From an uncultured Verrucomicrobiae bacterium (lineage in GTDB: Bacteria > Verrucomicrobiota > Verrucomicrobiia > Chthoniobacterales > JAFAMB01): DNA of 64,000 nucleotides. Both the position numbers and the translations under genes were made by a program. The notes below the pieces were generated by a model. It saw only the letters and a program-made list of their open reading frames with translations, did not search any database and had not been told where the DNA came from. Shown in pieces: positions 1 through 64,000 of this stretch (its first letter is position 1; every line of letters starts with the position of its first letter). Where the stretch lies: assembly GCA_963813025.1 (NCBI GenBank), contig CAWEXO010000004.1:96001-160000 (forward strand), given 5' to 3'.

Positions 1-1732
1 GCACTTCAGGCAGTTTACGAACATCATAAATTTTTCCCCAATCGCCTTGGGCGACCACCGGACAAACGTCTTCCCAAGGCTGAGTGGAATCGGGGTAATA
101 CATCTGCTCAAAACGTCCCCAGAAAATATAATCGACATTCAGCTTTTGACACAGAGCCGGCCACGCCGGATCGCCGCGCAGCAAACGGGTCAAGTCGACT
201 TCGTAAGGTCGATAGACCAGACCGTGACTCCACAGATGTCCAGGAAATCCCAACACGACACGGTGCCCGGCGATCAGGAGCGGATGGTTATAAGTCGGAT
301 AAACGGCAAACACGGCGCTCGGTGGAAACTTTGCCGTCGTGGCCGCCACCTCTTGCCACTCGCGCAGGTCGCCGATCGTATAGCCCTCTTTGGTATGAAT
401 CGGGACCAGGCCGCCCGCCAGGCTGATTGCACCCGAAAAGAAAAGCAAGAAGAGGACCGGCGCCCGGGCAAGCCAGGGCCACCGGGAAAAAAAGGCTTTC
501 CACAGACCGAACATCAAGACGAGGTAGGCCCACAAAAGCAATTTGGTATTGTCCCAGGCCCACGGAGCGAACCGGATAAACGCGCACGCCAGGAAAACCA
601 CGGCCGCCGGAAAACAGAAAAGCCGTAGGGTCTGCCGGCGAGCACGTTCCATCGCCAACGCCGGAAAACAGAGGTAAACCAGCAACGCCAAAACAAGCGG
701 CAAAAAGAAGCCAAAATTCTGGAGCCAGAAAAACCAAGCGGTTTGGTCGGGTGGCTGCAACCAACCCAGTTGCCAGCCGACCGCGTTTGTTCTTTCAAAT
801 CCGGTCACAAAATAGACCAGGATGGAGGCGGGCACGAACGAGGCACCAACCAACTGTAGGAGATGCCGACGCCAGTTTGGATTTCCAAACACAAACCACC
901 AGAGGAGAAGAAAAGAGAGGAAGAGAAAGGTGTGCAGATGGAACAGCGGCATCGAGGCGTACAAAAGCCACTCAGCCCAGAAAGGAAGAACTGGCTCGTC
1001 GGATCGTTCAAACAGTTTGCGGTACCAGTGCACCAGCAGGAGTAGACCTGCCGGGATGGCAAACAACAAACCGCGTTGGGTCACAAAGAGCGCCAACGGT
1101 ATTGATTTCCAGGCGAGATTCGCTTGATAGTCGACGAGTTGCCAACTCTGAAAGACGGCGAAACCGGCCAAACCGCCGTTAAACAAGAAGGCCGCGACGC
1201 CAAAGGGTCCGTTGAACAAAAAAAGCGCACGCAAGGTCAGGAGCGCGCCAGCAAACGCGCACAGAATGATCCCGAGTTTCGGCTCGATTCCGACCAGTTT
1301 GAGTAGGGCATTGAATAGATTTAACCCAAAAGGGTAGTGCAGACGGTCGAAAGCGTAGATCGGATTTTCGGGCCAAAAGCGAGGTCCGTGGGCGAAGTAG
1401 TTGATATGGGTGAGATGCAGACAAATGTCGCCGAGATTGTTGGGTGAGAGCACCTTGACGAGACCGTCCTGGACAAAAATCACGCGGTAAAACGCGCGCA
1501 CGGAAAACAAAATAAAGGCCGCGGCCATGAGGACATGGATCGAAGAAATGTTCAGCTGAGAAAGGCGAGGGGGCTCCTTTCGGAGAAAAGTGGCCAGAGC
1601 CGCCACGAGCAGACCCAGAGAAAGACTCAGGCCGGCTGTCAAAGGCGTCAGGCCTAGCGGGGTGAAACCAAAGACTAAGCCCAGGAGCGTCGCTAGCGCG
1701 ACCCAGGCAAGAGAACACAGAGAAATTTTCAT
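1..1732 (-). CDS. Polytopic membrane protein, GT-C-like (runs off window start; heavily frameshifted)
   Basis: Stitched frames give MKISLCSLAWVALATLLG...SPNNLGDICLHLTHINYFAHGPRFWPENPIYAFDRLHYPFGLNLFNALL and further hydrophobic segments. Confidence 0.5.
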   Translation of the reverse strand, partial: MKISLCSLAWVALATLLGLVFGFTPLGLTPLTAGLSLSLGLLVAALATFLRKEPPRLSQLNISSIHVLMAAAFILFSVRAFYRVIFVQDGLVKVLSPNNLGDICLHLTHINYFAHGPRFWPENPIYAFDRLHYPFGLNLFNALLKLVGIEPKLGIILCAFAGALLTLRALFLFNGPFGVAAFLFNGGLAGFAVFQSWQLVDYQANLAWKSIPLALFVTQRGLLFAIPAGLLLLVHWYRKLFERSDEPVLPFWAEWLLYASMPLFHLHTFLFLSFLLLWWFVFGNPNWRRHLLQLVGASFVPASILVYFVTGFERTNAVGWQLGWLQPPDQTAWFFWLQNFGFFLPLVLALLVYLCFPALAMERARRQTLRLFCFPAAVVFLACAFIRFAPWAWDNTKLLLWAYLVLMFGLWKAFFSRWPWLARAPVLFLLFFSGAISLAGGLVPIHTKEGYTIGDLREWQEVAATTAKFPPSAVFAVYPTYNHPLLIAGHRVVLGFPGHLWSHGLVYRPYEVDLTRLLRGDPAWPALCQKLNVDYIFWGRFEQMYYPDSTQPWEDVCPVVAQGDWGKIYDVRKLPEV

Positions 1733-3323
1733 TGGGGAACTGGCAGCCGGACGGAAGTCGGGTTCTTGGTCCGGGAAAATGTCTTTAAACGTGGAGTAGC
1801 GGTAATAGCCACGACATTCGCCCATGCCGTCTCGCAGCCGGAAATTTACGGTGAAATAGCGGGTACCTCAGCTTGGACTCAAGAGTCGCCGCGCTGGTTT
1901 CTTCTACCGCGATAAAGTCGGCGTTCGGATCCGTCGGGCCAGCGGTCGTCACTGTTGTAATAGCCAACATTGACGAAATCGCCCAGCACCCATGGGATAG
2001 GAAAATAACTCGATAGTAAAATCAAGCCATGCACTCGCGAAGTCGCGCTCTGGATCGCGCTCCGCCAACGCGAGGATCGGGTTTGTAAACCTTTCGTAGT
2101 CACGAAAGGTCTGTACGTAAACGTACGGTTCTTTCGGGTTATCAAACCGCAGAAAGTTGACTTGATACGAGCGCCAACCGTCGTGGGCAAGCAAGCCGGC
2201 GGCAACGAAGCCGCCAGCCAGCGGGTTTACTCGTGTGCGAACGAAATCGACAAGGTCGGCACCGATGAGTAGGTAGGGCCAGGCGATCGAGATGATACAC
2301 CACGGAGTCTTATACGGAATGATACTGTAGACCAGCAGCGCGCCGGCTGCGTAAATCGCAAGGTAACGGAGCACAGCATGCCCGCCGAAAACGTACCGCA
2401 CACTGAAGAACTAGCCCACCGAGACAGAACCATTCGTATACCGTCAAAAGTTTTACCCAGTACCAGTTAAGCCGGAGAGCAGCCAAATGGGAGAGTGGTC
2501 CGTGACTTGTCAGGAAATGGGGTAGCAGCGGCACCAGGTCATAATCCGGTTTGCCGTGACCGGCCGATTCCAAGCCGGTTTTGGCCCAGGGAGTGAAGGT
2601 CTGGAACAAGCCTTTCAGCCCGGACCAGTGCAGAAAATTCCCGGAATAGAAAAACACCAGGAGCAATATACCGATGCCTGAGGCGATCCACAGATGAGCG
2701 GTGAGAAGCGGCTGAGGAGTTCGTGGGAGCCAACCGGTGGATGGGCGGATCTTGTTAAGATACCAAAAAGTCGGCACCGCGGCGGCGAAGGCGAGGAAAT
2801 GGAGCAAATAAGTCTCTTTGGTCAGAATTGCTCCGGTGATGCCGAGCACCAACGCCCAAGCTGAACGCTTTCTCGGAGCGGAGTAGAGGTCCAGCGCTGC
2901 CCAGAGTATCGTGAGCAGGAAAAAAACCAGCCAGCTTTCGTGAATGGAATAACGGTTATAGAAGAGAAATCCGGGAGAGACCGCCATCGCCAAGGCAGCC
3001 AGATAAGCAATATGCGCGCCGACAAAACGGCGGAACCCCGTCAGGAGCCAGACCGTCGCGATACCAACCAGAACAACCGGCAGCCGCAGCGCCCAGAGGT
3101 TTCGACCGAGCAAATGCAGCGAAACAAACAGAACATAAAAATGAAGAGGTCCGTGATAGTTGCTGGGATCATAGGCATAGAACCCATTCTTGGACATCTG
3201 GTCGCAGAACCAACCATTGATGCCCTCGTCGAAATGAGGCGGTTTAAGATCGAGAAAGGCCAGACGCAACGCCGCGGCAAGCACCACGATAGCGACCGGT
3301 ATTACAGTTTGTCGTTTGCCCAT
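1729..3323 (-). CDS. TIGR03663/ArnT-PMT (GT39-like) membrane glycosyltransferase, frameshifted
   Basis: LRLAFLDLKPPHFDEGING...YHGPLHFY...LRLPVVL; continues in ORFs 1949-2401 (YKTPW) and 1879-2205 (PYVYVQT region, PIPWVL). Confidence 0.75.
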
Positions 3324-3664
3324 GAAAAAAGAATCACCTTGGCGGGAAAGGACTAGCGAGGCCGCGCCTCAGACCGACGAGTTTTTGCCGGAAAAAGGAG
3401 GCCTGGAGCCAAACCCCTTGTCTGGCGGCCTCGCTGTACAGAGTCCTGGAAAGGTGAAGAAAAGAATAAGCTGAGAAAAGTCCTTGAAAAACAGCCAACT
3501 GACCCCGCGGCGACGTCATCGTTATATATGAGACGGCGCACTAGCTACTCACGGCGTCTGAAGTGCCCGGTAGAAGCTCGTCGAATTTGTGCGCACCAGT
3601 CAGTTGTGGCATGGGTTGTGTCCGATTGGCTCCAACCGGCGCAGTTATATATGCGATCTCATTC

Positions 3665-4456
3665 ATGATGTCCAAACAGATTCGACCTCACCTTTCCCTG
3701 ATTATTCCTGCCTATAATGAGGCGCATCGTTTGCCGGCAACATTGCAGGAACTGATTCGCCATCGCCAGTTCTGGTCCTTCAATTTCGAGATTCTGGTGG
3801 TAGTTGAACCGAGTACTGATGGAACGCTCGAATGTGCCGAAAAAGGACGGTGTGCCTTTCCGGAATTGCGAATCATTGCTAACCAGGTACACCGCGGTAA
3901 GGGATACGCAGTGCGAACCGGTATGCTCGCTGCGCTGGGAGAGATTGTTGCCTTTACGGATGCTGATCTCAGCACTCCTCTCGTGGATCTCGATCGAGCG
4001 ATCACGCTTTTCCACGAACGGCCGGAGATCGACGTGATTGTGGGGAATCGACAACACCCGGATAGCCAGATTTTATTGCATCAGAGCATCCTGCGTGAGC
4101 TGCTGGGGAAGACCTTTAATCGGTTTGTCCAGTTGCTCTCTGGCTTGCGAATCAAGGATACGCAGTGCGGTTTTAAAGGGTTTCGGGCGGATGCGGCACA
4201 GGAAATCTTTCGGCATCAAAAGATTGATGGCTTTGCGTTCGATGTCGAGGTGCTGCTGCTGGCTCAGGCCCTGGATTTGCAAATTCTCGAGATGCCGGTG
4301 CACTGGTCCAATTCACCGGACTCGAAGGTGCATGTGGTCAACGATAGTCTTCGCATGCTCCGCGAAATCCTGGTGATGCGACGAAAGGTCCGCGCGCGGA
4401 TAGCGAAAACCGTGAACAGCGTGAGTGAAGAGGCTGCCGCGAAAACATCAACCTAG
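3665..4456 (+). CDS. GT2 polyprenol-phosphate hexosyltransferase (DPG/DPM synthase-like)
   Basis: IIPAYNEA, GKGYAVRTG, FTDADLS, DTQCGFKGF, FAFDVE motifs. Confidence 0.9.
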   Translation: MMSKQIRPHLSLIIPAYNEAHRLPATLQELIRHRQFWSFNFEILVVVEPSTDGTLECAEKGRCAFPELRIIANQVHRGKGYAVRTGMLAALGEIVAFTDADLSTPLVDLDRAITLFHERPEIDVIVGNRQHPDSQILLHQSILRELLGKTFNRFVQLLSGLRIKDTQCGFKGFRADAAQEIFRHQKIDGFAFDVEVLLLAQALDLQILEMPVHWSNSPDSKVHVVNDSLRMLREILVMRRKVRARIAKTVNSVSEEAAAKTST

Positions 4457-4506
4457 CTTACGCCGCGCGTTTTGCTTTTTGTGGCGAGTGATGTCACGGT
4501 TTCAGC

Positions 4507-5055
4507 GTGAGTCTGACCAAAACGCTGGATCCAAATATCTCGATGTCTGAGCTGCTGGCCGAATATCCCGGCGCCCAAAGAGCTCTTTTCCGTGCCTATC
4601 ATATCGGCGGTTGCGCGAGTTGCGGTTTTCAGCCGAACGAGACTTTGGCCGAGGTTTGCCAAAGGAACGACAATCTTCCGGTGAATGAAGTCATCGCCAC
4701 AATTTTAGACGCGCAAGAAGCCGACCGGCAGCTCCAGGTTGCACCAGCAGCAGTAGCTGATCGTCTGAGTCGCGGTGAGCCCCTTCGCTTGATCGATGTG
4801 CGGAGCCGGGAAGAATGGGATGCCGTTCACATACCGGATTCGACCTTTCTCAGCCAGGAACTAATGCAAGAGATGATCACCAGCTGGCCGAAAGACCAGG
4901 AATTGGTTTTTGTTTGTCATCACGGTGTGCGAAGCCTTGACGCCGCGGCCTACTTCCGAGGTCACGGCTTTACGAATGCTCGCTCTCTTTCCGGCGGAAT
5001 TGATCAATGGAGCGTAGAGGTTGATCAAAAGCTTCCTCGCTACGATATTGAATGA
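4507..5055 (+). CDS. Rhodanese-domain protein with N-terminal CxxC domain
   Basis: HIGGCASCGF; IDVRSREEW, VCHHGVRS, SLSGGIDQW. Confidence 0.85.
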   Translation: MSLTKTLDPNISMSELLAEYPGAQRALFRAYHIGGCASCGFQPNETLAEVCQRNDNLPVNEVIATILDAQEADRQLQVAPAAVADRLSRGEPLRLIDVRSREEWDAVHIPDSTFLSQELMQEMITSWPKDQELVFVCHHGVRSLDAAAYFRGHGFTNARSLSGGIDQWSVEVDQKLPRYDIE

Positions 5056-5058
5056 TTG

Positions 5059-5535
5059 ATGACTGACGATTTTGCTAAACGTGTCGAGACCGCTTTAAAG
5101 AGCCCAAAAAACCTGGGCGAGCTGGCTGACGCTGACGCTGTTGGGACGGTCGGCAACGCCGATTGCGGTGATATGCTGAGGATGTGGGTAAAATTTCGCG
5201 AGGAGAATGGCCAACGCGTCATCGATAAGGCGACGTTCCAGACCTTCGGCTGCGAGACGGCGATCGCTGTGGCAAGCTTGGCAACTGAAATGATTGCCGG
5301 TAAGACGATAGACGAGGCTCTGACAATGTCCGGTCGGGACCTGGCCGCCCCACTGGGACCACTGCCTCCCGTGAAAATCCATTGTGCGCAGATGGTCGAA
5401 AGCGCGCTCCGTTCCGCTTTGGCTCCGGACGACAAAGAGCGCCCCACCTCAGCTCACACCGTCGCGCCGACTCTGCTTGAGCAATTTAAGGGAGAGAATT
5501 CCCTCAGGATCGAAAATAGTCTTGAAAACTCCTGA
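5059..5535 (+). CDS. IscU/NifU-like Fe-S scaffold
   Basis: GNADCGDML, TFGCETAIA, KIHCAQM (three conserved Cys). Confidence 0.9.
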   Translation: MTDDFAKRVETALKSPKNLGELADADAVGTVGNADCGDMLRMWVKFREENGQRVIDKATFQTFGCETAIAVASLATEMIAGKTIDEALTMSGRDLAAPLGPLPPVKIHCAQMVESALRSALAPDDKERPTSAHTVAPTLLEQFKGENSLRIENSLENS

Positions 5536-6083
5536 TGAACGAACAAACGGAAATTGAGCTTAAACGGGATTGCGAAGCGATCCAGATCCCCGCTGGTTTG
5601 AAAACGACAATTCCAGCAGGCACTAGGATTATTATTACCCAAAGTCTCGGCGGAAGTTATACCATTGCCTGCGATTACGGCTTGTTTCGCATCAACGAAG
5701 AGCATGCGGATGCCTTAGGTTTGGAGGCGCGAAGTTTCGAAGGTAAAAAGGAGCGAGAGCACCGAAGAGGTTGACGAAGACGAGGTTTGGGAGCAACTCC
5801 GTACGGTTTACGATCCGGAAATTCCGGTAAACATCGTTGACCTAGGGCTGGTGTACGATTGTCAGGTCACCAAAGCGGAAGACGCGAGTACCCGGGTCGA
5901 CGTCAAGATGACCTTGACTGCTCCGGGCTGCGGGATGGGTCCAGCGATCGCGCAAGATGCTCGCGTCGAAGATTTTAACGATACCCGGAGTTGATGAAGC
6001 ACAAGTCGAGCTCGTCTGGGACCCGCCCTGGAACCAGCACATGATCAGCGAAGCCGGGAAAGATGAAACTCGGCTTTGTGTGA
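5535..6083 (+). CDS. sufT: Fe-S cluster assembly protein SufT (DUF59), frameshifted
   Basis: [11 protein letters not shown]...QSLGGSYT, then [37 protein letters not shown] in shifted frames. Confidence 0.85.
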
Positions 6084-6215
6084 TTAACAACTTCGATGAA
6101 TGATGAACCGATGAACTGAAAAAAGAGGTCTTTGTCATTGCGTTTGCCGGTTTCAGCTCGGCGACTTTCCATTGACGATTTCAGCGGTATCTTGTGCGTT
6201 CCAACGGAAACATTT

Positions 6216-6371
6216 ATGTCACAACATCGGAGTTTGAAAGGGGCGAGTACCATTCAGACAAAGCGTAACGTGCTAAAACGCTTTGAACGGGTGGAGCTGC
6301 TGAAGAAACGGGGACAATTCAAATCGGGCGACAAAGTGATCGGCTTGCCGAAAACCAAGCCTGATGCCTGA
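6216..6371 (+). CDS. Small basic protein (TIGR04137-type PVC signature protein)
   Basis: MSQHRSLKGASTIQTKRNVLKRFERVELLKKRGQFKSGDKVIGLPKTKPDA. Confidence 0.85.
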   Translation: MSQHRSLKGASTIQTKRNVLKRFERVELLKKRGQFKSGDKVIGLPKTKPDA

Positions 6372-6443
6372 TCGGGTGACTTTTCGTAACTTGACTACCG
6401 GTGCGCCACATCCGGGCCGGCGCCAGGACTCGCAATTGCACGT

Positions 6444-7195
6444 GTGCGACTGAACCGTTTTCTCGCACTCGCCGGGTTGGGGTCACGCAGGTCAACCGAA
6501 GCGCTGATTCGGGAAGGTCGCGTGTCGGTAAATGGACGGTTGTGTGAGAACCTCGGCACAAATGTCGCCGAAACTGACCAGGTAAAGGTTGATGGGCGAG
6601 CGTTCGCCGGAAACCTTCTCCTACATCCTTTTTTACAAGCCGCGCGGTTACGAAGTGACCCGCGGCAAGACGGGCATCAGGAAACACGATTTATCGTCTT
6701 TTACCCCGAACGTTACACCATTTGGCCCACGTTGGCCGCCTGGACGTTGACTCCGAAGGATTGCTGCTCTTGACCAATGATGGCGAACTCACGCAACGGA
6801 TCTCGCATCCGCGATTCAAACTCGAGAAAGAATATCTCGTAAAGCTAGATCGGCCATTTGATCCTGCCGATCTTTCGCGCGTGCTTCGCGGCGTTTACCT
6901 TTCCGAAGGCCGCGCTCGCTTTGAGAAAGTCGTCAATCGCGGAGGCAAGGTGGTTGGGGTGATCCTTACCCAGGGTAGGAATCGCCAAATTCGTCGCGTA
7001 TTTGCCTCTTTGAATTATAAAGTCAGGGAACTCGCCAGAGTGCGGATCGGACCCCTGACTCGATCTGGGCTCAAGCCCGGCCATTTTCGGAAATTGAAAT
7101 CAGAGGAGATCCGCCTTTTGAAAAACTTTCGTCCGGCAAGCACTGATATCACGGGCTCTGCCCGGCGGAGGCGCGCGCGTCAGCCAGCTCATTGA
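6444..7195 (+). CDS. rluB: rRNA pseudouridine synthase RluB/RsuA family, frameshifted
   Basis: S4 domain MRLNRFLALAGLGSRR; VGRLDVDSEGLLLLTNDG; QGRNRQIRR. Confidence 0.85.
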
Positions 7196-8081
7196 AGAAA
7201 TCGGCCGCCAGAGGGAAAGCGCTCGCCGGATCGACTGCCTGGTATCCTTGAGAACGAAACCAGGTGAACTGACGACGAGCGTACTGCCGTGTTTGCGCGC
7301 AAATATTTTCGTGGCAGGCGTCAAACGAAAGTTTTCCGCAGAGATATTCCCCGATGAATCGAAAACCGATCATCCGAGCCGCGCCGGTGCGCAAGCCTGA
7401 GTGGTCGGCCGCCTCCTCGACGGCTCCCTGGGCTAACATTTGGCTTACCCGCTCCTTGATGCGTTCATCCAGCGCCCAACGGGGCCGGTCAAGGAATACG
7501 GCTTTCCACCGGTTGCCGGAGCTGGATCGCCGGAAACTGGAGAAGCGCTTTCCGGTCAAAAGACACACCTCGAGCGCTCGGACGATCCGGCGCGGATTAC
7601 TTCGGTCGATATTGGCAAGAGAGTCCGGATCGAGGATTTGCAGCTCCGCGAGCAGGGAGGCCAGCGGCCGTCGGGCTAACCGTTCCCGCAACGCCGAGTC
7701 AGCCGGGGGGAGCACGGGCAGCGAGTGGGTGAGTGCCTGAAGATAAAAGCCGGCGCCTCCGACAACCAGCGGAACGATGCCTGCTCGATTTAGATCGCGA
7801 ATCTTGCTGCCAGCGAGTCGGGCAAAACGGAATGCGTCGAAATTGTCCGCGGCCTCGACAAAACTGAGCAGGTGGTGGGGAACAGTCGCGAGTTCCTCCA
7901 AAGCCGGCTTGGCCGCGAGCACATCAAAGCCCTTGTACATTTGGAAAACATCGGCGTTCAGAATCTCGGTGTGGCAGGCCTGTGCCAGGCTTACGGCAAA
8001 GGCTGATTTTCCGACGACCGTCGGTCCGGCAATAATCACGAATCGGAGATCGGCAAGTGGTATTTCGGAGACTGTTGTCAT
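7149..8081 (-). CDS. miaA: tRNA dimethylallyltransferase
   Basis: IAGPTVVGKS, VPHHLL, VGGAGFY, RRIVRALEV, TRQYARRQFTWF. Confidence 0.95.
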   Translation of the reverse strand: MTTVSEIPLADLRFVIIAGPTVVGKSAFAVSLAQACHTEILNADVFQMYKGFDVLAAKPALEELATVPHHLLSFVEAADNFDAFRFARLAGSKIRDLNRAGIVPLVVGGAGFYLQALTHSLPVLPPADSALRERLARRPLASLLAELQILDPDSLANIDRSNPRRIVRALEVCLLTGKRFSSFRRSSSGNRWKAVFLDRPRWALDERIKERVSQMLAQGAVEEAADHSGLRTGAARMIGFRFIGEYLCGKLSFDACHENICAQTRQYARRQFTWFRSQGYQAVDPASAFPLAADFFNELADARASAGQSP

Positions 8082-8084
8082 ACG

Positions 8085-8123
8085 AAAACAAAAACCCGCA
8101 CTCAACTTGTGAGCGCGGGTTTT
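8085..8123 (-). terminator. Intrinsic terminator after the RRM gene
   Basis: Minus strand AAAACCCGCGCTCA-CAAGT-TGAGTGCGGGTTTTTGTTTT: hairpin plus U-tract. Confidence 0.75.
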
Positions 8124-8144
8124 GAAACCTTCGGAACGAACTTG

Positions 8145-8651
8145 CTACGCCGCTCGTTCCATATCAGGCGTCTTCGCGCCGCTGACGACCAGCTTTCGGC
8201 CGAGAAACTCCTTATCATGGAGTTCCTCAACCGCACGACGCGCCTCGTCGATGGTTGTCATCTGGACGAAGGCAAAACCTTTCGAGCGTTGGGTATACTT
8301 ATGAGAGACGATCTCCGCATTCCGAACTTGACCGACGCCTTTAAATAGCTCGAACAGGTCGCTCTCGGTAGCGTCGAAGGAGAGATTGCCCACATAAAGC
8401 TTCGGCGAAGTTACCTCAATGAGTTCAGGCTTACGGCTGATCCTCTCTTTCGGCGCGGCTTTTGGAACCGGCTTTTCAGCCGATTTGACCGGCACAGATG
8501 GTTGCGAGCCCCGGAAAAAGACCAGGATTCGCTGCCAAAAAGTCGGCTTTGGCTTCGGGGAAGCAACGGGGCTGCTGGCTGCGTAGCTTGAACGTTTGCG
8601 GCGACCTCGGCGAGATCGTCGTCCTTGATAGTGCATAGATTGGGATTTCAT
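8145..8651 (-). CDS. RRM RNA-binding protein with Arg-rich N-terminal extension
   Basis: RNP2 LYVGNL and RNP1 KGFAFVQM. Confidence 0.9.
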   Translation of the reverse strand: MKSQSMHYQGRRSRRGRRKRSSYAASSPVASPKPKPTFWQRILVFFRGSQPSVPVKSAEKPVPKAAPKERISRKPELIEVTSPKLYVGNLSFDATESDLFELFKGVGQVRNAEIVSHKYTQRSKGFAFVQMTTIDEARRAVEELHDKEFLGRKLVVSGAKTPDMERAA

Positions 8652-8737
8652 TTCATAACTGGATTCTGAAGTTCATCAGGCGAAGGCATGCACTTTGCAT
8701 ACTGAGAAAGAACAGTTTGGGCGGAACTTAGCCCCTA

Positions 8738-8904
8738 AAACCCAAGGCCTTCACCGCAACATCCAGGAGCATCGGGCGGCTGTGGAAGGTGAGCACCCGG
8801 ACTTGGAACCATTCCGCCCCAGACAAGTCTGTCTGCGGAAGGTCTAGCCCGACTTTGTGCGCCAGCGCCCAAACAGATTCTAGGCCCACGACAACCCCAA
8901 GCCC
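8738..8904 (-). ncRNA. Candidate ~170-nt rod-shaped structured RNA (6S-like or RRM 5' leader)
   Basis: Hand-folded nested helices around 8812-8840; many G-U pairs that work only on the minus strand. Confidence 0.4.
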
Positions 8905-9053
8905 GGCATCTCCCGTGTTACAACATCTATATAATAGAAGGAACCTCGTCGGGCAACTGTTTTGCGCGTGCACTGGATTGGCAGGGGGAGCGCCAGTACT
9001 AGTGTCAGTTGGGACCCATCAGGTCCCTCCGGCATCTCTGAAGCGGAGAAAGG

Positions 9054-12000
9054 TCAAGCCACGCGGCCGCAACAGTTCTTGTATTTCTTTCCACTGCCGC
9101 ACGGACACGGATCGTTTCGGCCTACTTTGGGGGCTTCGCGTTTGGCCGAAGGAAGAACCAACTCCAGTTCACTTTCACCATTCCCGCCCTCTTCCGGGTT
9201 CGAAAATCCAAAATTTTCTTTTCGAGCGATGGGTCCGCCGGCCGGCATGCGCGGCACGCCCGGTAACTCCGGGGCTTGCGGAATGTTGAGCGGCAAAGAA
9301 GCCAGAAATTGCTCGAAAGCCATGAGGTTGGTCGTGCTGCGAAAAAGATTGTAGAGAACCTCGTTCTTGATGCTCGCCATGAGCTGGCTGAACATGTCGT
9401 AGGCTTCCGCCTTGTACTCGACCAGAGGATCTTTTTGTCCGTAACTGCGCAGGTAAATGCCTTCCCGCAGACCATCCATGGCGTAAAGATGCTCCTGCCA
9501 GAGCCGGTCGATCGCGTTCAGAAGAATGTAACGCTCCAGAGCCTGCTGACCGCGTCGGATTCCTCATGGCTGACCTTTTGCTGGTAGGACTGCTTTACGC
9601 GATCGACGAGGAACTGGGCATTTTCCTCGATCGTCCGCGTCTCCAGCTGAGAGCTCTGTCGAGTCAGACCGAGCGGGAAAGTTGTCGTTACCCAATGGAG
9701 CAGACCGTCGTAATCCGGTTCGCCATCGTCGCGTGTCCTCCAGGTACTCGCGGACGCTCTGGGGCAGAACTTCTTCCACGATCTCGAACACCAGCTTGCG
9801 CGGCTCGTTGGTCTCGAGTGTCTCGTTGCGGAGCGCGTAAACGACTTCGCGCTGTTTGTTCATCACGTCGTCGAAATCGAGCGTCCGTTTGCGGATCAGA
9901 TAGTTCCGCTGCTCGACGCGTTTTTGCGCGGTCTCGACGCTTCGGTTCAGCCACGGATGCTCCAGTTCCTCGCCTTCTTTGAGCCCGAAGCGCTCCATCA
10001 TCGTCGTCATCTTTTCGGACGCGCCGAAGTTGCGCATGAGATCATCTTCGAAGCTGACGTAAAAGCGCGATGAACCCGGATCGCCTTGGCGCGCGCAACG
10101 TCCGCGCAACTGCCGATCAATGCGCCGCGATTCGTGCCGCTCGGTGCCGAGGACGTGCAAGCCGCCGAGTTCCGGCACGCCATCGCCGAGTTTGATGTCG
10201 GTGCCGCGGCCGGCCATGTTGGTCGAAATGGTGACCGTGCCGGCGCTGGCCGGCGCGGGCGACGATCTCGGCTTCCTGCCGGTGATATTTTGCGTTGAGG
10301 ACGTTGTGCGCGATTTTTTCGCGCTTCAGCATCCGGGAGAGCAGTTCGGACGCCTCGACACTCGCGGTGCCGACCAGCACCGGCTGACCCTTGCGCGTAG
10401 CACCCTTTGATTTCGTCGACGACCGCGTTGTATTTTTCGCGGCGCGTTTTGTAGATGCGATCGTTGGCATCCGCCCGGATACAGGGCCGATTCGTCGGGA
10501 TAACGGCGACATCGAGCTTGTAGATGTCGTGGAACTCGTTCGCCTCGGTCTCGGCCGTGCCGGTCATGCCCGCCAGCTTATGATAAAGGCGAAAGTAATT
10601 TTGGATCGTGATCGTCGCGAGCGTCTGCGTTTCGCGATCGATCTGCACGCCTTCCTTCGCCTCGACCGCCTGGTGCAAACCGTCGCTCCAGCGCCGGCCC
10701 GGCATTTTCCGGCCCGGTATATTCGTCGACGATGATAACCTTGTTTTCCTCGACGACGTAATCGACGTCTTTCTCGAACAGGCAGTAGGCGCGAAGCAGT
10801 TGCGAGATGTTGTGGATGCGTTCGGCCTGGTTGTCGCAGTACTGCTGGCGCGCGCGCTTCTTTTCGTCTTTCTGCCTGACGGTTAAAGTTCGGGTCGAGA
10901 TCGATCTCCGTAAATTCGCTGATCAGATCGGGCAGCACGAAACGCGTTGGGATCGTCCGGATTCAAGAAGAGTCGCGGCCCTGCTCGGAGAGATCCGCTT
11001 CCTGATGTTTTTCATCGATGGTGAAAAACAGCTCTTCTTTGAGGGCGACCAGCTCTTCCTTGCGCGAGTCCTGGTAGAAAGAGAGCTCGGCCTTATCGAT
11101 AGCTTTGCGATTTTCCGGGTCCTCCATCATGCGCAGCAGACCTTTGTTGCGCGGCTGGCCGAGCTTGACTTTGAACATGAGCCGGCCTGCCTCCTCCAGG
11201 TTGCCTTTCTCGATGGCCTCTTTCGCTTCGGAGCGAGCCGGTTGCAGAGCATCGTCTGCTTGCGCACGAGCTGCTCGACCAGCGGTTTGAACTTGTCGTA
11301 TTGATGGGTCGAGACCGTCGCCGGACCGCTGATGATCAGCGGCGTGCGCGCTTCGTCGATCAGGATGGAATCGACTTCATCGACGATGGCATAGTAATAG
11401 CCGCGCTGGACCTGCTGCTCCTTGGTCGTGGCCATGCCGTTGTCGCGCAGGTAATCGAAGCCGAACTCGCTGTTCGTCCCGTAAGTGATGTCGCAGGCGT
11501 ATTGTTCGCGGCGGAGCTGAGGCGGCTGGTCGTGCTGAATACAGCCGACCGTCAGCCCGAGCAAGTTGAAAAGCTCGCCCATCCACTCCGCGTCGCGGCG
11601 CGCGAGATAATCGTTTACGGTCACGAGGTGCGCGCCGCGTCCGGCCAGCGCATTCAGATAGAGCGGGCAAGGTCGCGACGAGCGTCTTGCCTTCGCCGGT
11701 CGCCATCTCCGCGATGCGTCCGGAATGCAGAACGATGCCGCCGATCAGCTGCACATCGAAGTGCACCATGTTCCAGGTCATCGGCTGATCGCAGACATTG
11801 AAGTGCGTCCGCAAAGGCGGCGCGCCGCGTTCTTCACGCAGGCGAAAGCTTCCGGCAGAATTTCATCGAGGCGGCGCGCCAGCATTTCGGGATCTCAATC
11901 TGCGCCAGCTCGGCTTTCCAGGCAGCGGTTTTCTCGCGCAGCTGCTCTTCGCTCAAGGCTGCGTACTCCTGCTCCAGTCGATTAATCTTCTCGAGCAAAG

Positions 12001-12067
12001 GCCGCAACCGGCGAATCTCCCGCTGGTTCTTTGAACCAACGACCTTTTTTAAAATCCAGCTGACCAT
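9054..12067 (-). CDS. secA: Preprotein translocase ATPase SecA (many frameshifts)
   Basis: [50 protein letters not shown]-terminal [18 protein letters not shown]. Confidence 0.97.
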
Positions 12068-12078
12068 TCTTTTTTCTC

Positions 12079-12647
12079 CTACTTACTGCCGGGATGAGAG
12101 ACCGGGATCGCAGCTAAATCCGGTGGAAGCCGATCAGGTTCAAAAGTTTCGAAATGCAACTTCGCCAGAGCTCTCGAAACGACATCCAAAATCCGGTCGG
12201 TGGTCACCACTGCGATCTACCAGACAACCAACGGCGACGACTTGCGCGCCGCTTTTCCTCGACAATATCGATTGTTTCCCGGACTTTTCCACCTCTTGTC
12301 ACGACGTCTTCCGCGACCACGAAGCGCTCTCCCGGAGTTATCGAAAATCCCCGGCGAAGCACAAGTTTCCCGTCGAGCTTTTCCGCGAAAATATGTCGCT
12401 TCCCGAGAAAGCGCGCGGTCTCCTGGCCGACAACTATCCCTCCGAGCGCTGGCGAAATGACGGCGTCGCACTCCACATCGCGGATTTCGCCGCCAACTCA
12501 CCGCAAATGCGGGCGGCCAGATCGGTGATATTGCAAGACCAGCGCGCATTGAAAGTATTGGCGGCTGTGTAGCCCCGAACTCAGGACAAAGTGCCCTTCG
12601 AGCAGCGCGCCTGTCCTAATGAAAATGTCTAAAAGAGTTTCCGCCAC
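12079..12647 (-). CDS. pyrE: Orotate phosphoribosyltransferase, frameshifted
   Basis: [45 protein letters not shown]. Confidence 0.9.
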
Positions 12648-12660
12648 AATGCCTAAAGAT

Positions 12661-13035
12661 TCACCGCGACTGCTTCGATCTCAACCCGCGCACCCTTCGG
12701 CAGAGCGGCTTATCCCAATGGTGGAACGCGCCGGAGGGTGCGACCGGGAAGAAGGTCTCATAGACACTGTTCATTTCTCCGAATTCGCGCATATCGATCA
12801 GGAAGACCGTTGTTTTGACGACTTGCTCGAGACCGACCCCGGCGGCTTTGAGGGTCGCGGCGAGATTATGCAAAACCCGCCGGGTCTGCTCGGCTGTGCC
12901 GCCTTCGACCAGTTGGCCGGTTTGCGGATCCAAAGGAATTTGACCAGAGCAAAAGATCATTGTCCCGGCAGCGATCGCCTGGGAATAAGGACCGATCGCG
13001 GGAGGAGCGTCCCGAGTTGCAATAACCTGTTTCAT
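12661..13035 (-). CDS. ridA: RidA/YjgF family deaminase
   Basis: [28 protein letters not shown]-terminal frameshift. Confidence 0.9.
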
Positions 13036-13157
13036 GGAAAGCGTGCAAGGGTACTGGTCGGACGCCCAGTGTCAACCTGTGGCGCAAAGATGCTCAGCGG
13101 GGTTGGGCGATCATTTTTTCTAAATCGGCGACTTTGCGCTGCAGTTCTCTCACGATC

Positions 13158-14184
13158 TTATAAATGCCCGGCAAGCGCTTGAGATGGACTTCGCGCTCCA
13201 GAAAATCTCGCTTCGGTTGAGCAGGGGAACCGATTACCACTCCTCGCGCGGAACATGATTGGTGATACCTGCTTGGGCATGTACCACGGCGTCATCGCCG
13301 ACCATGAGATGGTCCGGGAGACCCGGCCTGGCCACCGAGGACTGCGCGATCGCCGACAACCGAGCTTCCCCCAGCCCGACCTGCGAGACAATCAGACAGT
13401 TTTCCCGATCGTGACGTTATGCCCGACCTGGACCAGATTATCGATTTTTGAGCCTCGGCCAATCCGAGTTTCTCCCAAAGTGCCGCGATCGATGCAGGTA
13501 CCACAGCCAATTTCCACGTCATCATCGATCACCACCTGCCGATCGAATTGATCCGCAGCAGTTCGGTATTGAAGTTCTTTAACCTCACCGGTTTGGCGAA
13601 CGGATTCGATGCTGCTTGGCTCCGGCGTGACAAAGGCAAATCCGTCTCCGCCGATAACCGCGTTTGGTTGAACGAATTACTCGTTTTCCTAATTGGCACC
13701 GGTCGCCGATACACACGCCGGCATGAAGCAGGCATTCTTCGCCGATCTCCACGTCCGCACCAATACTGACATTGCAAACCAAGCGCGAGCCCGATCCGAC
13801 TCTCGCTCGCGGGCCTATCCAGCAATGCGGTCCGACGCAGACGTGCTCACCGATTATCGCCGTCGAGTCGACTGCTGCCGAAGCATGGATTCCCTCCCCA
13901 ACAAAGACGGGGCGCTCAAAAATTTCCGTGAGTTTCGCCAAAACCAGTCGTGGACGATCGACCAGGATTTGGTTGGGTGTCGGGACACCATTCAACGTTT
14001 CCGGCACGACCGCGCTGATCACCCTGTTCGAAATCAGCAGCGGGATAACCGTTGGTGATAAGACGAGCGCAAGGTCACTGGAGCCGCCCGCCGCAGCTGG
14101 GTGAACCACTCGCTCGATCACCAGAGACGGGTCTCCCCGCAGCTTGCCGCCGACTAGTTCGGCAATTTCGCGGAGAGTTTTCAT
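13158..14184 (-). CDS. lpxD: UDP-3-O-acyl-glucosamine N-acyltransferase, frameshifted
   Basis: [13 protein letters not shown], hexapeptide repeats, IGGDGFAF and [12 protein letters not shown] in shifted frames. Confidence 0.9.
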
Positions 14185-14378
14185 CGTCGGGGGAAAACTA
14201 GAACCACGAATAGCGGTGAACGTCAACGGGAAGCGGCGGGAGCGGGTTGCGTAGCGCGGACGGCCTGAGTAGCGCGGCCGGCCTCGGATCTGGGACTTTG
14301 GCAACTCGCAACACGTGTATCAGGCGATGGGTCGCGCAAAAGTTAGAGATCGTCTGCAGTACTCATTGTCCTGTGTCG

Positions 14379-14501
14379 GCAGGGCGAAAATTTATCCGAG
14401 CCTTAGCGAGGACTCGTTTGAGCGGGACGCGGGAGCAGGCCACGCGCTCCAGACGGCTCAAACAAGTTCTCGCCTGGCGCTCGAATAAATTTTCGCCCTA
14501 C
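14379..14501. repeat. GTAG-type palindromic repeat element (REP/REPIN-like), copy 1
   Basis: Ends GCAGGGCGAAAATTTAT...ATAAATTTTCGCCCTAC; homologous to 55111-55292. Confidence 0.8.
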
Positions 14502-14546
14502 CAACACGGCGCCGTGCGGCTTACGAAGCATTTGGGTTGCATCGCC

Positions 14547-14748
14547 GTAGCACGGACGGCTTCGTCCGTACCTCTTGCCCACGACCTGAGTACATCGAGC
14601 ATTTATCGGGAAGTTGGATTTACCGCTTTCTTCGTTGCAGAGACCGATTCTGAAAAGCTCGGCTCTGAGTGAGCTTCGGAACAGATCCCAGGCGGACCAC
14701 CTAACCCAGCGTGCAGTCAAGAGGTACGGACGAGGCCGTCCGCGTTAC
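14547..14748. repeat. Inverted pair of GTAG-REP-like hairpins
   Basis: GTAGCACGGACGGCTTCGTCCGTACCTCTT ... AAGAGGTACGGACGAGGCCGTCCGCGTTAC. Confidence 0.7.
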
Positions 14749-15444
14749 TCACCCCGCTCCTTTCACGGTGACGAGCCAAGTATAGTGTTCGCCCGGACGC
14801 AAGCTGCGTGTGTCGGCCACGCTCGTGGCGGTTTCGGCTCGCAGGGCAGTCCGCCCGGGGCCGAGCGCGGTAATTTGCAGCCTGTATTCTTCGTTCCGCC
14901 GCCCAATAAGAGTTACCGCCGAGCGTTCAGCGCCCAGAGCGAAATGCCCGAGATCTACATCATCGAGCTGGAGATCGACGGTTTTGGACTCCGACTTTCC
15001 GACCGACTCGATCCAGAAGGTGAATGCTGCCACCTGTCCATTCTCAAGGCCTTGCTCGAGATGTCGCGCCAGCGATTCGACTGATGCTGGAACCTTTTCA
15101 TCTTTGAGCAAACGCTCGGTATCAGCCAGGACGGTGCCCGTAAGCTCTTTCCGAGCCTCCATTAATAGCCGGAAGGTGAGTAACGGATTTAACAGATTCT
15201 GTCGAATAAGGGCACGAGCGGCCAGGGTTGTCTCAGGGTCGATGTCATCGCTGCCCAGTTCGAGCACCCGGTCCGGGGGGTTCCGCACCATGGCCGAGAT
15301 AAAGTACTGGATCAGTCCCGCCAGTCCGGCCAGCGCGACGAGCAGGAGGGCAGATTTCAACAGGAACCCGAGCCCTTTGGCAGCGCGCGGGGTTCGCCGG
15401 TCCGCGCTTCCATGAAGTTCGCGCTTCTTGCGGTTCTGACCCAT
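14749..15444 (-). CDS. Hypothetical single-pass membrane protein
   Basis: 231-aa ORF with one N-terminal hydrophobic helix. Confidence 0.6.
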   Translation of the reverse strand: MGQNRKKRELHGSADRRTPRAAKGLGFLLKSALLLVALAGLAGLIQYFISAMVRNPPDRVLELGSDDIDPETTLAARALIRQNLLNPLLTFRLLMEARKELTGTVLADTERLLKDEKVPASVESLARHLEQGLENGQVAAFTFWIESVGKSESKTVDLQLDDVDLGHFALGAERSAVTLIGRRNEEYRLQITALGPGRTALRAETATSVADTRSLRPGEHYTWLVTVKGAG

Positions 15445-15518
15445 AGAACTGGCGAGGGCGGGCCTTGGACCAAGGAATTACAAAGGCGGGCCGGCGCGCG
15501 AGCTCGCTGCCGCCGGTC

Positions 15519-15936
15519 CTACCGGGGGTGGTCCGCGAGACGGACGATACTATCGAATTCGGCCTTTGTAAGCGGCACGACCGACAATCGCGATTGTTTC
15601 AGCAGTGGAATGTTCTGCAGCTCCGGCCGGCCTTTGATCGTCGCGAGAGTCACTGCCGGGGTAAAGGGAACGTTTCGGGATCAATTCGACCGCGACCCAG
15701 TCGCCCTCAGCTGAAGTCGGATCGCGAAACGCTTCTTTGCTGACCTCAGCGATTCCAACAACCGCCTTTCCATTGACGCTATGATAGTAGAGCACCTCGT
15801 CGCCTTGCTTCATCGCCCGGAGGTTGTTGCGCGCCTGAAAGTTGCGAACGCCCGTCCAGTCGATTTTTCCATCCGCGACAAACTGTTCCCAGGAATACGC
15901 CGTAGGTTCTTGCTTCACTAGCCAGAAGTGGGACAT
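15519..15936 (-). CDS. EVE domain protein, frameshifted
   Basis: FWLVKQEPTAYSW...WTGVRNFQARNNLRAMKQGDEVLYYHS. Confidence 0.9.
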
Positions 15937-16042
15937 CGATCTGGACATAGCATGCGGCAGCCTCGGTGTCAGCGTTGAAAGAAAATTCTCGTTGGAAACA
16001 AGACTTCCGCAGATAGTAGCTTTCAAGGACTCTAAACAGACA

Positions 16043-16678
16043 ATGCCGGGGGTTTTCATCACTTTTGAAGGAGGCGAAGCCGCCGGAAAATCGACCCAAA
16101 TAGACCGCCTGAAACAAAGATTGGAAGGTTTGGGGCGTTCCGTGCTTGGAGTACGCGATCCGGGCAGTACTGATCTTGGAGAGACCATTCGCGAGATGCT
16201 CCTGCATTCGCACCAAGGCTCTGCCATGCGGCCGGAAACCGAATTGCTGCTTTTCTCGGCCAGTCGCGCCCAGCTCGTCGGAGAGGTCATCGCGCCGGCC
16301 TTGGCGGAGGGGCGGGATGTTCTTTGTGATCGTTTCACCGACTCCACGCTCGTCTATCAAGGCTACGGACGCGGGCTGGATCGAGAAATGATCGGGCGCC
16401 TCGCCAGTTTTTACACAAAAGGGTTGCGCCCTCATCTGACCATTGTGCTCGATCTCGATCTCGCAACTGCTCGCCGCCGCCGTCTACGCCAAGTACGGCC
16501 AGTCGGCTTGCCGGATCGCATGGAATCCCAGCCGCATGATTTTTTTGAGCGAGTGCGTGCTGGTTTCCTGGAGTTGGCAGAGTCAGAGGGAAACCGCATA
16601 AAGGTGATTGATGGGTCTGCGCCCATCGAGAAGGTTGAACAGGCAGTCTGGCAGGCAGCTCATGGCTTTTTCCAGTAA
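16043..16678 (+). CDS. tmk: Thymidylate kinase
   Basis: FITFEGGEAAGKSTQ, LLFSASRAQ, CDRFTDSTLVYQG. Confidence 0.95.
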   Translation: MPGVFITFEGGEAAGKSTQIDRLKQRLEGLGRSVLGVRDPGSTDLGETIREMLLHSHQGSAMRPETELLLFSASRAQLVGEVIAPALAEGRDVLCDRFTDSTLVYQGYGRGLDREMIGRLASFYTKGLRPHLTIVLDLDLATARRRRLRQVRPVGLPDRMESQPHDFFERVRAGFLELAESEGNRIKVIDGSAPIEKVEQAVWQAAHGFFQ

Positions 16679-17660
16679 ACAAGCACTCGAGTTATTGTTG
16701 GCGGCATATCGCCGCGGCAAGCTGGCTCACACTTTTTTGTTTTCCGGACCGGAAGGCAGCGGCAAACAGAAACTGACGCAAGAGCTATTTAAATCGATAA
16801 ACCATCTTCCCAATGCGTTGGGACATCCCGATTTTCACCGGATCGAACCCGAGTCGAAGGCACGCCGGATTCTGATTGATCAGGTGCGTGCCCTCGAAAG
16901 TGCCCTACAGATGCGGGCGACGGAAGCCCGTCAAAAGTTCGGAGTCGTCCTGGATGCGGATCGCCTGATGCCACAGGCCGCCAATGCGTTCCTTAAGACC
17001 CTCGAAGAGCCACCGGGACAATCCGTTTTGATCCTGTTAACGAGGCTCCCGGAAGCTCTGCTCGACACCATTCGATCGCGTTGTGTTCAAGTGCCATTGC
17101 GACTCGCTGGTCCACCGATCCTGGAGCCGGAAGCCGGTGTTCTGCTCGACGCGCTGGGCGTCTTTTTTGAGGCCAACAATTTTTCAATTGCGGGGGCCCT
17201 GAGATTGGCCCGTAAACTTCAAGACGCATTGGCAGACGCTCGGACTCGGATCGAGGCAGAACATCACGGTTTGCTGGAGCGAGAGAATGAAACCTACAAA
17301 AACCGAACCGATGGCCGCTGGCTCGAGGGTGTCGAAGAGCGGCTGAACGTGCTTACGGAAAGCCGGTACATCCAGATAAGATCGTCGTTGCTCTGGCATT
17401 TACAGGAATGGTTAGGTGACGTCATCCGCCATCAACAGGGCGCCGCTGATTTCGATTTGCCTACTTATCGAGACAAAACGTCGGCAGCAGCGCGGAGCAT
17501 CACAACCGCGGATTTGCTTCGACGCATATCGGCCATCGAATCGCTCGACGATCAGCTGGGCCGGAACGTTCAAGAAAGCCTGGCCGTTGAGGTGGCATTC
17601 CTCACGGCGTTCGGACCGCCCGCGAAGGAGTTCGCCGAAGCTGGTAGACTTGTGCAATAG
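16662..17660 (+). CDS. holB: DNA polymerase III delta' subunit
   Basis: HTFLFSGPEGSGK, AANAFLKTLEEPP, TIRSRC; follows tmk. Confidence 0.9.
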   Translation: MAFSSKQALELLLAAYRRGKLAHTFLFSGPEGSGKQKLTQELFKSINHLPNALGHPDFHRIEPESKARRILIDQVRALESALQMRATEARQKFGVVLDADRLMPQAANAFLKTLEEPPGQSVLILLTRLPEALLDTIRSRCVQVPLRLAGPPILEPEAGVLLDALGVFFEANNFSIAGALRLARKLQDALADARTRIEAEHHGLLERENETYKNRTDGRWLEGVEERLNVLTESRYIQIRSSLLWHLQEWLGDVIRHQQGAADFDLPTYRDKTSAAARSITTADLLRRISAIESLDDQLGRNVQESLAVEVAFLTAFGPPAKEFAEAGRLVQ

Positions 17661-17714
17661 TCAAACTGCCATCAGGGTAGGATTGAGCCGAGCGGATTTG
17701 AGAAATAATCTGGT

Positions 17715-18185
17715 ATGAATCTACTCGTACTTCGACATGCCGAAGCAGTCCCGCAGGCCGCCACCGATGCGGAACGCGGCTTAACGGAAAAAGGCGCAAA
17801 ACAAGCAAAGACCGTCGGACGCTTTTGTGCCAAGGAGGGAATAATTCCTGACGTGATTCTCTCGAGCCCGCTCATCCGGGCGCGCGATACGGCACAGATC
17901 GTGGCCAGTTGCCTTGAAGGCAAGAAACTGGTCCGGCTGGAGGAAGGACTCCGGCCGGGAATGAACACGGAGAGAGGTTTGGCCCTTCTGCGAAAAGAGG
18001 CAGCGAATTCGATGGTGATGCTGGTTGGGCACGAACCGGATTTGAGTGGATTTTGCGCGAGCCTGTTGTCAGCGGGCGACCAAACGATTCACTTGAGAAA
18101 AGCAGGGCTGGTCATGCTCTCGCTCGCTGAGCTAAAGGCAGGGACGGGTGTTCTTGAGTTTCTCTTACCGGTGAAATTCTTATGA
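17715..18185 (+). CDS. sixA: Phosphohistidine phosphatase SixA
   Basis: LRHAEA, SSPLIRARDTA, LVGHEPDLS. Confidence 0.9.
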   Translation: MNLLVLRHAEAVPQAATDAERGLTEKGAKQAKTVGRFCAKEGIIPDVILSSPLIRARDTAQIVASCLEGKKLVRLEEGLRPGMNTERGLALLRKEAANSMVMLVGHEPDLSGFCASLLSAGDQTIHLRKAGLVMLSLAELKAGTGVLEFLLPVKFL

Positions 18186-18862
18186 AACCAGAGGTCATTC
18201 ACACCAAGTCTTTTGCGCGTGACGCCTCCCGTTTTATAGCCGACAGCGCAAATGAAGCCATCGATGCGCACGGTTTTTTTTGTCTCAGCCTGAGCGGCGG
18301 TGAAGGTCCTCGCGCGGTCTACCGTGCTCTGGCACTGCTGGACTGTGCCTGGACGAAATGGATTATCACCTTCGGAGACGAGGTTTGTTTGCCGCCGGAT
18401 GATGCACGGAGTAACTATCGGATGGCTTCGGAATGCTTTTTGATGGTCACGACACCTGGTGAAGTGTTGCGGATGAAGGGCGAGTTGACCCCGCAAGAAG
18501 GCGCGGAGGAATACAATTCCGCGATCCGATATTTGGCGGCGCGGTTCCGGCACAAACGTCTGGCGCACGACCTCGTTTTGCTCGGGCTGGGGGACGATGG
18601 CCACACGGCCTCGCTCTTTCCCAACACACCGGCGCTGGACGAAACCAGCCGCGATGTGGTCTGTAATTTTGTGCCGAAACTGGATGCCTGGCGTTTGACC
18701 GTCACCTTCCCGCTCATTAACGCGGCGCATCGAGTTGCCTTTCTGGTTAACGATGCTCGCAGTGAACCCTTGGTCGACGCCATTCTCCAGGGTGACAGGC
18801 GGCGTCCGGCTGCCCGGGTACAGCCAAAATCGGGAGAGCTCCTCTGGTTTATCGGTCAGTAA
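18182..18862 (+). CDS. pgl: 6-phosphogluconolactonase
   Basis: LSGG, FGDE, SNYRMA, LLGLGDDGHTASLFP. Confidence 0.92.
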   Translation: MKPEVIHTKSFARDASRFIADSANEAIDAHGFFCLSLSGGEGPRAVYRALALLDCAWTKWIITFGDEVCLPPDDARSNYRMASECFLMVTTPGEVLRMKGELTPQEGAEEYNSAIRYLAARFRHKRLAHDLVLLGLGDDGHTASLFPNTPALDETSRDVVCNFVPKLDAWRLTVTFPLINAAHRVAFLVNDARSEPLVDAILQGDRRRPAARVQPKSGELLWFIGQ

Positions 18863-18939
18863 GATCCAGCCCCACTCAAGCATGGCGATCTTGGCGAATC
18901 GTGATAACATCCCACAAAATTCTCGATACGCGCGGTATC

Positions 18940-19494
18940 ATGAACGAACTGCTGGAGGTCGTCAGTCGATGTAATTCGGGAAGCGAACCTCCCGGCGCTC
19001 TGCACTGGCAGCCGCTTATGGCGGCCCCGCTGGAGAGCTGGGAGCGATGGCTGCAAACAGATTTCGCGACCTGTCTGTTGCCTCACCTTGGCGCTGTTCT
19101 CTCCCTGGCCGGGAAACAGCACGTCCGCGAAATTATTGAACTGGATGTGGAGTACGATCAAACGCTCGAGATGCCGCTTCGAACGAAAAGCGCGCGACTG
19201 GGGCAAGACCTTCTTCAGAGAACCCCGGCTCGGGGAGACCGGATGTTCGCACGCTTACAGCAGGCCATTCGTGCGGGACAGGCGCCGGGCCATTATGCCA
19301 CGGTTTTTGCTTGCCGGGCGGCGTCTTTTGCCATTCCGGCGCGCCTTGTTTTCCTGTCATATTGCTGGCAGGAATTGAGCTGGAGTCTGACGAACCAAGA
19401 GGATCTAACCGGCTTCGTGGCCGCTGCCGCCAAAGTCGTCAACGAATTCCTCTTTGCATCGCCCTCGTACCCTAAGTGCCGTGAAAATGGCTGA
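18940..19494 (+). CDS. UreF-like helical protein
   Basis: RTKSARLGQDLL...GHYATVFACRAA resembles the UreF core. Confidence 0.5.
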   Translation: MNELLEVVSRCNSGSEPPGALHWQPLMAAPLESWERWLQTDFATCLLPHLGAVLSLAGKQHVREIIELDVEYDQTLEMPLRTKSARLGQDLLQRTPARGDRMFARLQQAIRAGQAPGHYATVFACRAASFAIPARLVFLSYCWQELSWSLTNQEDLTGFVAAAAKVVNEFLFASPSYPKCRENG

Positions 19495-19762
19495 TACTCT
19501 CCAGGAACAAGAAACCAAAGTGCGCTTGGACGTACCTTGGAACGTGATCGTCCACAACGATCCGGTAAATCTGATGAGCTACGTCACGCTCGTTTTTCAG
19601 AGGGTTTTTGGTTTTTCCCGGGACAAGGCGCAGCATCACATGCTCGAGGTGCACTATAAAGGACGGTCCATTGTTTGGAGCGGCACGCGAGAGCGAGCAG
19701 AATTCTACGTTCAGCAATTGCATGGCCACCTGCTGCTGGCGACCCTTGAACAGTCCGAGTGA
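19487..19762 (+). CDS. clpS: ClpS adaptor
   Basis: WNVIVHNDPVNLMSYV, MLEVHYKGRS. Confidence 0.92.
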   Translation: MADTLQEQETKVRLDVPWNVIVHNDPVNLMSYVTLVFQRVFGFSRDKAQHHMLEVHYKGRSIVWSGTRERAEFYVQQLHGHLLLATLEQSE

Positions 19763-20250
19763 TGCTTATTCGCGGGCGGAATGACGGCACGATCGAGTTC
19801 TTGGATATCGAGCCGATCGAAATGGAGTTGCTGCGGGAAATCGTTCCATTGGCCGGCGCAGGCGACAGTCAATCCGAGAATCACCTTTTCTCCCCGCCGG
19901 CCGCGGATACGGAAACCGAGTTCCTCCGCGATTGGGCGGAATTTGTCGAACCAGAGTTGCGCAGACTCTTTCTCTCGGCTCGCACCATCGTAAAAGAAGA
20001 CATCGATCATCTCCAAAAGCCGATCGGACGCCATGGGCGCCTGAAGATTCGGGCGGAACATGGCGAAGCCTGGTTGAATACTCTGAACCAAGTCCGGCTT
20101 ATCCTTGCCGCACAATACCATTTTATGGAGCGGGAGCTTTCCAGTCACAAGCTTCCGCGAGCATTCACCAAACGAGAACTGGTTCTGGTGCAGATTAACT
20201 TTTATGCCGCTATCCAGGAGCGAATCATTGAGCTTCTGGAAGGGCGATAG
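19759..20250 (+). CDS. DUF2017-family protein
   Basis: DWAEFVEPELRRLF, AWLNTLNQVRLILA; coupled to clpS. Confidence 0.7.
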   Translation: MMLIRGRNDGTIEFLDIEPIEMELLREIVPLAGAGDSQSENHLFSPPAADTETEFLRDWAEFVEPELRRLFLSARTIVKEDIDHLQKPIGRHGRLKIRAEHGEAWLNTLNQVRLILAAQYHFMERELSSHKLPRAFTKRELVLVQINFYAAIQERIIELLEGR

Positions 20251-20260
20251 GCTGGGATAA

Positions 20261-20330
20261 CGTTTCGCATTTCACGTTTCACGCACTCCCCGAACTGCAC
20301 GCCAAACGCAAAACGCGAAACGCGAAACGC
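20261..20330. repeat. Inverted heptamer tandem repeats
   Basis: (CGTTTCR)n ... (GCGAAAC)n. Confidence 0.6.
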
Positions 20331-20433
20331 TCCAAAACGCTCTGGATTAGTGTCCGGCAAAGGCGATGTTTCCGGGTGTTGCACGGATTGCCAGCCATTG
20401 ACGCTAAGCATTCTCCGAGGCTAATCTGGACCT

Positions 20434-20907
20434 ATGAGTAAACCTGTTGTCGAGGTGCAGGTTCGTGCGATTATCCCGACCTCCGGAAGTTGCGCGGTTT
20501 TTCTCGGCAATGAGGAAAAGGTTTTCGTCATCTACGTGGACCAGACCGTGGGCGCAGCCATCACGATGTTCATGCGCGGAATGCAGAAGGAGCGCCCGCT
20601 CACCCATGATCTGCTCGGTCATATCTTGCGGGCGCTGGGCGCCCAAGTGGATCGGATCATTGTCAACGATCTGAAGCGGGGTACCTACTACGCGCGATTG
20701 ATCCTGAGCGCGGAGAATGAGTTGCACCAGCGCAAGTTGGTCGAGATCGACGCTCGACCGAGCGATTGCATCGCTATGGCAACGCAGCAAAGCGCTCCGA
20801 TCTACGTCAGTCGTGAGGTTTGGGAGGAAGTCGAGGATATGGCCGAGGTACTACGCAAAATGGAGGAGGAAAGTTCCGAACCCGGCGAAGCTGGAGAAGA
20901 GGAATGA
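20434..20907 (+). CDS. Bifunctional nuclease family (DUF151)
   Basis: RPLTHDLL, GTYYARL, IDARPSDCIAMA. Confidence 0.92.
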   Translation: MSKPVVEVQVRAIIPTSGSCAVFLGNEEKVFVIYVDQTVGAAITMFMRGMQKERPLTHDLLGHILRALGAQVDRIIVNDLKRGTYYARLILSAENELHQRKLVEIDARPSDCIAMATQQSAPIYVSREVWEEVEDMAEVLRKMEEESSEPGEAGEEE

Positions 20908-21015
20908 TGCCGTCCGATCCAAACTCGTTTCCGGAGAACGAAATTTGCCGTTTGTGGTCCAGAATTCCTGCCCCGGCCGTTGCATTTGGAACTGACCCAT
21001 CTAGCTTGCGGCAGC

Positions 21016-22930
21016 ATGTCTGCACTCTGGGATATTCCCTCCGCAGTTGCCCTGTATAACATAGATCGCTGGGGTTCGGGCTATTTTACTATTAATCGGT
21101 CGGGTAATGTTCAAGTGATGCCGACCCAGTCCGAACACCAGGCGATTGACCTGATCGATGTGGTCGCCAAAGCGAAGGAGAGCGGCTTGAATTTTCCTCT
21201 GGTGATTCGCTTTCAGGATCTTCTCCGCCACCGCGTAGAGACGATCAACCGAGCCTTTCAATCGGCGATCGCGGAAGCGGGCTACCAGAATGTCTACAAA
21301 GGTGTGTTCCCGATAAAAGTCAACCAGCTGCGCGAGGTGGTTGAGGAGATCATCGATGCCGGAAAGCCTTACAATTTTGGGCTCGAGGCCGGGAGCAAGC
21401 CGGAGCTAATCGCCGCGCTGGCGGTGCATCAAAACCCGGAAAGCCTCATCATCTGCAACGGCTACAAGGACACCATTTACATCCAAAACGCCTTGCTCGG
21501 ACGCAAGCTGGGCAAGCAGGTCATTATGGTGGTGGAGAAGCTCGAGGAGATCCGTCAGATCGTGCAGGTCTCCCGCGAGATGAATGTCCTCCCGATTCTT
21601 GGCTTGCGCGTTCGTTTGCAGGCGAAGGGTTCGGGCAAATGGGCAACGAGCGGGGGCGAGAATGCGAAGTTTGGCCTCTCGACCGCGGAACTCGTCGCAG
21701 CCAGTAATTATCTGAAATCCGAAGGATTGGCCGACAGTTTGCAACTCGTTCATTTCCACGTCGGTTCGCAAGTGCCGGATATCGGCGTGATCAAGCGGGC
21801 GGTCCGCGAAGCGGCGCGCTTTTATGCCAAACTATCCAAGATGGGGCATCCGATCCGCTACATCGATGTGGGCGGTGGTCTGGGTGTGGACTACGACGGC
21901 TCGCGTACCGCCTTCGACAGTTCGATGAACTACACTCTCCAGGAATACGCCCGCGACGTCGTTTATAACATCATGGACGTCTGTGATACCGAAGAAGTGC
22001 CTCACCCGATCATCGTCAGCGAAAGTGGTCGAGCCATCGTCGCGCACCATTCGGTCTTGATCGTCGAAGCGTTTGGTTCAATCGAAAAAGGAGCGGCCGA
22101 CTTGGCCCTGACCGTACACGAGTCCGATCCGAAAGTGCTCCATGACATGACCGAGATTCAACGGACACTCACCAAGCAAAACCGGATGGAAAATCTGCAC
22201 GACGCGCAGCAGGTCAAAGAACAGGCGCAATCGATGTTTGAGCTGGGTTTGCTCGAGCTGGAAAGCAAAGCCCGGATCGAGACAATTTATTGGCAGATCG
22301 CGCAGTCCGTCGTCGATCTCTGCCGCGGAATGCGTTACGTGCCGGACGAAATCAAGGATCTGGAGACTGCGCTCGGAGACCAGTACCTATGCAATTTCTC
22401 GGTTTTCCAATCGCTGCTCGATCACTGGGCGCTCGGCCAGCTCTTTCCGGTCATGCCCGTTCACCGCCTGGAACAACCTCCGGACCGCAACGGGACGCTC
22501 GTGGATATCACTTGCGATTCCGACGGCAAAGTCAGCAAGTTTATTGATCTGCAGGACGTGCAGTGACACTTTGCCGTTGCACCGGATGATGCCTGGCGAG
22601 CCCTATTACCTTGGGTTTTTCTTGATGGGCGCCTACCAGGATATCATGGGAGACCTGCACAACCTTTTTGGCCGGGTGAACGAGGCGCACGTCTTTCTGG
22701 ATGAAGACGAAGAATCCGGCTGGTACATCGAGGAGGTCATCGAGGGCAGCACGATCGGCAGCGTTCTCTCGATGACGCAATGGGACGAAAACCTTCTGAC
22801 GCGCCTATTGAAGGGCCAGATCGATGCGGCGATTAAATCCGATCGACTCAAACCCAGCGAAGCGATGCGCCTGCTCAGCGAGTACGAACGCGGCTTGAAG
22901 GGCTACACTTACCTGAATTTTCGCAAATAA
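21016..22930 (+). CDS. speA: Biosynthetic arginine decarboxylase (one frameshift near 22560)
   Basis: FPIKVNQ, GLEAGSKPEL, HFHVGSQ, DVGGGLGVDYDG, DITCDSDG, GAYQDIMGDLHNLFG. Confidence 0.95.
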
Positions 22931-22949
22931 ATCGAGCTCCACCACTGCT

Positions 22950-25073
22950 TTAGCCCCCGAACAAGTTACGGAATGAGCGCAACAGGCGCCGGCCAAAATT
23001 ATCATCGCGGGGCGGTGGTTGCTGCTGGGCGCGGAACGGCTGCGGCTGTTCTCCGAGATGAACCGGACAGGATTTCTGCGGCACGAGAGATTGCGGCAAG
23101 GTGATCTCGTAGCTCGTTCCGGCTTCTTGACAGCCACTGGTCGCCAGATCATTCGAGATCGAGCAAAGCTGAACGTGCACGAGAGGTTCCGGCGCTGGGA
23201 ATTCGCCATCCGGATATTTCTGGCGCGACGCTTTCTCCATGATTCGTACCCAGATCGGCAGCGCAAGAGCGGCTCCGTATCCTCTTTGTTCGATCGTCTG
23301 TGGCTGATCAAAGCCGACCCAGACGCCGCAGGTTAATGAATTCGTAAAGCCGACAAACCACGCGTCTTTATAGTCATCGGTCGTTCCGGTTTTCCCGGCG
23401 GCATATCGGTCGAGGCCGAGAGACTTGGCGGAGCTGGCGGTACCCCGCTCGACTACCCCGCGAATGGTCTCAGCAATCATCCAGGCGATCGCCGGAGAGA
23501 GCACTTGAGTCTGCTGCGGGTGCGCCTGGTACACGACATTCCCCTCAGCATCATCGATGCGCTCGATCAAGTAAGGTTGTCGGCGGACGCCGTGAGCGGC
23601 CAGCGAGCTGTATGCTGCCGTGACGTCTTTCAGCGTCGACTCAAACGCGCCGAGATAGATCGCCGGAGTACTTGGAATATCGCGGGCCAAGCCGGCCGTC
23701 AGACCAAGGTTGCGAACGCGCTCCAGCGTAGCCAGTTCGCCCACGCGGATCGACATGAGATTGCGCGAGTAAATCAGGCCGTCGCGGGCGGGCCGCATTC
23801 CCCGATTTTGACTATCGGAGTTCTGCGGATTCCAATTCGGGGCGCTCTCTATTTCGCCTCGTTGAAGCGGTGCATCGCTCACCAGTGTTCCCGGCATCAT
23901 CCCTTGGGCGTAGGCCGCCGCGTAGACGAACGGTTTAAAGGTTGAGCCGATCGGGCGGTAGGCCTGGAGAGCACGGTTGAATTTGCTTTGCCGATAGTCG
24001 CGTCCACCCACCAGAGCCCGGATCGCGCCGGTCCGGCTGTCAATTGCGACCGAAGCACCCTCCAGATAGTTCGTGTCCGCTTTGTTCGCTTGATCCGATT
24101 CGGAGTAATCGGATTTGCGAGGATGTTTGTACCCTGGCTTCTGTTCAATTTCGGTCAACCAGTTGTTCACCGAGGCTTCGGACGCTTTTTGCAGAGCCGG
24201 GTCGATCGTCGTGTAAATGCGAAGACCACCTCCGTCGATCTGGTCCTGGCTGACGAGCCCCTGCAACTCGCGATACAAGGCGTCGATCGCATAGTTTTCT
24301 TGCGGCGTGTTCGGGCGCTGGCTGGCGATGCGGAGAAGGGATCGATCAGCTGCCTCCGCCTGTGACTGAGTGATCATTTTCAGCTCTTCCATCCGCTGCA
24401 GAACCTCATTGCGCTGAGCGATTGCACCATTCGGATTGTTGAAAGGCGAATACCGGTTAGGACTCCGGATCAGGCCCGCCAGCAGTGCGGCTTCTGGCAG
24501 GGTGAGCTTGGACGCGGGCTTCCCGAAGTACGCTTCGCTGGCGGTTTCCAGCCCGTAGTAGCCCGACCCGAAATAGATTCGGTTGATGTAATTCTCCAGA
24601 ATCTGATCCTTGGTGAAGTTCGCCTCGATTCGCAGGGCGACGAACGCTTCAAGCAGTTTGCGGCCCAGGTCCCGTCCGCCGAGAGAAAAACTGTTCCGGG
24701 CCAATTGTTGGGTGATTGTGCTCCCGCCCTGGCGCACTCCGTGATGTAAAAGATCGCTGATCAGCGCGCGGAATGTACCGACAAGATCGATTCCATGATG
24801 GTGATAGAAACGCGCATCCTCGCGCGCCAGCAATGCCTCCTTGAAATAAGGAGAAACGTTCTTCAGGTCGGTCAATATCCGATTTTCACCGTACAGTCTT
24901 GTATAGAGCTTGCCGTCCATGTCGTAGAGCCAGGACCGTTCCGGGATATGGCCAACCTCATGCAGATCGAAACGCAAAGACAAAACGAAGAAATAGCCGG
25001 CAAAGGCCATCGCCAGGAGCACTGCGCAGGAGCCAAACAAAACAAAGAACCGAAAAACAGCGTGTTTCTTCAC
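22950..25073 (-). CDS. Class A penicillin-binding protein (PBP1A)
   Basis: [35 protein letters not shown]. Confidence 0.95.
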
Positions 25074-25837
25074 TGGTCTTTCTCAGGCCTGGGTTCCTTG
25101 CCCGCGCCGCACTCGATTGATGGTCCATCGCCGGAACTCGCTTCGGTCTCACGGTCAGCCGAGTTCGAGAGCAGATCCGGTCGCCGGCAGCTGGTCCGGA
25201 GGAGAGCTTGCTCTCTCCGCCATACCTCAATCTGCTTATGATTTCCCGAAAGCAGCACCTCCGGCACCCTCCAGCCGCGAAATACGGGAGGCCGGGTGTA
25301 TTGCGGAAACTCCAAGCGATTGTTGCTGAAGGAATCGTTCACAGCCGATTCCTCCGCGCCGAGCACCCCTGGTATAAGCCGGGCGACCGCATCGACGACT
25401 ACCGCCGCGGCGATTGCGCCGTTGGTCAGAATGTAATCGCCGATCGAGATCTCTTGATCTACCAGGTAGTCAGCTACCCTTTGATCAACACCTTCGTAAT
25501 GGCCACTAATCAGGATGAGGTGCTGCTTCTGCGCCAGCTCGGTCGCGATCGCCTGGTCAAAGCGACGGCCGGCTGGTCCCAATAGAATGACTTGCGCCTC
25601 AACGGTGCGGAGCGCTTCAATCGCGGCAAAGATGGGTTCCGGCTTCAATACCATGCCCGGACCTCCTCCATAGGGCGGCTCATCAGTGACGTGATGTTTG
25701 TCGGTTGCCCAATCGCGAATATTCAAGCATCTGACCTCAATCAAACCGTTCTGTTGCGCCCGGCCCAAGATGCTGGCACGGAATACACCTTCAATCAGCG
25801 CCGGAAACAGGGTCAAGATATCGAACCGAGTCGTCAC
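25070..25837 (-). CDS. trmD: tRNA (guanine37-N1)-methyltransferase
   Basis: [45 protein letters not shown]. Confidence 0.97.
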
Positions 25838-25905
25838 AGAACATTTTAGCCTGACCGATCCGGGAAGATCCTCAACTGAAATCACGACGTCGTTTTCCGG
25901 AGTAG

Positions 25906-25990
25906 CGAGTCCCGGGTCCCTAGTCCCTAATCCCGAGTTGTAAGACGCCGAGTCCCTACTCGGGACTCGCTACCCGGGACTCGGGACTCG
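25906..25990. repeat. Inverted heptamer repeats downstream of the original tRNA-Pro site
   Basis: (CGAGTCC-like)n ... (GGACTCG-like)n. Confidence 0.6.
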
Positions 25991-26006
25991 TAGATCCAAA
26001 AGAGAT

Positions 26007-26051
<45 letters not shown>

Positions 26052-26186
26052 AGTAAAATGCCTAGGGGGTCATTGCTCTTCCCGGGAGCCAAGCGGAGTA
26101 TTCAGGAGGACAAGGAGCCATAATGGTGAAAATACTGCGACTATTTGCGACCTTGACGTTTCGCGACTATCTGCGACTATTGCCTT

Positions 26187-27315
26187 ATGCCAAGAACCGC
26201 TAGCCTAAAGCCAAAGCACCGAGACGGGCGCGTAAGCGCTTGGTGCGTGTCCGTTCCTCCCGCGATGTCGCCGACTGGCAAACGCCAAGAACTGTTCTTT
26301 GCCACGAAGGGCGAAGCGCAGGCCGAATGCGAAAAGCTGAAAGCACGGAAGGACAACTTTGGTATCAGCCTTCGCGCCATGAGCCCTGCAAGGATAGCGG
26401 AAGCATCCGAAGCATTCAGGCTACTTGAGCCGTTCGACATGAGCCTTCTGGATTGCGTGCGATCGCACGTCGCTACTCTCGTCCAACGAAAGAACAGCGT
26501 AAGTTTTGGAGAAGCTTTCCGGCGCTGGGCCGATCTCAAGAAAAGCAAGTCTAAGAAATACATCTCTGAGATACGACAGGTCCGGGCCAAGTTTAACGCC
26601 ATTCAGGATGTTCCCATCTGCGACATCAAAGCCGATCACTTGGAGCCGATCCTTTCTAATCTTCCGCCAGCGTCGCGCAACGCCCACATGCGTCGGCTGC
26701 GGACTATGTTTAATCACGCAATGAAAAAGGATTGGATCCCGTTCGGTTCAAGCCCGATTGCGAGAATGGATTTCGCAGAAAGCAAAAAGCATGAGGTTGA
26801 GACGTTTCGCCAGAACATGTTGAAAAGATGCTGAGATACGCGCTGGAGCATGATTCCGACCTTTGCCATTGCTTGTCCTTGGGTTTTTCTGCGGCATCCG
26901 TCCCGAGGGCGAGCTATCCAAACTGGCATGGAGCGACCTAAGGTTCGACAAAGACAAGGCGCAGGTCGTGATACGTCCAGAAGTGTCTAAGACCCACCGT
27001 CGCCGGTTTATCGACGTTTCCGCGAACGCCATCGAATGGTTGAGACTAGCCGGGATCAAAAAGGATGGTCTGGTTCTTCCGCTCGCCGACATTACATTGA
27101 GACGCAAGCGGCGGGACATGTGCAAGAACCTAGGGATACGCTGGATCCAGCAGGGTATGCGCCACAGCTTTTGCAGCTACTGGCTAGCCATCCATGAGGA
27201 CGCCGACAAGCTTGTCCTCCAGTCAGGGCATACCGATGCCCAAACCATGTGGGAACATTATCACGCTGGTGTCACCAGAGAGTCCGCACAGCGCTTTTGG
27301 TCGATCGTTCCTTAA
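26187..27315 (+). CDS. Tyrosine integrase (frameshift near 26810-26860)
   Basis: GIRPEGEL (R), SKT (K), MRHSFCSY, SGH, EHY (Y). Confidence 0.92.
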
Positions 27316-27476
27316 GCTTCCGCAACCCGTTGTGGGCTAGCAATCGATCCGACACAATATCTTGCGATTCCGTTTGCGGGTTTGTCAACCCGTGATATTG
27401 TTGGCGGCCAGAGGGGTTTAAGGGGGGTTAAGGTACCAAAAAAGGGAACGACGAGGTTGACACGCCAGACAACGGC

Positions 27477-27659
27477 ATGACACCAAAATTCGTTCGACCA
27501 CCTGAACTAGCAAAATTCTTGTCCGTTCATCCACGCACTATTCGTGCGTGGCAATCCTCGAAAATTATTCCGTTCACAAAGATAGGCAGAACCGTGTTGT
27601 TTGACGTAGCCGAGGTCCTCGCCTGCTTATCAAAATTCAAGCGCGATATTGCCCGATGA
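27477..27659 (+). CDS. Excisionase-like HTH protein
   Basis: PPELAKFLSVHPRTIRAW...IPFTKIGRTVLFD. Confidence 0.85.
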   Translation: MTPKFVRPPELAKFLSVHPRTIRAWQSSKIIPFTKIGRTVLFDVAEVLACLSKFKRDIAR

Positions 27660-28119
27660 TTCGTGGCCCGATGATGAATGGGAAAGCCGTTTACTGGGCC
27701 GGCGGCACTGGCGCAGCACCGGCCCAGCGGCAAATCAAATCTGATGACCTTGGCGCACTCGCCTTCTCGGGCGCGTGTTCGAAATCCCGGACCTCATTGA
27801 CAAGCTTCTGGCCGGGCACTCGCACTAATGCGCGTGTGAGCGACTTGAATAGCTCGCGCAGGTGTCACTTCTTGCGCCCGGACTTCTTACGCAAAAGAGG
27901 TATAAAATGGTACAGGTAATGGCCTAAAAATACCTGAAAATATTTCATTCTGTCTGATTTCAAAGTATAGCGCTATTTGTATGTCCTAATAGGACTTATA
28001 TTATCTCATTCGCCCGTTTTTGGGACACAGATCAGCCTTTTTGGTCGCCTTAAGAGGCTGCGACACGCCTTAAGGCCGTAAATTCAGGCCAGTAATTATA
28101 CCTAACCAAAAGAATATTT

Positions 28120-28353
28120 ATGCATCCCCAAGAATACGTTACCGCACAAGATGTAGCACGAGCCAGTGGATTGGCCCTCGACGTCGTCTATTACCACATT
28201 CGGGTTAAAAACCTTCCCGCCACAAAGTTCGGGGACCAATACGCCATCAAGTCAGCGGACCTAAAAGAATTCGTCCGTCGCAAGGCGTTGCATGCCTACC
28301 TCCGTAGGCCCGGCAGACCCCGGAAGCTTCAGCCAGTTGAAGCGCTCACATAA
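28120..28353 (+). CDS. HTH_17-like DNA-binding protein with AT-hook-like tail
   Basis: TAQDVARASGL...LPATKFGDQYAI; RPGRPRK. Confidence 0.75.
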   Translation: MHPQEYVTAQDVARASGLALDVVYYHIRVKNLPATKFGDQYAIKSADLKEFVRRKALHAYLRRPGRPRKLQPVEALT

Positions 28354-28430
28354 AAAGGAAAGGGGGCCAGTTACCAGCCGGCCCCCAACAACCTAACGCG
28401 GACACATCAACCCCTTCTTAAAGAATTGAA

Positions 28431-29459
28431 ATGTCAATAACGCCTACATCGATAAATACCGATGTCAACCTGCGTCCCTGGACTCGCCGGAAGATCGACG
28501 AATGCCCAACTGCTGGAAGTGGACTGAATCGCGGGCTTAGCACCGTAGCGGTTAGCCTCCGGCACGAAACGGACGAAGACCCCGGTATTGAACTGCTTTT
28601 CAATCTGGCAGTCGAACGCGGACGTAGTGAGCGCAAGGCCAGGATCGAAGCTGAACGATTGCGGCGGAAATGGCGCGATCTGTCAGATGCGCCTGCACCC
28701 GCAATCGGAACCTGCCGGGAGCGACCCAAACCCAAGGCCGCGGCGCCCGACAAGGACCTGATCAGCCGGGCCGTAAGCGGCAGCACGTTAACCGTGGCGC
28801 AGCTAACCGAGATGTCACCCATCAAGGTCGATCCAGCGGACGATAGCGCAGCGGAAAACATTGTAGACCTACTTTTTCCCGATCGCGACATTATCTGCGC
28901 ATCCGTTAAGCACTGGGACGCCCATTGTGAACCCCATGGCGAGGCGGGGCTATCAGGGCTCAACCGTGCACAATTCCTTTGCCCGAACCCGATGCGGGAG
29001 GCTGGCCATTACAAGCAAGGCAAACCATCCCCGAGGCGCAACCTCAACGTCTTATACCGGCGCTGGTTAGTCATCGAATTCGACATAGCCAGATATGGGC
29101 GCGATGGCGTGACGCCGACCTTCTGGAAGCCGACGCTAGACCAGTGGGAGCAACAGGGCATCGGTGCGCAGGACGCACAGGCCCGACTCATCCAGCGCAT
29201 TGCTGGATACGAGTTTAATCTCGCTATGGTAGTTTTCAGTGGCGGCAAGTCACTGCATTCATGGTGGCCAGTGGCGGGCAAGCCGGAGGGCGAAGTTACC
29301 ACGTTCATCGACCGGGCCGTCAAGCTGGGCGCTGATCCAGCGGCCAAAATCCCTAGCCAGTTTTTTCGGATGCCGCACGGCAAGCGCCAGAACGGGGAAC
29401 GCCAGCGGGTGGTCTACCTGGACCTGGAAATTTTAACATCTAACACGCGAAAGAAGTAA
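28431..29459 (+). CDS. Primase/polymerase-like replication protein
   Basis: WLVIEFD, VFSGGKSLHSWW, FFRMPHG (AEP-type motifs). Confidence 0.75.
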   Translation: MSITPTSINTDVNLRPWTRRKIDECPTAGSGLNRGLSTVAVSLRHETDEDPGIELLFNLAVERGRSERKARIEAERLRRKWRDLSDAPAPAIGTCRERPKPKAAAPDKDLISRAVSGSTLTVAQLTEMSPIKVDPADDSAAENIVDLLFPDRDIICASVKHWDAHCEPHGEAGLSGLNRAQFLCPNPMREAGHYKQGKPSPRRNLNVLYRRWLVIEFDIARYGRDGVTPTFWKPTLDQWEQQGIGAQDAQARLIQRIAGYEFNLAMVVFSGGKSLHSWWPVAGKPEGEVTTFIDRAVKLGADPAAKIPSQFFRMPHGKRQNGERQRVVYLDLEILTSNTRKK

Positions 29460-29466
29460 CACACCA

Positions 29467-30100
29467 ATGGACATTATACCAAGGGCAGAAGAACGCCCGG
29501 CAGAAGACGGAAACCTAAATGCAATAACACTAGCCGGAAAATCACTCATGGACTTTTGCGACATGGAAATTAACCCGGCTCACAACCTGCTGGGCAACCG
29601 CTGGCTGGAACGGACGAATGTGGCATTTATCGTTGCGCCATCCGGACAGGGCAAGAGCACGCTGTCAATTAATGCGGCGATGGAGTGGTCCTGCGGGCGC
29701 ACATCATTCGATATTCGGCCAGTTCGGGCGTTGCGAATTTTAGTAGTTCAGGCCGAAGACAACATGAATGACTGTATGTGAGAAAATGACACCTTAACGT
29801 GAGATTCTCATTTTCACACACACACCCCTGTTTAACGACAAACTGGGCGCGTGCCATGCTCGTTCTCAGGCCGCGGCGGAAATGGCGAATGCCCAGCAAA
29901 GCCCCCGCACAAATCAATGGTCGGGATCAAATGATCTGGACAAAACCACCCAACCCGTTTTAACCGACTTTTAAGGAAATGTAAGGGAAAACAGGTCGAT
30001 CTGAATGATGAGAGGAAATATCAATTAACGCCGAAAGGCCTTAAGGAATTGGCTATTCCGCAAAGGGGGTATGGCTATTGTCAAAAATGTCAAAAACTAG
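29467..30100 (+). pseudogene. AAA_25/RepA-type helicase, collapsed or truncated
   Basis: Walker A APSGQGKST, VVQAED; downstream remnants ILIFTHTP, TNWARAMLV, YQLTPKG. Confidence 0.65.
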
Positions 30101-30397
30101 GTTTTTTGGCTTTAGTTTCAGGATTCAGTTCCTTAGAAAAAAGTGAAACTAAACTAATACCAATACGACAAGACCCACGGTGACAGCAGGGGGTGTAACA
30201 AGTTACACACCCCCACCTTGCGGGGGCTGAAGCTGCTGCACCTCGGTCTCAGGCTCTCAGAATTGAAAGTAAATCCAGATTTCGCAAATTACGAAGTTTA
30301 AAGGAAATAGATTCCATTTTTGGAGCCCCCCTCGTGCGGTTGATCCTTAAGGTGCGGTTGACAGTTGTGGCCTAAGTATTTATTGGTACAATCGCTT

Positions 30398-30592
30398 ATG
30401 AAGATTAAAACCAAGTCGGAGCCGGATCTGTTTCTACAGGGTCAATTTGCGGGCCTTCAGACTGCTCGCTCAATTTTCGAACCTACGCTGATTGCACTCA
30501 GGGAAGAAAACCGGACTCTGCGGCTGGTAAATCAAGAGGCTGCGCGAATCGCTTTGGGCCACTCCCGCATGCTGCAGTCGGTCTTGCGGTGA
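30398..30592 (+). CDS. Small hypothetical coiled-coil protein
   Basis: ORF; similar to 30990-31139. Confidence 0.5.
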   Translation: MKIKTKSEPDLFLQGQFAGLQTARSIFEPTLIALREENRTLRLVNQEAARIALGHSRMLQSVLR

Positions 30593-30706
30593 AGGGGATT
30601 TCCTCCTGTCCCGATCTCGGCCAGGGGGTGGGAATATCCGAGTGCGGTACCTATCAGAATCGCAACGGGCCTAATGGCCAGCCGGCAGAATTGCAACCAT
30701 TAGCCA

Positions 30707-30967
30707 ATGCCGTTTCCCGCTTCACCGTTTAGCGTACGGCGCGCTTTGATGGTCTGGACCATACAATCTACCAGCCTGCCCCTCAGGATAGCCCAGAAAC
30801 GGTTTCCTAGAGGGTTTTCTTGGAACGATCTGCCCGAAGTGCAATGCTTGGGTCCGGGGCATTTTATCGGACCATACGAAAAAATTCGGGCGCTTGAGAA
30901 AAGCTGGCGCGATGGACCGCTCCCATGGGAAGGCTGGAATCACCCGGTTGCCAAGGGCTGGCGCTAG
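30707..30967 (+). CDS. Hypothetical protein
   Basis: 86-aa ORF co-oriented with neighbours. Confidence 0.35.
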   Translation: MPFPASPFSVRRALMVWTIQSTSLPLRIAQKRFPRGFSWNDLPEVQCLGPGHFIGPYEKIRALEKSWRDGPLPWEGWNHPVAKGWR

Positions 30968-30989
30968 CGTTGACATCCGCCGCATCAGC

Positions 30990-31139
30990 ATGAGCGACGC
31001 CAAGCCAAAGCAGTTAAAAGCTAAATCCCAAAGCGAGGATCCGCAGTTTTTTGCGGGCATCAGGATCGCTCGCGACATCTATATGTCTAAACTCCTCCGG
31101 CTCCAGGAGGAGGTGCGGAACCTAACTCCACGCGTTTGA
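30990..31139 (+). CDS. Small hypothetical coiled-coil protein
   Basis: ORF; similar to 30398-30592. Confidence 0.5.
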   Translation: MSDAKPKQLKAKSQSEDPQFFAGIRIARDIYMSKLLRLQEEVRNLTPRV

Positions 31140-31185
31140 CTCGCAGTGGCTACTCACAACCAGGAAAAACGAATATTCTTTTTCC

Positions 31186-31214
31186 TTGCGTCGCGGCCAG
31201 GAAGCTTGCATAAT
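31186..31214 (+). promoter_or_regulatory. Sigma70-like promoter
   Basis: TTGCGT-N17-CATAAT upstream of GGAGG RBS and ATG 31301. Confidence 0.55.
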
Positions 31215-31300
31215 TTGAAGGCGATCGCAAGAAGCAAACTCTATAAATTATCACCTTGTCGGTATCTGCTTTCGCCACGCTAACGCAAAGGGAGGTTCAG

Positions 31301-32656
31301 ATGAAGAAGCTTCTTACTGTACTATCTGTCTTCCTCAGTCTGGTTGGCGTACTACGGGCGTCAACCTCTGATCAAAATGCGTGGGAGACTGCCTACGACC
31401 AGTGGCTCTCTGTCCTGGCACCCTCCACTATGACAGCGGCGGCTCCTAGTATCCGGCAGTGGATGGCGCTTAACCCGATAGACAAATACGCTGCCGCTGA
31501 CGATTGGTGGTGGGCGTTACTTCAGAAATGGGGAGGGACATGGCCATTGTGTTACTACGTTGGAGGGATGAACAACCGTTTCCCCTACGATGATCTCTGG
31601 CGCGGGCCGTACCCTGGCAACAAGGTCGTTAATGTGGCTCCAGGGACTAACACACTTGACGCCGCTGTAGCTGCTCACCCCAATGGACATACTACCTACA
31701 TGCTATCCACTGGTGATTACTACACCGACGGAGGGCCAGGTGACGGAACCGGCACTGTTTATGGAGATTACAGTCAGGTCGTAGGTAAGGGCGCTGGAGT
31801 TACAAGGGTGCATGTGACCGGGGATAACATTGCTTTTAACGGCGGCACCTTTTGGAATTCAACTTTAGCGGAACACATATTGGTTGAAGGGGTGACTATA
31901 GATTGTGGCGTTACAGGAGCTGCTTTCGCCAGCCAGGGTAGCTACCAGGTTTTGCAGGCGTGCGTGATTAATAATTATGCATCTACTGCTGCCGGGTACG
32001 AGGATTTTCTCGTGTATATGGGATCGGGGGTTAACGCTGTCGGCCAGGTGTCCAAGCATAACCATGTTGTCAATTGTGTCTTTACTCCTGCGGCATCTGG
32101 CAACGTTGGTGGAATTACTGTAGTTCAATTCGGTGCTCCGACCACTGCTGGAACAATGATCTACTACATTGACCACAGTATCGACCGCTGCACCTTCAGC
32201 GAACCCACGGACCCGGCAACTGCGTACTATCAGTGCGTCGGACAGGCGAATTGGGCTGGTTACAATTACTTCATCGCGCCTCACTTTTCTACCGGCGCGT
32301 TCTGGTTCAGTGAGCCGGGTTCCTGGGGCAGTTTAGACTTCCAGAATGATCGGGGATCGACCTACACTCTGGCAGGCAATCATGTGACTCTTTCGCCGAA
32401 TTTCCAGCTTGCGGCGGATGCCAACCATCCCAACGGCGCATTGGGGACGTTCAGACTTCTCTGCAATATAGTTAGCAATGGAGAAACATTCCTTTTCGCG
32501 GCAGTTGATGCATACCCACCTAATCCCGCGATTGTTGGTATCAATTGCTCCTATAATTTCGTTTCCAGCAGCAACCCCACGATTGACTTGGCTGGTTCTT
32601 CTTCGGGAACGATAGGCTCAATAACTAACGTCGGGAACGTGCCCAACCAACCTTGA
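31301..32656 (+). CDS. Secreted pectin-lyase-like beta-helix protein
   Basis: Signal peptide MKKLLTVLSVFLSLVGVLRA; VVGKGAGVTRV, VEGVTIDC, VVNCVF, IDRCTF strand patterns. Confidence 0.65.
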   Translation: MKKLLTVLSVFLSLVGVLRASTSDQNAWETAYDQWLSVLAPSTMTAAAPSIRQWMALNPIDKYAAADDWWWALLQKWGGTWPLCYYVGGMNNRFPYDDLWRGPYPGNKVVNVAPGTNTLDAAVAAHPNGHTTYMLSTGDYYTDGGPGDGTGTVYGDYSQVVGKGAGVTRVHVTGDNIAFNGGTFWNSTLAEHILVEGVTIDCGVTGAAFASQGSYQVLQACVINNYASTAAGYEDFLVYMGSGVNAVGQVSKHNHVVNCVFTPAASGNVGGITVVQFGAPTTAGTMIYYIDHSIDRCTFSEPTDPATAYYQCVGQANWAGYNYFIAPHFSTGAFWFSEPGSWGSLDFQNDRGSTYTLAGNHVTLSPNFQLAADANHPNGALGTFRLLCNIVSNGETFLFAAVDAYPPNPAIVGINCSYNFVSSSNPTIDLAGSSSGTIGSITNVGNVPNQP

Positions 32657-32909
32657 GATCTCTATGCACGACACATGGCGAAATGCCGCGTCAAGCTGGC
32701 TTGCCGATAAGTTGGACCTAAAACCCGGTTCGAGCGCTGGGCGAGTCGCTGACGAGCGGCGTTGTTAGGTCAACGCTGCCTAATCGGTCGCGTTTGGCGA
32801 AACCACGCCGTGCAATCCTACCGTGCGGGCCATCACAACGCGCCCATGGTCATTCCTAGCGCCGGGAAACGGCATTCCTGGAAAGTTGACACCGTTCCCT
32901 TTGGAACAA

Positions 32910-33170
32910 ATGGGTGCCATCAAATTGTCCTTGGTTCAATTCTCCACCGGGGAATACCTTGTTACTTGCGACGGGCACGGCGTTTTGGGTTTTCTCGAAT
33001 TGGACCCCGACCTTGACCCTGCCAGCCCAAATGTTCTTGCCCGCATGATCATATCGCCATTGCGCGGCGCACAGCGCAGTATGCACTTGGTCGCACATGG
33101 CAAGAAGGACAAGGGTTTCGAGTCTCTGTGTCCAGCGGGCTCGTTGCACGTTTTTTTCAGAGATTCCTAG
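32910..33170 (+). CDS. Hypothetical protein
   Basis: ORF MGAIKLSLVQFSTGEYLVTCDGHG... Confidence 0.4.
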   Translation: MGAIKLSLVQFSTGEYLVTCDGHGVLGFLELDPDLDPASPNVLARMIISPLRGAQRSMHLVAHGKKDKGFESLCPAGSLHVFFRDS

Positions 33171-33581
33171 GCCTGCGGACCATCCAGATTCGCCCGTTCC
33201 CCGACATTTATGTCCCGGGCTGGTCCCTTAACCTGCTGCGGTTAAATCGTGCCGCGTAGAGTTGTGCGGCTTGACCGTCTGGTTGAAGGGCGGCCAGAAA
33301 GATTTCGGTACGTCAATCCGTAAACAGACGGCACACAAGGTGCGGGACAGTCTCCCTGTTGACGTGGCGACCATCATTTTCGAGGATTGGATTCCAGGAG
33401 GTGGGGCGCTTCCCTACATTTAGGCACTCTCGGGTGCCGTCCCCCGGATTTAGAGGGTCCTTTTCCTATTTTTCCAACTGCGAGTCGGTTGACTCTGGTT
33501 TTATTGTCGAGTGTGACAATGTGACGCTTTCTGGATTAACAACCCGATCACAAAGGCGGTTATCTGTAATTATCTAAGATA

Positions 33582-33806
33582 ATGAAACGGCAACTACTGA
33601 ATGAGTGTTTCCGATGTCAACACCTCAAACCGTTCTCTGCGTTTAATTCGGACAGGACCATTTGTCGGGATTGCCAGCATGAACTTCACCTTGAATATAA
33701 AGTCCGCTACGGTGTTAAGGAATTTAATGCGAGGGCTGCAGCTAATATGCGCAAATACAGATCTAACCTCCGAGCTAAGCGTGCAAAACTAATGGTAGCA
33801 GCATGA
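33582..33806 (+). CDS. Small C4 zinc-finger protein
   Basis: CFRCQHLKPFSAF...CRDC plus basic helix. Confidence 0.6.
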   Translation: MKRQLLNECFRCQHLKPFSAFNSDRTICRDCQHELHLEYKVRYGVKEFNARAAANMRKYRSNLRAKRAKLMVAA

Positions 33807-34012
33807 ATACCGAATCTGAAATCCTGAAACTAAAGCAATCGGTCCAGGAATTGCAGCGCAAGGTGCGGGCACTAGAAAAAGACCGAACACCAAAGACTTA
33901 CGCCGAGTCTACCTATCAGCTTCCTTTGCAACCTACCAGCATCGATCCTGTGCTTGAGGGGATAGTCAACGAACGTAAAAGGTGGCGCAGAGGTTATGTC
34001 AGCGGAACCTAA
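33803..34012 (+). CDS. Small coiled-coil hypothetical protein
   Basis: ATGA overlap with upstream ORF. Confidence 0.5.
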   Translation: MNTESEILKLKQSVQELQRKVRALEKDRTPKTYAESTYQLPLQPTSIDPVLEGIVNERKRWRRGYVSGT

Positions 34013-34169
34013 CCATAAAGACGTTCCTGCAGACTGCTTTGGTCCGGTTCCACCGAAAGAAGTCGATCCACTTGTCTACGGACCCCTGGAAAAGGACGAA
34101 GTTTTGCGGCAGCTTAGCATGTACTCCCGCAAGACGCGTAGGCGCTCGTGGGTTAGGGATTTTTGCTAG
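33996..34169 (+). CDS. 57-aa hypothetical protein (absent from ORF track)
   Basis: GAGG RBS; MSAEPNHKDVPADCFGPVPP...; fills the operon gap. Confidence 0.45.
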   Translation: MSAEPNHKDVPADCFGPVPPKEVDPLVYGPLEKDEVLRQLSMYSRKTRRRSWVRDFC

Positions 34170-34171
34170 CA

Positions 34172-34387
34172 ATGAACACCGACGATTTGCCAGAAGAATA
34201 TTATCTAACGGCGCTGGAAATAACCTTGGCTCGTGAAAACTACCTTGCTTGGATAAACGGTCTGCGTCAACGGCAGCTACAACACCAACTCCACGACGAA
34301 ATCAGGGCTGTAGCTCGCAGAATAGAGAATCACGAAATTCTTCAACTGGAAGCAGCAGTGGGCGAGGCTGTGTTGGCGGATATTTGA
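34172..34387 (+). CDS. Hypothetical protein
   Basis: Starts 2 nt after the upstream stop. Confidence 0.5.
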   Translation: MNTDDLPEEYYLTALEITLARENYLAWINGLRQRQLQHQLHDEIRAVARRIENHEILQLEAAVGEAVLADI

Positions 34388-35166
34388 TCCGGACTGAGGT
34401 CATGGCAGAAGAGGCTGTGTTTGCGAGGCGCCTGGCTTTTCGGCGTGCGTATTCCAAAGCATTACATTCCTTGCAAGCAGGCTGCAGTCCGTCCCAGCGC
34501 TGGGCGTCCCTACTGAAGTATGTTAATTCCTTATGGGTTTTGCACCTGCAGCATCTTTTTTCCTCTGCTCCGGAAATTTCATTGATTCTGTGCGGAATAC
34601 GGCACCACTTGTTGTCTAGGGAATATCGATTTCCCATCATTCTGGCGAGGAACAGAGTGCGGCCTTGGGCGCCAGAATGACGGGGAAGCAACATTTCCTA
34701 GGCCACAAGCATACCGAGAGGGCTCGCGCCGCAATAAGCGCCGGAATGACGGGAAAACAAAACGGACTGGGAAACCAAAGTGCCCTAGGATACAAGCACA
34801 CCGAAGAGCAGTGCGCAGCCCGGAGCGGTGAACTCCTACCCAGCGGCTGCCTCACCCCCGTCGGTACCATTAACCAATGGACCATTCTTCTTTCGCCCTA
34901 TTGTTGCAATCCAGTAGATCTCGCAGAAAAATGCGTAGTCTTCGTCATCAGTTTCTACGATTTTTTCCCGAATCGGCTCAAGACCTTCCTCCAGCAGCTT
35001 TCTTAGCTTGCGGTCGAGGCGTGAATTGTGTCCCGACCGATTGGCCTTAATCGTCTTCCAGTGTTGCCATATGCGGCCATCGCTGCCTTTGCCCACGTAA
35101 ATCGGATCGCCGTTTTTCGGACTGGATATGAGGTATACGTAGTACTTGCCACCAGCCTGGACACAT
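34302..35166 (-). pseudogene. GIY-YIG nuclease + NUMOD3-like repeats + C4 zinc finger, with an internal inversion
   Basis: KYYVYLISSPKNGDPIYVGKGSDGR...LVNGTDGGE and KRCCRCKTHK...CKEC on minus; HKHTERARAAIS/YKHTEEQ repeats on plus in 34646-34827. Confidence 0.85.
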
Positions 35167-35432
35167 TGGAATACCTACCTAGGACGCAACAGTTACTGGC
35201 GGCGCGCAGCAGGTTCCCGGTTCCGAGTAACGTTTCCCGCTGGGGTATGTATATCTTATTATGGCATTGTTAGTTACGAGAGAAATTTTGGGGCGAAAAT
35301 TGGGGATCGATCCGCGTAGAGCGGTCAAGAACTATTCGCCAGTGCACGAGCTGATCCTTGGGGACACTGAGAGAATCCCTTTGTATCTTGTTCCCACCAA
35401 AGATACGAAGAAGGCAACCGGAGCCCGCTAAT

Positions 35433-35810
35433 ATGCACTGCGAAGATAAATTCGTCTCAAACGGGTACGCCTATACACTTGTGTTTTCTGAACACACACC
35501 TATCCAAGTTGGATCTGTGGCGGTATATAGACTAAAAAACCAGTACAGCCCTTCCATTGCGGAAGAATTTGAAGTCATTATTTGTTGTGCTGGCCGAAGT
35601 TACCCATTGGCACATAACCACGCAATTTGGGCATTTAATGCAGATGAGAAACAGGTTGCTTTGGACTTCGCCAATCGTGTAATCGCCAATCCGCATCAGC
35701 AAAGGGCGAATGCGGCAGACTTCTTTTATTCCAGCATCAAGAAGAAGACTGCGCTGCTTCCGGAACTTGGCACAGCTGCATGGTCCAGCGTTCCGGCGGG
35801 GGAATATTAA
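35433..35810 (+). CDS. Hypothetical protein
   Basis: ORF MHCEDKFVSNGYAYTL... Confidence 0.5.
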   Translation: MHCEDKFVSNGYAYTLVFSEHTPIQVGSVAVYRLKNQYSPSIAEEFEVIICCAGRSYPLAHNHAIWAFNADEKQVALDFANRVIANPHQQRANAADFFYSSIKKKTALLPELGTAAWSSVPAGEY

Positions 35811-35814
35811 CCTA

Positions 35815-36093
35815 ATGGCTTCTACCCCACAAAGTGAACGGCTGGCAAGGATCTATGCCGAATGCACCGCGAAAGGGCTTCCGACAGCCGTAAAACAGGC
35901 AATACTTTCGGATTTGGCTGCCAATCCCGGAAAAGCATATTCAGTTACAAAGTGTGGTAACACATATAAGATCAGGCCAGAATACCCGAGTGGCCGTAAG
36001 CTTTCCAAGGCTGCAATAGCTAAGCTGTATGGGCGCAGTACTAAATCAGGATTTGCATGGGGAACAACCCACATAGAAATTGGAAAGAAATAA
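35815..36093 (+). CDS. Basic hypothetical protein
   Basis: ORF MASTPQSERLARIYAEC..., starts 4 nt after upstream stop. Confidence 0.5.
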   Translation: MASTPQSERLARIYAECTAKGLPTAVKQAILSDLAANPGKAYSVTKCGNTYKIRPEYPSGRKLSKAAIAKLYGRSTKSGFAWGTTHIEIGKK

Positions 36094-38078
36094 TCTTTTG
36101 TAGACTGCGCCCAGTGCCAGCGGGCAAATGCTGGCAAATGTTGGTGTTCACAGCTCCCCTTTCGGCTCTATTCCCCGAGAGGGGGGTATCCTAAATAAGA
36201 ATGAAACACTGTAATCTTTCAGCAACCAAGTGTTGCCAGCTAGTTTGCGCTTTGATTTTTTCTCGCGACTAGCTCCCCTTTTCTTTAGAAACTAAACATG
36301 ATGACCAGGATGCACAGACTAAGCGCAGCACAATGTAATGCTATTCTTTTTCGGATGGTCCCGGAAGTGCCAGTGTTGACAGCTTGCTAAGATTAGCTAT
36401 TCGGACACTACACGATCCGCAGACAGATACTCGCGCACTTAGGCCGGCGGATATTCGACGCAGAACAATGCAGTTGTCAGGCCGACTCAAACGAATCGTT
36501 AGGAACGGAATTTAAGTTATGGCAAATTCGAAAGTTCTCGATACTCAGATCCTCCTAACTGGGCACATCGATCCGTCCGTTGTCGCAGCCATGGCAAGGG
36601 GTGCTGAGTACATTCGGAAATTATCCCAGGAATGGAAAAAAAATGAACAAGCTATTTACGGTGATGCGGCTGCGGTCCAACAGTTAAATGCCAGAATTCG
36701 CATCACGCAATCCATGTCGCAACAGCTGGGCGCAAGCATGCGGCGGATCGGCGAGATCGCCAGCGGCGTCGCTGTCGGTGATCTACTCGCGTCTGGGTTC
36801 GAGAGAGCGCTGGGTGTTGCGGAAAGGATTGGAGAAAAGCTAATAGAATTTGGACGCCAAGCCAGTGAGCTGGCGGCCAAGCGTGAACTCATGAGTAAGG
36901 GCTTGGGAAACATTCTTGGCGATCAAGGATTAGCTAATGCCATTATGGAACGGCAACAAGCCACGGCCATTCTGTCGCCATTTCAGGCCACTGACCTTCA
37001 ACAGACCGTCAAGCGTTACGTTGCGGCCGGGGCTGATGCCAACATGGCCGAATGGCTGACCAAGCGCTCTGGCGACATCGTTGCGGGCGTTGGTGGTGGG
37101 GCTGAAGCAATGGAGAGGGCAGCACTGGCCTTTGGGAAAATTATAGCTGGGGGCCGTTTAACTGGCCAAGAGGGAAAGGAATTGAAGGACCTCGGAATTC
37201 CGTACGAGAAGACTCTTGCCCAAATCATGGGTGCGAAGAATCCAGAGGAATTGGCGAAAATGCAGCGCCAAGGGAAAATCAGCGCTGATGTGGTTATGCA
37301 GATGGTCAAGCAAATGACCGATGTCGGAGGAATATTCCACGACGGGATGCTAAATTTCTCTAAAACGATGGTCGGTCTGGAAACCAGCTTCTTGGACGTC
37401 TGGCATAAATTCCAGGCCAATTTTAATGAAGTAATCAATGACTGGGCCGCTGTCGCTGCTGATTTTGCCGTCAACAACGACATGTGGAATCAGGCTACTT
37501 CCTGGATGAACCATTTCAGACAAATGTCGAAGTCTGTGCTTTCGATCCTAACAACCCTGCCGACTTCAGAAAGTTTTGGCAAGTTCAAGCCATTTATTGA
37601 CGCATTTCAGGGGTCAATCCGTAGCTTTACCAAGTACGTCAGTTCGTTTTTTACGACCGTCGAAATTCCTAACCAAGGCAACGTGCTTGCGTTAAATGAA
37701 ACCGGAGTCGGTGCGGTCCGGGAGATTGTCAAAAACATAACGGACGTTTTGTCCGAGATGTCTAAGTTGGTCACTTCGCCAATGGTTCAGGATTTAGCCA
37801 AGGCTTCTTGGCAAGGGGTGAAGGACTTTTTTGTCGAAGCATTCACTACACTAAAAGCAATCACAGAACTTTATGCAGACTTTAAATCCCATGACATAAA
37901 AAAGTTCTGGGAAGATTGGGATAAATATTCCGGAAAGGTGCACGGACCTGAAGCGCCAGAGAATGAAGCGCGCCACCGTTTGAACAAGCGCAGAAAATCA
38001 GCGACGCGCAGGACAAGCTTAATGCGTTGGTAAATGCTAGCGCACCGGATGCGGACATCCAGAAGGCAAAACAGAACC

Positions 38079-39193
38079 TAGTGCATTGTAGCATTGACTT
38101 CTGATATGATGATCTGATAGCAAAAAGGAGTGTTAAAACGATTGGTTCTTTCTCCGCCAGAACGTCGACGACTTAGGCAGCGGGTCCGATCCCGTAGCGG
38201 GCGAGCAGAGGAGGTGCAGCGAGCCAAGATTGTCCTCTTGATTGCTAGCGGCAGATCGCAATGGGCGGTAAGTCGGCAACTGGGATGCAGCATCAACACC
38301 GTGCGACTTTGGCTGAAGCGCTTTATGGAGGAACGTTTGGCAGGTCTTTTCAGTCGTCATCGTGGCAAGGTAGCCAGCCAACAGAGCGCCAAGCTCGAAG
38401 CTCAGATTTTGGCCGCGGCCCGACATAAACCCACGGATGGCTCGACGCACTGGAGTACTCGGAAGTTGGCGGCCGAACTTGGCACCAACCATACCCGAGT
38501 CGCCCGTGTTCTGGCCAAAGCCGGACTGCAGCCGCACCGCCTGCGCCGCTACATGGCCAGCGACGACCCGGATTTTGAAACCAAGGCTGCTGATATCATT
38601 GGTTTGTATCTGAAGCCTCCGGTCAATGCCGCAGTTTTCTGCGTCGACGAAAAGAGCGCCATCCAAGCGCTGGACCGGCTCGATCCAGTGTTGCCGCTCT
38701 CGCCCGGAAGAGCCGAGCGGCACGGTTTTGAGTACTACCGTCACGGCACGCTTTCGCTCTACGCAGCGCTCAACACCAAAACCGGCCAGGTGCTGGGCCA
38801 AACTGTGCCTCGTCACACCAGTGCCGAGTTTGTTGCTTTTCTTGAACAGATCGTCGCCAGCTTTCCCGAGGGCCAGCAGATCCACATTATCGCAGATAAT
38901 CTCTCGGCACATCGCACCTCCAGAGTCTGGCAGTTTATCGATCGTCATCGCCACGTGCGGATCCATTTTACACCGACCTATTCTTCATGGCTTAACCAAG
39001 TCGAGATCTGGTTTTCCAAGATCCAACGCGACGTCATCGCCCGCGGAATCTTCCGTTCGGTCAAAGACTTGGCTAAAAAACTCATGACCTATATCCGACG
39101 CTATAACATGAAGGCCAAACCCTTTAAGTGGACCTACCGATCAGCAGAGCGTCGTATCAATCCCGTATCAGGTTTAAACGCTACGCCGCACTA
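38079..39193 (+). mobile_element. IS630-family insertion sequence
   Basis: Imperfect TIRs TAGTGCATTGTAGCATT / AACGCTACGCCGCACTA; inserted at CTAG with duplicated TA. Confidence 0.92.
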
Positions 39194-39194
39194 G
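38130..39194 (+). CDS. IS630 transposase (intact)
   Basis: HWSTRKLA HTH; DDE in VDEK, ADNLSAH, TPTYSSWLNQVE. Confidence 0.95.
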   Translation: MLKRLVLSPPERRRLRQRVRSRSGRAEEVQRAKIVLLIASGRSQWAVSRQLGCSINTVRLWLKRFMEERLAGLFSRHRGKVASQQSAKLEAQILAAARHKPTDGSTHWSTRKLAAELGTNHTRVARVLAKAGLQPHRLRRYMASDDPDFETKAADIIGLYLKPPVNAAVFCVDEKSAIQALDRLDPVLPLSPGRAERHGFEYYRHGTLSLYAALNTKTGQVLGQTVPRHTSAEFVAFLEQIVASFPEGQQIHIIADNLSAHRTSRVWQFIDRHRHVRIHFTPTYSSWLNQVEIWFSKIQRDVIARGIFRSVKDLAKKLMTYIRRYNMKAKPFKWTYRSAERRINPVSGLNATPH

Positions 39195-39779
39195 TCGATG
39201 CGGAACAACGGCAAAAGGAAATGGCTGATCAGCTAACCGACAGTATGGGCAAGCTGCGGGACGCCCTGCCTCAAGGTAACGGATATGTTCCCGGCCAAGG
39301 CTTGCAAGCGCATGGCAGTACAAGTGACTTCACAGTATACGGTCCGAAGATTGATCCGAAAGGGTCTGCGTTTTACGACAAGGATTCATTTAATGGAATC
39401 GGACATATTCAAGGAAAGCGATACAGTCTGCAGACCGGAGATTCGGCGATGAAATATGACTACGCTACCAGCCACTATCATATCAAGCCCGGGGAACGTT
39501 ACATCAGTGACAAGGACCATAAATGGCATACCTGGAAGGACACGACCGGCAGCAGGAACCCTGAGAATGAAGACATTTATAAGGGGGCGCAAATTAACGT
39601 GACAAACAATTTCGCTGTCCATGCCCTCGTCATCATGGGGTGGATTATGTTTTGAGAGCATGCTGAGAAAATAGCATCCACCGTGAAGAGAGTGTTCTCT
39701 GATCACATGATGACCAGTGCAGTGGTCTAAAGTGCGGAGATACGGCACTGCGTTTTTATTGTCTAACCCGCCGGCTTTA

Positions 39780-41202
39780 GAGATATTGTCAAAAGTTGTG
39801 TATCGGGGATGGGCGCATCCTTGTTGAAATTACTTTTTTGTCGTTAGGCAGCCTGTTGGGTTTGTTCTTCGCCATCGACGAATCGGACGCCCGTGACTAC
39901 TTTGGCGATCAGTTCGGGGCCGTTGAGCCGGCGCCAGTGTTTTTGGGCTTCCAGGCCGAGTTTAAAGACCATGGTCAGTGTCGCGATCCGTGAGCCGGAA
40001 CCCTTGGTTCGATGGGTGCGCAGCCGGACGGTAGCGAAGGTAGATTCGATGGGATTGGTGGTCCGTAAATGCGGCCAATGTTGGGCCGGAAAGTCATAGA
40101 AACTGAACAGGACTTCTTGATCTTTCTGCCAGGCACTCGCAGGCTTTGGAAATTTAGTCTGGTAACTGGAAATGAACTGATCGTAAGCTGCCAGAGCCGC
40201 TTTGCGGGTAGGTGCCAGGTACATTTCATGGATCAGTTCCTTGGCCTTGCCCTGAACACTCTTAGGCATTTTATCCAGGATATTGGCCGTTTTATGCACC
40301 CAGCACCGCTGCTGGGCGACTTGGCCATATTCTTCCTGCAGGGCGATCCAGAAGCCAAGCGAACCGTCGCCGATAGCCAGCTTCGGTGCGGTGGAAAGCC
40401 CCAGGCGTTTGAGCTGCCCAAGCAGTTCACGCCAGGATTGGGTGCTTTCGCGGTAGCCATCGACGACCGCTAAGAGTTCCTTGGTGCCATCCTCGGTAGC
40501 TCCAATCAGGACCAGCACACAGGTTCGTTCCTCATCGAGCCGGACATTGAAGTAGACGCCGTCGGCCCACCAGTAGACGTAACGCTTCTGGCTTAAGTCG
40601 CGCTGACTCCATGCCTTGTAGTCGGCTTCCCAACCGGCCTTAAGCCTTACGATATTGGTGGCCGATAGACCCGACTGGCTTTTTCGCCCAAAATCGCTGC
40701 CAAAGCTTCAGTGAAATCTCCGGTCGAGATGCCCTTTCAGATAGAGCGCCGGAATCAGTGCATCGACACTGGGTGTCCGACGCATAAACTTGGGCAGAAT
40801 CGCACTGGAAAAGCGACCCCTGTCACGATGCCGTACCCGCGGCTGACGAACCTTGATCGGACCAATTCCACTGACTATCTCCCGCTCTGGCAGATGCCCG
40901 TTGCGTACCACCAACCGCTGCCCATTCTCATCCCGTCGATCCTTGTGGAATTGGATGTAGTCGATCACCTCATTCTCGATCGCCGCCTGTAACAACTTGC
41001 GGGCTCCTTCCTGCAGCAATTGTTCCAAGGAACGGCTTCTCTTCATCTTCAGCTCGCTTATCGAGCGAGATCACTTTATTCTCTGGCACTGGTGCATCCT
41101 TTCTTCTGGCGCCCTCGGGTGAGGCCGCCGTCGTTTCTTTTTTGCTTACTGAAAGGATGCGCCTTTCCTTATCTCCTCATCCACAACATTCGGTTATACC
41201 TC
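39780..41202 (-). mobile_element. IS256-family element copy 1 (transposase frameshifted)
   Basis: 8-bp TSD CGGCTTTA at 39772-39779 and 41203-41210; GDGSLGFW, QRCWVHK, RTTNPIES. Confidence 0.93.
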
Positions 41203-41585
41203 CGGCTTTACCTTGCATCGGCAGACCCCGTTGTAACAGAGGGTCGATCAGCATGACCAACAGCGACGCATTTTTGCTGCAAAGAATAATCCCGACGGTG
41301 CGTAATTGAGGAAATTTGGTTCAAGCTTCGTTCACTTGCATAATAGCACCCGCAAGAATTGGCTAATTGCCCCACGGCGTTTCCTGTTGCGCTGGACGCG
41401 CTTTGTTCTCCGGAAGGTACCAACTACCACGAAACGGTCCTGAAAGCGTTAAATCCCGCCATTCGTGCAGAATGCGGCGCTCATATTTCATTAATGGTTC
41501 GCACCATTTCATTCAATGGGTGTGAATGAATTAATTAGATTAGCCTGGACCATTTCAGGCTCTGGCTGTTCCCGCTGGTAATTGA

Positions 41586-42418
41586 CTAGAGCCAGGCAGA
41601 AAGTACCCAAGTCCGCTTGCTGTGGGACCATATCCCCTTTGGCTGCTCAGGGGATATAACTGGCCCAAGGAACGTTTGGACTTCAGAGATGACTTCACGG
41701 AACGCTTTCGGAGCGTGGGGCAAGTCGGCTCTCTTTATAAAGGCGCTCCAGTCATTTTGATGTCGTTCTGCGAAGTCTTCAGAGAAAGCCGGAATTTCGT
41801 CCGGCACTGTTGTGCTAGCCACCAAATATCGAAGAAGTCCTTCATTCGGCTGTTTATCTCGCCCAAGTTGACAGCGGCCTGAAGTTTTTCGGCGATTACG
41901 CTTTCCCGGCTGTAGCACTTTATGCGAGGTGCCGGAAAATCCTCAAGCAAAGTGAGAAGCTCTTCAACCCGCGCTTTCGGATAAACGACATCACCGAACC
42001 CCGCATCCAACACCATTGGGAGCTGGGTAGTACCTAGCAAGCCGCGAAAACGAACCCTGAATCCAGGATATTCTGAATTTTCCGTGATGCGCTCCATACT
42101 CATTGAGGATGTCTCAAAAGTGACGCCATCTGGTTGTACTTCTAAAGCTGCAATCTCTTCAATCTGTTGAATCACATCTTCAGGTGTCCCATCGGCACCC
42201 AGAAAGTCGATATCTCCTGTAGGTCGAGCAATATCGGATTTCCAGACTCGAAGCAATAACGCGCCTTTCAGGATGAAGCTATCGACCCGCGCGGATTTAG
42301 ACAGCCGATAGAGAAAACGCTCCATGACATAATGCTGGGCAGTCTCGTTAAAGGCCCTCCCGCGTTTTTTGCTTAGATTAAGAAGCCTGTCGTGAACCGA
42401 TTTGCTTAGATTCTTCAA
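41586..42418 (-). pseudogene. AbiEii type IV TA nucleotidyltransferase toxin (frameshift with apparent internal deletion near 41810)
   Basis: ERFLYRLS, FILKGALL, RPTGDIDF, AEKLQA, NSRMKDFFDI. Confidence 0.85.
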
Positions 42419-43026
42419 GAAAGAGCCTTCACGTAAGGGAGCATAACGCCCTCAACTCGGCATATTTTCGCGCAGATCATTAGCTCTTGGGCATTGAACT
42501 TCTTCCGCGCCCTGTAGAGTTTTAGCGCTTCGATAGCCACGTCCTCACCGACCTGATTGCGAAGCTTAAAGCAGTCCGCAATGGTTTTTTCAGAACTGTA
42601 AATCCGGACCTTAACGCGATCGATCCTGTGCTCTTCAATTCCGTAATCAAAGCTGACGCCTGAAAAGTGATGCACGTCCACCGGAGGATATTCAATCCGA
42701 GGCGGCTCCCCTGATTTGGGTATCGCAATAGAGACGGCGTGCGGAATCTGGGTCGTGATATCGTGGAACGAAAGCGCAGATATCAGGCAGACAACAGACC
42801 TCGGCGCCCTGGCCGCGACGATTACAAGGTCAGGGTTTGCAAGTGGTTTTCCTCGTTTGAGCCGGAAAATACCTCGGGATAGCTTTTCCAGTGTCCCCGC
42901 GTTCTGAAGGCGATAAAGGGCATTGGCCCCCACGCCTTCATGAGCTGCGTCGCTGGTGCGCACGAGCCCCCCGTGGCTCTTTGCGATCGAAATAGCCTTT
43001 TCTGGCATCGTCATTTTGCCTTTCAT
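42415..43026 (-). CDS. AbiEi type IV TA antitoxin
   Basis: LEKLSRGIFRL, CLISALSFHDIT, EKTIADCFK; overlaps toxin start. Confidence 0.9.
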   Translation of the reverse strand: MKGKMTMPEKAISIAKSHGGLVRTSDAAHEGVGANALYRLQNAGTLEKLSRGIFRLKRGKPLANPDLVIVAARAPRSVVCLISALSFHDITTQIPHAVSIAIPKSGEPPRIEYPPVDVHHFSGVSFDYGIEEHRIDRVKVRIYSSEKTIADCFKLRNQVGEDVAIEALKLYRARKKFNAQELMICAKICRVEGVMLPYVKALS

Positions 43027-43369
43027 GTCTATAAATACCTATCGATTGTATATTTTGATTGGTAAATATTTACATTTTTTGGTGTTTTTGCAAATTAAAA
43101 TCACATTCGTGAATTTGTCGGCGGTTTGTCGACTGAACCCCTAGGGAGTGTCGACAGCGCCTGAATGCCGGGGCTGGGGTGCGCTCACCCCTAGAATGCC
43201 CTAGAAACAATTTTGATTAGGTGGGCTGGTAAGAGATACCACCCGAAATGCTGGGCAAAAAGAACGCCGATCACCGAGTGACTTGGACGCAAATAGGGCT
43301 CGACAGAGCAATTGTAGATATACAGAACTTGGTTTATTGAGTTCTTAGAGGAGAGAGGAAATATCAATT

Positions 43370-43741
43370 ATGGGACTGAATCCGACCGATCCGAAGCCAG
43401 ATGAAATCTCCTTCGCGAAAGCCTATAAGGCTATCCGCGCGTGGTACCAAGGCAATGTGCAACGCATAAACAGCCGAACTGATGACTACTCGTGTCGCTC
43501 AGTCCTGCTCATCAATTCATTGCCACCATTCTCCGCTCTGAGTGACTTGGAGTGCCGCGCAATATTTGGCGAGGTTATTTATGGATTGCTTGAATGGGCA
43601 TTCCACGAGACCAACGGACGGTATAAAATGGCGGCATACGCATTTGCGGCGCTTGAGGGGGCCGGACTCTCATTCAATCTGACGCCGGAGGAGCAAGCCA
43701 AACTGAAAAGCGGCAGTTTGTGGCCCTATCTTTCTTTTTAA
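43370..43741 (+). CDS. Hypothetical protein
   Basis: 123-aa ORF with GAGGA RBS. Confidence 0.55.
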   Translation: MGLNPTDPKPDEISFAKAYKAIRAWYQGNVQRINSRTDDYSCRSVLLINSLPPFSALSDLECRAIFGEVIYGLLEWAFHETNGRYKMAAYAFAALEGAGLSFNLTPEEQAKLKSGSLWPYLSF

Positions 43742-44303
43742 CCGAGACGGAAGAGCCGTCTAGGATTTTTTTGACCGAGGTTTCTACGGCGGTTGAAAAG
43801 GTGGTGTGACCAGAAGCGCGGGCGTCGATCGGAAGTGGCAACCCTGTTGCGCATCCACAATCAGGCCATATCGAACCTTCTGGCGGGACGGCAACAGCTT
43901 ACCGGAGAACAGGCCCTGACGGTTCTGGAATTCCTGGATTCTCAGGGAGAGAAGTAGGCGGGGCACAATACCGCGACATGGGCGCAACAGATCACCCTCA
44001 ACCGAACTCAACCGTCCCCAGCAAAACTGCTGGCGGCAGCGCCTGAAAGGCCTTTGTTACTGGCTAATACCCAAATACCGGCGGCCACCCCGCGACACAG
44101 CAAGGGCATCGGCGGGCAGCATGCGCTGGCCACCTAGCATCTCCGCCCCTAGGTCTTGGAGGTCAGCCGGATTGTTTGACATTTTTATGGCGTCCATTCC
44201 GCCCGGTTTGTTGATATTGACGGTCCGCGGCGGAGTTGTGGTTGTGTACGCCGTTCCGCTAAAATCGCCAAAGCTGTAGTCTCCGGAAAGATTGGTCACT
44301 GAA

Positions 44304-45712
44304 GGAGATATTGTCAAAAGTTGTGTATTGGGAACGGGCGCATCCTTTGAAATGATCGATTAAGCGGCCTGTTGGGTTTGTTCTTCGCCATCGACGAACC
44401 GGACACCAGTAACTACCTTTGGGATCAGTTCGAAGCCCTGAAGCCGGCGCCAATGCTTTTGGGCTTCCAGACCGAGTTTAAAGACCATTGTCAGTGTCGC
44501 GATTCGTGAACCGCAACCCTTTGTTCGGTGAGTTCGTAATCGGACGGTAGCAAAGGTGGATTCGATGGGGTTGGTGGTCCGTAAATGCGGCCAATGTTGG
44601 GCTGGGAAGTCGTAAAAGGTAAACAGGACTTCTTTATCTTTGTCCAAGCATTCGCAGGCTTTTGGGAACTTGATTTGGTAACTGGAGATGAACTGATCGT
44701 AGGCCGCCAGAGCTGCTTTGCGGGTCGGCGCCAGGTACATTTCATGGATGAGTTGCTTAGCTTTACCTTGCACACTCTTGGGCATTTTATCCAGGATGTT
44801 GGCTGTCTTATGCACCCAACAACGTTGCTGGGCGATCGGGCCATATTCTTCCTGCAGAGCGATCCAGAAGCCGAGCGAACCGTCACCGATGGCCAACTTC
44901 GGCGCGGCGGACAGGCCTAGGCGTTTGAGCTGCCCAAGCAGTTCACGCCAGGATTGGGTGCTTTCGCGATAACCGTCGACAACAGCTAAGAGTTCTTTGG
45001 TGCCATCCTCGGTGGCTCCGATCAAGACCAGCACGCAGGTTCGCTCTTCGTCGAGTCGGACGTTGAAATAGACGCCGTCGGCCCACCAATAAACGTAACG
45101 CTTCTGCCTCAAGTCACGCTGAGTCCATGCCTTGTAATCGGCTTCCCAACTGCTCTTGAGTCTGACGATGTTGGTGGCTGAAAGCCCACTGGCTCCTTCG
45201 CCCAAAATCGCTGTCAACGCTTCGCTGAAATCTCCGGTTGAGATCCCTTTGAGGTAAAGGGCTGGAATCAAAGCATCGACGCTGGGAGCCCGACGCATAT
45301 ACTTGGGCAGAATCGCGCTGGAAAATCGACCTTGGTCGCGATGCCGGATCCGTGGCTGACGAACCCGGATCGGACCCACTCCACTGACCACCTCCCGCTC
45401 CGGCAGATGTCCATTGCGTACCACCAGCCGCTGCCCATTCTCATCCCGCTGATCTTTGTGGAATTGGATATAGTCGATCACCTCATTCTCGATTGCCGCC
45501 TGTAACAGCTTCCTGGCCCCTTCCTGCAGTAACTGTTCCAGGAAGGGCTTCTCTTCATCTTTTGCTCGCTCATCAAGCGAGACCACTTTATTCTCTGGCA
45601 TTGGTGCATCCTTTCTTTTTGGCGTCCTCGAGTGAGGCTGCCGTGTTTCTTTTTCTCACTGAAAGGATGCGCCTTTCTTTATCTCCTCATCCACAAAATT
45701 CGGTTATAGCTC
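44304..45712 (-). mobile_element. IS256-family element copy 2
   Basis: 8-bp TSD TCACTGAA at 44296-44303 and 45713-45720; ends match copy 1. Confidence 0.95.
44360..45601 (-). CDS. IS256 transposase (intact)
   Basis: YWWADG, GDGSLGF, CWVHK, TTNPIES; 413 aa. Confidence 0.95.
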   Translation of the reverse strand: MPENKVVSLDERAKDEEKPFLEQLLQEGARKLLQAAIENEVIDYIQFHKDQRDENGQRLVVRNGHLPEREVVSGVGPIRVRQPRIRHRDQGRFSSAILPKYMRRAPSVDALIPALYLKGISTGDFSEALTAILGEGASGLSATNIVRLKSSWEADYKAWTQRDLRQKRYVYWWADGVYFNVRLDEERTCVLVLIGATEDGTKELLAVVDGYRESTQSWRELLGQLKRLGLSAAPKLAIGDGSLGFWIALQEEYGPIAQQRCWVHKTANILDKMPKSVQGKAKQLIHEMYLAPTRKAALAAYDQFISSYQIKFPKACECLDKDKEVLFTFYDFPAQHWPHLRTTNPIESTFATVRLRTHRTKGCGSRIATLTMVFKLGLEAQKHWRRLQGFELIPKVVTGVRFVDGEEQTQQAA

Positions 45713-46151
45713 TCACTGAATGTCCGGGCAGCGTAAAGGAGGACACGCGGCCCGTATCTTGGAATCCGGTAATGACGAAGTAACGATAGCCGTGCTGAAG
45801 CGTAACGTCCGCACACCTTATGAGTAACATCCCGAGCATTCGCCTCTCAGTAGTGAATCCATTGCCGGAAAAAGTTACGATTGCGGTGTCAGGCCCGGTC
45901 ATTACATCGCTGAATCCACCGGTAAAGCCTTCAGGCTGATAAGCTGTTGCGCAGCCGGCGAGCAGCAGGGGGAGCAACAAAAACCTTTTCATGAGTGTTT
46001 CGTTTTGGACTGTACGCCTAAAAAGAGACGCCCGCTACCGAGTGGCGACGGGCGCGTTGCCGGGGCTGGGGGGCTTTATTTTGCCCTTTGCTATGCCTGG
46101 CAAGGCACGCAACAGTTACCGAAAGGCTAGGGACACTGTTCCGATCGCTGT

Positions 46152-46740
46152 TCAATCCGTCGATTGCGCGGGAAGCACCGTGATCGGCGGCAACTTATGC
46201 TCGTTTGTGAGTTGATCCTCGACGACAAGGTGTACCTTGAGCGGCTTTTCTGGCTTAAGCACTTTTGAAAGACTGCACTGGATTATCAGGTTTCTTGTCT
46301 CCGCGTTCGGAATTGTATCTTCCTCGCGGGTGTACTGGTATGTCCCGCTTGTGATCGTGACCCGAGCGTGAATCAAGCCTTTCGCAAGGGGTCCAAGCAG
46401 ACGCACTTTCAACAAGCGTACCGGCAACCCAGGCTTAGACCCAGGCACATGGGTGACGTACCATCTTGTGACGATTACCAGGATGGGCTTGTCACCCTGC
46501 GCGCCGATCGTCCATTGACTAAGTGGGAAGCCCATCGCAACAAAGCGAAGAGTGACGCGAGACTGTTTCTCCCCCGTCTTAGACAGGCGGCTCAAAGAAG
46601 ACCATACTTTCAGAAACGCCCAACGTAGGGTTTATGAAACCATACTGCCGCACCCAGGATAACCACCACGGCCCCAAGAGGGTTAAGCCATGCACCGTTT
46701 TCCGCGAGCCAGTTATTTGCCGTTTCGAACAATGCTAGAA
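46152..46740 (-). CDS. Hypothetical membrane-anchored protein (probably ORFs 46610-46801 and 46152-46595 joined)
   Basis: TM helix NPLGAVVVILGAAVWF followed by a beta-rich domain. Confidence 0.4.
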
Positions 46741-46896
46741 CAATACGGGAGCGCACTTTCAGGTGCCAGTGAGCACGACCGAAAGCAATCCCCACCGCCA
46801 CAGTGACGTAGACTCGGAATTGTAGTGCGACTCAATTGCGACTGAGCTTGTTTCTCAAGGCTACTGCATTGCACGTCGATCCGCTCTAGGACCTAA

Positions 46897-46970
<74 letters not shown>

Positions 46971-47259
46971 GTCGAGCGGTAATCATAGCGCAGCTCGGCG
47001 GAATGCATATTGAAAAAAGGTCCCGCGTTCCGAGTCCCTGGTCTCAAGTCCCCAGTGGTTGGCGAGCAGCACAACCCGGCACTTGGGAGTAGGGCTCGGG
47101 CCCGGCACTAAGGACCAGGGAGTGGGACTTGGCACTCGGCAGTGCGATGGCACGCGTGACCCGCGACTTACGCGCATGCGGAACTAGTGACCCGCTACAC
47201 GCAACCAAGCTCGGCAGCTCCTCGTTGCGCTTTCGGCGGGGATGGGGTTGAGTCCGGCC

Positions 47260-47799
47260 ATGAGATCAACCGCTGAGTACCTCGTGTTGGCTGGATCACT
47301 GCGGGCCGTCAGCCGGAGTCGGGCGCTGGCGCATGCGCTCCTGGATTTCTATCGTTCTCGTCTGCTGTCCGCTCGGCTGCTGGATTTGCGCGAACTCTCC
47401 CTGCCATTCTGTGACGCCGGTGATGCCTACGAAAATCCATCAGTGATCGAGTGTTCCGAGATCATTTTAGCCGCCCGAGTGGTCATCCTGGCGACACCAA
47501 TTTATAATTTCGACGTCAGTGCGGCGGTGAAGAATCTAATCGAACTCACCGGCGACTCTTGGGAAAACAAGGTGGTCGGGTTTCTTTGCGCAGCCGGAGG
47601 CAGATCGAGCTACATGTCGGTCATGGCTTTGGCTAATAGTCTGATTCTCGATTTTCGTTGCCTTATTATTCCGCGATTCGTTTATGTTACCAGCGAGGAT
47701 TTGGCCGATAATCTGGAAATTTCCGACGCAGTGAGAAATCGGGTCTGCCAGTTAGGCGAGACTTCAATTACCACTCGCAACGGGGAACGCCCGGACTAA
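47260..47799 (+). CDS. NADPH-dependent FMN reductase
   Basis: AGSLRAVSRS, ATPIYNFDVSAAVKNLIE. Confidence 0.9.
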   Translation: MRSTAEYLVLAGSLRAVSRSRALAHALLDFYRSRLLSARLLDLRELSLPFCDAGDAYENPSVIECSEIILAARVVILATPIYNFDVSAAVKNLIELTGDSWENKVVGFLCAAGGRSSYMSVMALANSLILDFRCLIIPRFVYVTSEDLADNLEISDAVRNRVCQLGETSITTRNGERPD

Positions 47800-47849
47800 A
47801 CTTGATCTCTTCGCACTTCCTTTGCCAAAGTGAGGAGCGGGCTGGCGCC

Positions 47850-48836
47850 ATGCAATTATCACCGAAGCAGCAGGAGAAGCTCGACCTGGCTGCCCGTGCC
47901 GCCTGGCTGTACTACGTTGCGGGAGATACACAGCATGAGATTGCCCAGAAACTGCATGTCTCTCGGCCAACGGCTCAACGGTTAGTCGCGCTCGCGCTGG
48001 AAAAAGGGATAGTCAAAGTGCGAGTACATCATCCGGTGGCCGACTGTCTGGCCATGGCGCAACAGCTGCGGCGGAAGTTCGGACTTTCACTGTGCGAGGT
48101 TGTGCCTTCTGACCGCGACGACGCCGGCGCGGTGCTGCGCACGGTTGCCGTGACTGGCGCTCGGGTGATGGAGAGTTTCATTCAAAAGAAAAAACCACAA
48201 ATTATCGGGCTGAGTTCCGGCCGGACGCTCAAGGCGGTGGTGGAGGAACTCACCGAAGTAGATCGACCTGCTCATCGGTTCCTTTCGCTGATTGGCACCA
48301 TGGCGCGCGATGGTTCCAGCAACCGGTACGATGTCGCGCTGCGGATAGCGGAAAAGACCGGCGGCAAATATTTTCTGCTGCCCGCCCCGCTCCTCGCGGA
48401 TTCGCCCGGCGAACGAAGCCAATGGTGCAATCACCGGCTTTACCGCGCCGTCGAGAACTTATCGGCCAATGCGGATGCAACCTTTGTTGGGATTGGTGAG
48501 TTTGGGGCCAGTTGTCCCTTGCACCGAGATGGATTTCTCACTCGGAAAGAGGTGAGTGAACTCTCGCAAAGCGGGGCCGTCGGCGAAATTCTGGGATGGG
48601 CGTTCGATCAGGAGGGGAAATTAGTGCGCACCGCGGTCGCCTCGCGGGTCACGAGCATAGGGCTGCGACCGTTTTCGGCCCGGCCGGTGATCGCTTTCGC
48701 GGCAGGCCGGCAGAAATTGGAGGCGATTCGCGGTGCATTGCGCGGCCGGCTAATCACCGGGTTGGTCACCGATGAAGTTTGCGCGCGAGTCTTGCTCGAA
48801 GGGCCAAAGACCGGGAATCATTCCACGGCTTCCTAG
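47850..48836 (+). CDS. SorC/DeoR-type sugar-binding regulator (SmoC-like)
   Basis: AAWLYYVAGDTQHEIA...SRPTAQRL, SSGRTL, GLVTDE. Confidence 0.9.
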   Translation: MQLSPKQQEKLDLAARAAWLYYVAGDTQHEIAQKLHVSRPTAQRLVALALEKGIVKVRVHHPVADCLAMAQQLRRKFGLSLCEVVPSDRDDAGAVLRTVAVTGARVMESFIQKKKPQIIGLSSGRTLKAVVEELTEVDRPAHRFLSLIGTMARDGSSNRYDVALRIAEKTGGKYFLLPAPLLADSPGERSQWCNHRLYRAVENLSANADATFVGIGEFGASCPLHRDGFLTRKEVSELSQSGAVGEILGWAFDQEGKLVRTAVASRVTSIGLRPFSARPVIAFAAGRQKLEAIRGALRGRLITGLVTDEVCARVLLEGPKTGNHSTAS

Positions 48837-48938
48837 CTTGACTTTTGCTCCGAGAGGCAGCAGTGGTTTAGTTTGGATGGCTCTTTTTTTTGGGAGCATC
48901 TCTTCTCTCCCCCTAAAACGTATCGCCCGCATCTATCC

Positions 48939-50252
48939 ATGATAAAATCAATTGTGTTTTCAGCTCTGGGTCTACTCCTGCTTGGAGCAGCGGCATCTGC
49001 GCAGCAAAAGGAGGTGACGATTGCCACCGTAAATAATCCGGACATGATCGAGCTGAAAAAGCTCTCCTCGAAATTCACGGAGAAAAATCCCGACATCAGA
49101 TTGAATTGGGTCATCGTCGAAGAGAATGTTCTTCGGCAACGAGTTACAACTGACGTCTCGCAAGGGAGCGGACAGTTCGACATCATTTTTATCGGTCTGT
49201 ACGAAACTCCGATCTTTGCCAAACGAGGATGGCTCCGCTCCTTTGATAATTTGCCGGCTGACTACGACCTGGATGACGTCTTTAAATCCCTCCGGGACGG
49301 GCTTTCTTACCAGGGAAAACTCTATGCGCTGCCTTTTTATGGCGAGAGCTCCATGCTGATGTATCGCAAGGATTTGTTTGATGCCAAAGGCCTCAAGATG
49401 CCCGATCAGCCGAAATATGAGGACATCGCTAAGTTTGCCGATGCTTTGACAGACAAGGCCAAGGGCATGTACGGCATTACCCTCCGGGGACAGCCCGGTT
49501 GGGGGGAAAATATGGCTTTTCTCTCGACGTTAGTTAACACGTTTGGCGGCACTTGGTTCGACATGCAATGGCATCCGACGATCGACACGCCGGAATGGAA
49601 GAAGGCGATCACGTTTTACATTGATCTGATGAAGAAGGATGGGCCGCCCGGAGCGACCTCCAACGGGTTTAATGAGAATCTTACTCTGATGACCAGCGGT
49701 AAAGCCGCCATGTGGATTGACGCCACTGTAGCTGGAGGCATGCTGGAGAGCCAAAAACAATCGCAAGTGGCTGGCAAAATGGGCTACGCTCCGTCTCCGA
49801 TTGAGGTGACGCCAAATGGCTCGCATTGGTTGTGGTCCTGGGCTTTCAGTATTCCGAAGAAAGCCAAACAACCGGAAGCCGCGGAAAAGTTCGCGGTTTG
49901 GGCTACTTCCAAGGATTATGTCAAGCTGGTTGCGGAAGATCTCGGCTGGGCTTCAGCGCCTCCCGGGACTCGGAAGTCGACCTACGCCAATCCTGAGTAT
50001 CAGAAAGCGGCTCCCTTTGCCGCCACGACTCTCCAGGCACTCGAGACTGCCGATCCCACCAATCCGGCCATCAGGAAGGTGCCTTACATCGGGATACAGT
50101 TTGTCGGGATTCCGGAATTTCAGTCCATTGGCACCGTCGTCGGTCAAAACATCGCCGGTGCGCTGGCTGGGAAGATGTCCCTCGATCAGGCTCTTAAAAA
50201 TAGTCAGTCTGCGGCCGAACGTGCAATGGTCCAGGGCGGCTATCTAAAGTGA
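48939..50252 (+). CDS. smoE: Sorbitol/mannitol ABC substrate-binding protein, paralog 1
   Basis: IATVNNPDM, ENVLRQRVTTD, GWGENMA, WIDATVA, PYIGIQFVGIPEFQ. Confidence 0.9.
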   Translation: MIKSIVFSALGLLLLGAAASAQQKEVTIATVNNPDMIELKKLSSKFTEKNPDIRLNWVIVEENVLRQRVTTDVSQGSGQFDIIFIGLYETPIFAKRGWLRSFDNLPADYDLDDVFKSLRDGLSYQGKLYALPFYGESSMLMYRKDLFDAKGLKMPDQPKYEDIAKFADALTDKAKGMYGITLRGQPGWGENMAFLSTLVNTFGGTWFDMQWHPTIDTPEWKKAITFYIDLMKKDGPPGATSNGFNENLTLMTSGKAAMWIDATVAGGMLESQKQSQVAGKMGYAPSPIEVTPNGSHWLWSWAFSIPKKAKQPEAAEKFAVWATSKDYVKLVAEDLGWASAPPGTRKSTYANPEYQKAAPFAATTLQALETADPTNPAIRKVPYIGIQFVGIPEFQSIGTVVGQNIAGALAGKMSLDQALKNSQSAAERAMVQGGYLK

Positions 50253-50332
50253 TGTGCGGTAACCCCGTGGCTGCCGCCGACGATCCACTTCTTGCTGACC
50301 CGGTAAACTGAAATTAGCAGAAAGGAGCAGCC

Positions 50333-51832
50333 ATTGCGACCAAGCTCAATCAGGCGAATCTAAAGTCGCTCTCCGGCACCAGCCGGATTCCTACTTACGA
50401 TCGCCAGAAAGTTGGACAGCAGATTGTCCATATCGGGGTGGGTGGCTTTCATCGGGCCCACCAAGCCGTGTACGCGGACGATCTCTTTATGCAAAGTGGG
50501 CCATCGGAGTGGGGGATCGCCGGGGTTGGACTACTCGAACATGACGCCCGGATTCGGGACGTTCTGCGTGCACAGGACTATCTCTATACGGTGGTCGAGC
50601 GCGATGCGTCAGGCGATCGGGCGAGAATTGTCGGGTCACACCGCGGGTTCATTTTTGCGCCAGGAGAGCCGGAGGTGCTGCTCGAGAAGATGGCTTCACC
50701 CGATTGCCGGATTGTTTCCCTGACCATCACGGAAGGCGGTTACTACGTGAATCAGGGAACGGGTCAATTCGACGCCGAGCATCCAGACATTCGGCACGAT
50801 TTGGCTAATCCGGGGAAGCCAAAGTGCTCCTACGGGTATCTCGCGGCCGCCTTGGCGAGGCGTCGGGAACGGGACCTGGAGCCGTTCACCCTGATGTCGT
50901 GCGACAATCTTCAAAGCAATGGGGATGTGTTGCGAAGGATGTTTTTGTCCTTCACTGAAATGCTCGATCCGGCGCTGAACAACTGGCTGACTCAAAAGGG
51001 CTCCTTTCCAAACAGTATGGTCGATCGCATCACTCCGGCCACCACGGACGAACATCGCGCGCTGGTCAGGGAGAAATTTGGAATCGACGACGGATGGCCA
51101 GTTGTAACCGAACCGTTTCGTCAGTGGGTGATTGAGGATCGGTTTCCGACCGGCCGTCCGGCTTGGGAAGAAGTCGGCGCCCAGATGACGTCCGATGTGC
51201 TGCCCTATGAGAAGATGAAGATTCGTCTGCTCAACGCCAGCCATCAAGCGATGTGCTACATCGGAATGCTTCTCGGCTATTCCTTTGCCAACGAGACGAT
51301 GGAGGACGAACAGATCCGCACATTGGTACAGAGAATGATGGACGAGGAGGTGACGCCGCTGCTGCCTCCAGTGCCCGGCATCGATCTCGCCGAATACAAG
51401 AAAACCCTGATCGAGCGCTTCTCCAATCCCGCAATTCGTGACCAACTGTCACGAATAGGGACGGAAGGCTCCGCCCGCATCCCTAAGTTCGTCCTGCCTT
51501 CAATTTTGGAGCAACTGGAACGGGGCGGACCGATTCGGAAGCTGAGTTTTACGGTGGCTAGTTGGTTTCGGTATCTTAAGGGAACGGACGATCAAGGAAA
51601 AGAGATGCCCATCATCGATCCGTGGGCAGAAAAATTGCGAGCGGCTGCTCAGGCTAGTCGCGAGCGGCCGGATGAGTTTCTCAAAATTCGGGAATTGTTC
51701 GGCGACGTTCTTCCTTCAAACGAACGCTTTGTTCGAGAAGTGGGCACGGTTTTGCGAGACTTCTACGAGCTTGGCGCACGCGCAACTCTGGCGAAGGACA
51801 ACACGGGCCCAACGACAGACGGACGTGAATAA
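50333..51832 (+). CDS. mtlK: Mannitol 2-dehydrogenase family (apparent ATT start)
   Basis: IVHIGVGGFHRAHQAVY, SLTITEGGY, SCDN, FPNSMVDRITP, KIRLLNASH. Confidence 0.88.
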   Translation: MATKLNQANLKSLSGTSRIPTYDRQKVGQQIVHIGVGGFHRAHQAVYADDLFMQSGPSEWGIAGVGLLEHDARIRDVLRAQDYLYTVVERDASGDRARIVGSHRGFIFAPGEPEVLLEKMASPDCRIVSLTITEGGYYVNQGTGQFDAEHPDIRHDLANPGKPKCSYGYLAAALARRRERDLEPFTLMSCDNLQSNGDVLRRMFLSFTEMLDPALNNWLTQKGSFPNSMVDRITPATTDEHRALVREKFGIDDGWPVVTEPFRQWVIEDRFPTGRPAWEEVGAQMTSDVLPYEKMKIRLLNASHQAMCYIGMLLGYSFANETMEDEQIRTLVQRMMDEEVTPLLPPVPGIDLAEYKKTLIERFSNPAIRDQLSRIGTEGSARIPKFVLPSILEQLERGGPIRKLSFTVASWFRYLKGTDDQGKEMPIIDPWAEKLRAAAQASRERPDEFLKIRELFGDVLPSNERFVREVGTVLRDFYELGARATLAKDNTGPTTDGRE

Positions 51833-51934
51833 TCTTGACCGGGCAACGACATTGACCTTACCAAAATAACAACCTCCAACAATTCGCGGCGCGGGCTGCC
51901 GTCTTCATTCACCCCCTCCTGAGAAAATTTAAAA

Positions 51935-53248
51935 ATGTTTAAGCGATCCTTTTTCATGGCGCTAGCCATTCTGGCAGTGACATTCGGCGCCGCCGCCCAG
52001 CAGCAATCCATCACAATCGCTGTTGTCAATAATCCAGACATGATCCGGCTTAAGAAGCTTGCGAGCAAGTTCGAGGAAAAGAACCCGAACATTCGAGTGA
52101 ACTGGGTCGTGCTCGAAGAGAACGTGCTCCGGCAGCGGGTCACTACCGACGTTTCGCAGGCAAGTGGTCAATTTGATCTCGTTTACCTCGGACTATACGA
52201 AGCACCGATTTTTGCCAAACGCGGTTGGCTGCGTCCAATCGAGAACCTGCCAGCCGACTACGACTTGGACGATGTTTTCAAGAGCATTCGCGACGGCCTG
52301 TCCTATGAAGGCAAGCTTTACGCGCTGCCTTTCAACGCGGAAAGCTCCATGCTGATGTATCGCAAGGATCTCTTTGAGGCGAAAGGGCTGAAGATGCCGG
52401 AACAACCGACCTATGACGATATTACCAGGTTTGCTTCGGCTCTGACGGATAAAGCAGCAGGTATCTATGGGATCACACTGCGAGGCAAACCCGGTTGGGG
52501 GGAAAATATGGCGTACATCGATACGCTGGTAAATACTTACGGGGGTACCTGGTTCGACACCCAATGGAAGCCCACTATCAACACGCCGGAATGGAAAAAG
52601 GCGATTACTTATTATGTCGATCTCATGCGGAAGAATGGCCCACCTGGAGCCAGTTCGAATGGGTTTAACGAGAATTTGACGCTTTTCGCGGGTGGTAAAG
52701 CCGCGATGTGGATCGATGCGACTTCCGGCGCAGGGCCTCTGTACGACAAAGCACAATCCCAAGTTGCGGACAAAGTTGCGTTTGCTAATGCTCCTATCGC
52801 GGTCACCCCGAACGGATCGCACTGGCTCTGGTCCTGGGCCCTGGCAATTCCGAAGTCAGCCAAACACCCGGAGGCAGCCCTGCAATTCGCTTCTTGGGCA
52901 ACCTCCAAAGATTACATCAAGTTAGCAGCCGCGGACGGCGGTTGGGCAACCATTCCGCCAGGAACCAGAAAATCTACTTACGATAACCCCGAGTACCAGA
53001 ACGCTGCACCGTTTGCTGCCGTTACCTTGCAGGCGATGCAAACGGCCGATCCAACTAACCCGGCAATTCGCAAAGTCCCGTACATCGGTGTGCAGTTCGT
53101 CGGCATCCCGGAGTTCCAGTCTATTGGCACGCAGGTAGGCCAGAATCTATCAGCCGCCTTAGCCGGCAAAATGACGGTTGATCAAGCGTTGGAAGCGAGT
53201 CAGAGCGAAGCTGAGCGCGCGGTCAAGCAAGCCGGGTACTTGAAATAA
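51935..53248 (+). CDS. smoE: Sorbitol/mannitol ABC substrate-binding protein, paralog 2
   Basis: Highly similar to 48939-50252. Confidence 0.9.
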   Translation: MFKRSFFMALAILAVTFGAAAQQQSITIAVVNNPDMIRLKKLASKFEEKNPNIRVNWVVLEENVLRQRVTTDVSQASGQFDLVYLGLYEAPIFAKRGWLRPIENLPADYDLDDVFKSIRDGLSYEGKLYALPFNAESSMLMYRKDLFEAKGLKMPEQPTYDDITRFASALTDKAAGIYGITLRGKPGWGENMAYIDTLVNTYGGTWFDTQWKPTINTPEWKKAITYYVDLMRKNGPPGASSNGFNENLTLFAGGKAAMWIDATSGAGPLYDKAQSQVADKVAFANAPIAVTPNGSHWLWSWALAIPKSAKHPEAALQFASWATSKDYIKLAAADGGWATIPPGTRKSTYDNPEYQNAAPFAAVTLQAMQTADPTNPAIRKVPYIGVQFVGIPEFQSIGTQVGQNLSAALAGKMTVDQALEASQSEAERAVKQAGYLK

Positions 53249-53288
53249 ACCGAAGGTAAGTCTACCAAAGAAGGGAGCGAGCTCACTC

Positions 53289-54215
53289 ATGAGTGTTGAA
53301 ACGTCAGTGCCGCCGGTAGCGCCGCCGCCGCCAGCCACCGTGGCGGTCAGCCGGGCCGATAAGCTCAAAGTGTGGCTCATGGTTCCATCGGTGGTCCCGT
53401 TGCTCGTCTGGATGATCGTGCCGCTGGCGATGACCGTGTTCTTCTCGTTCATCCCTTTCAACCTGCTTAACCCGGCTCCAATTAAGTTCGTTGGCCTGCA
53501 GAACTATCAGTTTCTTTGGAACGATCCGGCGTTCTTTCCGGCAATCCTCAACACGCTCATCTTCATCGGTGCGGTGCTCCTGATCACCGTAGTGGCTGGT
53601 GTGCTGCTGGCTGTGCTCTACGACCAGGAGTTTTTTGGTAAAAACGTTGCCATGCTGTTGGTCATCGCACCGTTCTTCGTTATGCCAACAGTGAGCGCGC
53701 TGATCTGGAAAAACATGATCATGCATCCGGTCTATGGATTGATCAGCCTGGCCATGCGCTCGGTCGGCTTGCCGGCCATTGACTGGTTTGCCGATTACCC
53801 GCTGCTGTCGATTATTATCATCGTCTCCTGGGAATGGATTCCTTTCTCCTTCCTGATACTGGTCACCGCTTTGAAGTCGCTCGATCAAGAGCAGAAAGAG
53901 GCGGCCGCCATCGACGGTGCCGGTCCGGTGACCCAGTTCTTTTATATCGTTGTGCCGCATCTGCAGCGGGCGATTACGGTCGTCATTATGATCGAAACGA
54001 TTTTCCTCCTCTCGATCTTTGCCGAAATCTACGTTACCACTTCGGGGGGGCCGGGTCATGCCACGACCACCCTGGCGTTCCTCGTGTATGCGCTTGGCCT
54101 GCAACAGTTCGATGCCGGAATTGCCTCGGCGGGCGGCATCCTGGCAGTGATTTTAGCGAACATCGTCTCCATCTTTCTCGTTCGTATTCTTGCCCGCAAT
54201 CTCCAGACCGCTTGA
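53289..54215 (+). CDS. smoF: Polyol ABC permease
   Basis: WMIVPLAMT, APFFVMPTVSALIWKN, EAA loop EAAAIDGA. Confidence 0.9.
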   Translation: MSVETSVPPVAPPPPATVAVSRADKLKVWLMVPSVVPLLVWMIVPLAMTVFFSFIPFNLLNPAPIKFVGLQNYQFLWNDPAFFPAILNTLIFIGAVLLITVVAGVLLAVLYDQEFFGKNVAMLLVIAPFFVMPTVSALIWKNMIMHPVYGLISLAMRSVGLPAIDWFADYPLLSIIIIVSWEWIPFSFLILVTALKSLDQEQKEAAAIDGAGPVTQFFYIVVPHLQRAITVVIMIETIFLLSIFAEIYVTTSGGPGHATTTLAFLVYALGLQQFDAGIASAGGILAVILANIVSIFLVRILARNLQTA

Positions 54216-54216
54216 T

Positions 54217-55026
54217 ATGCCGAAAATCAGCAAAATCGTTATCACTCTTCTCGGCTGGTTCATCGGCATCATCTTCTTTTTCCCGATTTTCTGGATCGCA
54301 ATCACCGCGTTCAAAACGGAAAAAGGCGCGTATTCGCCCGACTTGATCTTCATGCCGACGCTCGAGTCGTTCGCCGACGTCTTTGCGCGCAGCAATTATC
54401 TGTTGTTCGCGCGGAACTCTATACTGATCGCCTTTGGTTCGACGCTTCTGTGTTTTATTCTCGCGATTCCTTCTGCTTACCGGATGGCCTTTTTCCCAAC
54501 CCCGAAATCGCAAAGTGCGATGCTCTGGATGTTGTCTACGAAAATGATGCCGGCCGTAGGTGTGCTGATTCCGATTTACATTCTCTGGCAGAAGTTAGGC
54601 CTGCTCGACAGCATACCGGGGTTGATTCTTATCTACACGCTAATCAATCTGCCGATCGCCGTCTGGATGGCCTACACCTATTTTTGCGAAGTGCCCAAAG
54701 GCATCCTGGAAGCAGCCCGGATAGATGGGGCCGACATCTGGCAGGAACTCTGGCATCTGCTTCGTCCAATGACCCTTCCCGGCCTCGCCTCAACCGCCCT
54801 GCTGCTCATCATCTTTTCGTGGAACGAGGCCTTCTGGAGCATCAATCTCTCCAGCGCCAATGCAGCGCCGCTCACGGTTTTCATCGCTTCTTACTCTAGT
54901 CCGGAGGGATTGTTCTGGGCAAAACTCTCCGCCGCGTCTTTTTTGGCAGTCGCGCCAGTTATGGTGCTCGGTTGGTTGACCCAAAAGCAGCTGGTCCGCG
55001 GACTCACCTTTGGCGCGGTGAAGTAA
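54217..55026 (+). CDS. smoG: Polyol ABC permease
   Basis: WMLSTKMMP, EAARIDGA, SSPEGLFWAKLSA, QLVRGLTFGAVK. Confidence 0.9.
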   Translation: MPKISKIVITLLGWFIGIIFFFPIFWIAITAFKTEKGAYSPDLIFMPTLESFADVFARSNYLLFARNSILIAFGSTLLCFILAIPSAYRMAFFPTPKSQSAMLWMLSTKMMPAVGVLIPIYILWQKLGLLDSIPGLILIYTLINLPIAVWMAYTYFCEVPKGILEAARIDGADIWQELWHLLRPMTLPGLASTALLLIIFSWNEAFWSINLSSANAAPLTVFIASYSSPEGLFWAKLSAASFLAVAPVMVLGWLTQKQLVRGLTFGAVK

Positions 55027-55110
55027 GTGCCAGTGTCAGTTTCAATGGCAAAGCTAAGCTTTAGTGGCTGTCGCGTAGCGACTCACATCATGTCTCTGAG
55101 GGTTGTTCTG

Positions 55111-55292
55111 GTAGGGCGAAAATTTATCCGACGTGTCCGCCGAAGCTTTAGCGAAGGAGGAGCTTTCAGCGAAGACTCGTTTGAGCCGGACGCCGGAGTT
55201 GCCACCGTCCAAGACGGCTCCTCCTTCGCTAGAGCTATGGCGGACACCGTCAAACAAGTTCTCACTAAGGCTCAAATAAATTTTCGCCCTAC
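55111..55292. repeat. GTAG-type palindromic element copy 2 with nested inserts
   Basis: GTAGGGCGAAAATTTAT...ATAAATTTTCGCCCTAC. Confidence 0.8.
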
Positions 55293-55404
55293 CAGTCGTG
55301 GACCAGCGCGACGTTGCGAGACAATCTCGTAGCCCCCCCAAAGACCTCGGCGAATCCGCTTGAATTCGCCTTAGCGCCGACGCATCTTTGCCGCCTCAGT
55401 CGTC

Positions 55405-55481
55405 CGGGCCGTAGCACAGCTTGGTAGTGCGCTTGAATGGGGTTCAAGAGGTCGTGGGTTCGAATCCCGCCGGCCCGACCA
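55405..55481 (+). tRNA. tRNA-Pro(GGG)
   Basis: CGGGCCG/CGGCCCG acceptor stem, GGG anticodon, GTTCGAATC T-loop, encoded CCA. Confidence 0.97.
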
Positions 55482-55545
55482 ACCGGCGGCTTCGTTGCAG
55501 GAATGCTTCATGACATGCTGGGCAAAAACGGTTAGACAAGAAACT

Positions 55546-56226
55546 GTGGTTGCGCGTATCGCCCTGTTCCTCATTCTCGCGGGCGTTTTTCCCTTGATGG
55601 CTCAGGAAACCCCGTCTCCGACTCCGAGCCCGGTTGCTCCACAGCAGAGCGCCCGTCCGGAGCCAGCGGCTTCGCGTTTAGCTCCTCCGCAGGCCGAGGG
55701 GTCGCCAAGCCCAGCGCCGGCCGCTCAGCCGAGTCCGGGCCCGCTGTCCGCACCGCAGCTTTTGCCGGAAACGAACCAACTGCCGGCGCCACCGCCTCCT
55801 GCGGCTGCGGCTCCCAAAGGGCCACCCTCAGCCGCTCCCTTGCCGTACGATTTGATTCCCGGCGGAGCCCCGGCCCCGACCCCTCCGCCAAAACCGTCGA
55901 TTACTCAACAAGCCCTTGATCGAATCCGGTTTCGGCAGCTCCGCAGCATTGCCGAGAACGATGCTTATGCGATGCGGCTTCGCTGGGAGGCGGCCCAGGC
56001 AAGCACTTTTGAAGGGCGGCGGGAATATTTGCGAGCATACTACCGTTACACCGCCGCTCTGATGCGCAAAATCGAACCGCGATTGAAAGCGACAATCGAT
56101 GGTTACGAAAACGGGAACATCGCCGGCTTGAAACAGGTGAACATCAAGCCCACGATCCCGCTCCGGGATCTCGAACGGCAGCGGTCACAGCCACAAGGAA
56201 CTGCTGCTTCCCGGCAAGGTTCGTAG
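55546..56226 (+). CDS. Secreted Pro-rich protein
   Basis: Signal peptide, PSP-rich linker, helical C-terminal domain. Confidence 0.7.
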   Translation: MVARIALFLILAGVFPLMAQETPSPTPSPVAPQQSARPEPAASRLAPPQAEGSPSPAPAAQPSPGPLSAPQLLPETNQLPAPPPPAAAAPKGPPSAAPLPYDLIPGGAPAPTPPPKPSITQQALDRIRFRQLRSIAENDAYAMRLRWEAAQASTFEGRREYLRAYYRYTAALMRKIEPRLKATIDGYENGNIAGLKQVNIKPTIPLRDLERQRSQPQGTAASRQGS

Positions 56227-56390
56227 GTTTTGGCATGAAAAAGGACGCGCGATAGATTCTGTTTTTCTTCATGCCGCACAAGCGAGTGCCGATCGAGGTT
56301 TGGTGACTCTGGTCACGGTGATGGTTGGGTCTCTGGCCGTCATCATGATCGCGTATATGATCATTTCCGCAGCGCATTAGGCCAGAGAAA

Positions 56391-56957
56391 TTAGTTGCGC
56401 GTGATCGTGCCCTGAGGGGAAACCGAGACCCGAAACTCCGCCGATGGCTGTGTGCCGTGGGAAAAGTCAGCCGTCCGCAGATAGACATGGCGACCAACTA
56501 TTTTCTCGATACGGAGAAAGTCGCGAGCATTCGATGCAAGAGTTCCGTGCAACACATTGGCAACGCGATGATTTACGTTATTGACAAACACCAAGGTACC
56601 TGAGGAGTTGAGCAGAAAGAGTTTTACAAAGCAGGCTTTCGTCACCGGTTCATAACTGACTCCGAAAATCGTATTTTCTGCATTGGCAAACCCATTTTGG
56701 TCCGAGGGATTAGAGCTTGGTCCAAGAAACCCTTTCTCCGAGTTAAAAGTGTACTCGTTAATTAGAAGGTCCTGGTTATCCGACGAACCGGTTAATCTGA
56801 TACGAACGACTGGTTTATTGGCTGAGTTTCGAGCGGTCTCGAACACTTTGACGGGAGGAGCGGCAAAACCGACACAAGTCCCGGCTAGAAGTAGCGTAAG
56901 CAGACAGGTCCATCGAGTGTCGCATCGCCACCGACGGTATAGCTTAAGCGTTTGCAT
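56391..56957 (-). CDS. Secreted hypothetical protein
   Basis: Signal-like LLTLLLAGTCVGFA followed by a beta-rich domain. Confidence 0.6.
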   Translation of the reverse strand: MQTLKLYRRWRCDTRWTCLLTLLLAGTCVGFAAPPVKVFETARNSANKPVVRIRLTGSSDNQDLLINEYTFNSEKGFLGPSSNPSDQNGFANAENTIFGVSYEPVTKACFVKLFLLNSSGTLVFVNNVNHRVANVLHGTLASNARDFLRIEKIVGRHVYLRTADFSHGTQPSAEFRVSVSPQGTITRN

Positions 56958-57090
56958 AAGCGCAGGCTCGGTCAAGGAAGGCCGCAGAACAATAGCACGA
57001 TGGTGTGAGGAGCATTCGCGCTTGGACACACATTTGCGCCAGCGAAGCTCCGATTAAGAAAACACAGGTAGCGTACGGCGACGCGGTTGC

Positions 57091-57120
57091 TGGCAGCGCG
57101 TACGGGATTCGAACCCGTGC
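57091..57120 (-). repeat. tRNA-Glu 3' fragment (att scar 1)
   Basis: TGGCAGCGCGTACGGGATTCGAACCCGTGC; 1 mismatch to 62303-62332. Confidence 0.85.
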
Positions 57121-57347
57121 TGAAGAATCCAGTGATTCTTATCATTGGGTTATACGTTTGATTCCTACACGTGGCACCTTTCAGAGAGGACGACCCATCC
57201 TTGTTGGTCTCTCCAGGATCGCGCACGACAGGCCGGCCAGTTCAACCGCAAGCGTAGCAGCGAATAAGGACGAGATTTTCTCGCTGGCCTGCGTTAAATT
57301 AAAGTCAATTCGCCTAACCCCCACAATCGGCGGAAAATGAGGCAGCA

Positions 57348-58175
57348 ATGAAGGCGATTGCGACCGAGGCTACGGAGCGATCGATTCCGGCCGAAGATTC
57401 ACTTCGGCTTGTGATCGATGCGACGCCTGCGCTGATCCATACTGGACGGCCCGACGGTTATCTCGATACTTCAATCAGCGCTGGTTGGAGTTCCTGGGTC
57501 TGCCCTTGGAAGAGGTATGCAGTTGGCGGTGGACCGGTGCAGTTCACCCCGAAGATGTAGCCGGATTGCTGCAGAAGTGGCACGCAGCTTTGGGGAGTGG
57601 AGAACCGTTAGAGGCCGAGGCGCGCGTGCGGCGTGCGGATGGAGAATATCGGTTGTTGCTCCACCGCAAAGTGCCGCTGCGCAACGAACGAGGCGCTATT
57701 CTTAAGTGGTACGGGTCAAGCGTCGACATCGAGGAGCAAGGCGGGCTCAGGAAAGGATCCTGCAGGACGAAAGGGAGCGGCTTAGCGAAGCCCTGCTGGC
57801 CGAAGCGCAGCGACTCACCGGGACGGGCAAGGAACTGATTGCTCGTGCGATTCACAAGAGGTCGCAGCGTTCCACCCGAGCGTTTGTCAGCGTAAATTGT
57901 GCGGCCATTCCACCATCCCTGATTACATCTGAATTGTTTGGTCACGAGAAGGGAGCCTTTACCGGTGCGATTCAGAGTCGGCTCGACCGCTTCGAACTGG
58001 CGGAAGGAGGCACGCTTTTCCTCGATGAGATTGGCGAACTGCCAATGGAGACCCAGATTGCTCTCCTGCGTGTTTTGCAAGAGCGCGAGTTCGAACGTGT
58101 CGGTGGAACTGAGCGTATTCGCGCTAACGTGCGAGTGATCGCCGCCACTAATCGTGACCTGCAAGCCTCCATCGT
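57348..58175 (+). pseudogene. PAS + sigma54 enhancer-binding protein remnant
   Basis: VHPEDV...RRADGEYR...[50 protein letters not shown], then truncated. Confidence 0.85.
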
Positions 58176-58406
58176 CGGGCAGGCCAGTGGAGGCTGGCCA
58201 ACCTGGCGAAATCGTGGCTCGCGGGGCGAATGTAATGCTCGGTTACTGGAACCACCCGGATTGCACCGCGCAGGCCTTTCGCCGCCTCTTTGCGCGAATG
58301 GCTGTGAATTCGCGACGGATTTGCGATTTCTAAGATGTTGTGACTTGTTAGGCGAACGCCTGCTTCAAGTATCTTCTCCTCGTGGAAAAGCAACATCGGA
58401 TGGTGT

Positions 58407-58422
58407 TGGCACGAACCAAGCT
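58407..58422 (+). promoter_or_regulatory. Sigma54 -24/-12 promoter
   Basis: TGGCACGAACCAAGCT: GG-N10-GC spacing. Confidence 0.55.
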
Positions 58423-58434
58423 AAGGGCACGAGC

Positions 58435-59007
58435 ATGGGCTTGGAACTTGCATTGGAAAACGAAAGGTGCTCCAAACAGGAGCAGAATAGCGTAGAGACG
58501 ACACTAGCGCCAATTGGGTCCGCCGGTCTTCCCGCAAGAAAAGGACAGAGGCCGCAAACAATTCGTGGTCCGCTGCATATTCAGTGCAATGGACACGGAG
58601 ATTCGAGGTACGTAAACCAATTAGTCGACCAAGTCTTGACCTGGCCTCACATCGAGTCAAGTCCACCGCCTGTTAGCCCGCCGGATACAATTCGAATGCG
58701 GTTGGCTGAGATGGCAGCCACCGACAAACCCTCGGCATTTTTAACTGCCAGGGAGTTTGGCCGAGTACTCTTGGGAGCTCCGACGATATATCTAGCTTTG
58801 CCATTGGTATGTGCTCACTGGGCTACCGTCCGCGGGTGGGCCGAGCCGCATTACCTTGCATCTTTTGACTTAATGCCGGCCGGAGCGGTAGTCGTATACA
58901 CGCCAAGAGACGAAGGGGAGCTCGGAGTCTGCTATTTCCTTTTCTCTCAGTCGTACCGTTTTCCGTGCAGTTTTGTTTCGCGGGGAAGGGCAAGTTGGGA
59001 GGACTGA
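58435..59007 (+). CDS. Luciferase-family (DUF5519-like) protein
   Basis: [31 protein letters not shown]. Confidence 0.65.
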
Positions 59008-59792
59008 GCCCGAAATACGTAAACATTGACTTCGGTTGAGCAATTCTTATGAGCCAAGCGCCTGCCCATCAATTCGAGTGGTGGGACCACATCTTCATCT
59101 TGCACGCAAACAGGATTGGAATCTTATTTAACAATTCTCCGAGTTTGATTTAAGAGTATAGAAGGGAAAAACGATTCCATCGTTTCCGCATTGGTCTTTA
59201 TTATAATCGTTTTTTTCTTTAGCGTCACGCCGGAAGATGTTTACCCAGTCGCCCCGCAACGTCTGTACCTCGATAAGGTCCCGGCGAGTGGAACTGGCGA
59301 TGGTAACGGCGGCTGGACGAGCTACGCGCGCAAGTGCCGCTCTGGCTACGGGACCGACCACTCTCCGGACCGAGGCGACGTCACTCTCGCCGCGTTTACC
59401 GATCTGCATTGCTTAAAGTACGACGTCCACCTGTTCGAGCCGTTAGACAGCTCGGACGAAGTCAAAAATGGGATTAACTGACGCTCTTATCCATTTTCAG
59501 GAGGGCTTAGCTAGAGCCCCTCCAGTTGGTCTATAGTCGAGGGTATGCCAAATAAGCGCAACTGAGCGGAAATCGCGCTCCCAGTTAGTCAACCATGTAG
59601 TTGCTCTGACGCTTACGGTGATTAAACGGCCTCCTCCCTTGTCTCGCACGCTCGCGATGCGCCTTCCATTCATATCCTCGACCGTCCGGCAAGGTCGGAC
59701 GCTCTTGCGCCTGCGGCCTCCTTCCGTGGGAGCTTTGCTTCGCTTTCGGCCAGACCGCTCTAAATTCATAGCACACTTCGGGAGGGCTTCCT

Positions 59793-60059
59793 TTACTCCG
59801 GTCGTCGCTCAATCAACCGATCGTAATCTAAATGAGACCCGATCCAGAACCATACAAAGCCCTCAGCTCTCTCCTTAGCCAATGCTCTGTAACGAAGACC
59901 CACCCTGGCGGACCAGAAGATGCCAATTTTTTTGAGTCGCAGCGAGGGATGGCGAGGGGTCTCCTTCAGAAGGGCAAAGTTCTTATCGGCAAGATCTCGG
60001 ATGTTTTCCGACAGTTGACGATAGTGAAACCAGAACTCCGGAGAGGCGAAGTGCTTCAA
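59793..60059 (-). CDS. RelE/ParE-like toxin
   Basis: FWFHYRQL...HPSLRLKKIG..WSARVGLRYRAL...WFWIGSHLDYD. Confidence 0.85.
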   Translation of the reverse strand: MKHFASPEFWFHYRQLSENIRDLADKNFALLKETPRHPSLRLKKIGIFWSARVGLRYRALAKERAEGFVWFWIGSHLDYDRLIERRPE

Positions 60060-60253
60060 AGGGGGGTGCAGCGTCCAGCTTTGAAATCTTCGGCCGCTCG
60101 TTTGCCCGCCGCATCGAGGCGACCAGCCTTAATGTCGGCCTCGATCTGACGATCCCACCGATCGGCCAGAAAGTCCTCGAACCATGCAGCGAAGCGGGCG
60201 AGCTCCTCGGCCGAAAGCCTTGAAATTGCCGACTCAAGATCTTCAACACTCAT
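60056..60253 (-). CDS. Cognate antitoxin
   Basis: LESAISRLSAEEL...WDRQIEADIKAGRLD; overlaps toxin start. Confidence 0.8.
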   Translation of the reverse strand: MSVEDLESAISRLSAEELARFAAWFEDFLADRWDRQIEADIKAGRLDAAGKRAAEDFKAGRCTPL

Positions 60254-60355
60254 AACCCGATACTATGATATCGTACGACGCGCGCAAACTCCCGAGGCCG
60301 CACTCGCCCGCAACGCCGCTTTGTTGCGCGTATAGACGTGCATCGCGTCACGTGC

Positions 60356-60813
60356 TCATCCCGGACATGGAGTTGCCCGAGCTCGTGACAGGCTTACGTA
60401 CCAGCCTTTCGGATCAAATGTTGCGTTGTGCAGGAAACAGTGAACGTGCCAGTGTGGATCCGATCTTGCGATATTCTCGACAACCCGATCGCCTGTGATT
60501 GCCAGGTATACGCTAAGCGACTTGGGAACTCCGAACACCAGCCCACAGCCAACCTGCCGGTTGCTCACCGTTTCGCCGTTTTCCTGGCGGCTTGTGTTCA
60601 TGCGTGCCGTCAGCCGCTTGCCGCTCGTCGGATGTTCGTTTCGCAGCAATGCGACGAACTGTGACCGCTCCACCGGACCACGGAATCCTAAGCGCTCCCC
60701 TCCGCGTCCGGCCCAGACGCCAGGCTCCTTCATCAGGTAATCGGTTACTGCCAGTTCGCGGTCGAAGTACCGCTCAACACTTCCGCGCTCCGATTAACTT
60801 CGATGTTTAACAT
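60356..60813 (-). pseudogene. MobF/TrwC relaxase remnant
   Basis: RYFDRELAVTDY, GVWAGRG, FGVPKSLSV, HUH motif DPHWHVHC; internally deleted and truncated. Confidence 0.85.
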
Positions 60814-60945
60814 ACTAGCTCTTCAACTAACCCGAGCAGGTAAACGCGTGCACCCCTACGCTTCGCTTAACGCCAAAAGACTCTCTCCCGACGCTGCGCG
60901 TCGACCTCCCTTCAAGGGAGGTTCGGAAGGTAACTGGAGATAACT

Positions 60946-61080
60946 TGTTCAACGCGTTTCAACACTGCTCGCAGCGCTGGCGTTGAAAGTCGTTGAATAG
61001 CGTTGAATAGCGTTTGAATAGCGTTGAAAGTCGTTGAAAGTCGTTGAAAGTCGTTGAAAGTCGTTGAGAGGCGTTGAACA
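60946..61080. repeat. Phased 10-bp tandem array (10 units) plus 2 inverted units
   Basis: CGTTGAAAGT/CGTTGAATAG units at 60981-61080; TGTTCAACGC and GTTTCAACAC from 60946. Confidence 0.9.
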
Positions 61081-61266
61081 CCGAGAAGAGGTAACGGTCG
61101 CTCCAGGGCCGCGACTGGCCCACTATCAACAATGCTAACGGCATCGACAATATAAAATGACAGCTATACAATGCCTCGCAAGCTCTTCGCTCGTTCTTCG
61201 CACCGACCTGCCAAACGCAAAACAAAATGACATATTTTAGGGCAGACCTAAATTAATTGAGATGCT

Positions 61267-61470
61267 TCACACGACCTCCCGTTGGCCTTCCATAAACAGA
61301 TTGATTGACTCCCTATCAATGAGGCGAACTCCACGCTGAGCCCCTTTGTGCGACTTCACGCAGATTGATTTGATTGGCCCCTCCGTGAGCAGCTCATAAA
61401 GCCGTGAACGAGAAAGGCCCGAGAATTTTAGTGAGCCAGGTATTCTAAGCCAGCGCGGATTCAACGTCAC
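61267..61470 (-). CDS. AlpA/excisionase-like DNA-binding protein
   Basis: WLRIP...SGLSRSRLYELL...RGVRLIDRESI. Confidence 0.75.
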   Translation of the reverse strand: MTLNPRWLRIPGSLKFSGLSRSRLYELLTEGPIKSICVKSHKGAQRGVRLIDRESINLFMEGQREVV

Positions 61471-61557
61471 AGGGCCAGCTATGAGTATCCTGCTGGATTT
61501 CTGTAGTTAGTATAGACATAACATAACAAAAGCGTTAGGTCTCCGTTTTCGCCATTT

Positions 61558-61728
61558 TGCATCCGCGGCTATCGTCTGCGGGTTAAGGATGTTTTGGAGC
61601 TGCTGGCCCACGGCGCTTCATGGGACGAAATTCTCGAAGACTACTCATTTCTCGAACGCGAAGATATCCAGGCTTGCCTGGATTTCGCTGCGGCACAAAG
61701 CGATCACGCGCTCATTAAAGTGTCGTGA
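61558..61728 (+). pseudogene. DUF433 antitoxin, 5'-truncated
   Basis: CIRGYRLRVKDVLELLAHGASWDEILEDYSFLEREDIQACL; no start codon. Confidence 0.8.
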
Positions 61729-62054
61729 AGTTCTTGGTCGACAACCAACTTCCACGTGCTCTGGCAACGCTACTGGGGAATCTGGGCCACCACGCCGTGC
61801 ATGTCCTCGATTTCGAACTTAGCCAGGTCGATGATATCGCGACCTGGGCATGCGCCGCCCAAAACGGCTATACCATCAGTTCCAAAGATGCCGACTTCGC
61901 TGACCTAGCTTTACTAGCTGGGACCGAAGTACGGCTCATCTGGGTGCGGATCGGAAACTGCCGAAAATCGGTGCTGCTGGAGGCATTCAAAAACGCGCTA
62001 AAGAAAATCGAGCAGGAACTCGAAGCCGGCGAAACCTTGATTGAATTGTACTAA
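61725..62054 (+). CDS. DUF5615 PIN-like toxin
   Basis: MKFLVDNQLP, ISSKDADF, IWVRIGNC. Confidence 0.85.
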   Translation: MKFLVDNQLPRALATLLGNLGHHAVHVLDFELSQVDDIATWACAAQNGYTISSKDADFADLALLAGTEVRLIWVRIGNCRKSVLLEAFKNALKKIEQELEAGETLIELY

Positions 62055-62302
62055 ATTGGCGCCGAGCGTTAGCCCTCATGTCTGGCTGTGCGGATCACCC
62101 AGAATAGGTCAAGCATGAGAGTACATGTCAGCGCTTGTCCGCCAAAGCGCAAGCAATGGGCCATTGTGCAACTTCCACGCTCACAATTCAAAACGACCAT
62201 CAGCGGACGGCCGCGGACGGGTTACAAGATCTGTTACAATTCAAGCCAACTCACTCTAGCCCCCCAGTCCTAAGACACTGGTATCCAGTAACTTAGAACT
62301 AT

Positions 62303-62349
62303 TGGCAGCGCGTACGGGACTCGAACCCGTGCACCGGCCTTGAGAGGGC
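62303..62349 (-). repeat. tRNA-Glu(CTC) 3' half (att scar 2)
   Basis: Reverse complement GCCCTCTCAAGGCCGGTGCACGGGTTCGAGTCCCGTACGCGCTGCCA; no D-arm or 5' half. Confidence 0.88.
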
Positions 62350-63194
62350 GCTTATCTATATTCGTAACATCCTGATAAAATGGCACTTACAACTCTCGGA
62401 TTTCTGGTTGCTCTCTTTGTTGCTCTCCTCGGGCCGCGCTTTTGCTCCTTATCCGGAGGTTTCGAGAGAAAAGAGTTTCCGCCTGCCGAGACCCAAACAG
62501 GCTCTCCTTTCTCATTCCCCTAGGCGAACCAAGCTTCGCTTAAAATCACTCATTGGCTTGTCTGGCTTGTGCCAGATTCAGATCAAACCCACGGCGGCCT
62601 TACAGCGCAAAAGTACCGTCGGCGGCTCAAACCAGCCTGCGCCCCACGCTCCGCGCGGGTCCCCTCCGTTTGAATCCTCAACCGCCTGCCGCGCTTTTGC
62701 CCCTCCGGCCTTTTTCCGTGGGCCGCTTTGCTTCGCTTTTCGGCCGAAAAAGGCACACCATATTTTTCAGCTCGAAACCGAACTTTCCGCCGGGGGACTG
62801 CGTGGGACCCGGCAAAATATTCCCGAAGCTGCTCCCAAAGCCTCGTCGAGCTTTTCAATCTCTGAAAAACTCGCCCGTTACGGTTCTTCCGCGTTATCTG
62901 GCCTGGAACACCTAACCTTGCTTGTTGGTAAAGAACCCGTTCCTCTGCCCTTGGATTCAGCCGCACCGCGCGTGATTCGAATGGGCGCAGCAATCCAGCA
63001 GGACGCGCCAAAGCTAATCCGGTAATGTCATTCGGAATTCTTACGCTCGGGGAGGCCTATTCCTACTGCGGATCAGTCGATCGTTCCTTCGGGCATTTAG
63101 CCGGAGTCTACCTTTCCCTCGGCCCGGTCTCCAACCCCCGAAGAAATCTCACTAGCTTGACTTCGGGGTGGTATGATACCGGTAACGAGTGTAG

Positions 63195-63430
63195 TTGGGT
63201 GCGAGCGCCGTCCAGATCGGCACGGCTTTCCTGCGATGCCCGGAAACGGGGACCAATGCTGCCTGGGCCGATGCGCTGGCCGAACCGGAACCCGAGGCAA
63301 CGATCCTGACGCGCGCCTTTAGCGGTCGGCTCGGTCGTTCAATTGAGACCGACTACGCGCGTGCGGCCAATTCGCCCGAAGGCCCCCAGACCGACGCCAT
63401 ATCCGGCCCAAGGCGGCCTTACCGCATGGC
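63195..63430 (+). pseudogene. Nitronate monooxygenase fragment
   Basis: GASAVQIGTAFLRCPE...TRAFSGRLGRSI. Confidence 0.8.
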
Positions 63431-63439
63431 GACAGAGGC

Positions 63440-64000
63440 CTGCGGGTCATAAGCGACTTGTTCTCGTCGTCTTCGAGAATCGATCTGGTGTTTTGGATAG
63501 CGTCCCATTTTTCACCATAGATAACAGCAAAATTGTCAGGCGCATCGACCAGCTCTATCCGATACGACACGCTAAGCGCCTCGCCCGCCTTGGCCGGCCA
63601 GAATGCGCCCCATGCCTTGCGTTCCTTGACGTAAAGCGCGTTACAACTATCGCGCTCGACGAAGGGTAGGCGGCCGAGACGGTCATCGCCGACTCAACCG
63701 TCGCGCCCGGCGCAATACCAAGGCTGCCGACATCCGTTGCCTGAAGGAAGGCTACCTTGCCGAGCTGCCTGTCAGGTGCCTCGTCGAAGGACGGCCGGTC
63801 CACACGCGAGATCGCGATTCCCGCTGCTTGCGCATCGCTGTAGGCGAGCAGGGTAAGGGCGTTCAGCCGATCATCCAGGAAGCTGAGGCGGGCGGCTTTC
63901 CAGGTAATCTTCGACGCCGTCCCGATGAGATCGTTGAGGTCGTAGAGCGCCGACGGTGCGAAATAGTGCAGATCTTCGTAGCGCGAGCGGCAAAGGCCAG
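63440..64000 (-). CDS. Hypothetical protein, partial and frameshifted
   Basis: Open frame SRYEDLHYFAPSALYDLND...DRPSFDEAPD entering from the window end. Confidence 0.35.

Follow-up and report, generated by a model that had tools for sequence, protein, structure and literature searches.

Gin and Cin are serine invertase systems of the Hin kind. Hin acts on 26-bp hix sites at both ends of its segment and makes a 2-bp staggered cut (PMC4817059). In intragenic invertons, as described with PhaVa, the inversion of a segment wholly within a coding region recodes the protein or cuts it short, and such segments are found via flanking inverted repeats together with reads in both orientations (PMC10028968). 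Pure microinversions of primate genomes are 17–33 bp long with repeats of at least 3 nt, and are described as exact single events on very short flanking inverted homology (PMC8755829). I-TevI and I-BmoI have an N-terminal GIY-YIG domain followed by NUMOD3 repeats and are encoded by mobile phage genes (PMC3664794).

We analysed a 64,000-nucleotide stretch of a contig from an uncultured Verrucomicrobiae bacterium, referred to here as the window. It contains a gene of some 288 codons that is likely a free-standing homing-type endonuclease gene; it encodes a GIY-YIG domain, then three NUMOD3-like repeats and lastly a C4 zinc finger, and a piece inside it is inverted. The order of its first two parts and its apparent origin as a mobile phage gene recall I-TevI and I-BmoI; it differs from them in its LEM-3-like phage group (relatives at most 52% identical among the best 150), in its C-terminal C4 finger and in being interrupted. 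As in intragenic invertons, the inverted segment lies wholly within the coding region, whereas here only a CG stands at the ends, the stop codon is outside the segment and the assembly gives one orientation. A 2-bp crossover core and a reciprocal exchange without loss of bases are shared with Hin/hix, but its two sites bear no relation to each other, and the element that carries the gene has no enzyme of this sort. Like the pure microinversions, it is exact, has very short flanking inverted homology and appears to be a single event; unlike them, it measures 180 bp, has 2 bp of homology and occurs in a bacterium.

The GIY-YIG nuclease domain (34839–35153, minus strand) was assigned to the LEM-3-like/phage homing type from Pfam, its relatives and its conserved columns. 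The Pfam matches of this N-terminal domain, PF22945 (LEM-3-like GIY-YIG; E 0.001) and PF01541 (E 0.025), were both below cut-off, and in a library of representatives 5,029 relatives were found at E up to 0.001, the best 150 at 32–52% identity. When 145 of 151 relatives were aligned (the 6 excluded were proteins with at least 400 residues), 35 columns proved conserved at a level of 60% or more, and the domain fitted 33 of these; every column conserved at 94% or more was kept, and the conserved Tyr, Arg, His, Glu and Asn columns of a GIY-YIG catalytic domain were present. This degree of conservation suggests that the inactivation described below is recent. The C-terminal part (34302–34645, minus strand) was delimited by translation, breakpoint scoring and finger comparisons and consists of the rest of repeat 3, the C4 zinc finger and a basic tail. 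The finger looks like the one in small phage 'endonuclease VII family' proteins (score 0.95, to be read as a lead, the other hits being weak). Of the 151 GIY-YIG relatives, 1 had a C4 finger of such spacing, though a different one; among longer proteins the C4 part had no match. The mix of a GIY-YIG domain with a C4 finger may be uncommon. Unusual domain mixes are ordinary for modular enzymes of the homing-endonuclease type.

Six-frame translation of 34250–35300 confirmed the opposite-strand layout reported in the first-pass annotation: over 34647–34826 the plus strand is open for 60 codons of repeats, and the parts on either side, the GIY-YIG-like domain and the C4 finger, are encoded by the minus strand. 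These 60 codons match NUMOD3 (PF07460) in two stretches with 23.9 bits, against a cut-off of 20.4. With both junction dinucleotides included, the inverted segment spans 34646–34827; its length is 178–182 bp, according to how the CGs are counted, and nominally 180 bp. The left junction, a self-complementary CG at 34646–34647, and the right one, a CG at 34826–34827, were placed by translation and by breakpoint scoring, in which all pairs in 45 x 45 positions were scored by identity among the three repeat units. The top score of 114 belonged to a single equivalence class (34646/34827 = 34647/34826 = 34648/34825), and the runner-up reached 110. The best class is the CG/CG junction with zero bases gained or lost, so the earlier claim that CG occupies both junctions and that turning the segment restores the frame over 60 codons held under this scoring. 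When the segment is turned back, the three NUMOD3-like repeats stand in register between the GIY-YIG domain and the C4 finger. It is clear that the inversion is present in the assembled sequence and exact at both ends; its register is firm and the exact breakpoint is fixed within a few bases. That it exists in living DNA we infer from the assembly, and we likewise infer its single occurrence, the joining route, its recency and the loss of function.

No inverted repeats were found to flank the segment beyond the CG when arms and sites were compared. The four arms around the two CGs have 2–5 of 13 bases in common, and the two pre-inversion sites, taken with 40 bases on each side, are alike at 17 of 80 bases inverted and 18 of 80 direct. 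The first-pass annotation had pointed to a quasi-palindrome at the restored upstream site. This is indeed present, and the site is self-symmetric at 26 of 80 positions, but the other site shows nothing of the kind (14 of 80), and a 4-base arm match like it occurs at 102 of the 5,603 CG dinucleotides in the window (1.8%). The 2-bp core had also been taken as a sign of a serine recombinase. Serine recombinases do cut in this manner; however, at least 2 bp of inverted microhomology arose in 16.1% of 180,000 simulated inversions of the region, and GIY-YIG nucleases leave 2-nt overhangs as well, so the CG core points only weakly to a serine recombinase. We also noticed that, through the inversion, direct repeats of the gene became inverted ones, reaching 40 bp with 80% complementarity (34608–34647 with 34670–34709, 34739–34756 and 34768–34796), and that these could seed further rearrangement. 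Reversal of the segment through the 40-bp repeats was considered and rejected, since they pair one flank with the interior of the segment and are a product of the inversion rather than flanking it.

The premature TAG noted earlier is present at 34836–34838 (minus strand), 9 bases from the right junction, at a place where relatives run on into the DNA-binding repeats: of the 108 relatives (among 151) with the end-of-domain motif, 107 continue for more than 30 residues beyond it. In the start region (35154–35166, minus strand), neither the ATG at 35166 nor the GTG at 35164 is in frame with the domain, the offset being one base in both cases and possibly a read error. Between the upstream stop and the first GIY-YIG motif no standard in-frame start was found, and a sigma-70 promoter scan of 34000–36000 gave 0 sites. 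The inversion, the TAG and the out-of-frame start leave the assembly without a single open reading frame for the gene, while the inverted piece and the GIY-YIG domain each read through without a break.

Both the TAG and an extra base near 35157 had been suspected of being read errors, and we estimated the error rate of the assembly from 655 of the 1,079 open reading frames of a genome of the same genus (G001), retained after filters for identity, coverage and third-position excess. The 655 genes contained 678 frame-breaking indels (204 of the genes had at least one), or about 0.9 per coding kilobase, and their 249,834 codons included 40 substitution stops. The 20 host genes of the window compared with G001, 6,860 codons in all, had no substitution stop but 35 frame-breaking indels; insertions were somewhat commoner than deletions in the window. 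For a gene of roughly 288 codons, error would account for 0.8 indels and about 0.05 substitution stops. The suspicion was thus upheld for the extra base, which is doubtful, and neither the start frameshift nor the frameshifts in the integrase of the element are informative on decay, because frame-breaking indel errors are frequent in this assembly. The TAG is probably real, since substitution stops are rare. An argument that three lesions make the gene a pseudogene was dropped once the indel error rate had been found. As the TAG adjoins the junction (the chance of such closeness is roughly 5%, by a rough estimate), it could be a local consensus error or be coupled to the inversion event. If it is real, the bare GIY-YIG domain would be the sole product in either orientation. 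Recoding of TAG was rejected: no tRNA with a CTA anticodon was among the 42 found, and a neighbouring gene of the element ends in TAG at about the end of its counterpart in a sister element. Around the TAG, 9 of 11 bases (34833–34843, minus strand) match the apparent target motif of a 12-copy IS110 family; the match is off the junction and probably due to chance.

The phage-like element that carries the nuclease gene, in antisense direction, is 21 kb long and has integrated at tRNA-Pro. The left end of the element is marked by a 45-bp attachment repeat (26007–26051) identical to 46897–46941, the 3' end of tRNA-Pro; the site is empty in G001. The right end is formed by the tRNA-Pro(TGG) with the other copy of the repeat (46897–46970, minus strand). 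Additionally, the element carries a tyrosine integrase (26187–27315, plus strand) in two frames, possibly because of read errors, two HTH genes, an AAA_25 piece and a tape-measure-like gene (36519–39655, plus strand) split by an IS630-type element at 38078–39195. A sister element on contig C5 is 72–90% identical over five stretches. Where the window has the nuclease and two open reading frames of no known kind, the sister has a capsid gene (identity was given as 85–90% in that comparison); it contains no GIY-YIG gene, and at the matching place there is only what reads as a degenerate antisense zinc finger. Since its tape-measure gene is split by an insertion sequence and the capsid gene of the sister is missing, the element is decaying, quite apart from indel errors.

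It seems likely that the locus results from a one-off inversion of the end-joining type in the free-standing homing-type endonuclease gene of this prophage-like element at tRNA-Pro. In a recent single event, a 180-bp internal piece would have been turned round, with no base lost or gained, and joined at the self-complementary CG. Most simply, two nearby breaks would have been mended the wrong way round by end joining; the joining of two nearby breaks is favoured because the inversion is exact and reciprocal and lies on a self-complementary dinucleotide, and the host genome has Ku and a LigD ligase domain (above cut-off). Two replication template switches would be a less likely route, and 2 bp of microhomology is short for template switching, judging from eukaryotic data on primate microinversions (PMC8755829). 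A point against end joining is that something must have caused two independent breaks at a spacing of 180 bp. The event would have involved neither a dedicated enzyme nor a binding site, and nothing would turn the piece back. The gene would be dead, the inversion and the TAG each parting the nuclease from its DNA-binding portion, and the loss of the nuclease would be neutral or useful to the host. Of the two interpretations offered in the first-pass annotation, a one-off inactivating rearrangement is the one that gained support, from the clean junctions, the lack of similarity between the sites, the TAG and the decay of the element. As far as its sequence goes, the locus behaves as an ordinary inactivating rearrangement: matching end sites, which define invertons and the substrates of serine invertases, are missing. 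Restriction and religation by a single enzyme leaving CG overhangs was rejected, as the pre-inversion 4-mers differ.

An artefact of the assembly or library, in which the flipped piece and the adjoining TAG come from a chimeric read or a bad consensus while the real gene is intact, is unlikely. The high and patchy indel rate, with nearly a third of the compared genes affected, and the closeness of the TAG to a junction speak for it, as do the several frame-breaking indels in a neighbouring IS256-type copy (39780–41203). However, the errors observed in this assembly are single-base indels, whereas the artefact would need two exact reciprocal junctions without a repeat that could confuse a graph, and the GIY-YIG domain and the inverted piece are themselves unbroken. 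As a control, 2.0 Mb of the roughly 4.2 Mb of G001 was compared with this genome, and no intragenic micro-inversion was found in 1,196,760 aligned bases; the two candidates were both intergenic palindromic repeats. Of 100 planted 180-bp inversions, 52 landed outside the aligned DNA and 48 within it, and of these 48 the control detected 45; it does not estimate a natural rate, as real inversions in conserved genes would be purged. The absence of any such inversion in 1.2 Mb makes a systematic artefact unlikely, and a single chimera could still be at work. When the genome was scanned against itself, three candidate pairs were found in 608,937 repeated bases, and the two inspected were palindromic repeat elements. 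In addition, an intergenic palindromic repeat (L139:13175–13308 versus C14:310052–310185) has opposite orientations in this genome and in G001, between short terminal inverted repeats; the repeat at C14:310052–310185 sits between two convergent housekeeping genes, which we take to be guaA and coaD.

We regard it as improbable that the gene inactivated itself, the encoded GIY-YIG nuclease having cut its own gene twice to leave 2-nt 3' CG overhangs, after which Ku and LigD, both found in the genome, religated the piece in reverse and the survivors were without nuclease. The enzyme itself would supply the two nearby breaks, and the 2-nt 3' overhangs left by GIY-YIG homing endonucleases (PMC3664794, PMC12663268) fit a 2-bp core without loss of bases. 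One pre-inversion site reads as an I-TevI-type CNNNG, but the other does not fit that motif whichever way it is read, and base composition would give a single fit among two sites about a quarter of the time. At the site that fits, CG presumably occupies the overhang position, judging from the nick positions. No common motif lies equally distant from the two cuts, which would fall at non-equivalent places of the repeats, 180 bp apart against repeat periods in the gene of 69 and 87, and the TAG would then have to postdate the event or belong to it.

A one-off mistake by a serine recombinase of the host (a resolvase or large serine integrase) at two cryptic CG-core sites is more doubtful still. 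Such enzymes make 2-bp staggered cuts (PMC4817059), one of the sites is quasi-palindromic, and an identical, inversion-compatible 2-bp core is found at both ends (CG/CG). A pair of like sites some 26 bp long, both made of two binding half-sites, was not seen: arm symmetry is confined to one of the two sites, and a shared core of this kind carries the chance level of about 16% given above. The search for a serine invertase proposed in the first-pass annotation was productive for the genome as a whole, with seven resolvase-domain matches (PF00239; three of them full length) and two pieces of large serine recombinases, but none of the seven was on contig C4, to which the window belongs, and both large-recombinase matches lie in short or broken frames. 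Two of the resolvase matches adjoin what look to us like Tn3-type transposase frames. Among the top 8 matches listed for each of the four junction 28-mers in the genome, none outside the gene exceeded 21 of 28 bases and none lay at a resolvase locus. A product of an IS110 bridge recombinase was also rejected: of 40 IS110 matches in the genome, the 35 in four multi-copy families have junctions of the CT or TAG type, not CG, as read by eye, with one family's left end poorly resolved and 5 singletons outside the reading.

Hardly any weight can be given to the reversible ON/OFF switch for a toxic nuclease that had been suggested, even in a repeat-free version in which a recombinase would flip the segment at two dissimilar CG-core sites and so connect or disconnect the prophage nuclease and its DNA-binding repeats: turning the segment back does restore the frame exactly, but this is expected of any clean inversion in a once intact gene and is no sign of design; intragenic invertons exist (PMC10028968) and the catalytic domain is well conserved, but the segment is without flanking inverted repeats, its sites are unlike beyond the CG and the TAG outside it would block a full-length product in both states; and the genome is only about 80% complete, such that an invertase could be missing from the assembly, but no serine recombinase is in the element, all matches being on other contigs, and the IS110 families of the genome have the wrong junctions. 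The repeat-free version would need both the TAG and the start frameshift to be consensus errors; the frameshift may be one and the TAG could be. Self-inactivation by the nuclease is somewhat likelier than this version.

We also looked for homologues in which the orientation could be compared. Protein comparison with 60 relatives and DNA comparison with 100 gave no close homologue, and a junction probe gave 0 matches in viral contigs. Metagenome contigs and viral contigs each yielded a single distant homologue, with 33% identity; 16 phage records stayed under 40%, and one longer protein reached 35%. In the open-access literature we found no published inversion that inactivates a phage homing endonuclease gene. 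Under the preferred reading, a one-off inversion by end joining, the meaning is most likely small: one more route to the death of a selfish nuclease gene in a resident prophage-like element, by an exact 180-bp inversion on 2 bp of homology, an uncommon lesion with none alike in the 1.2 Mb compared. Were both orientations to turn up in reads, the segment would count as an inverton of a sort that searches beginning with inverted repeats would miss. Should the nuclease itself have done the cutting, the locus would be a natural case of self-inactivation of a homing-type enzyme through host end joining, with its cut sites revealed for free.

Several minor observations were made on the surroundings of the gene. 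In this genome, calls of 'frameshifted' or 'degenerate' genes should be treated with care; secA (about 9058–12067, within 6500–16000) is split over many frames, with 15 frame-breaking indels. Inserted in the element at 31256–32656 (plus strand) is an open reading frame of 466 aa that seems to begin with a signal peptide; Pfam gave no match for it, and the C5 sister does not have it. At 41735–43026 (minus strand) stands a two-gene pair which, from its translations, looks like an AbiEi/AbiEii type IV toxin–antitoxin module. Two further IS630-type copies stand in direct tandem at C4:166731–168960. The C5 sister is about 13 kb long and lies on the minus strand at about 5300–18800 of C5:312000–331999. 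Its genes include an integrase, a T5orf172 protein, the zinc finger, an AAA_25 primase-like protein, an HNH protein, the major capsid protein, a tape measure and an endonuclease VII-like open reading frame; no terminase or portal was noticed among the open reading frames scanned, and the sister reads as a satellite-like or reduced prophage.
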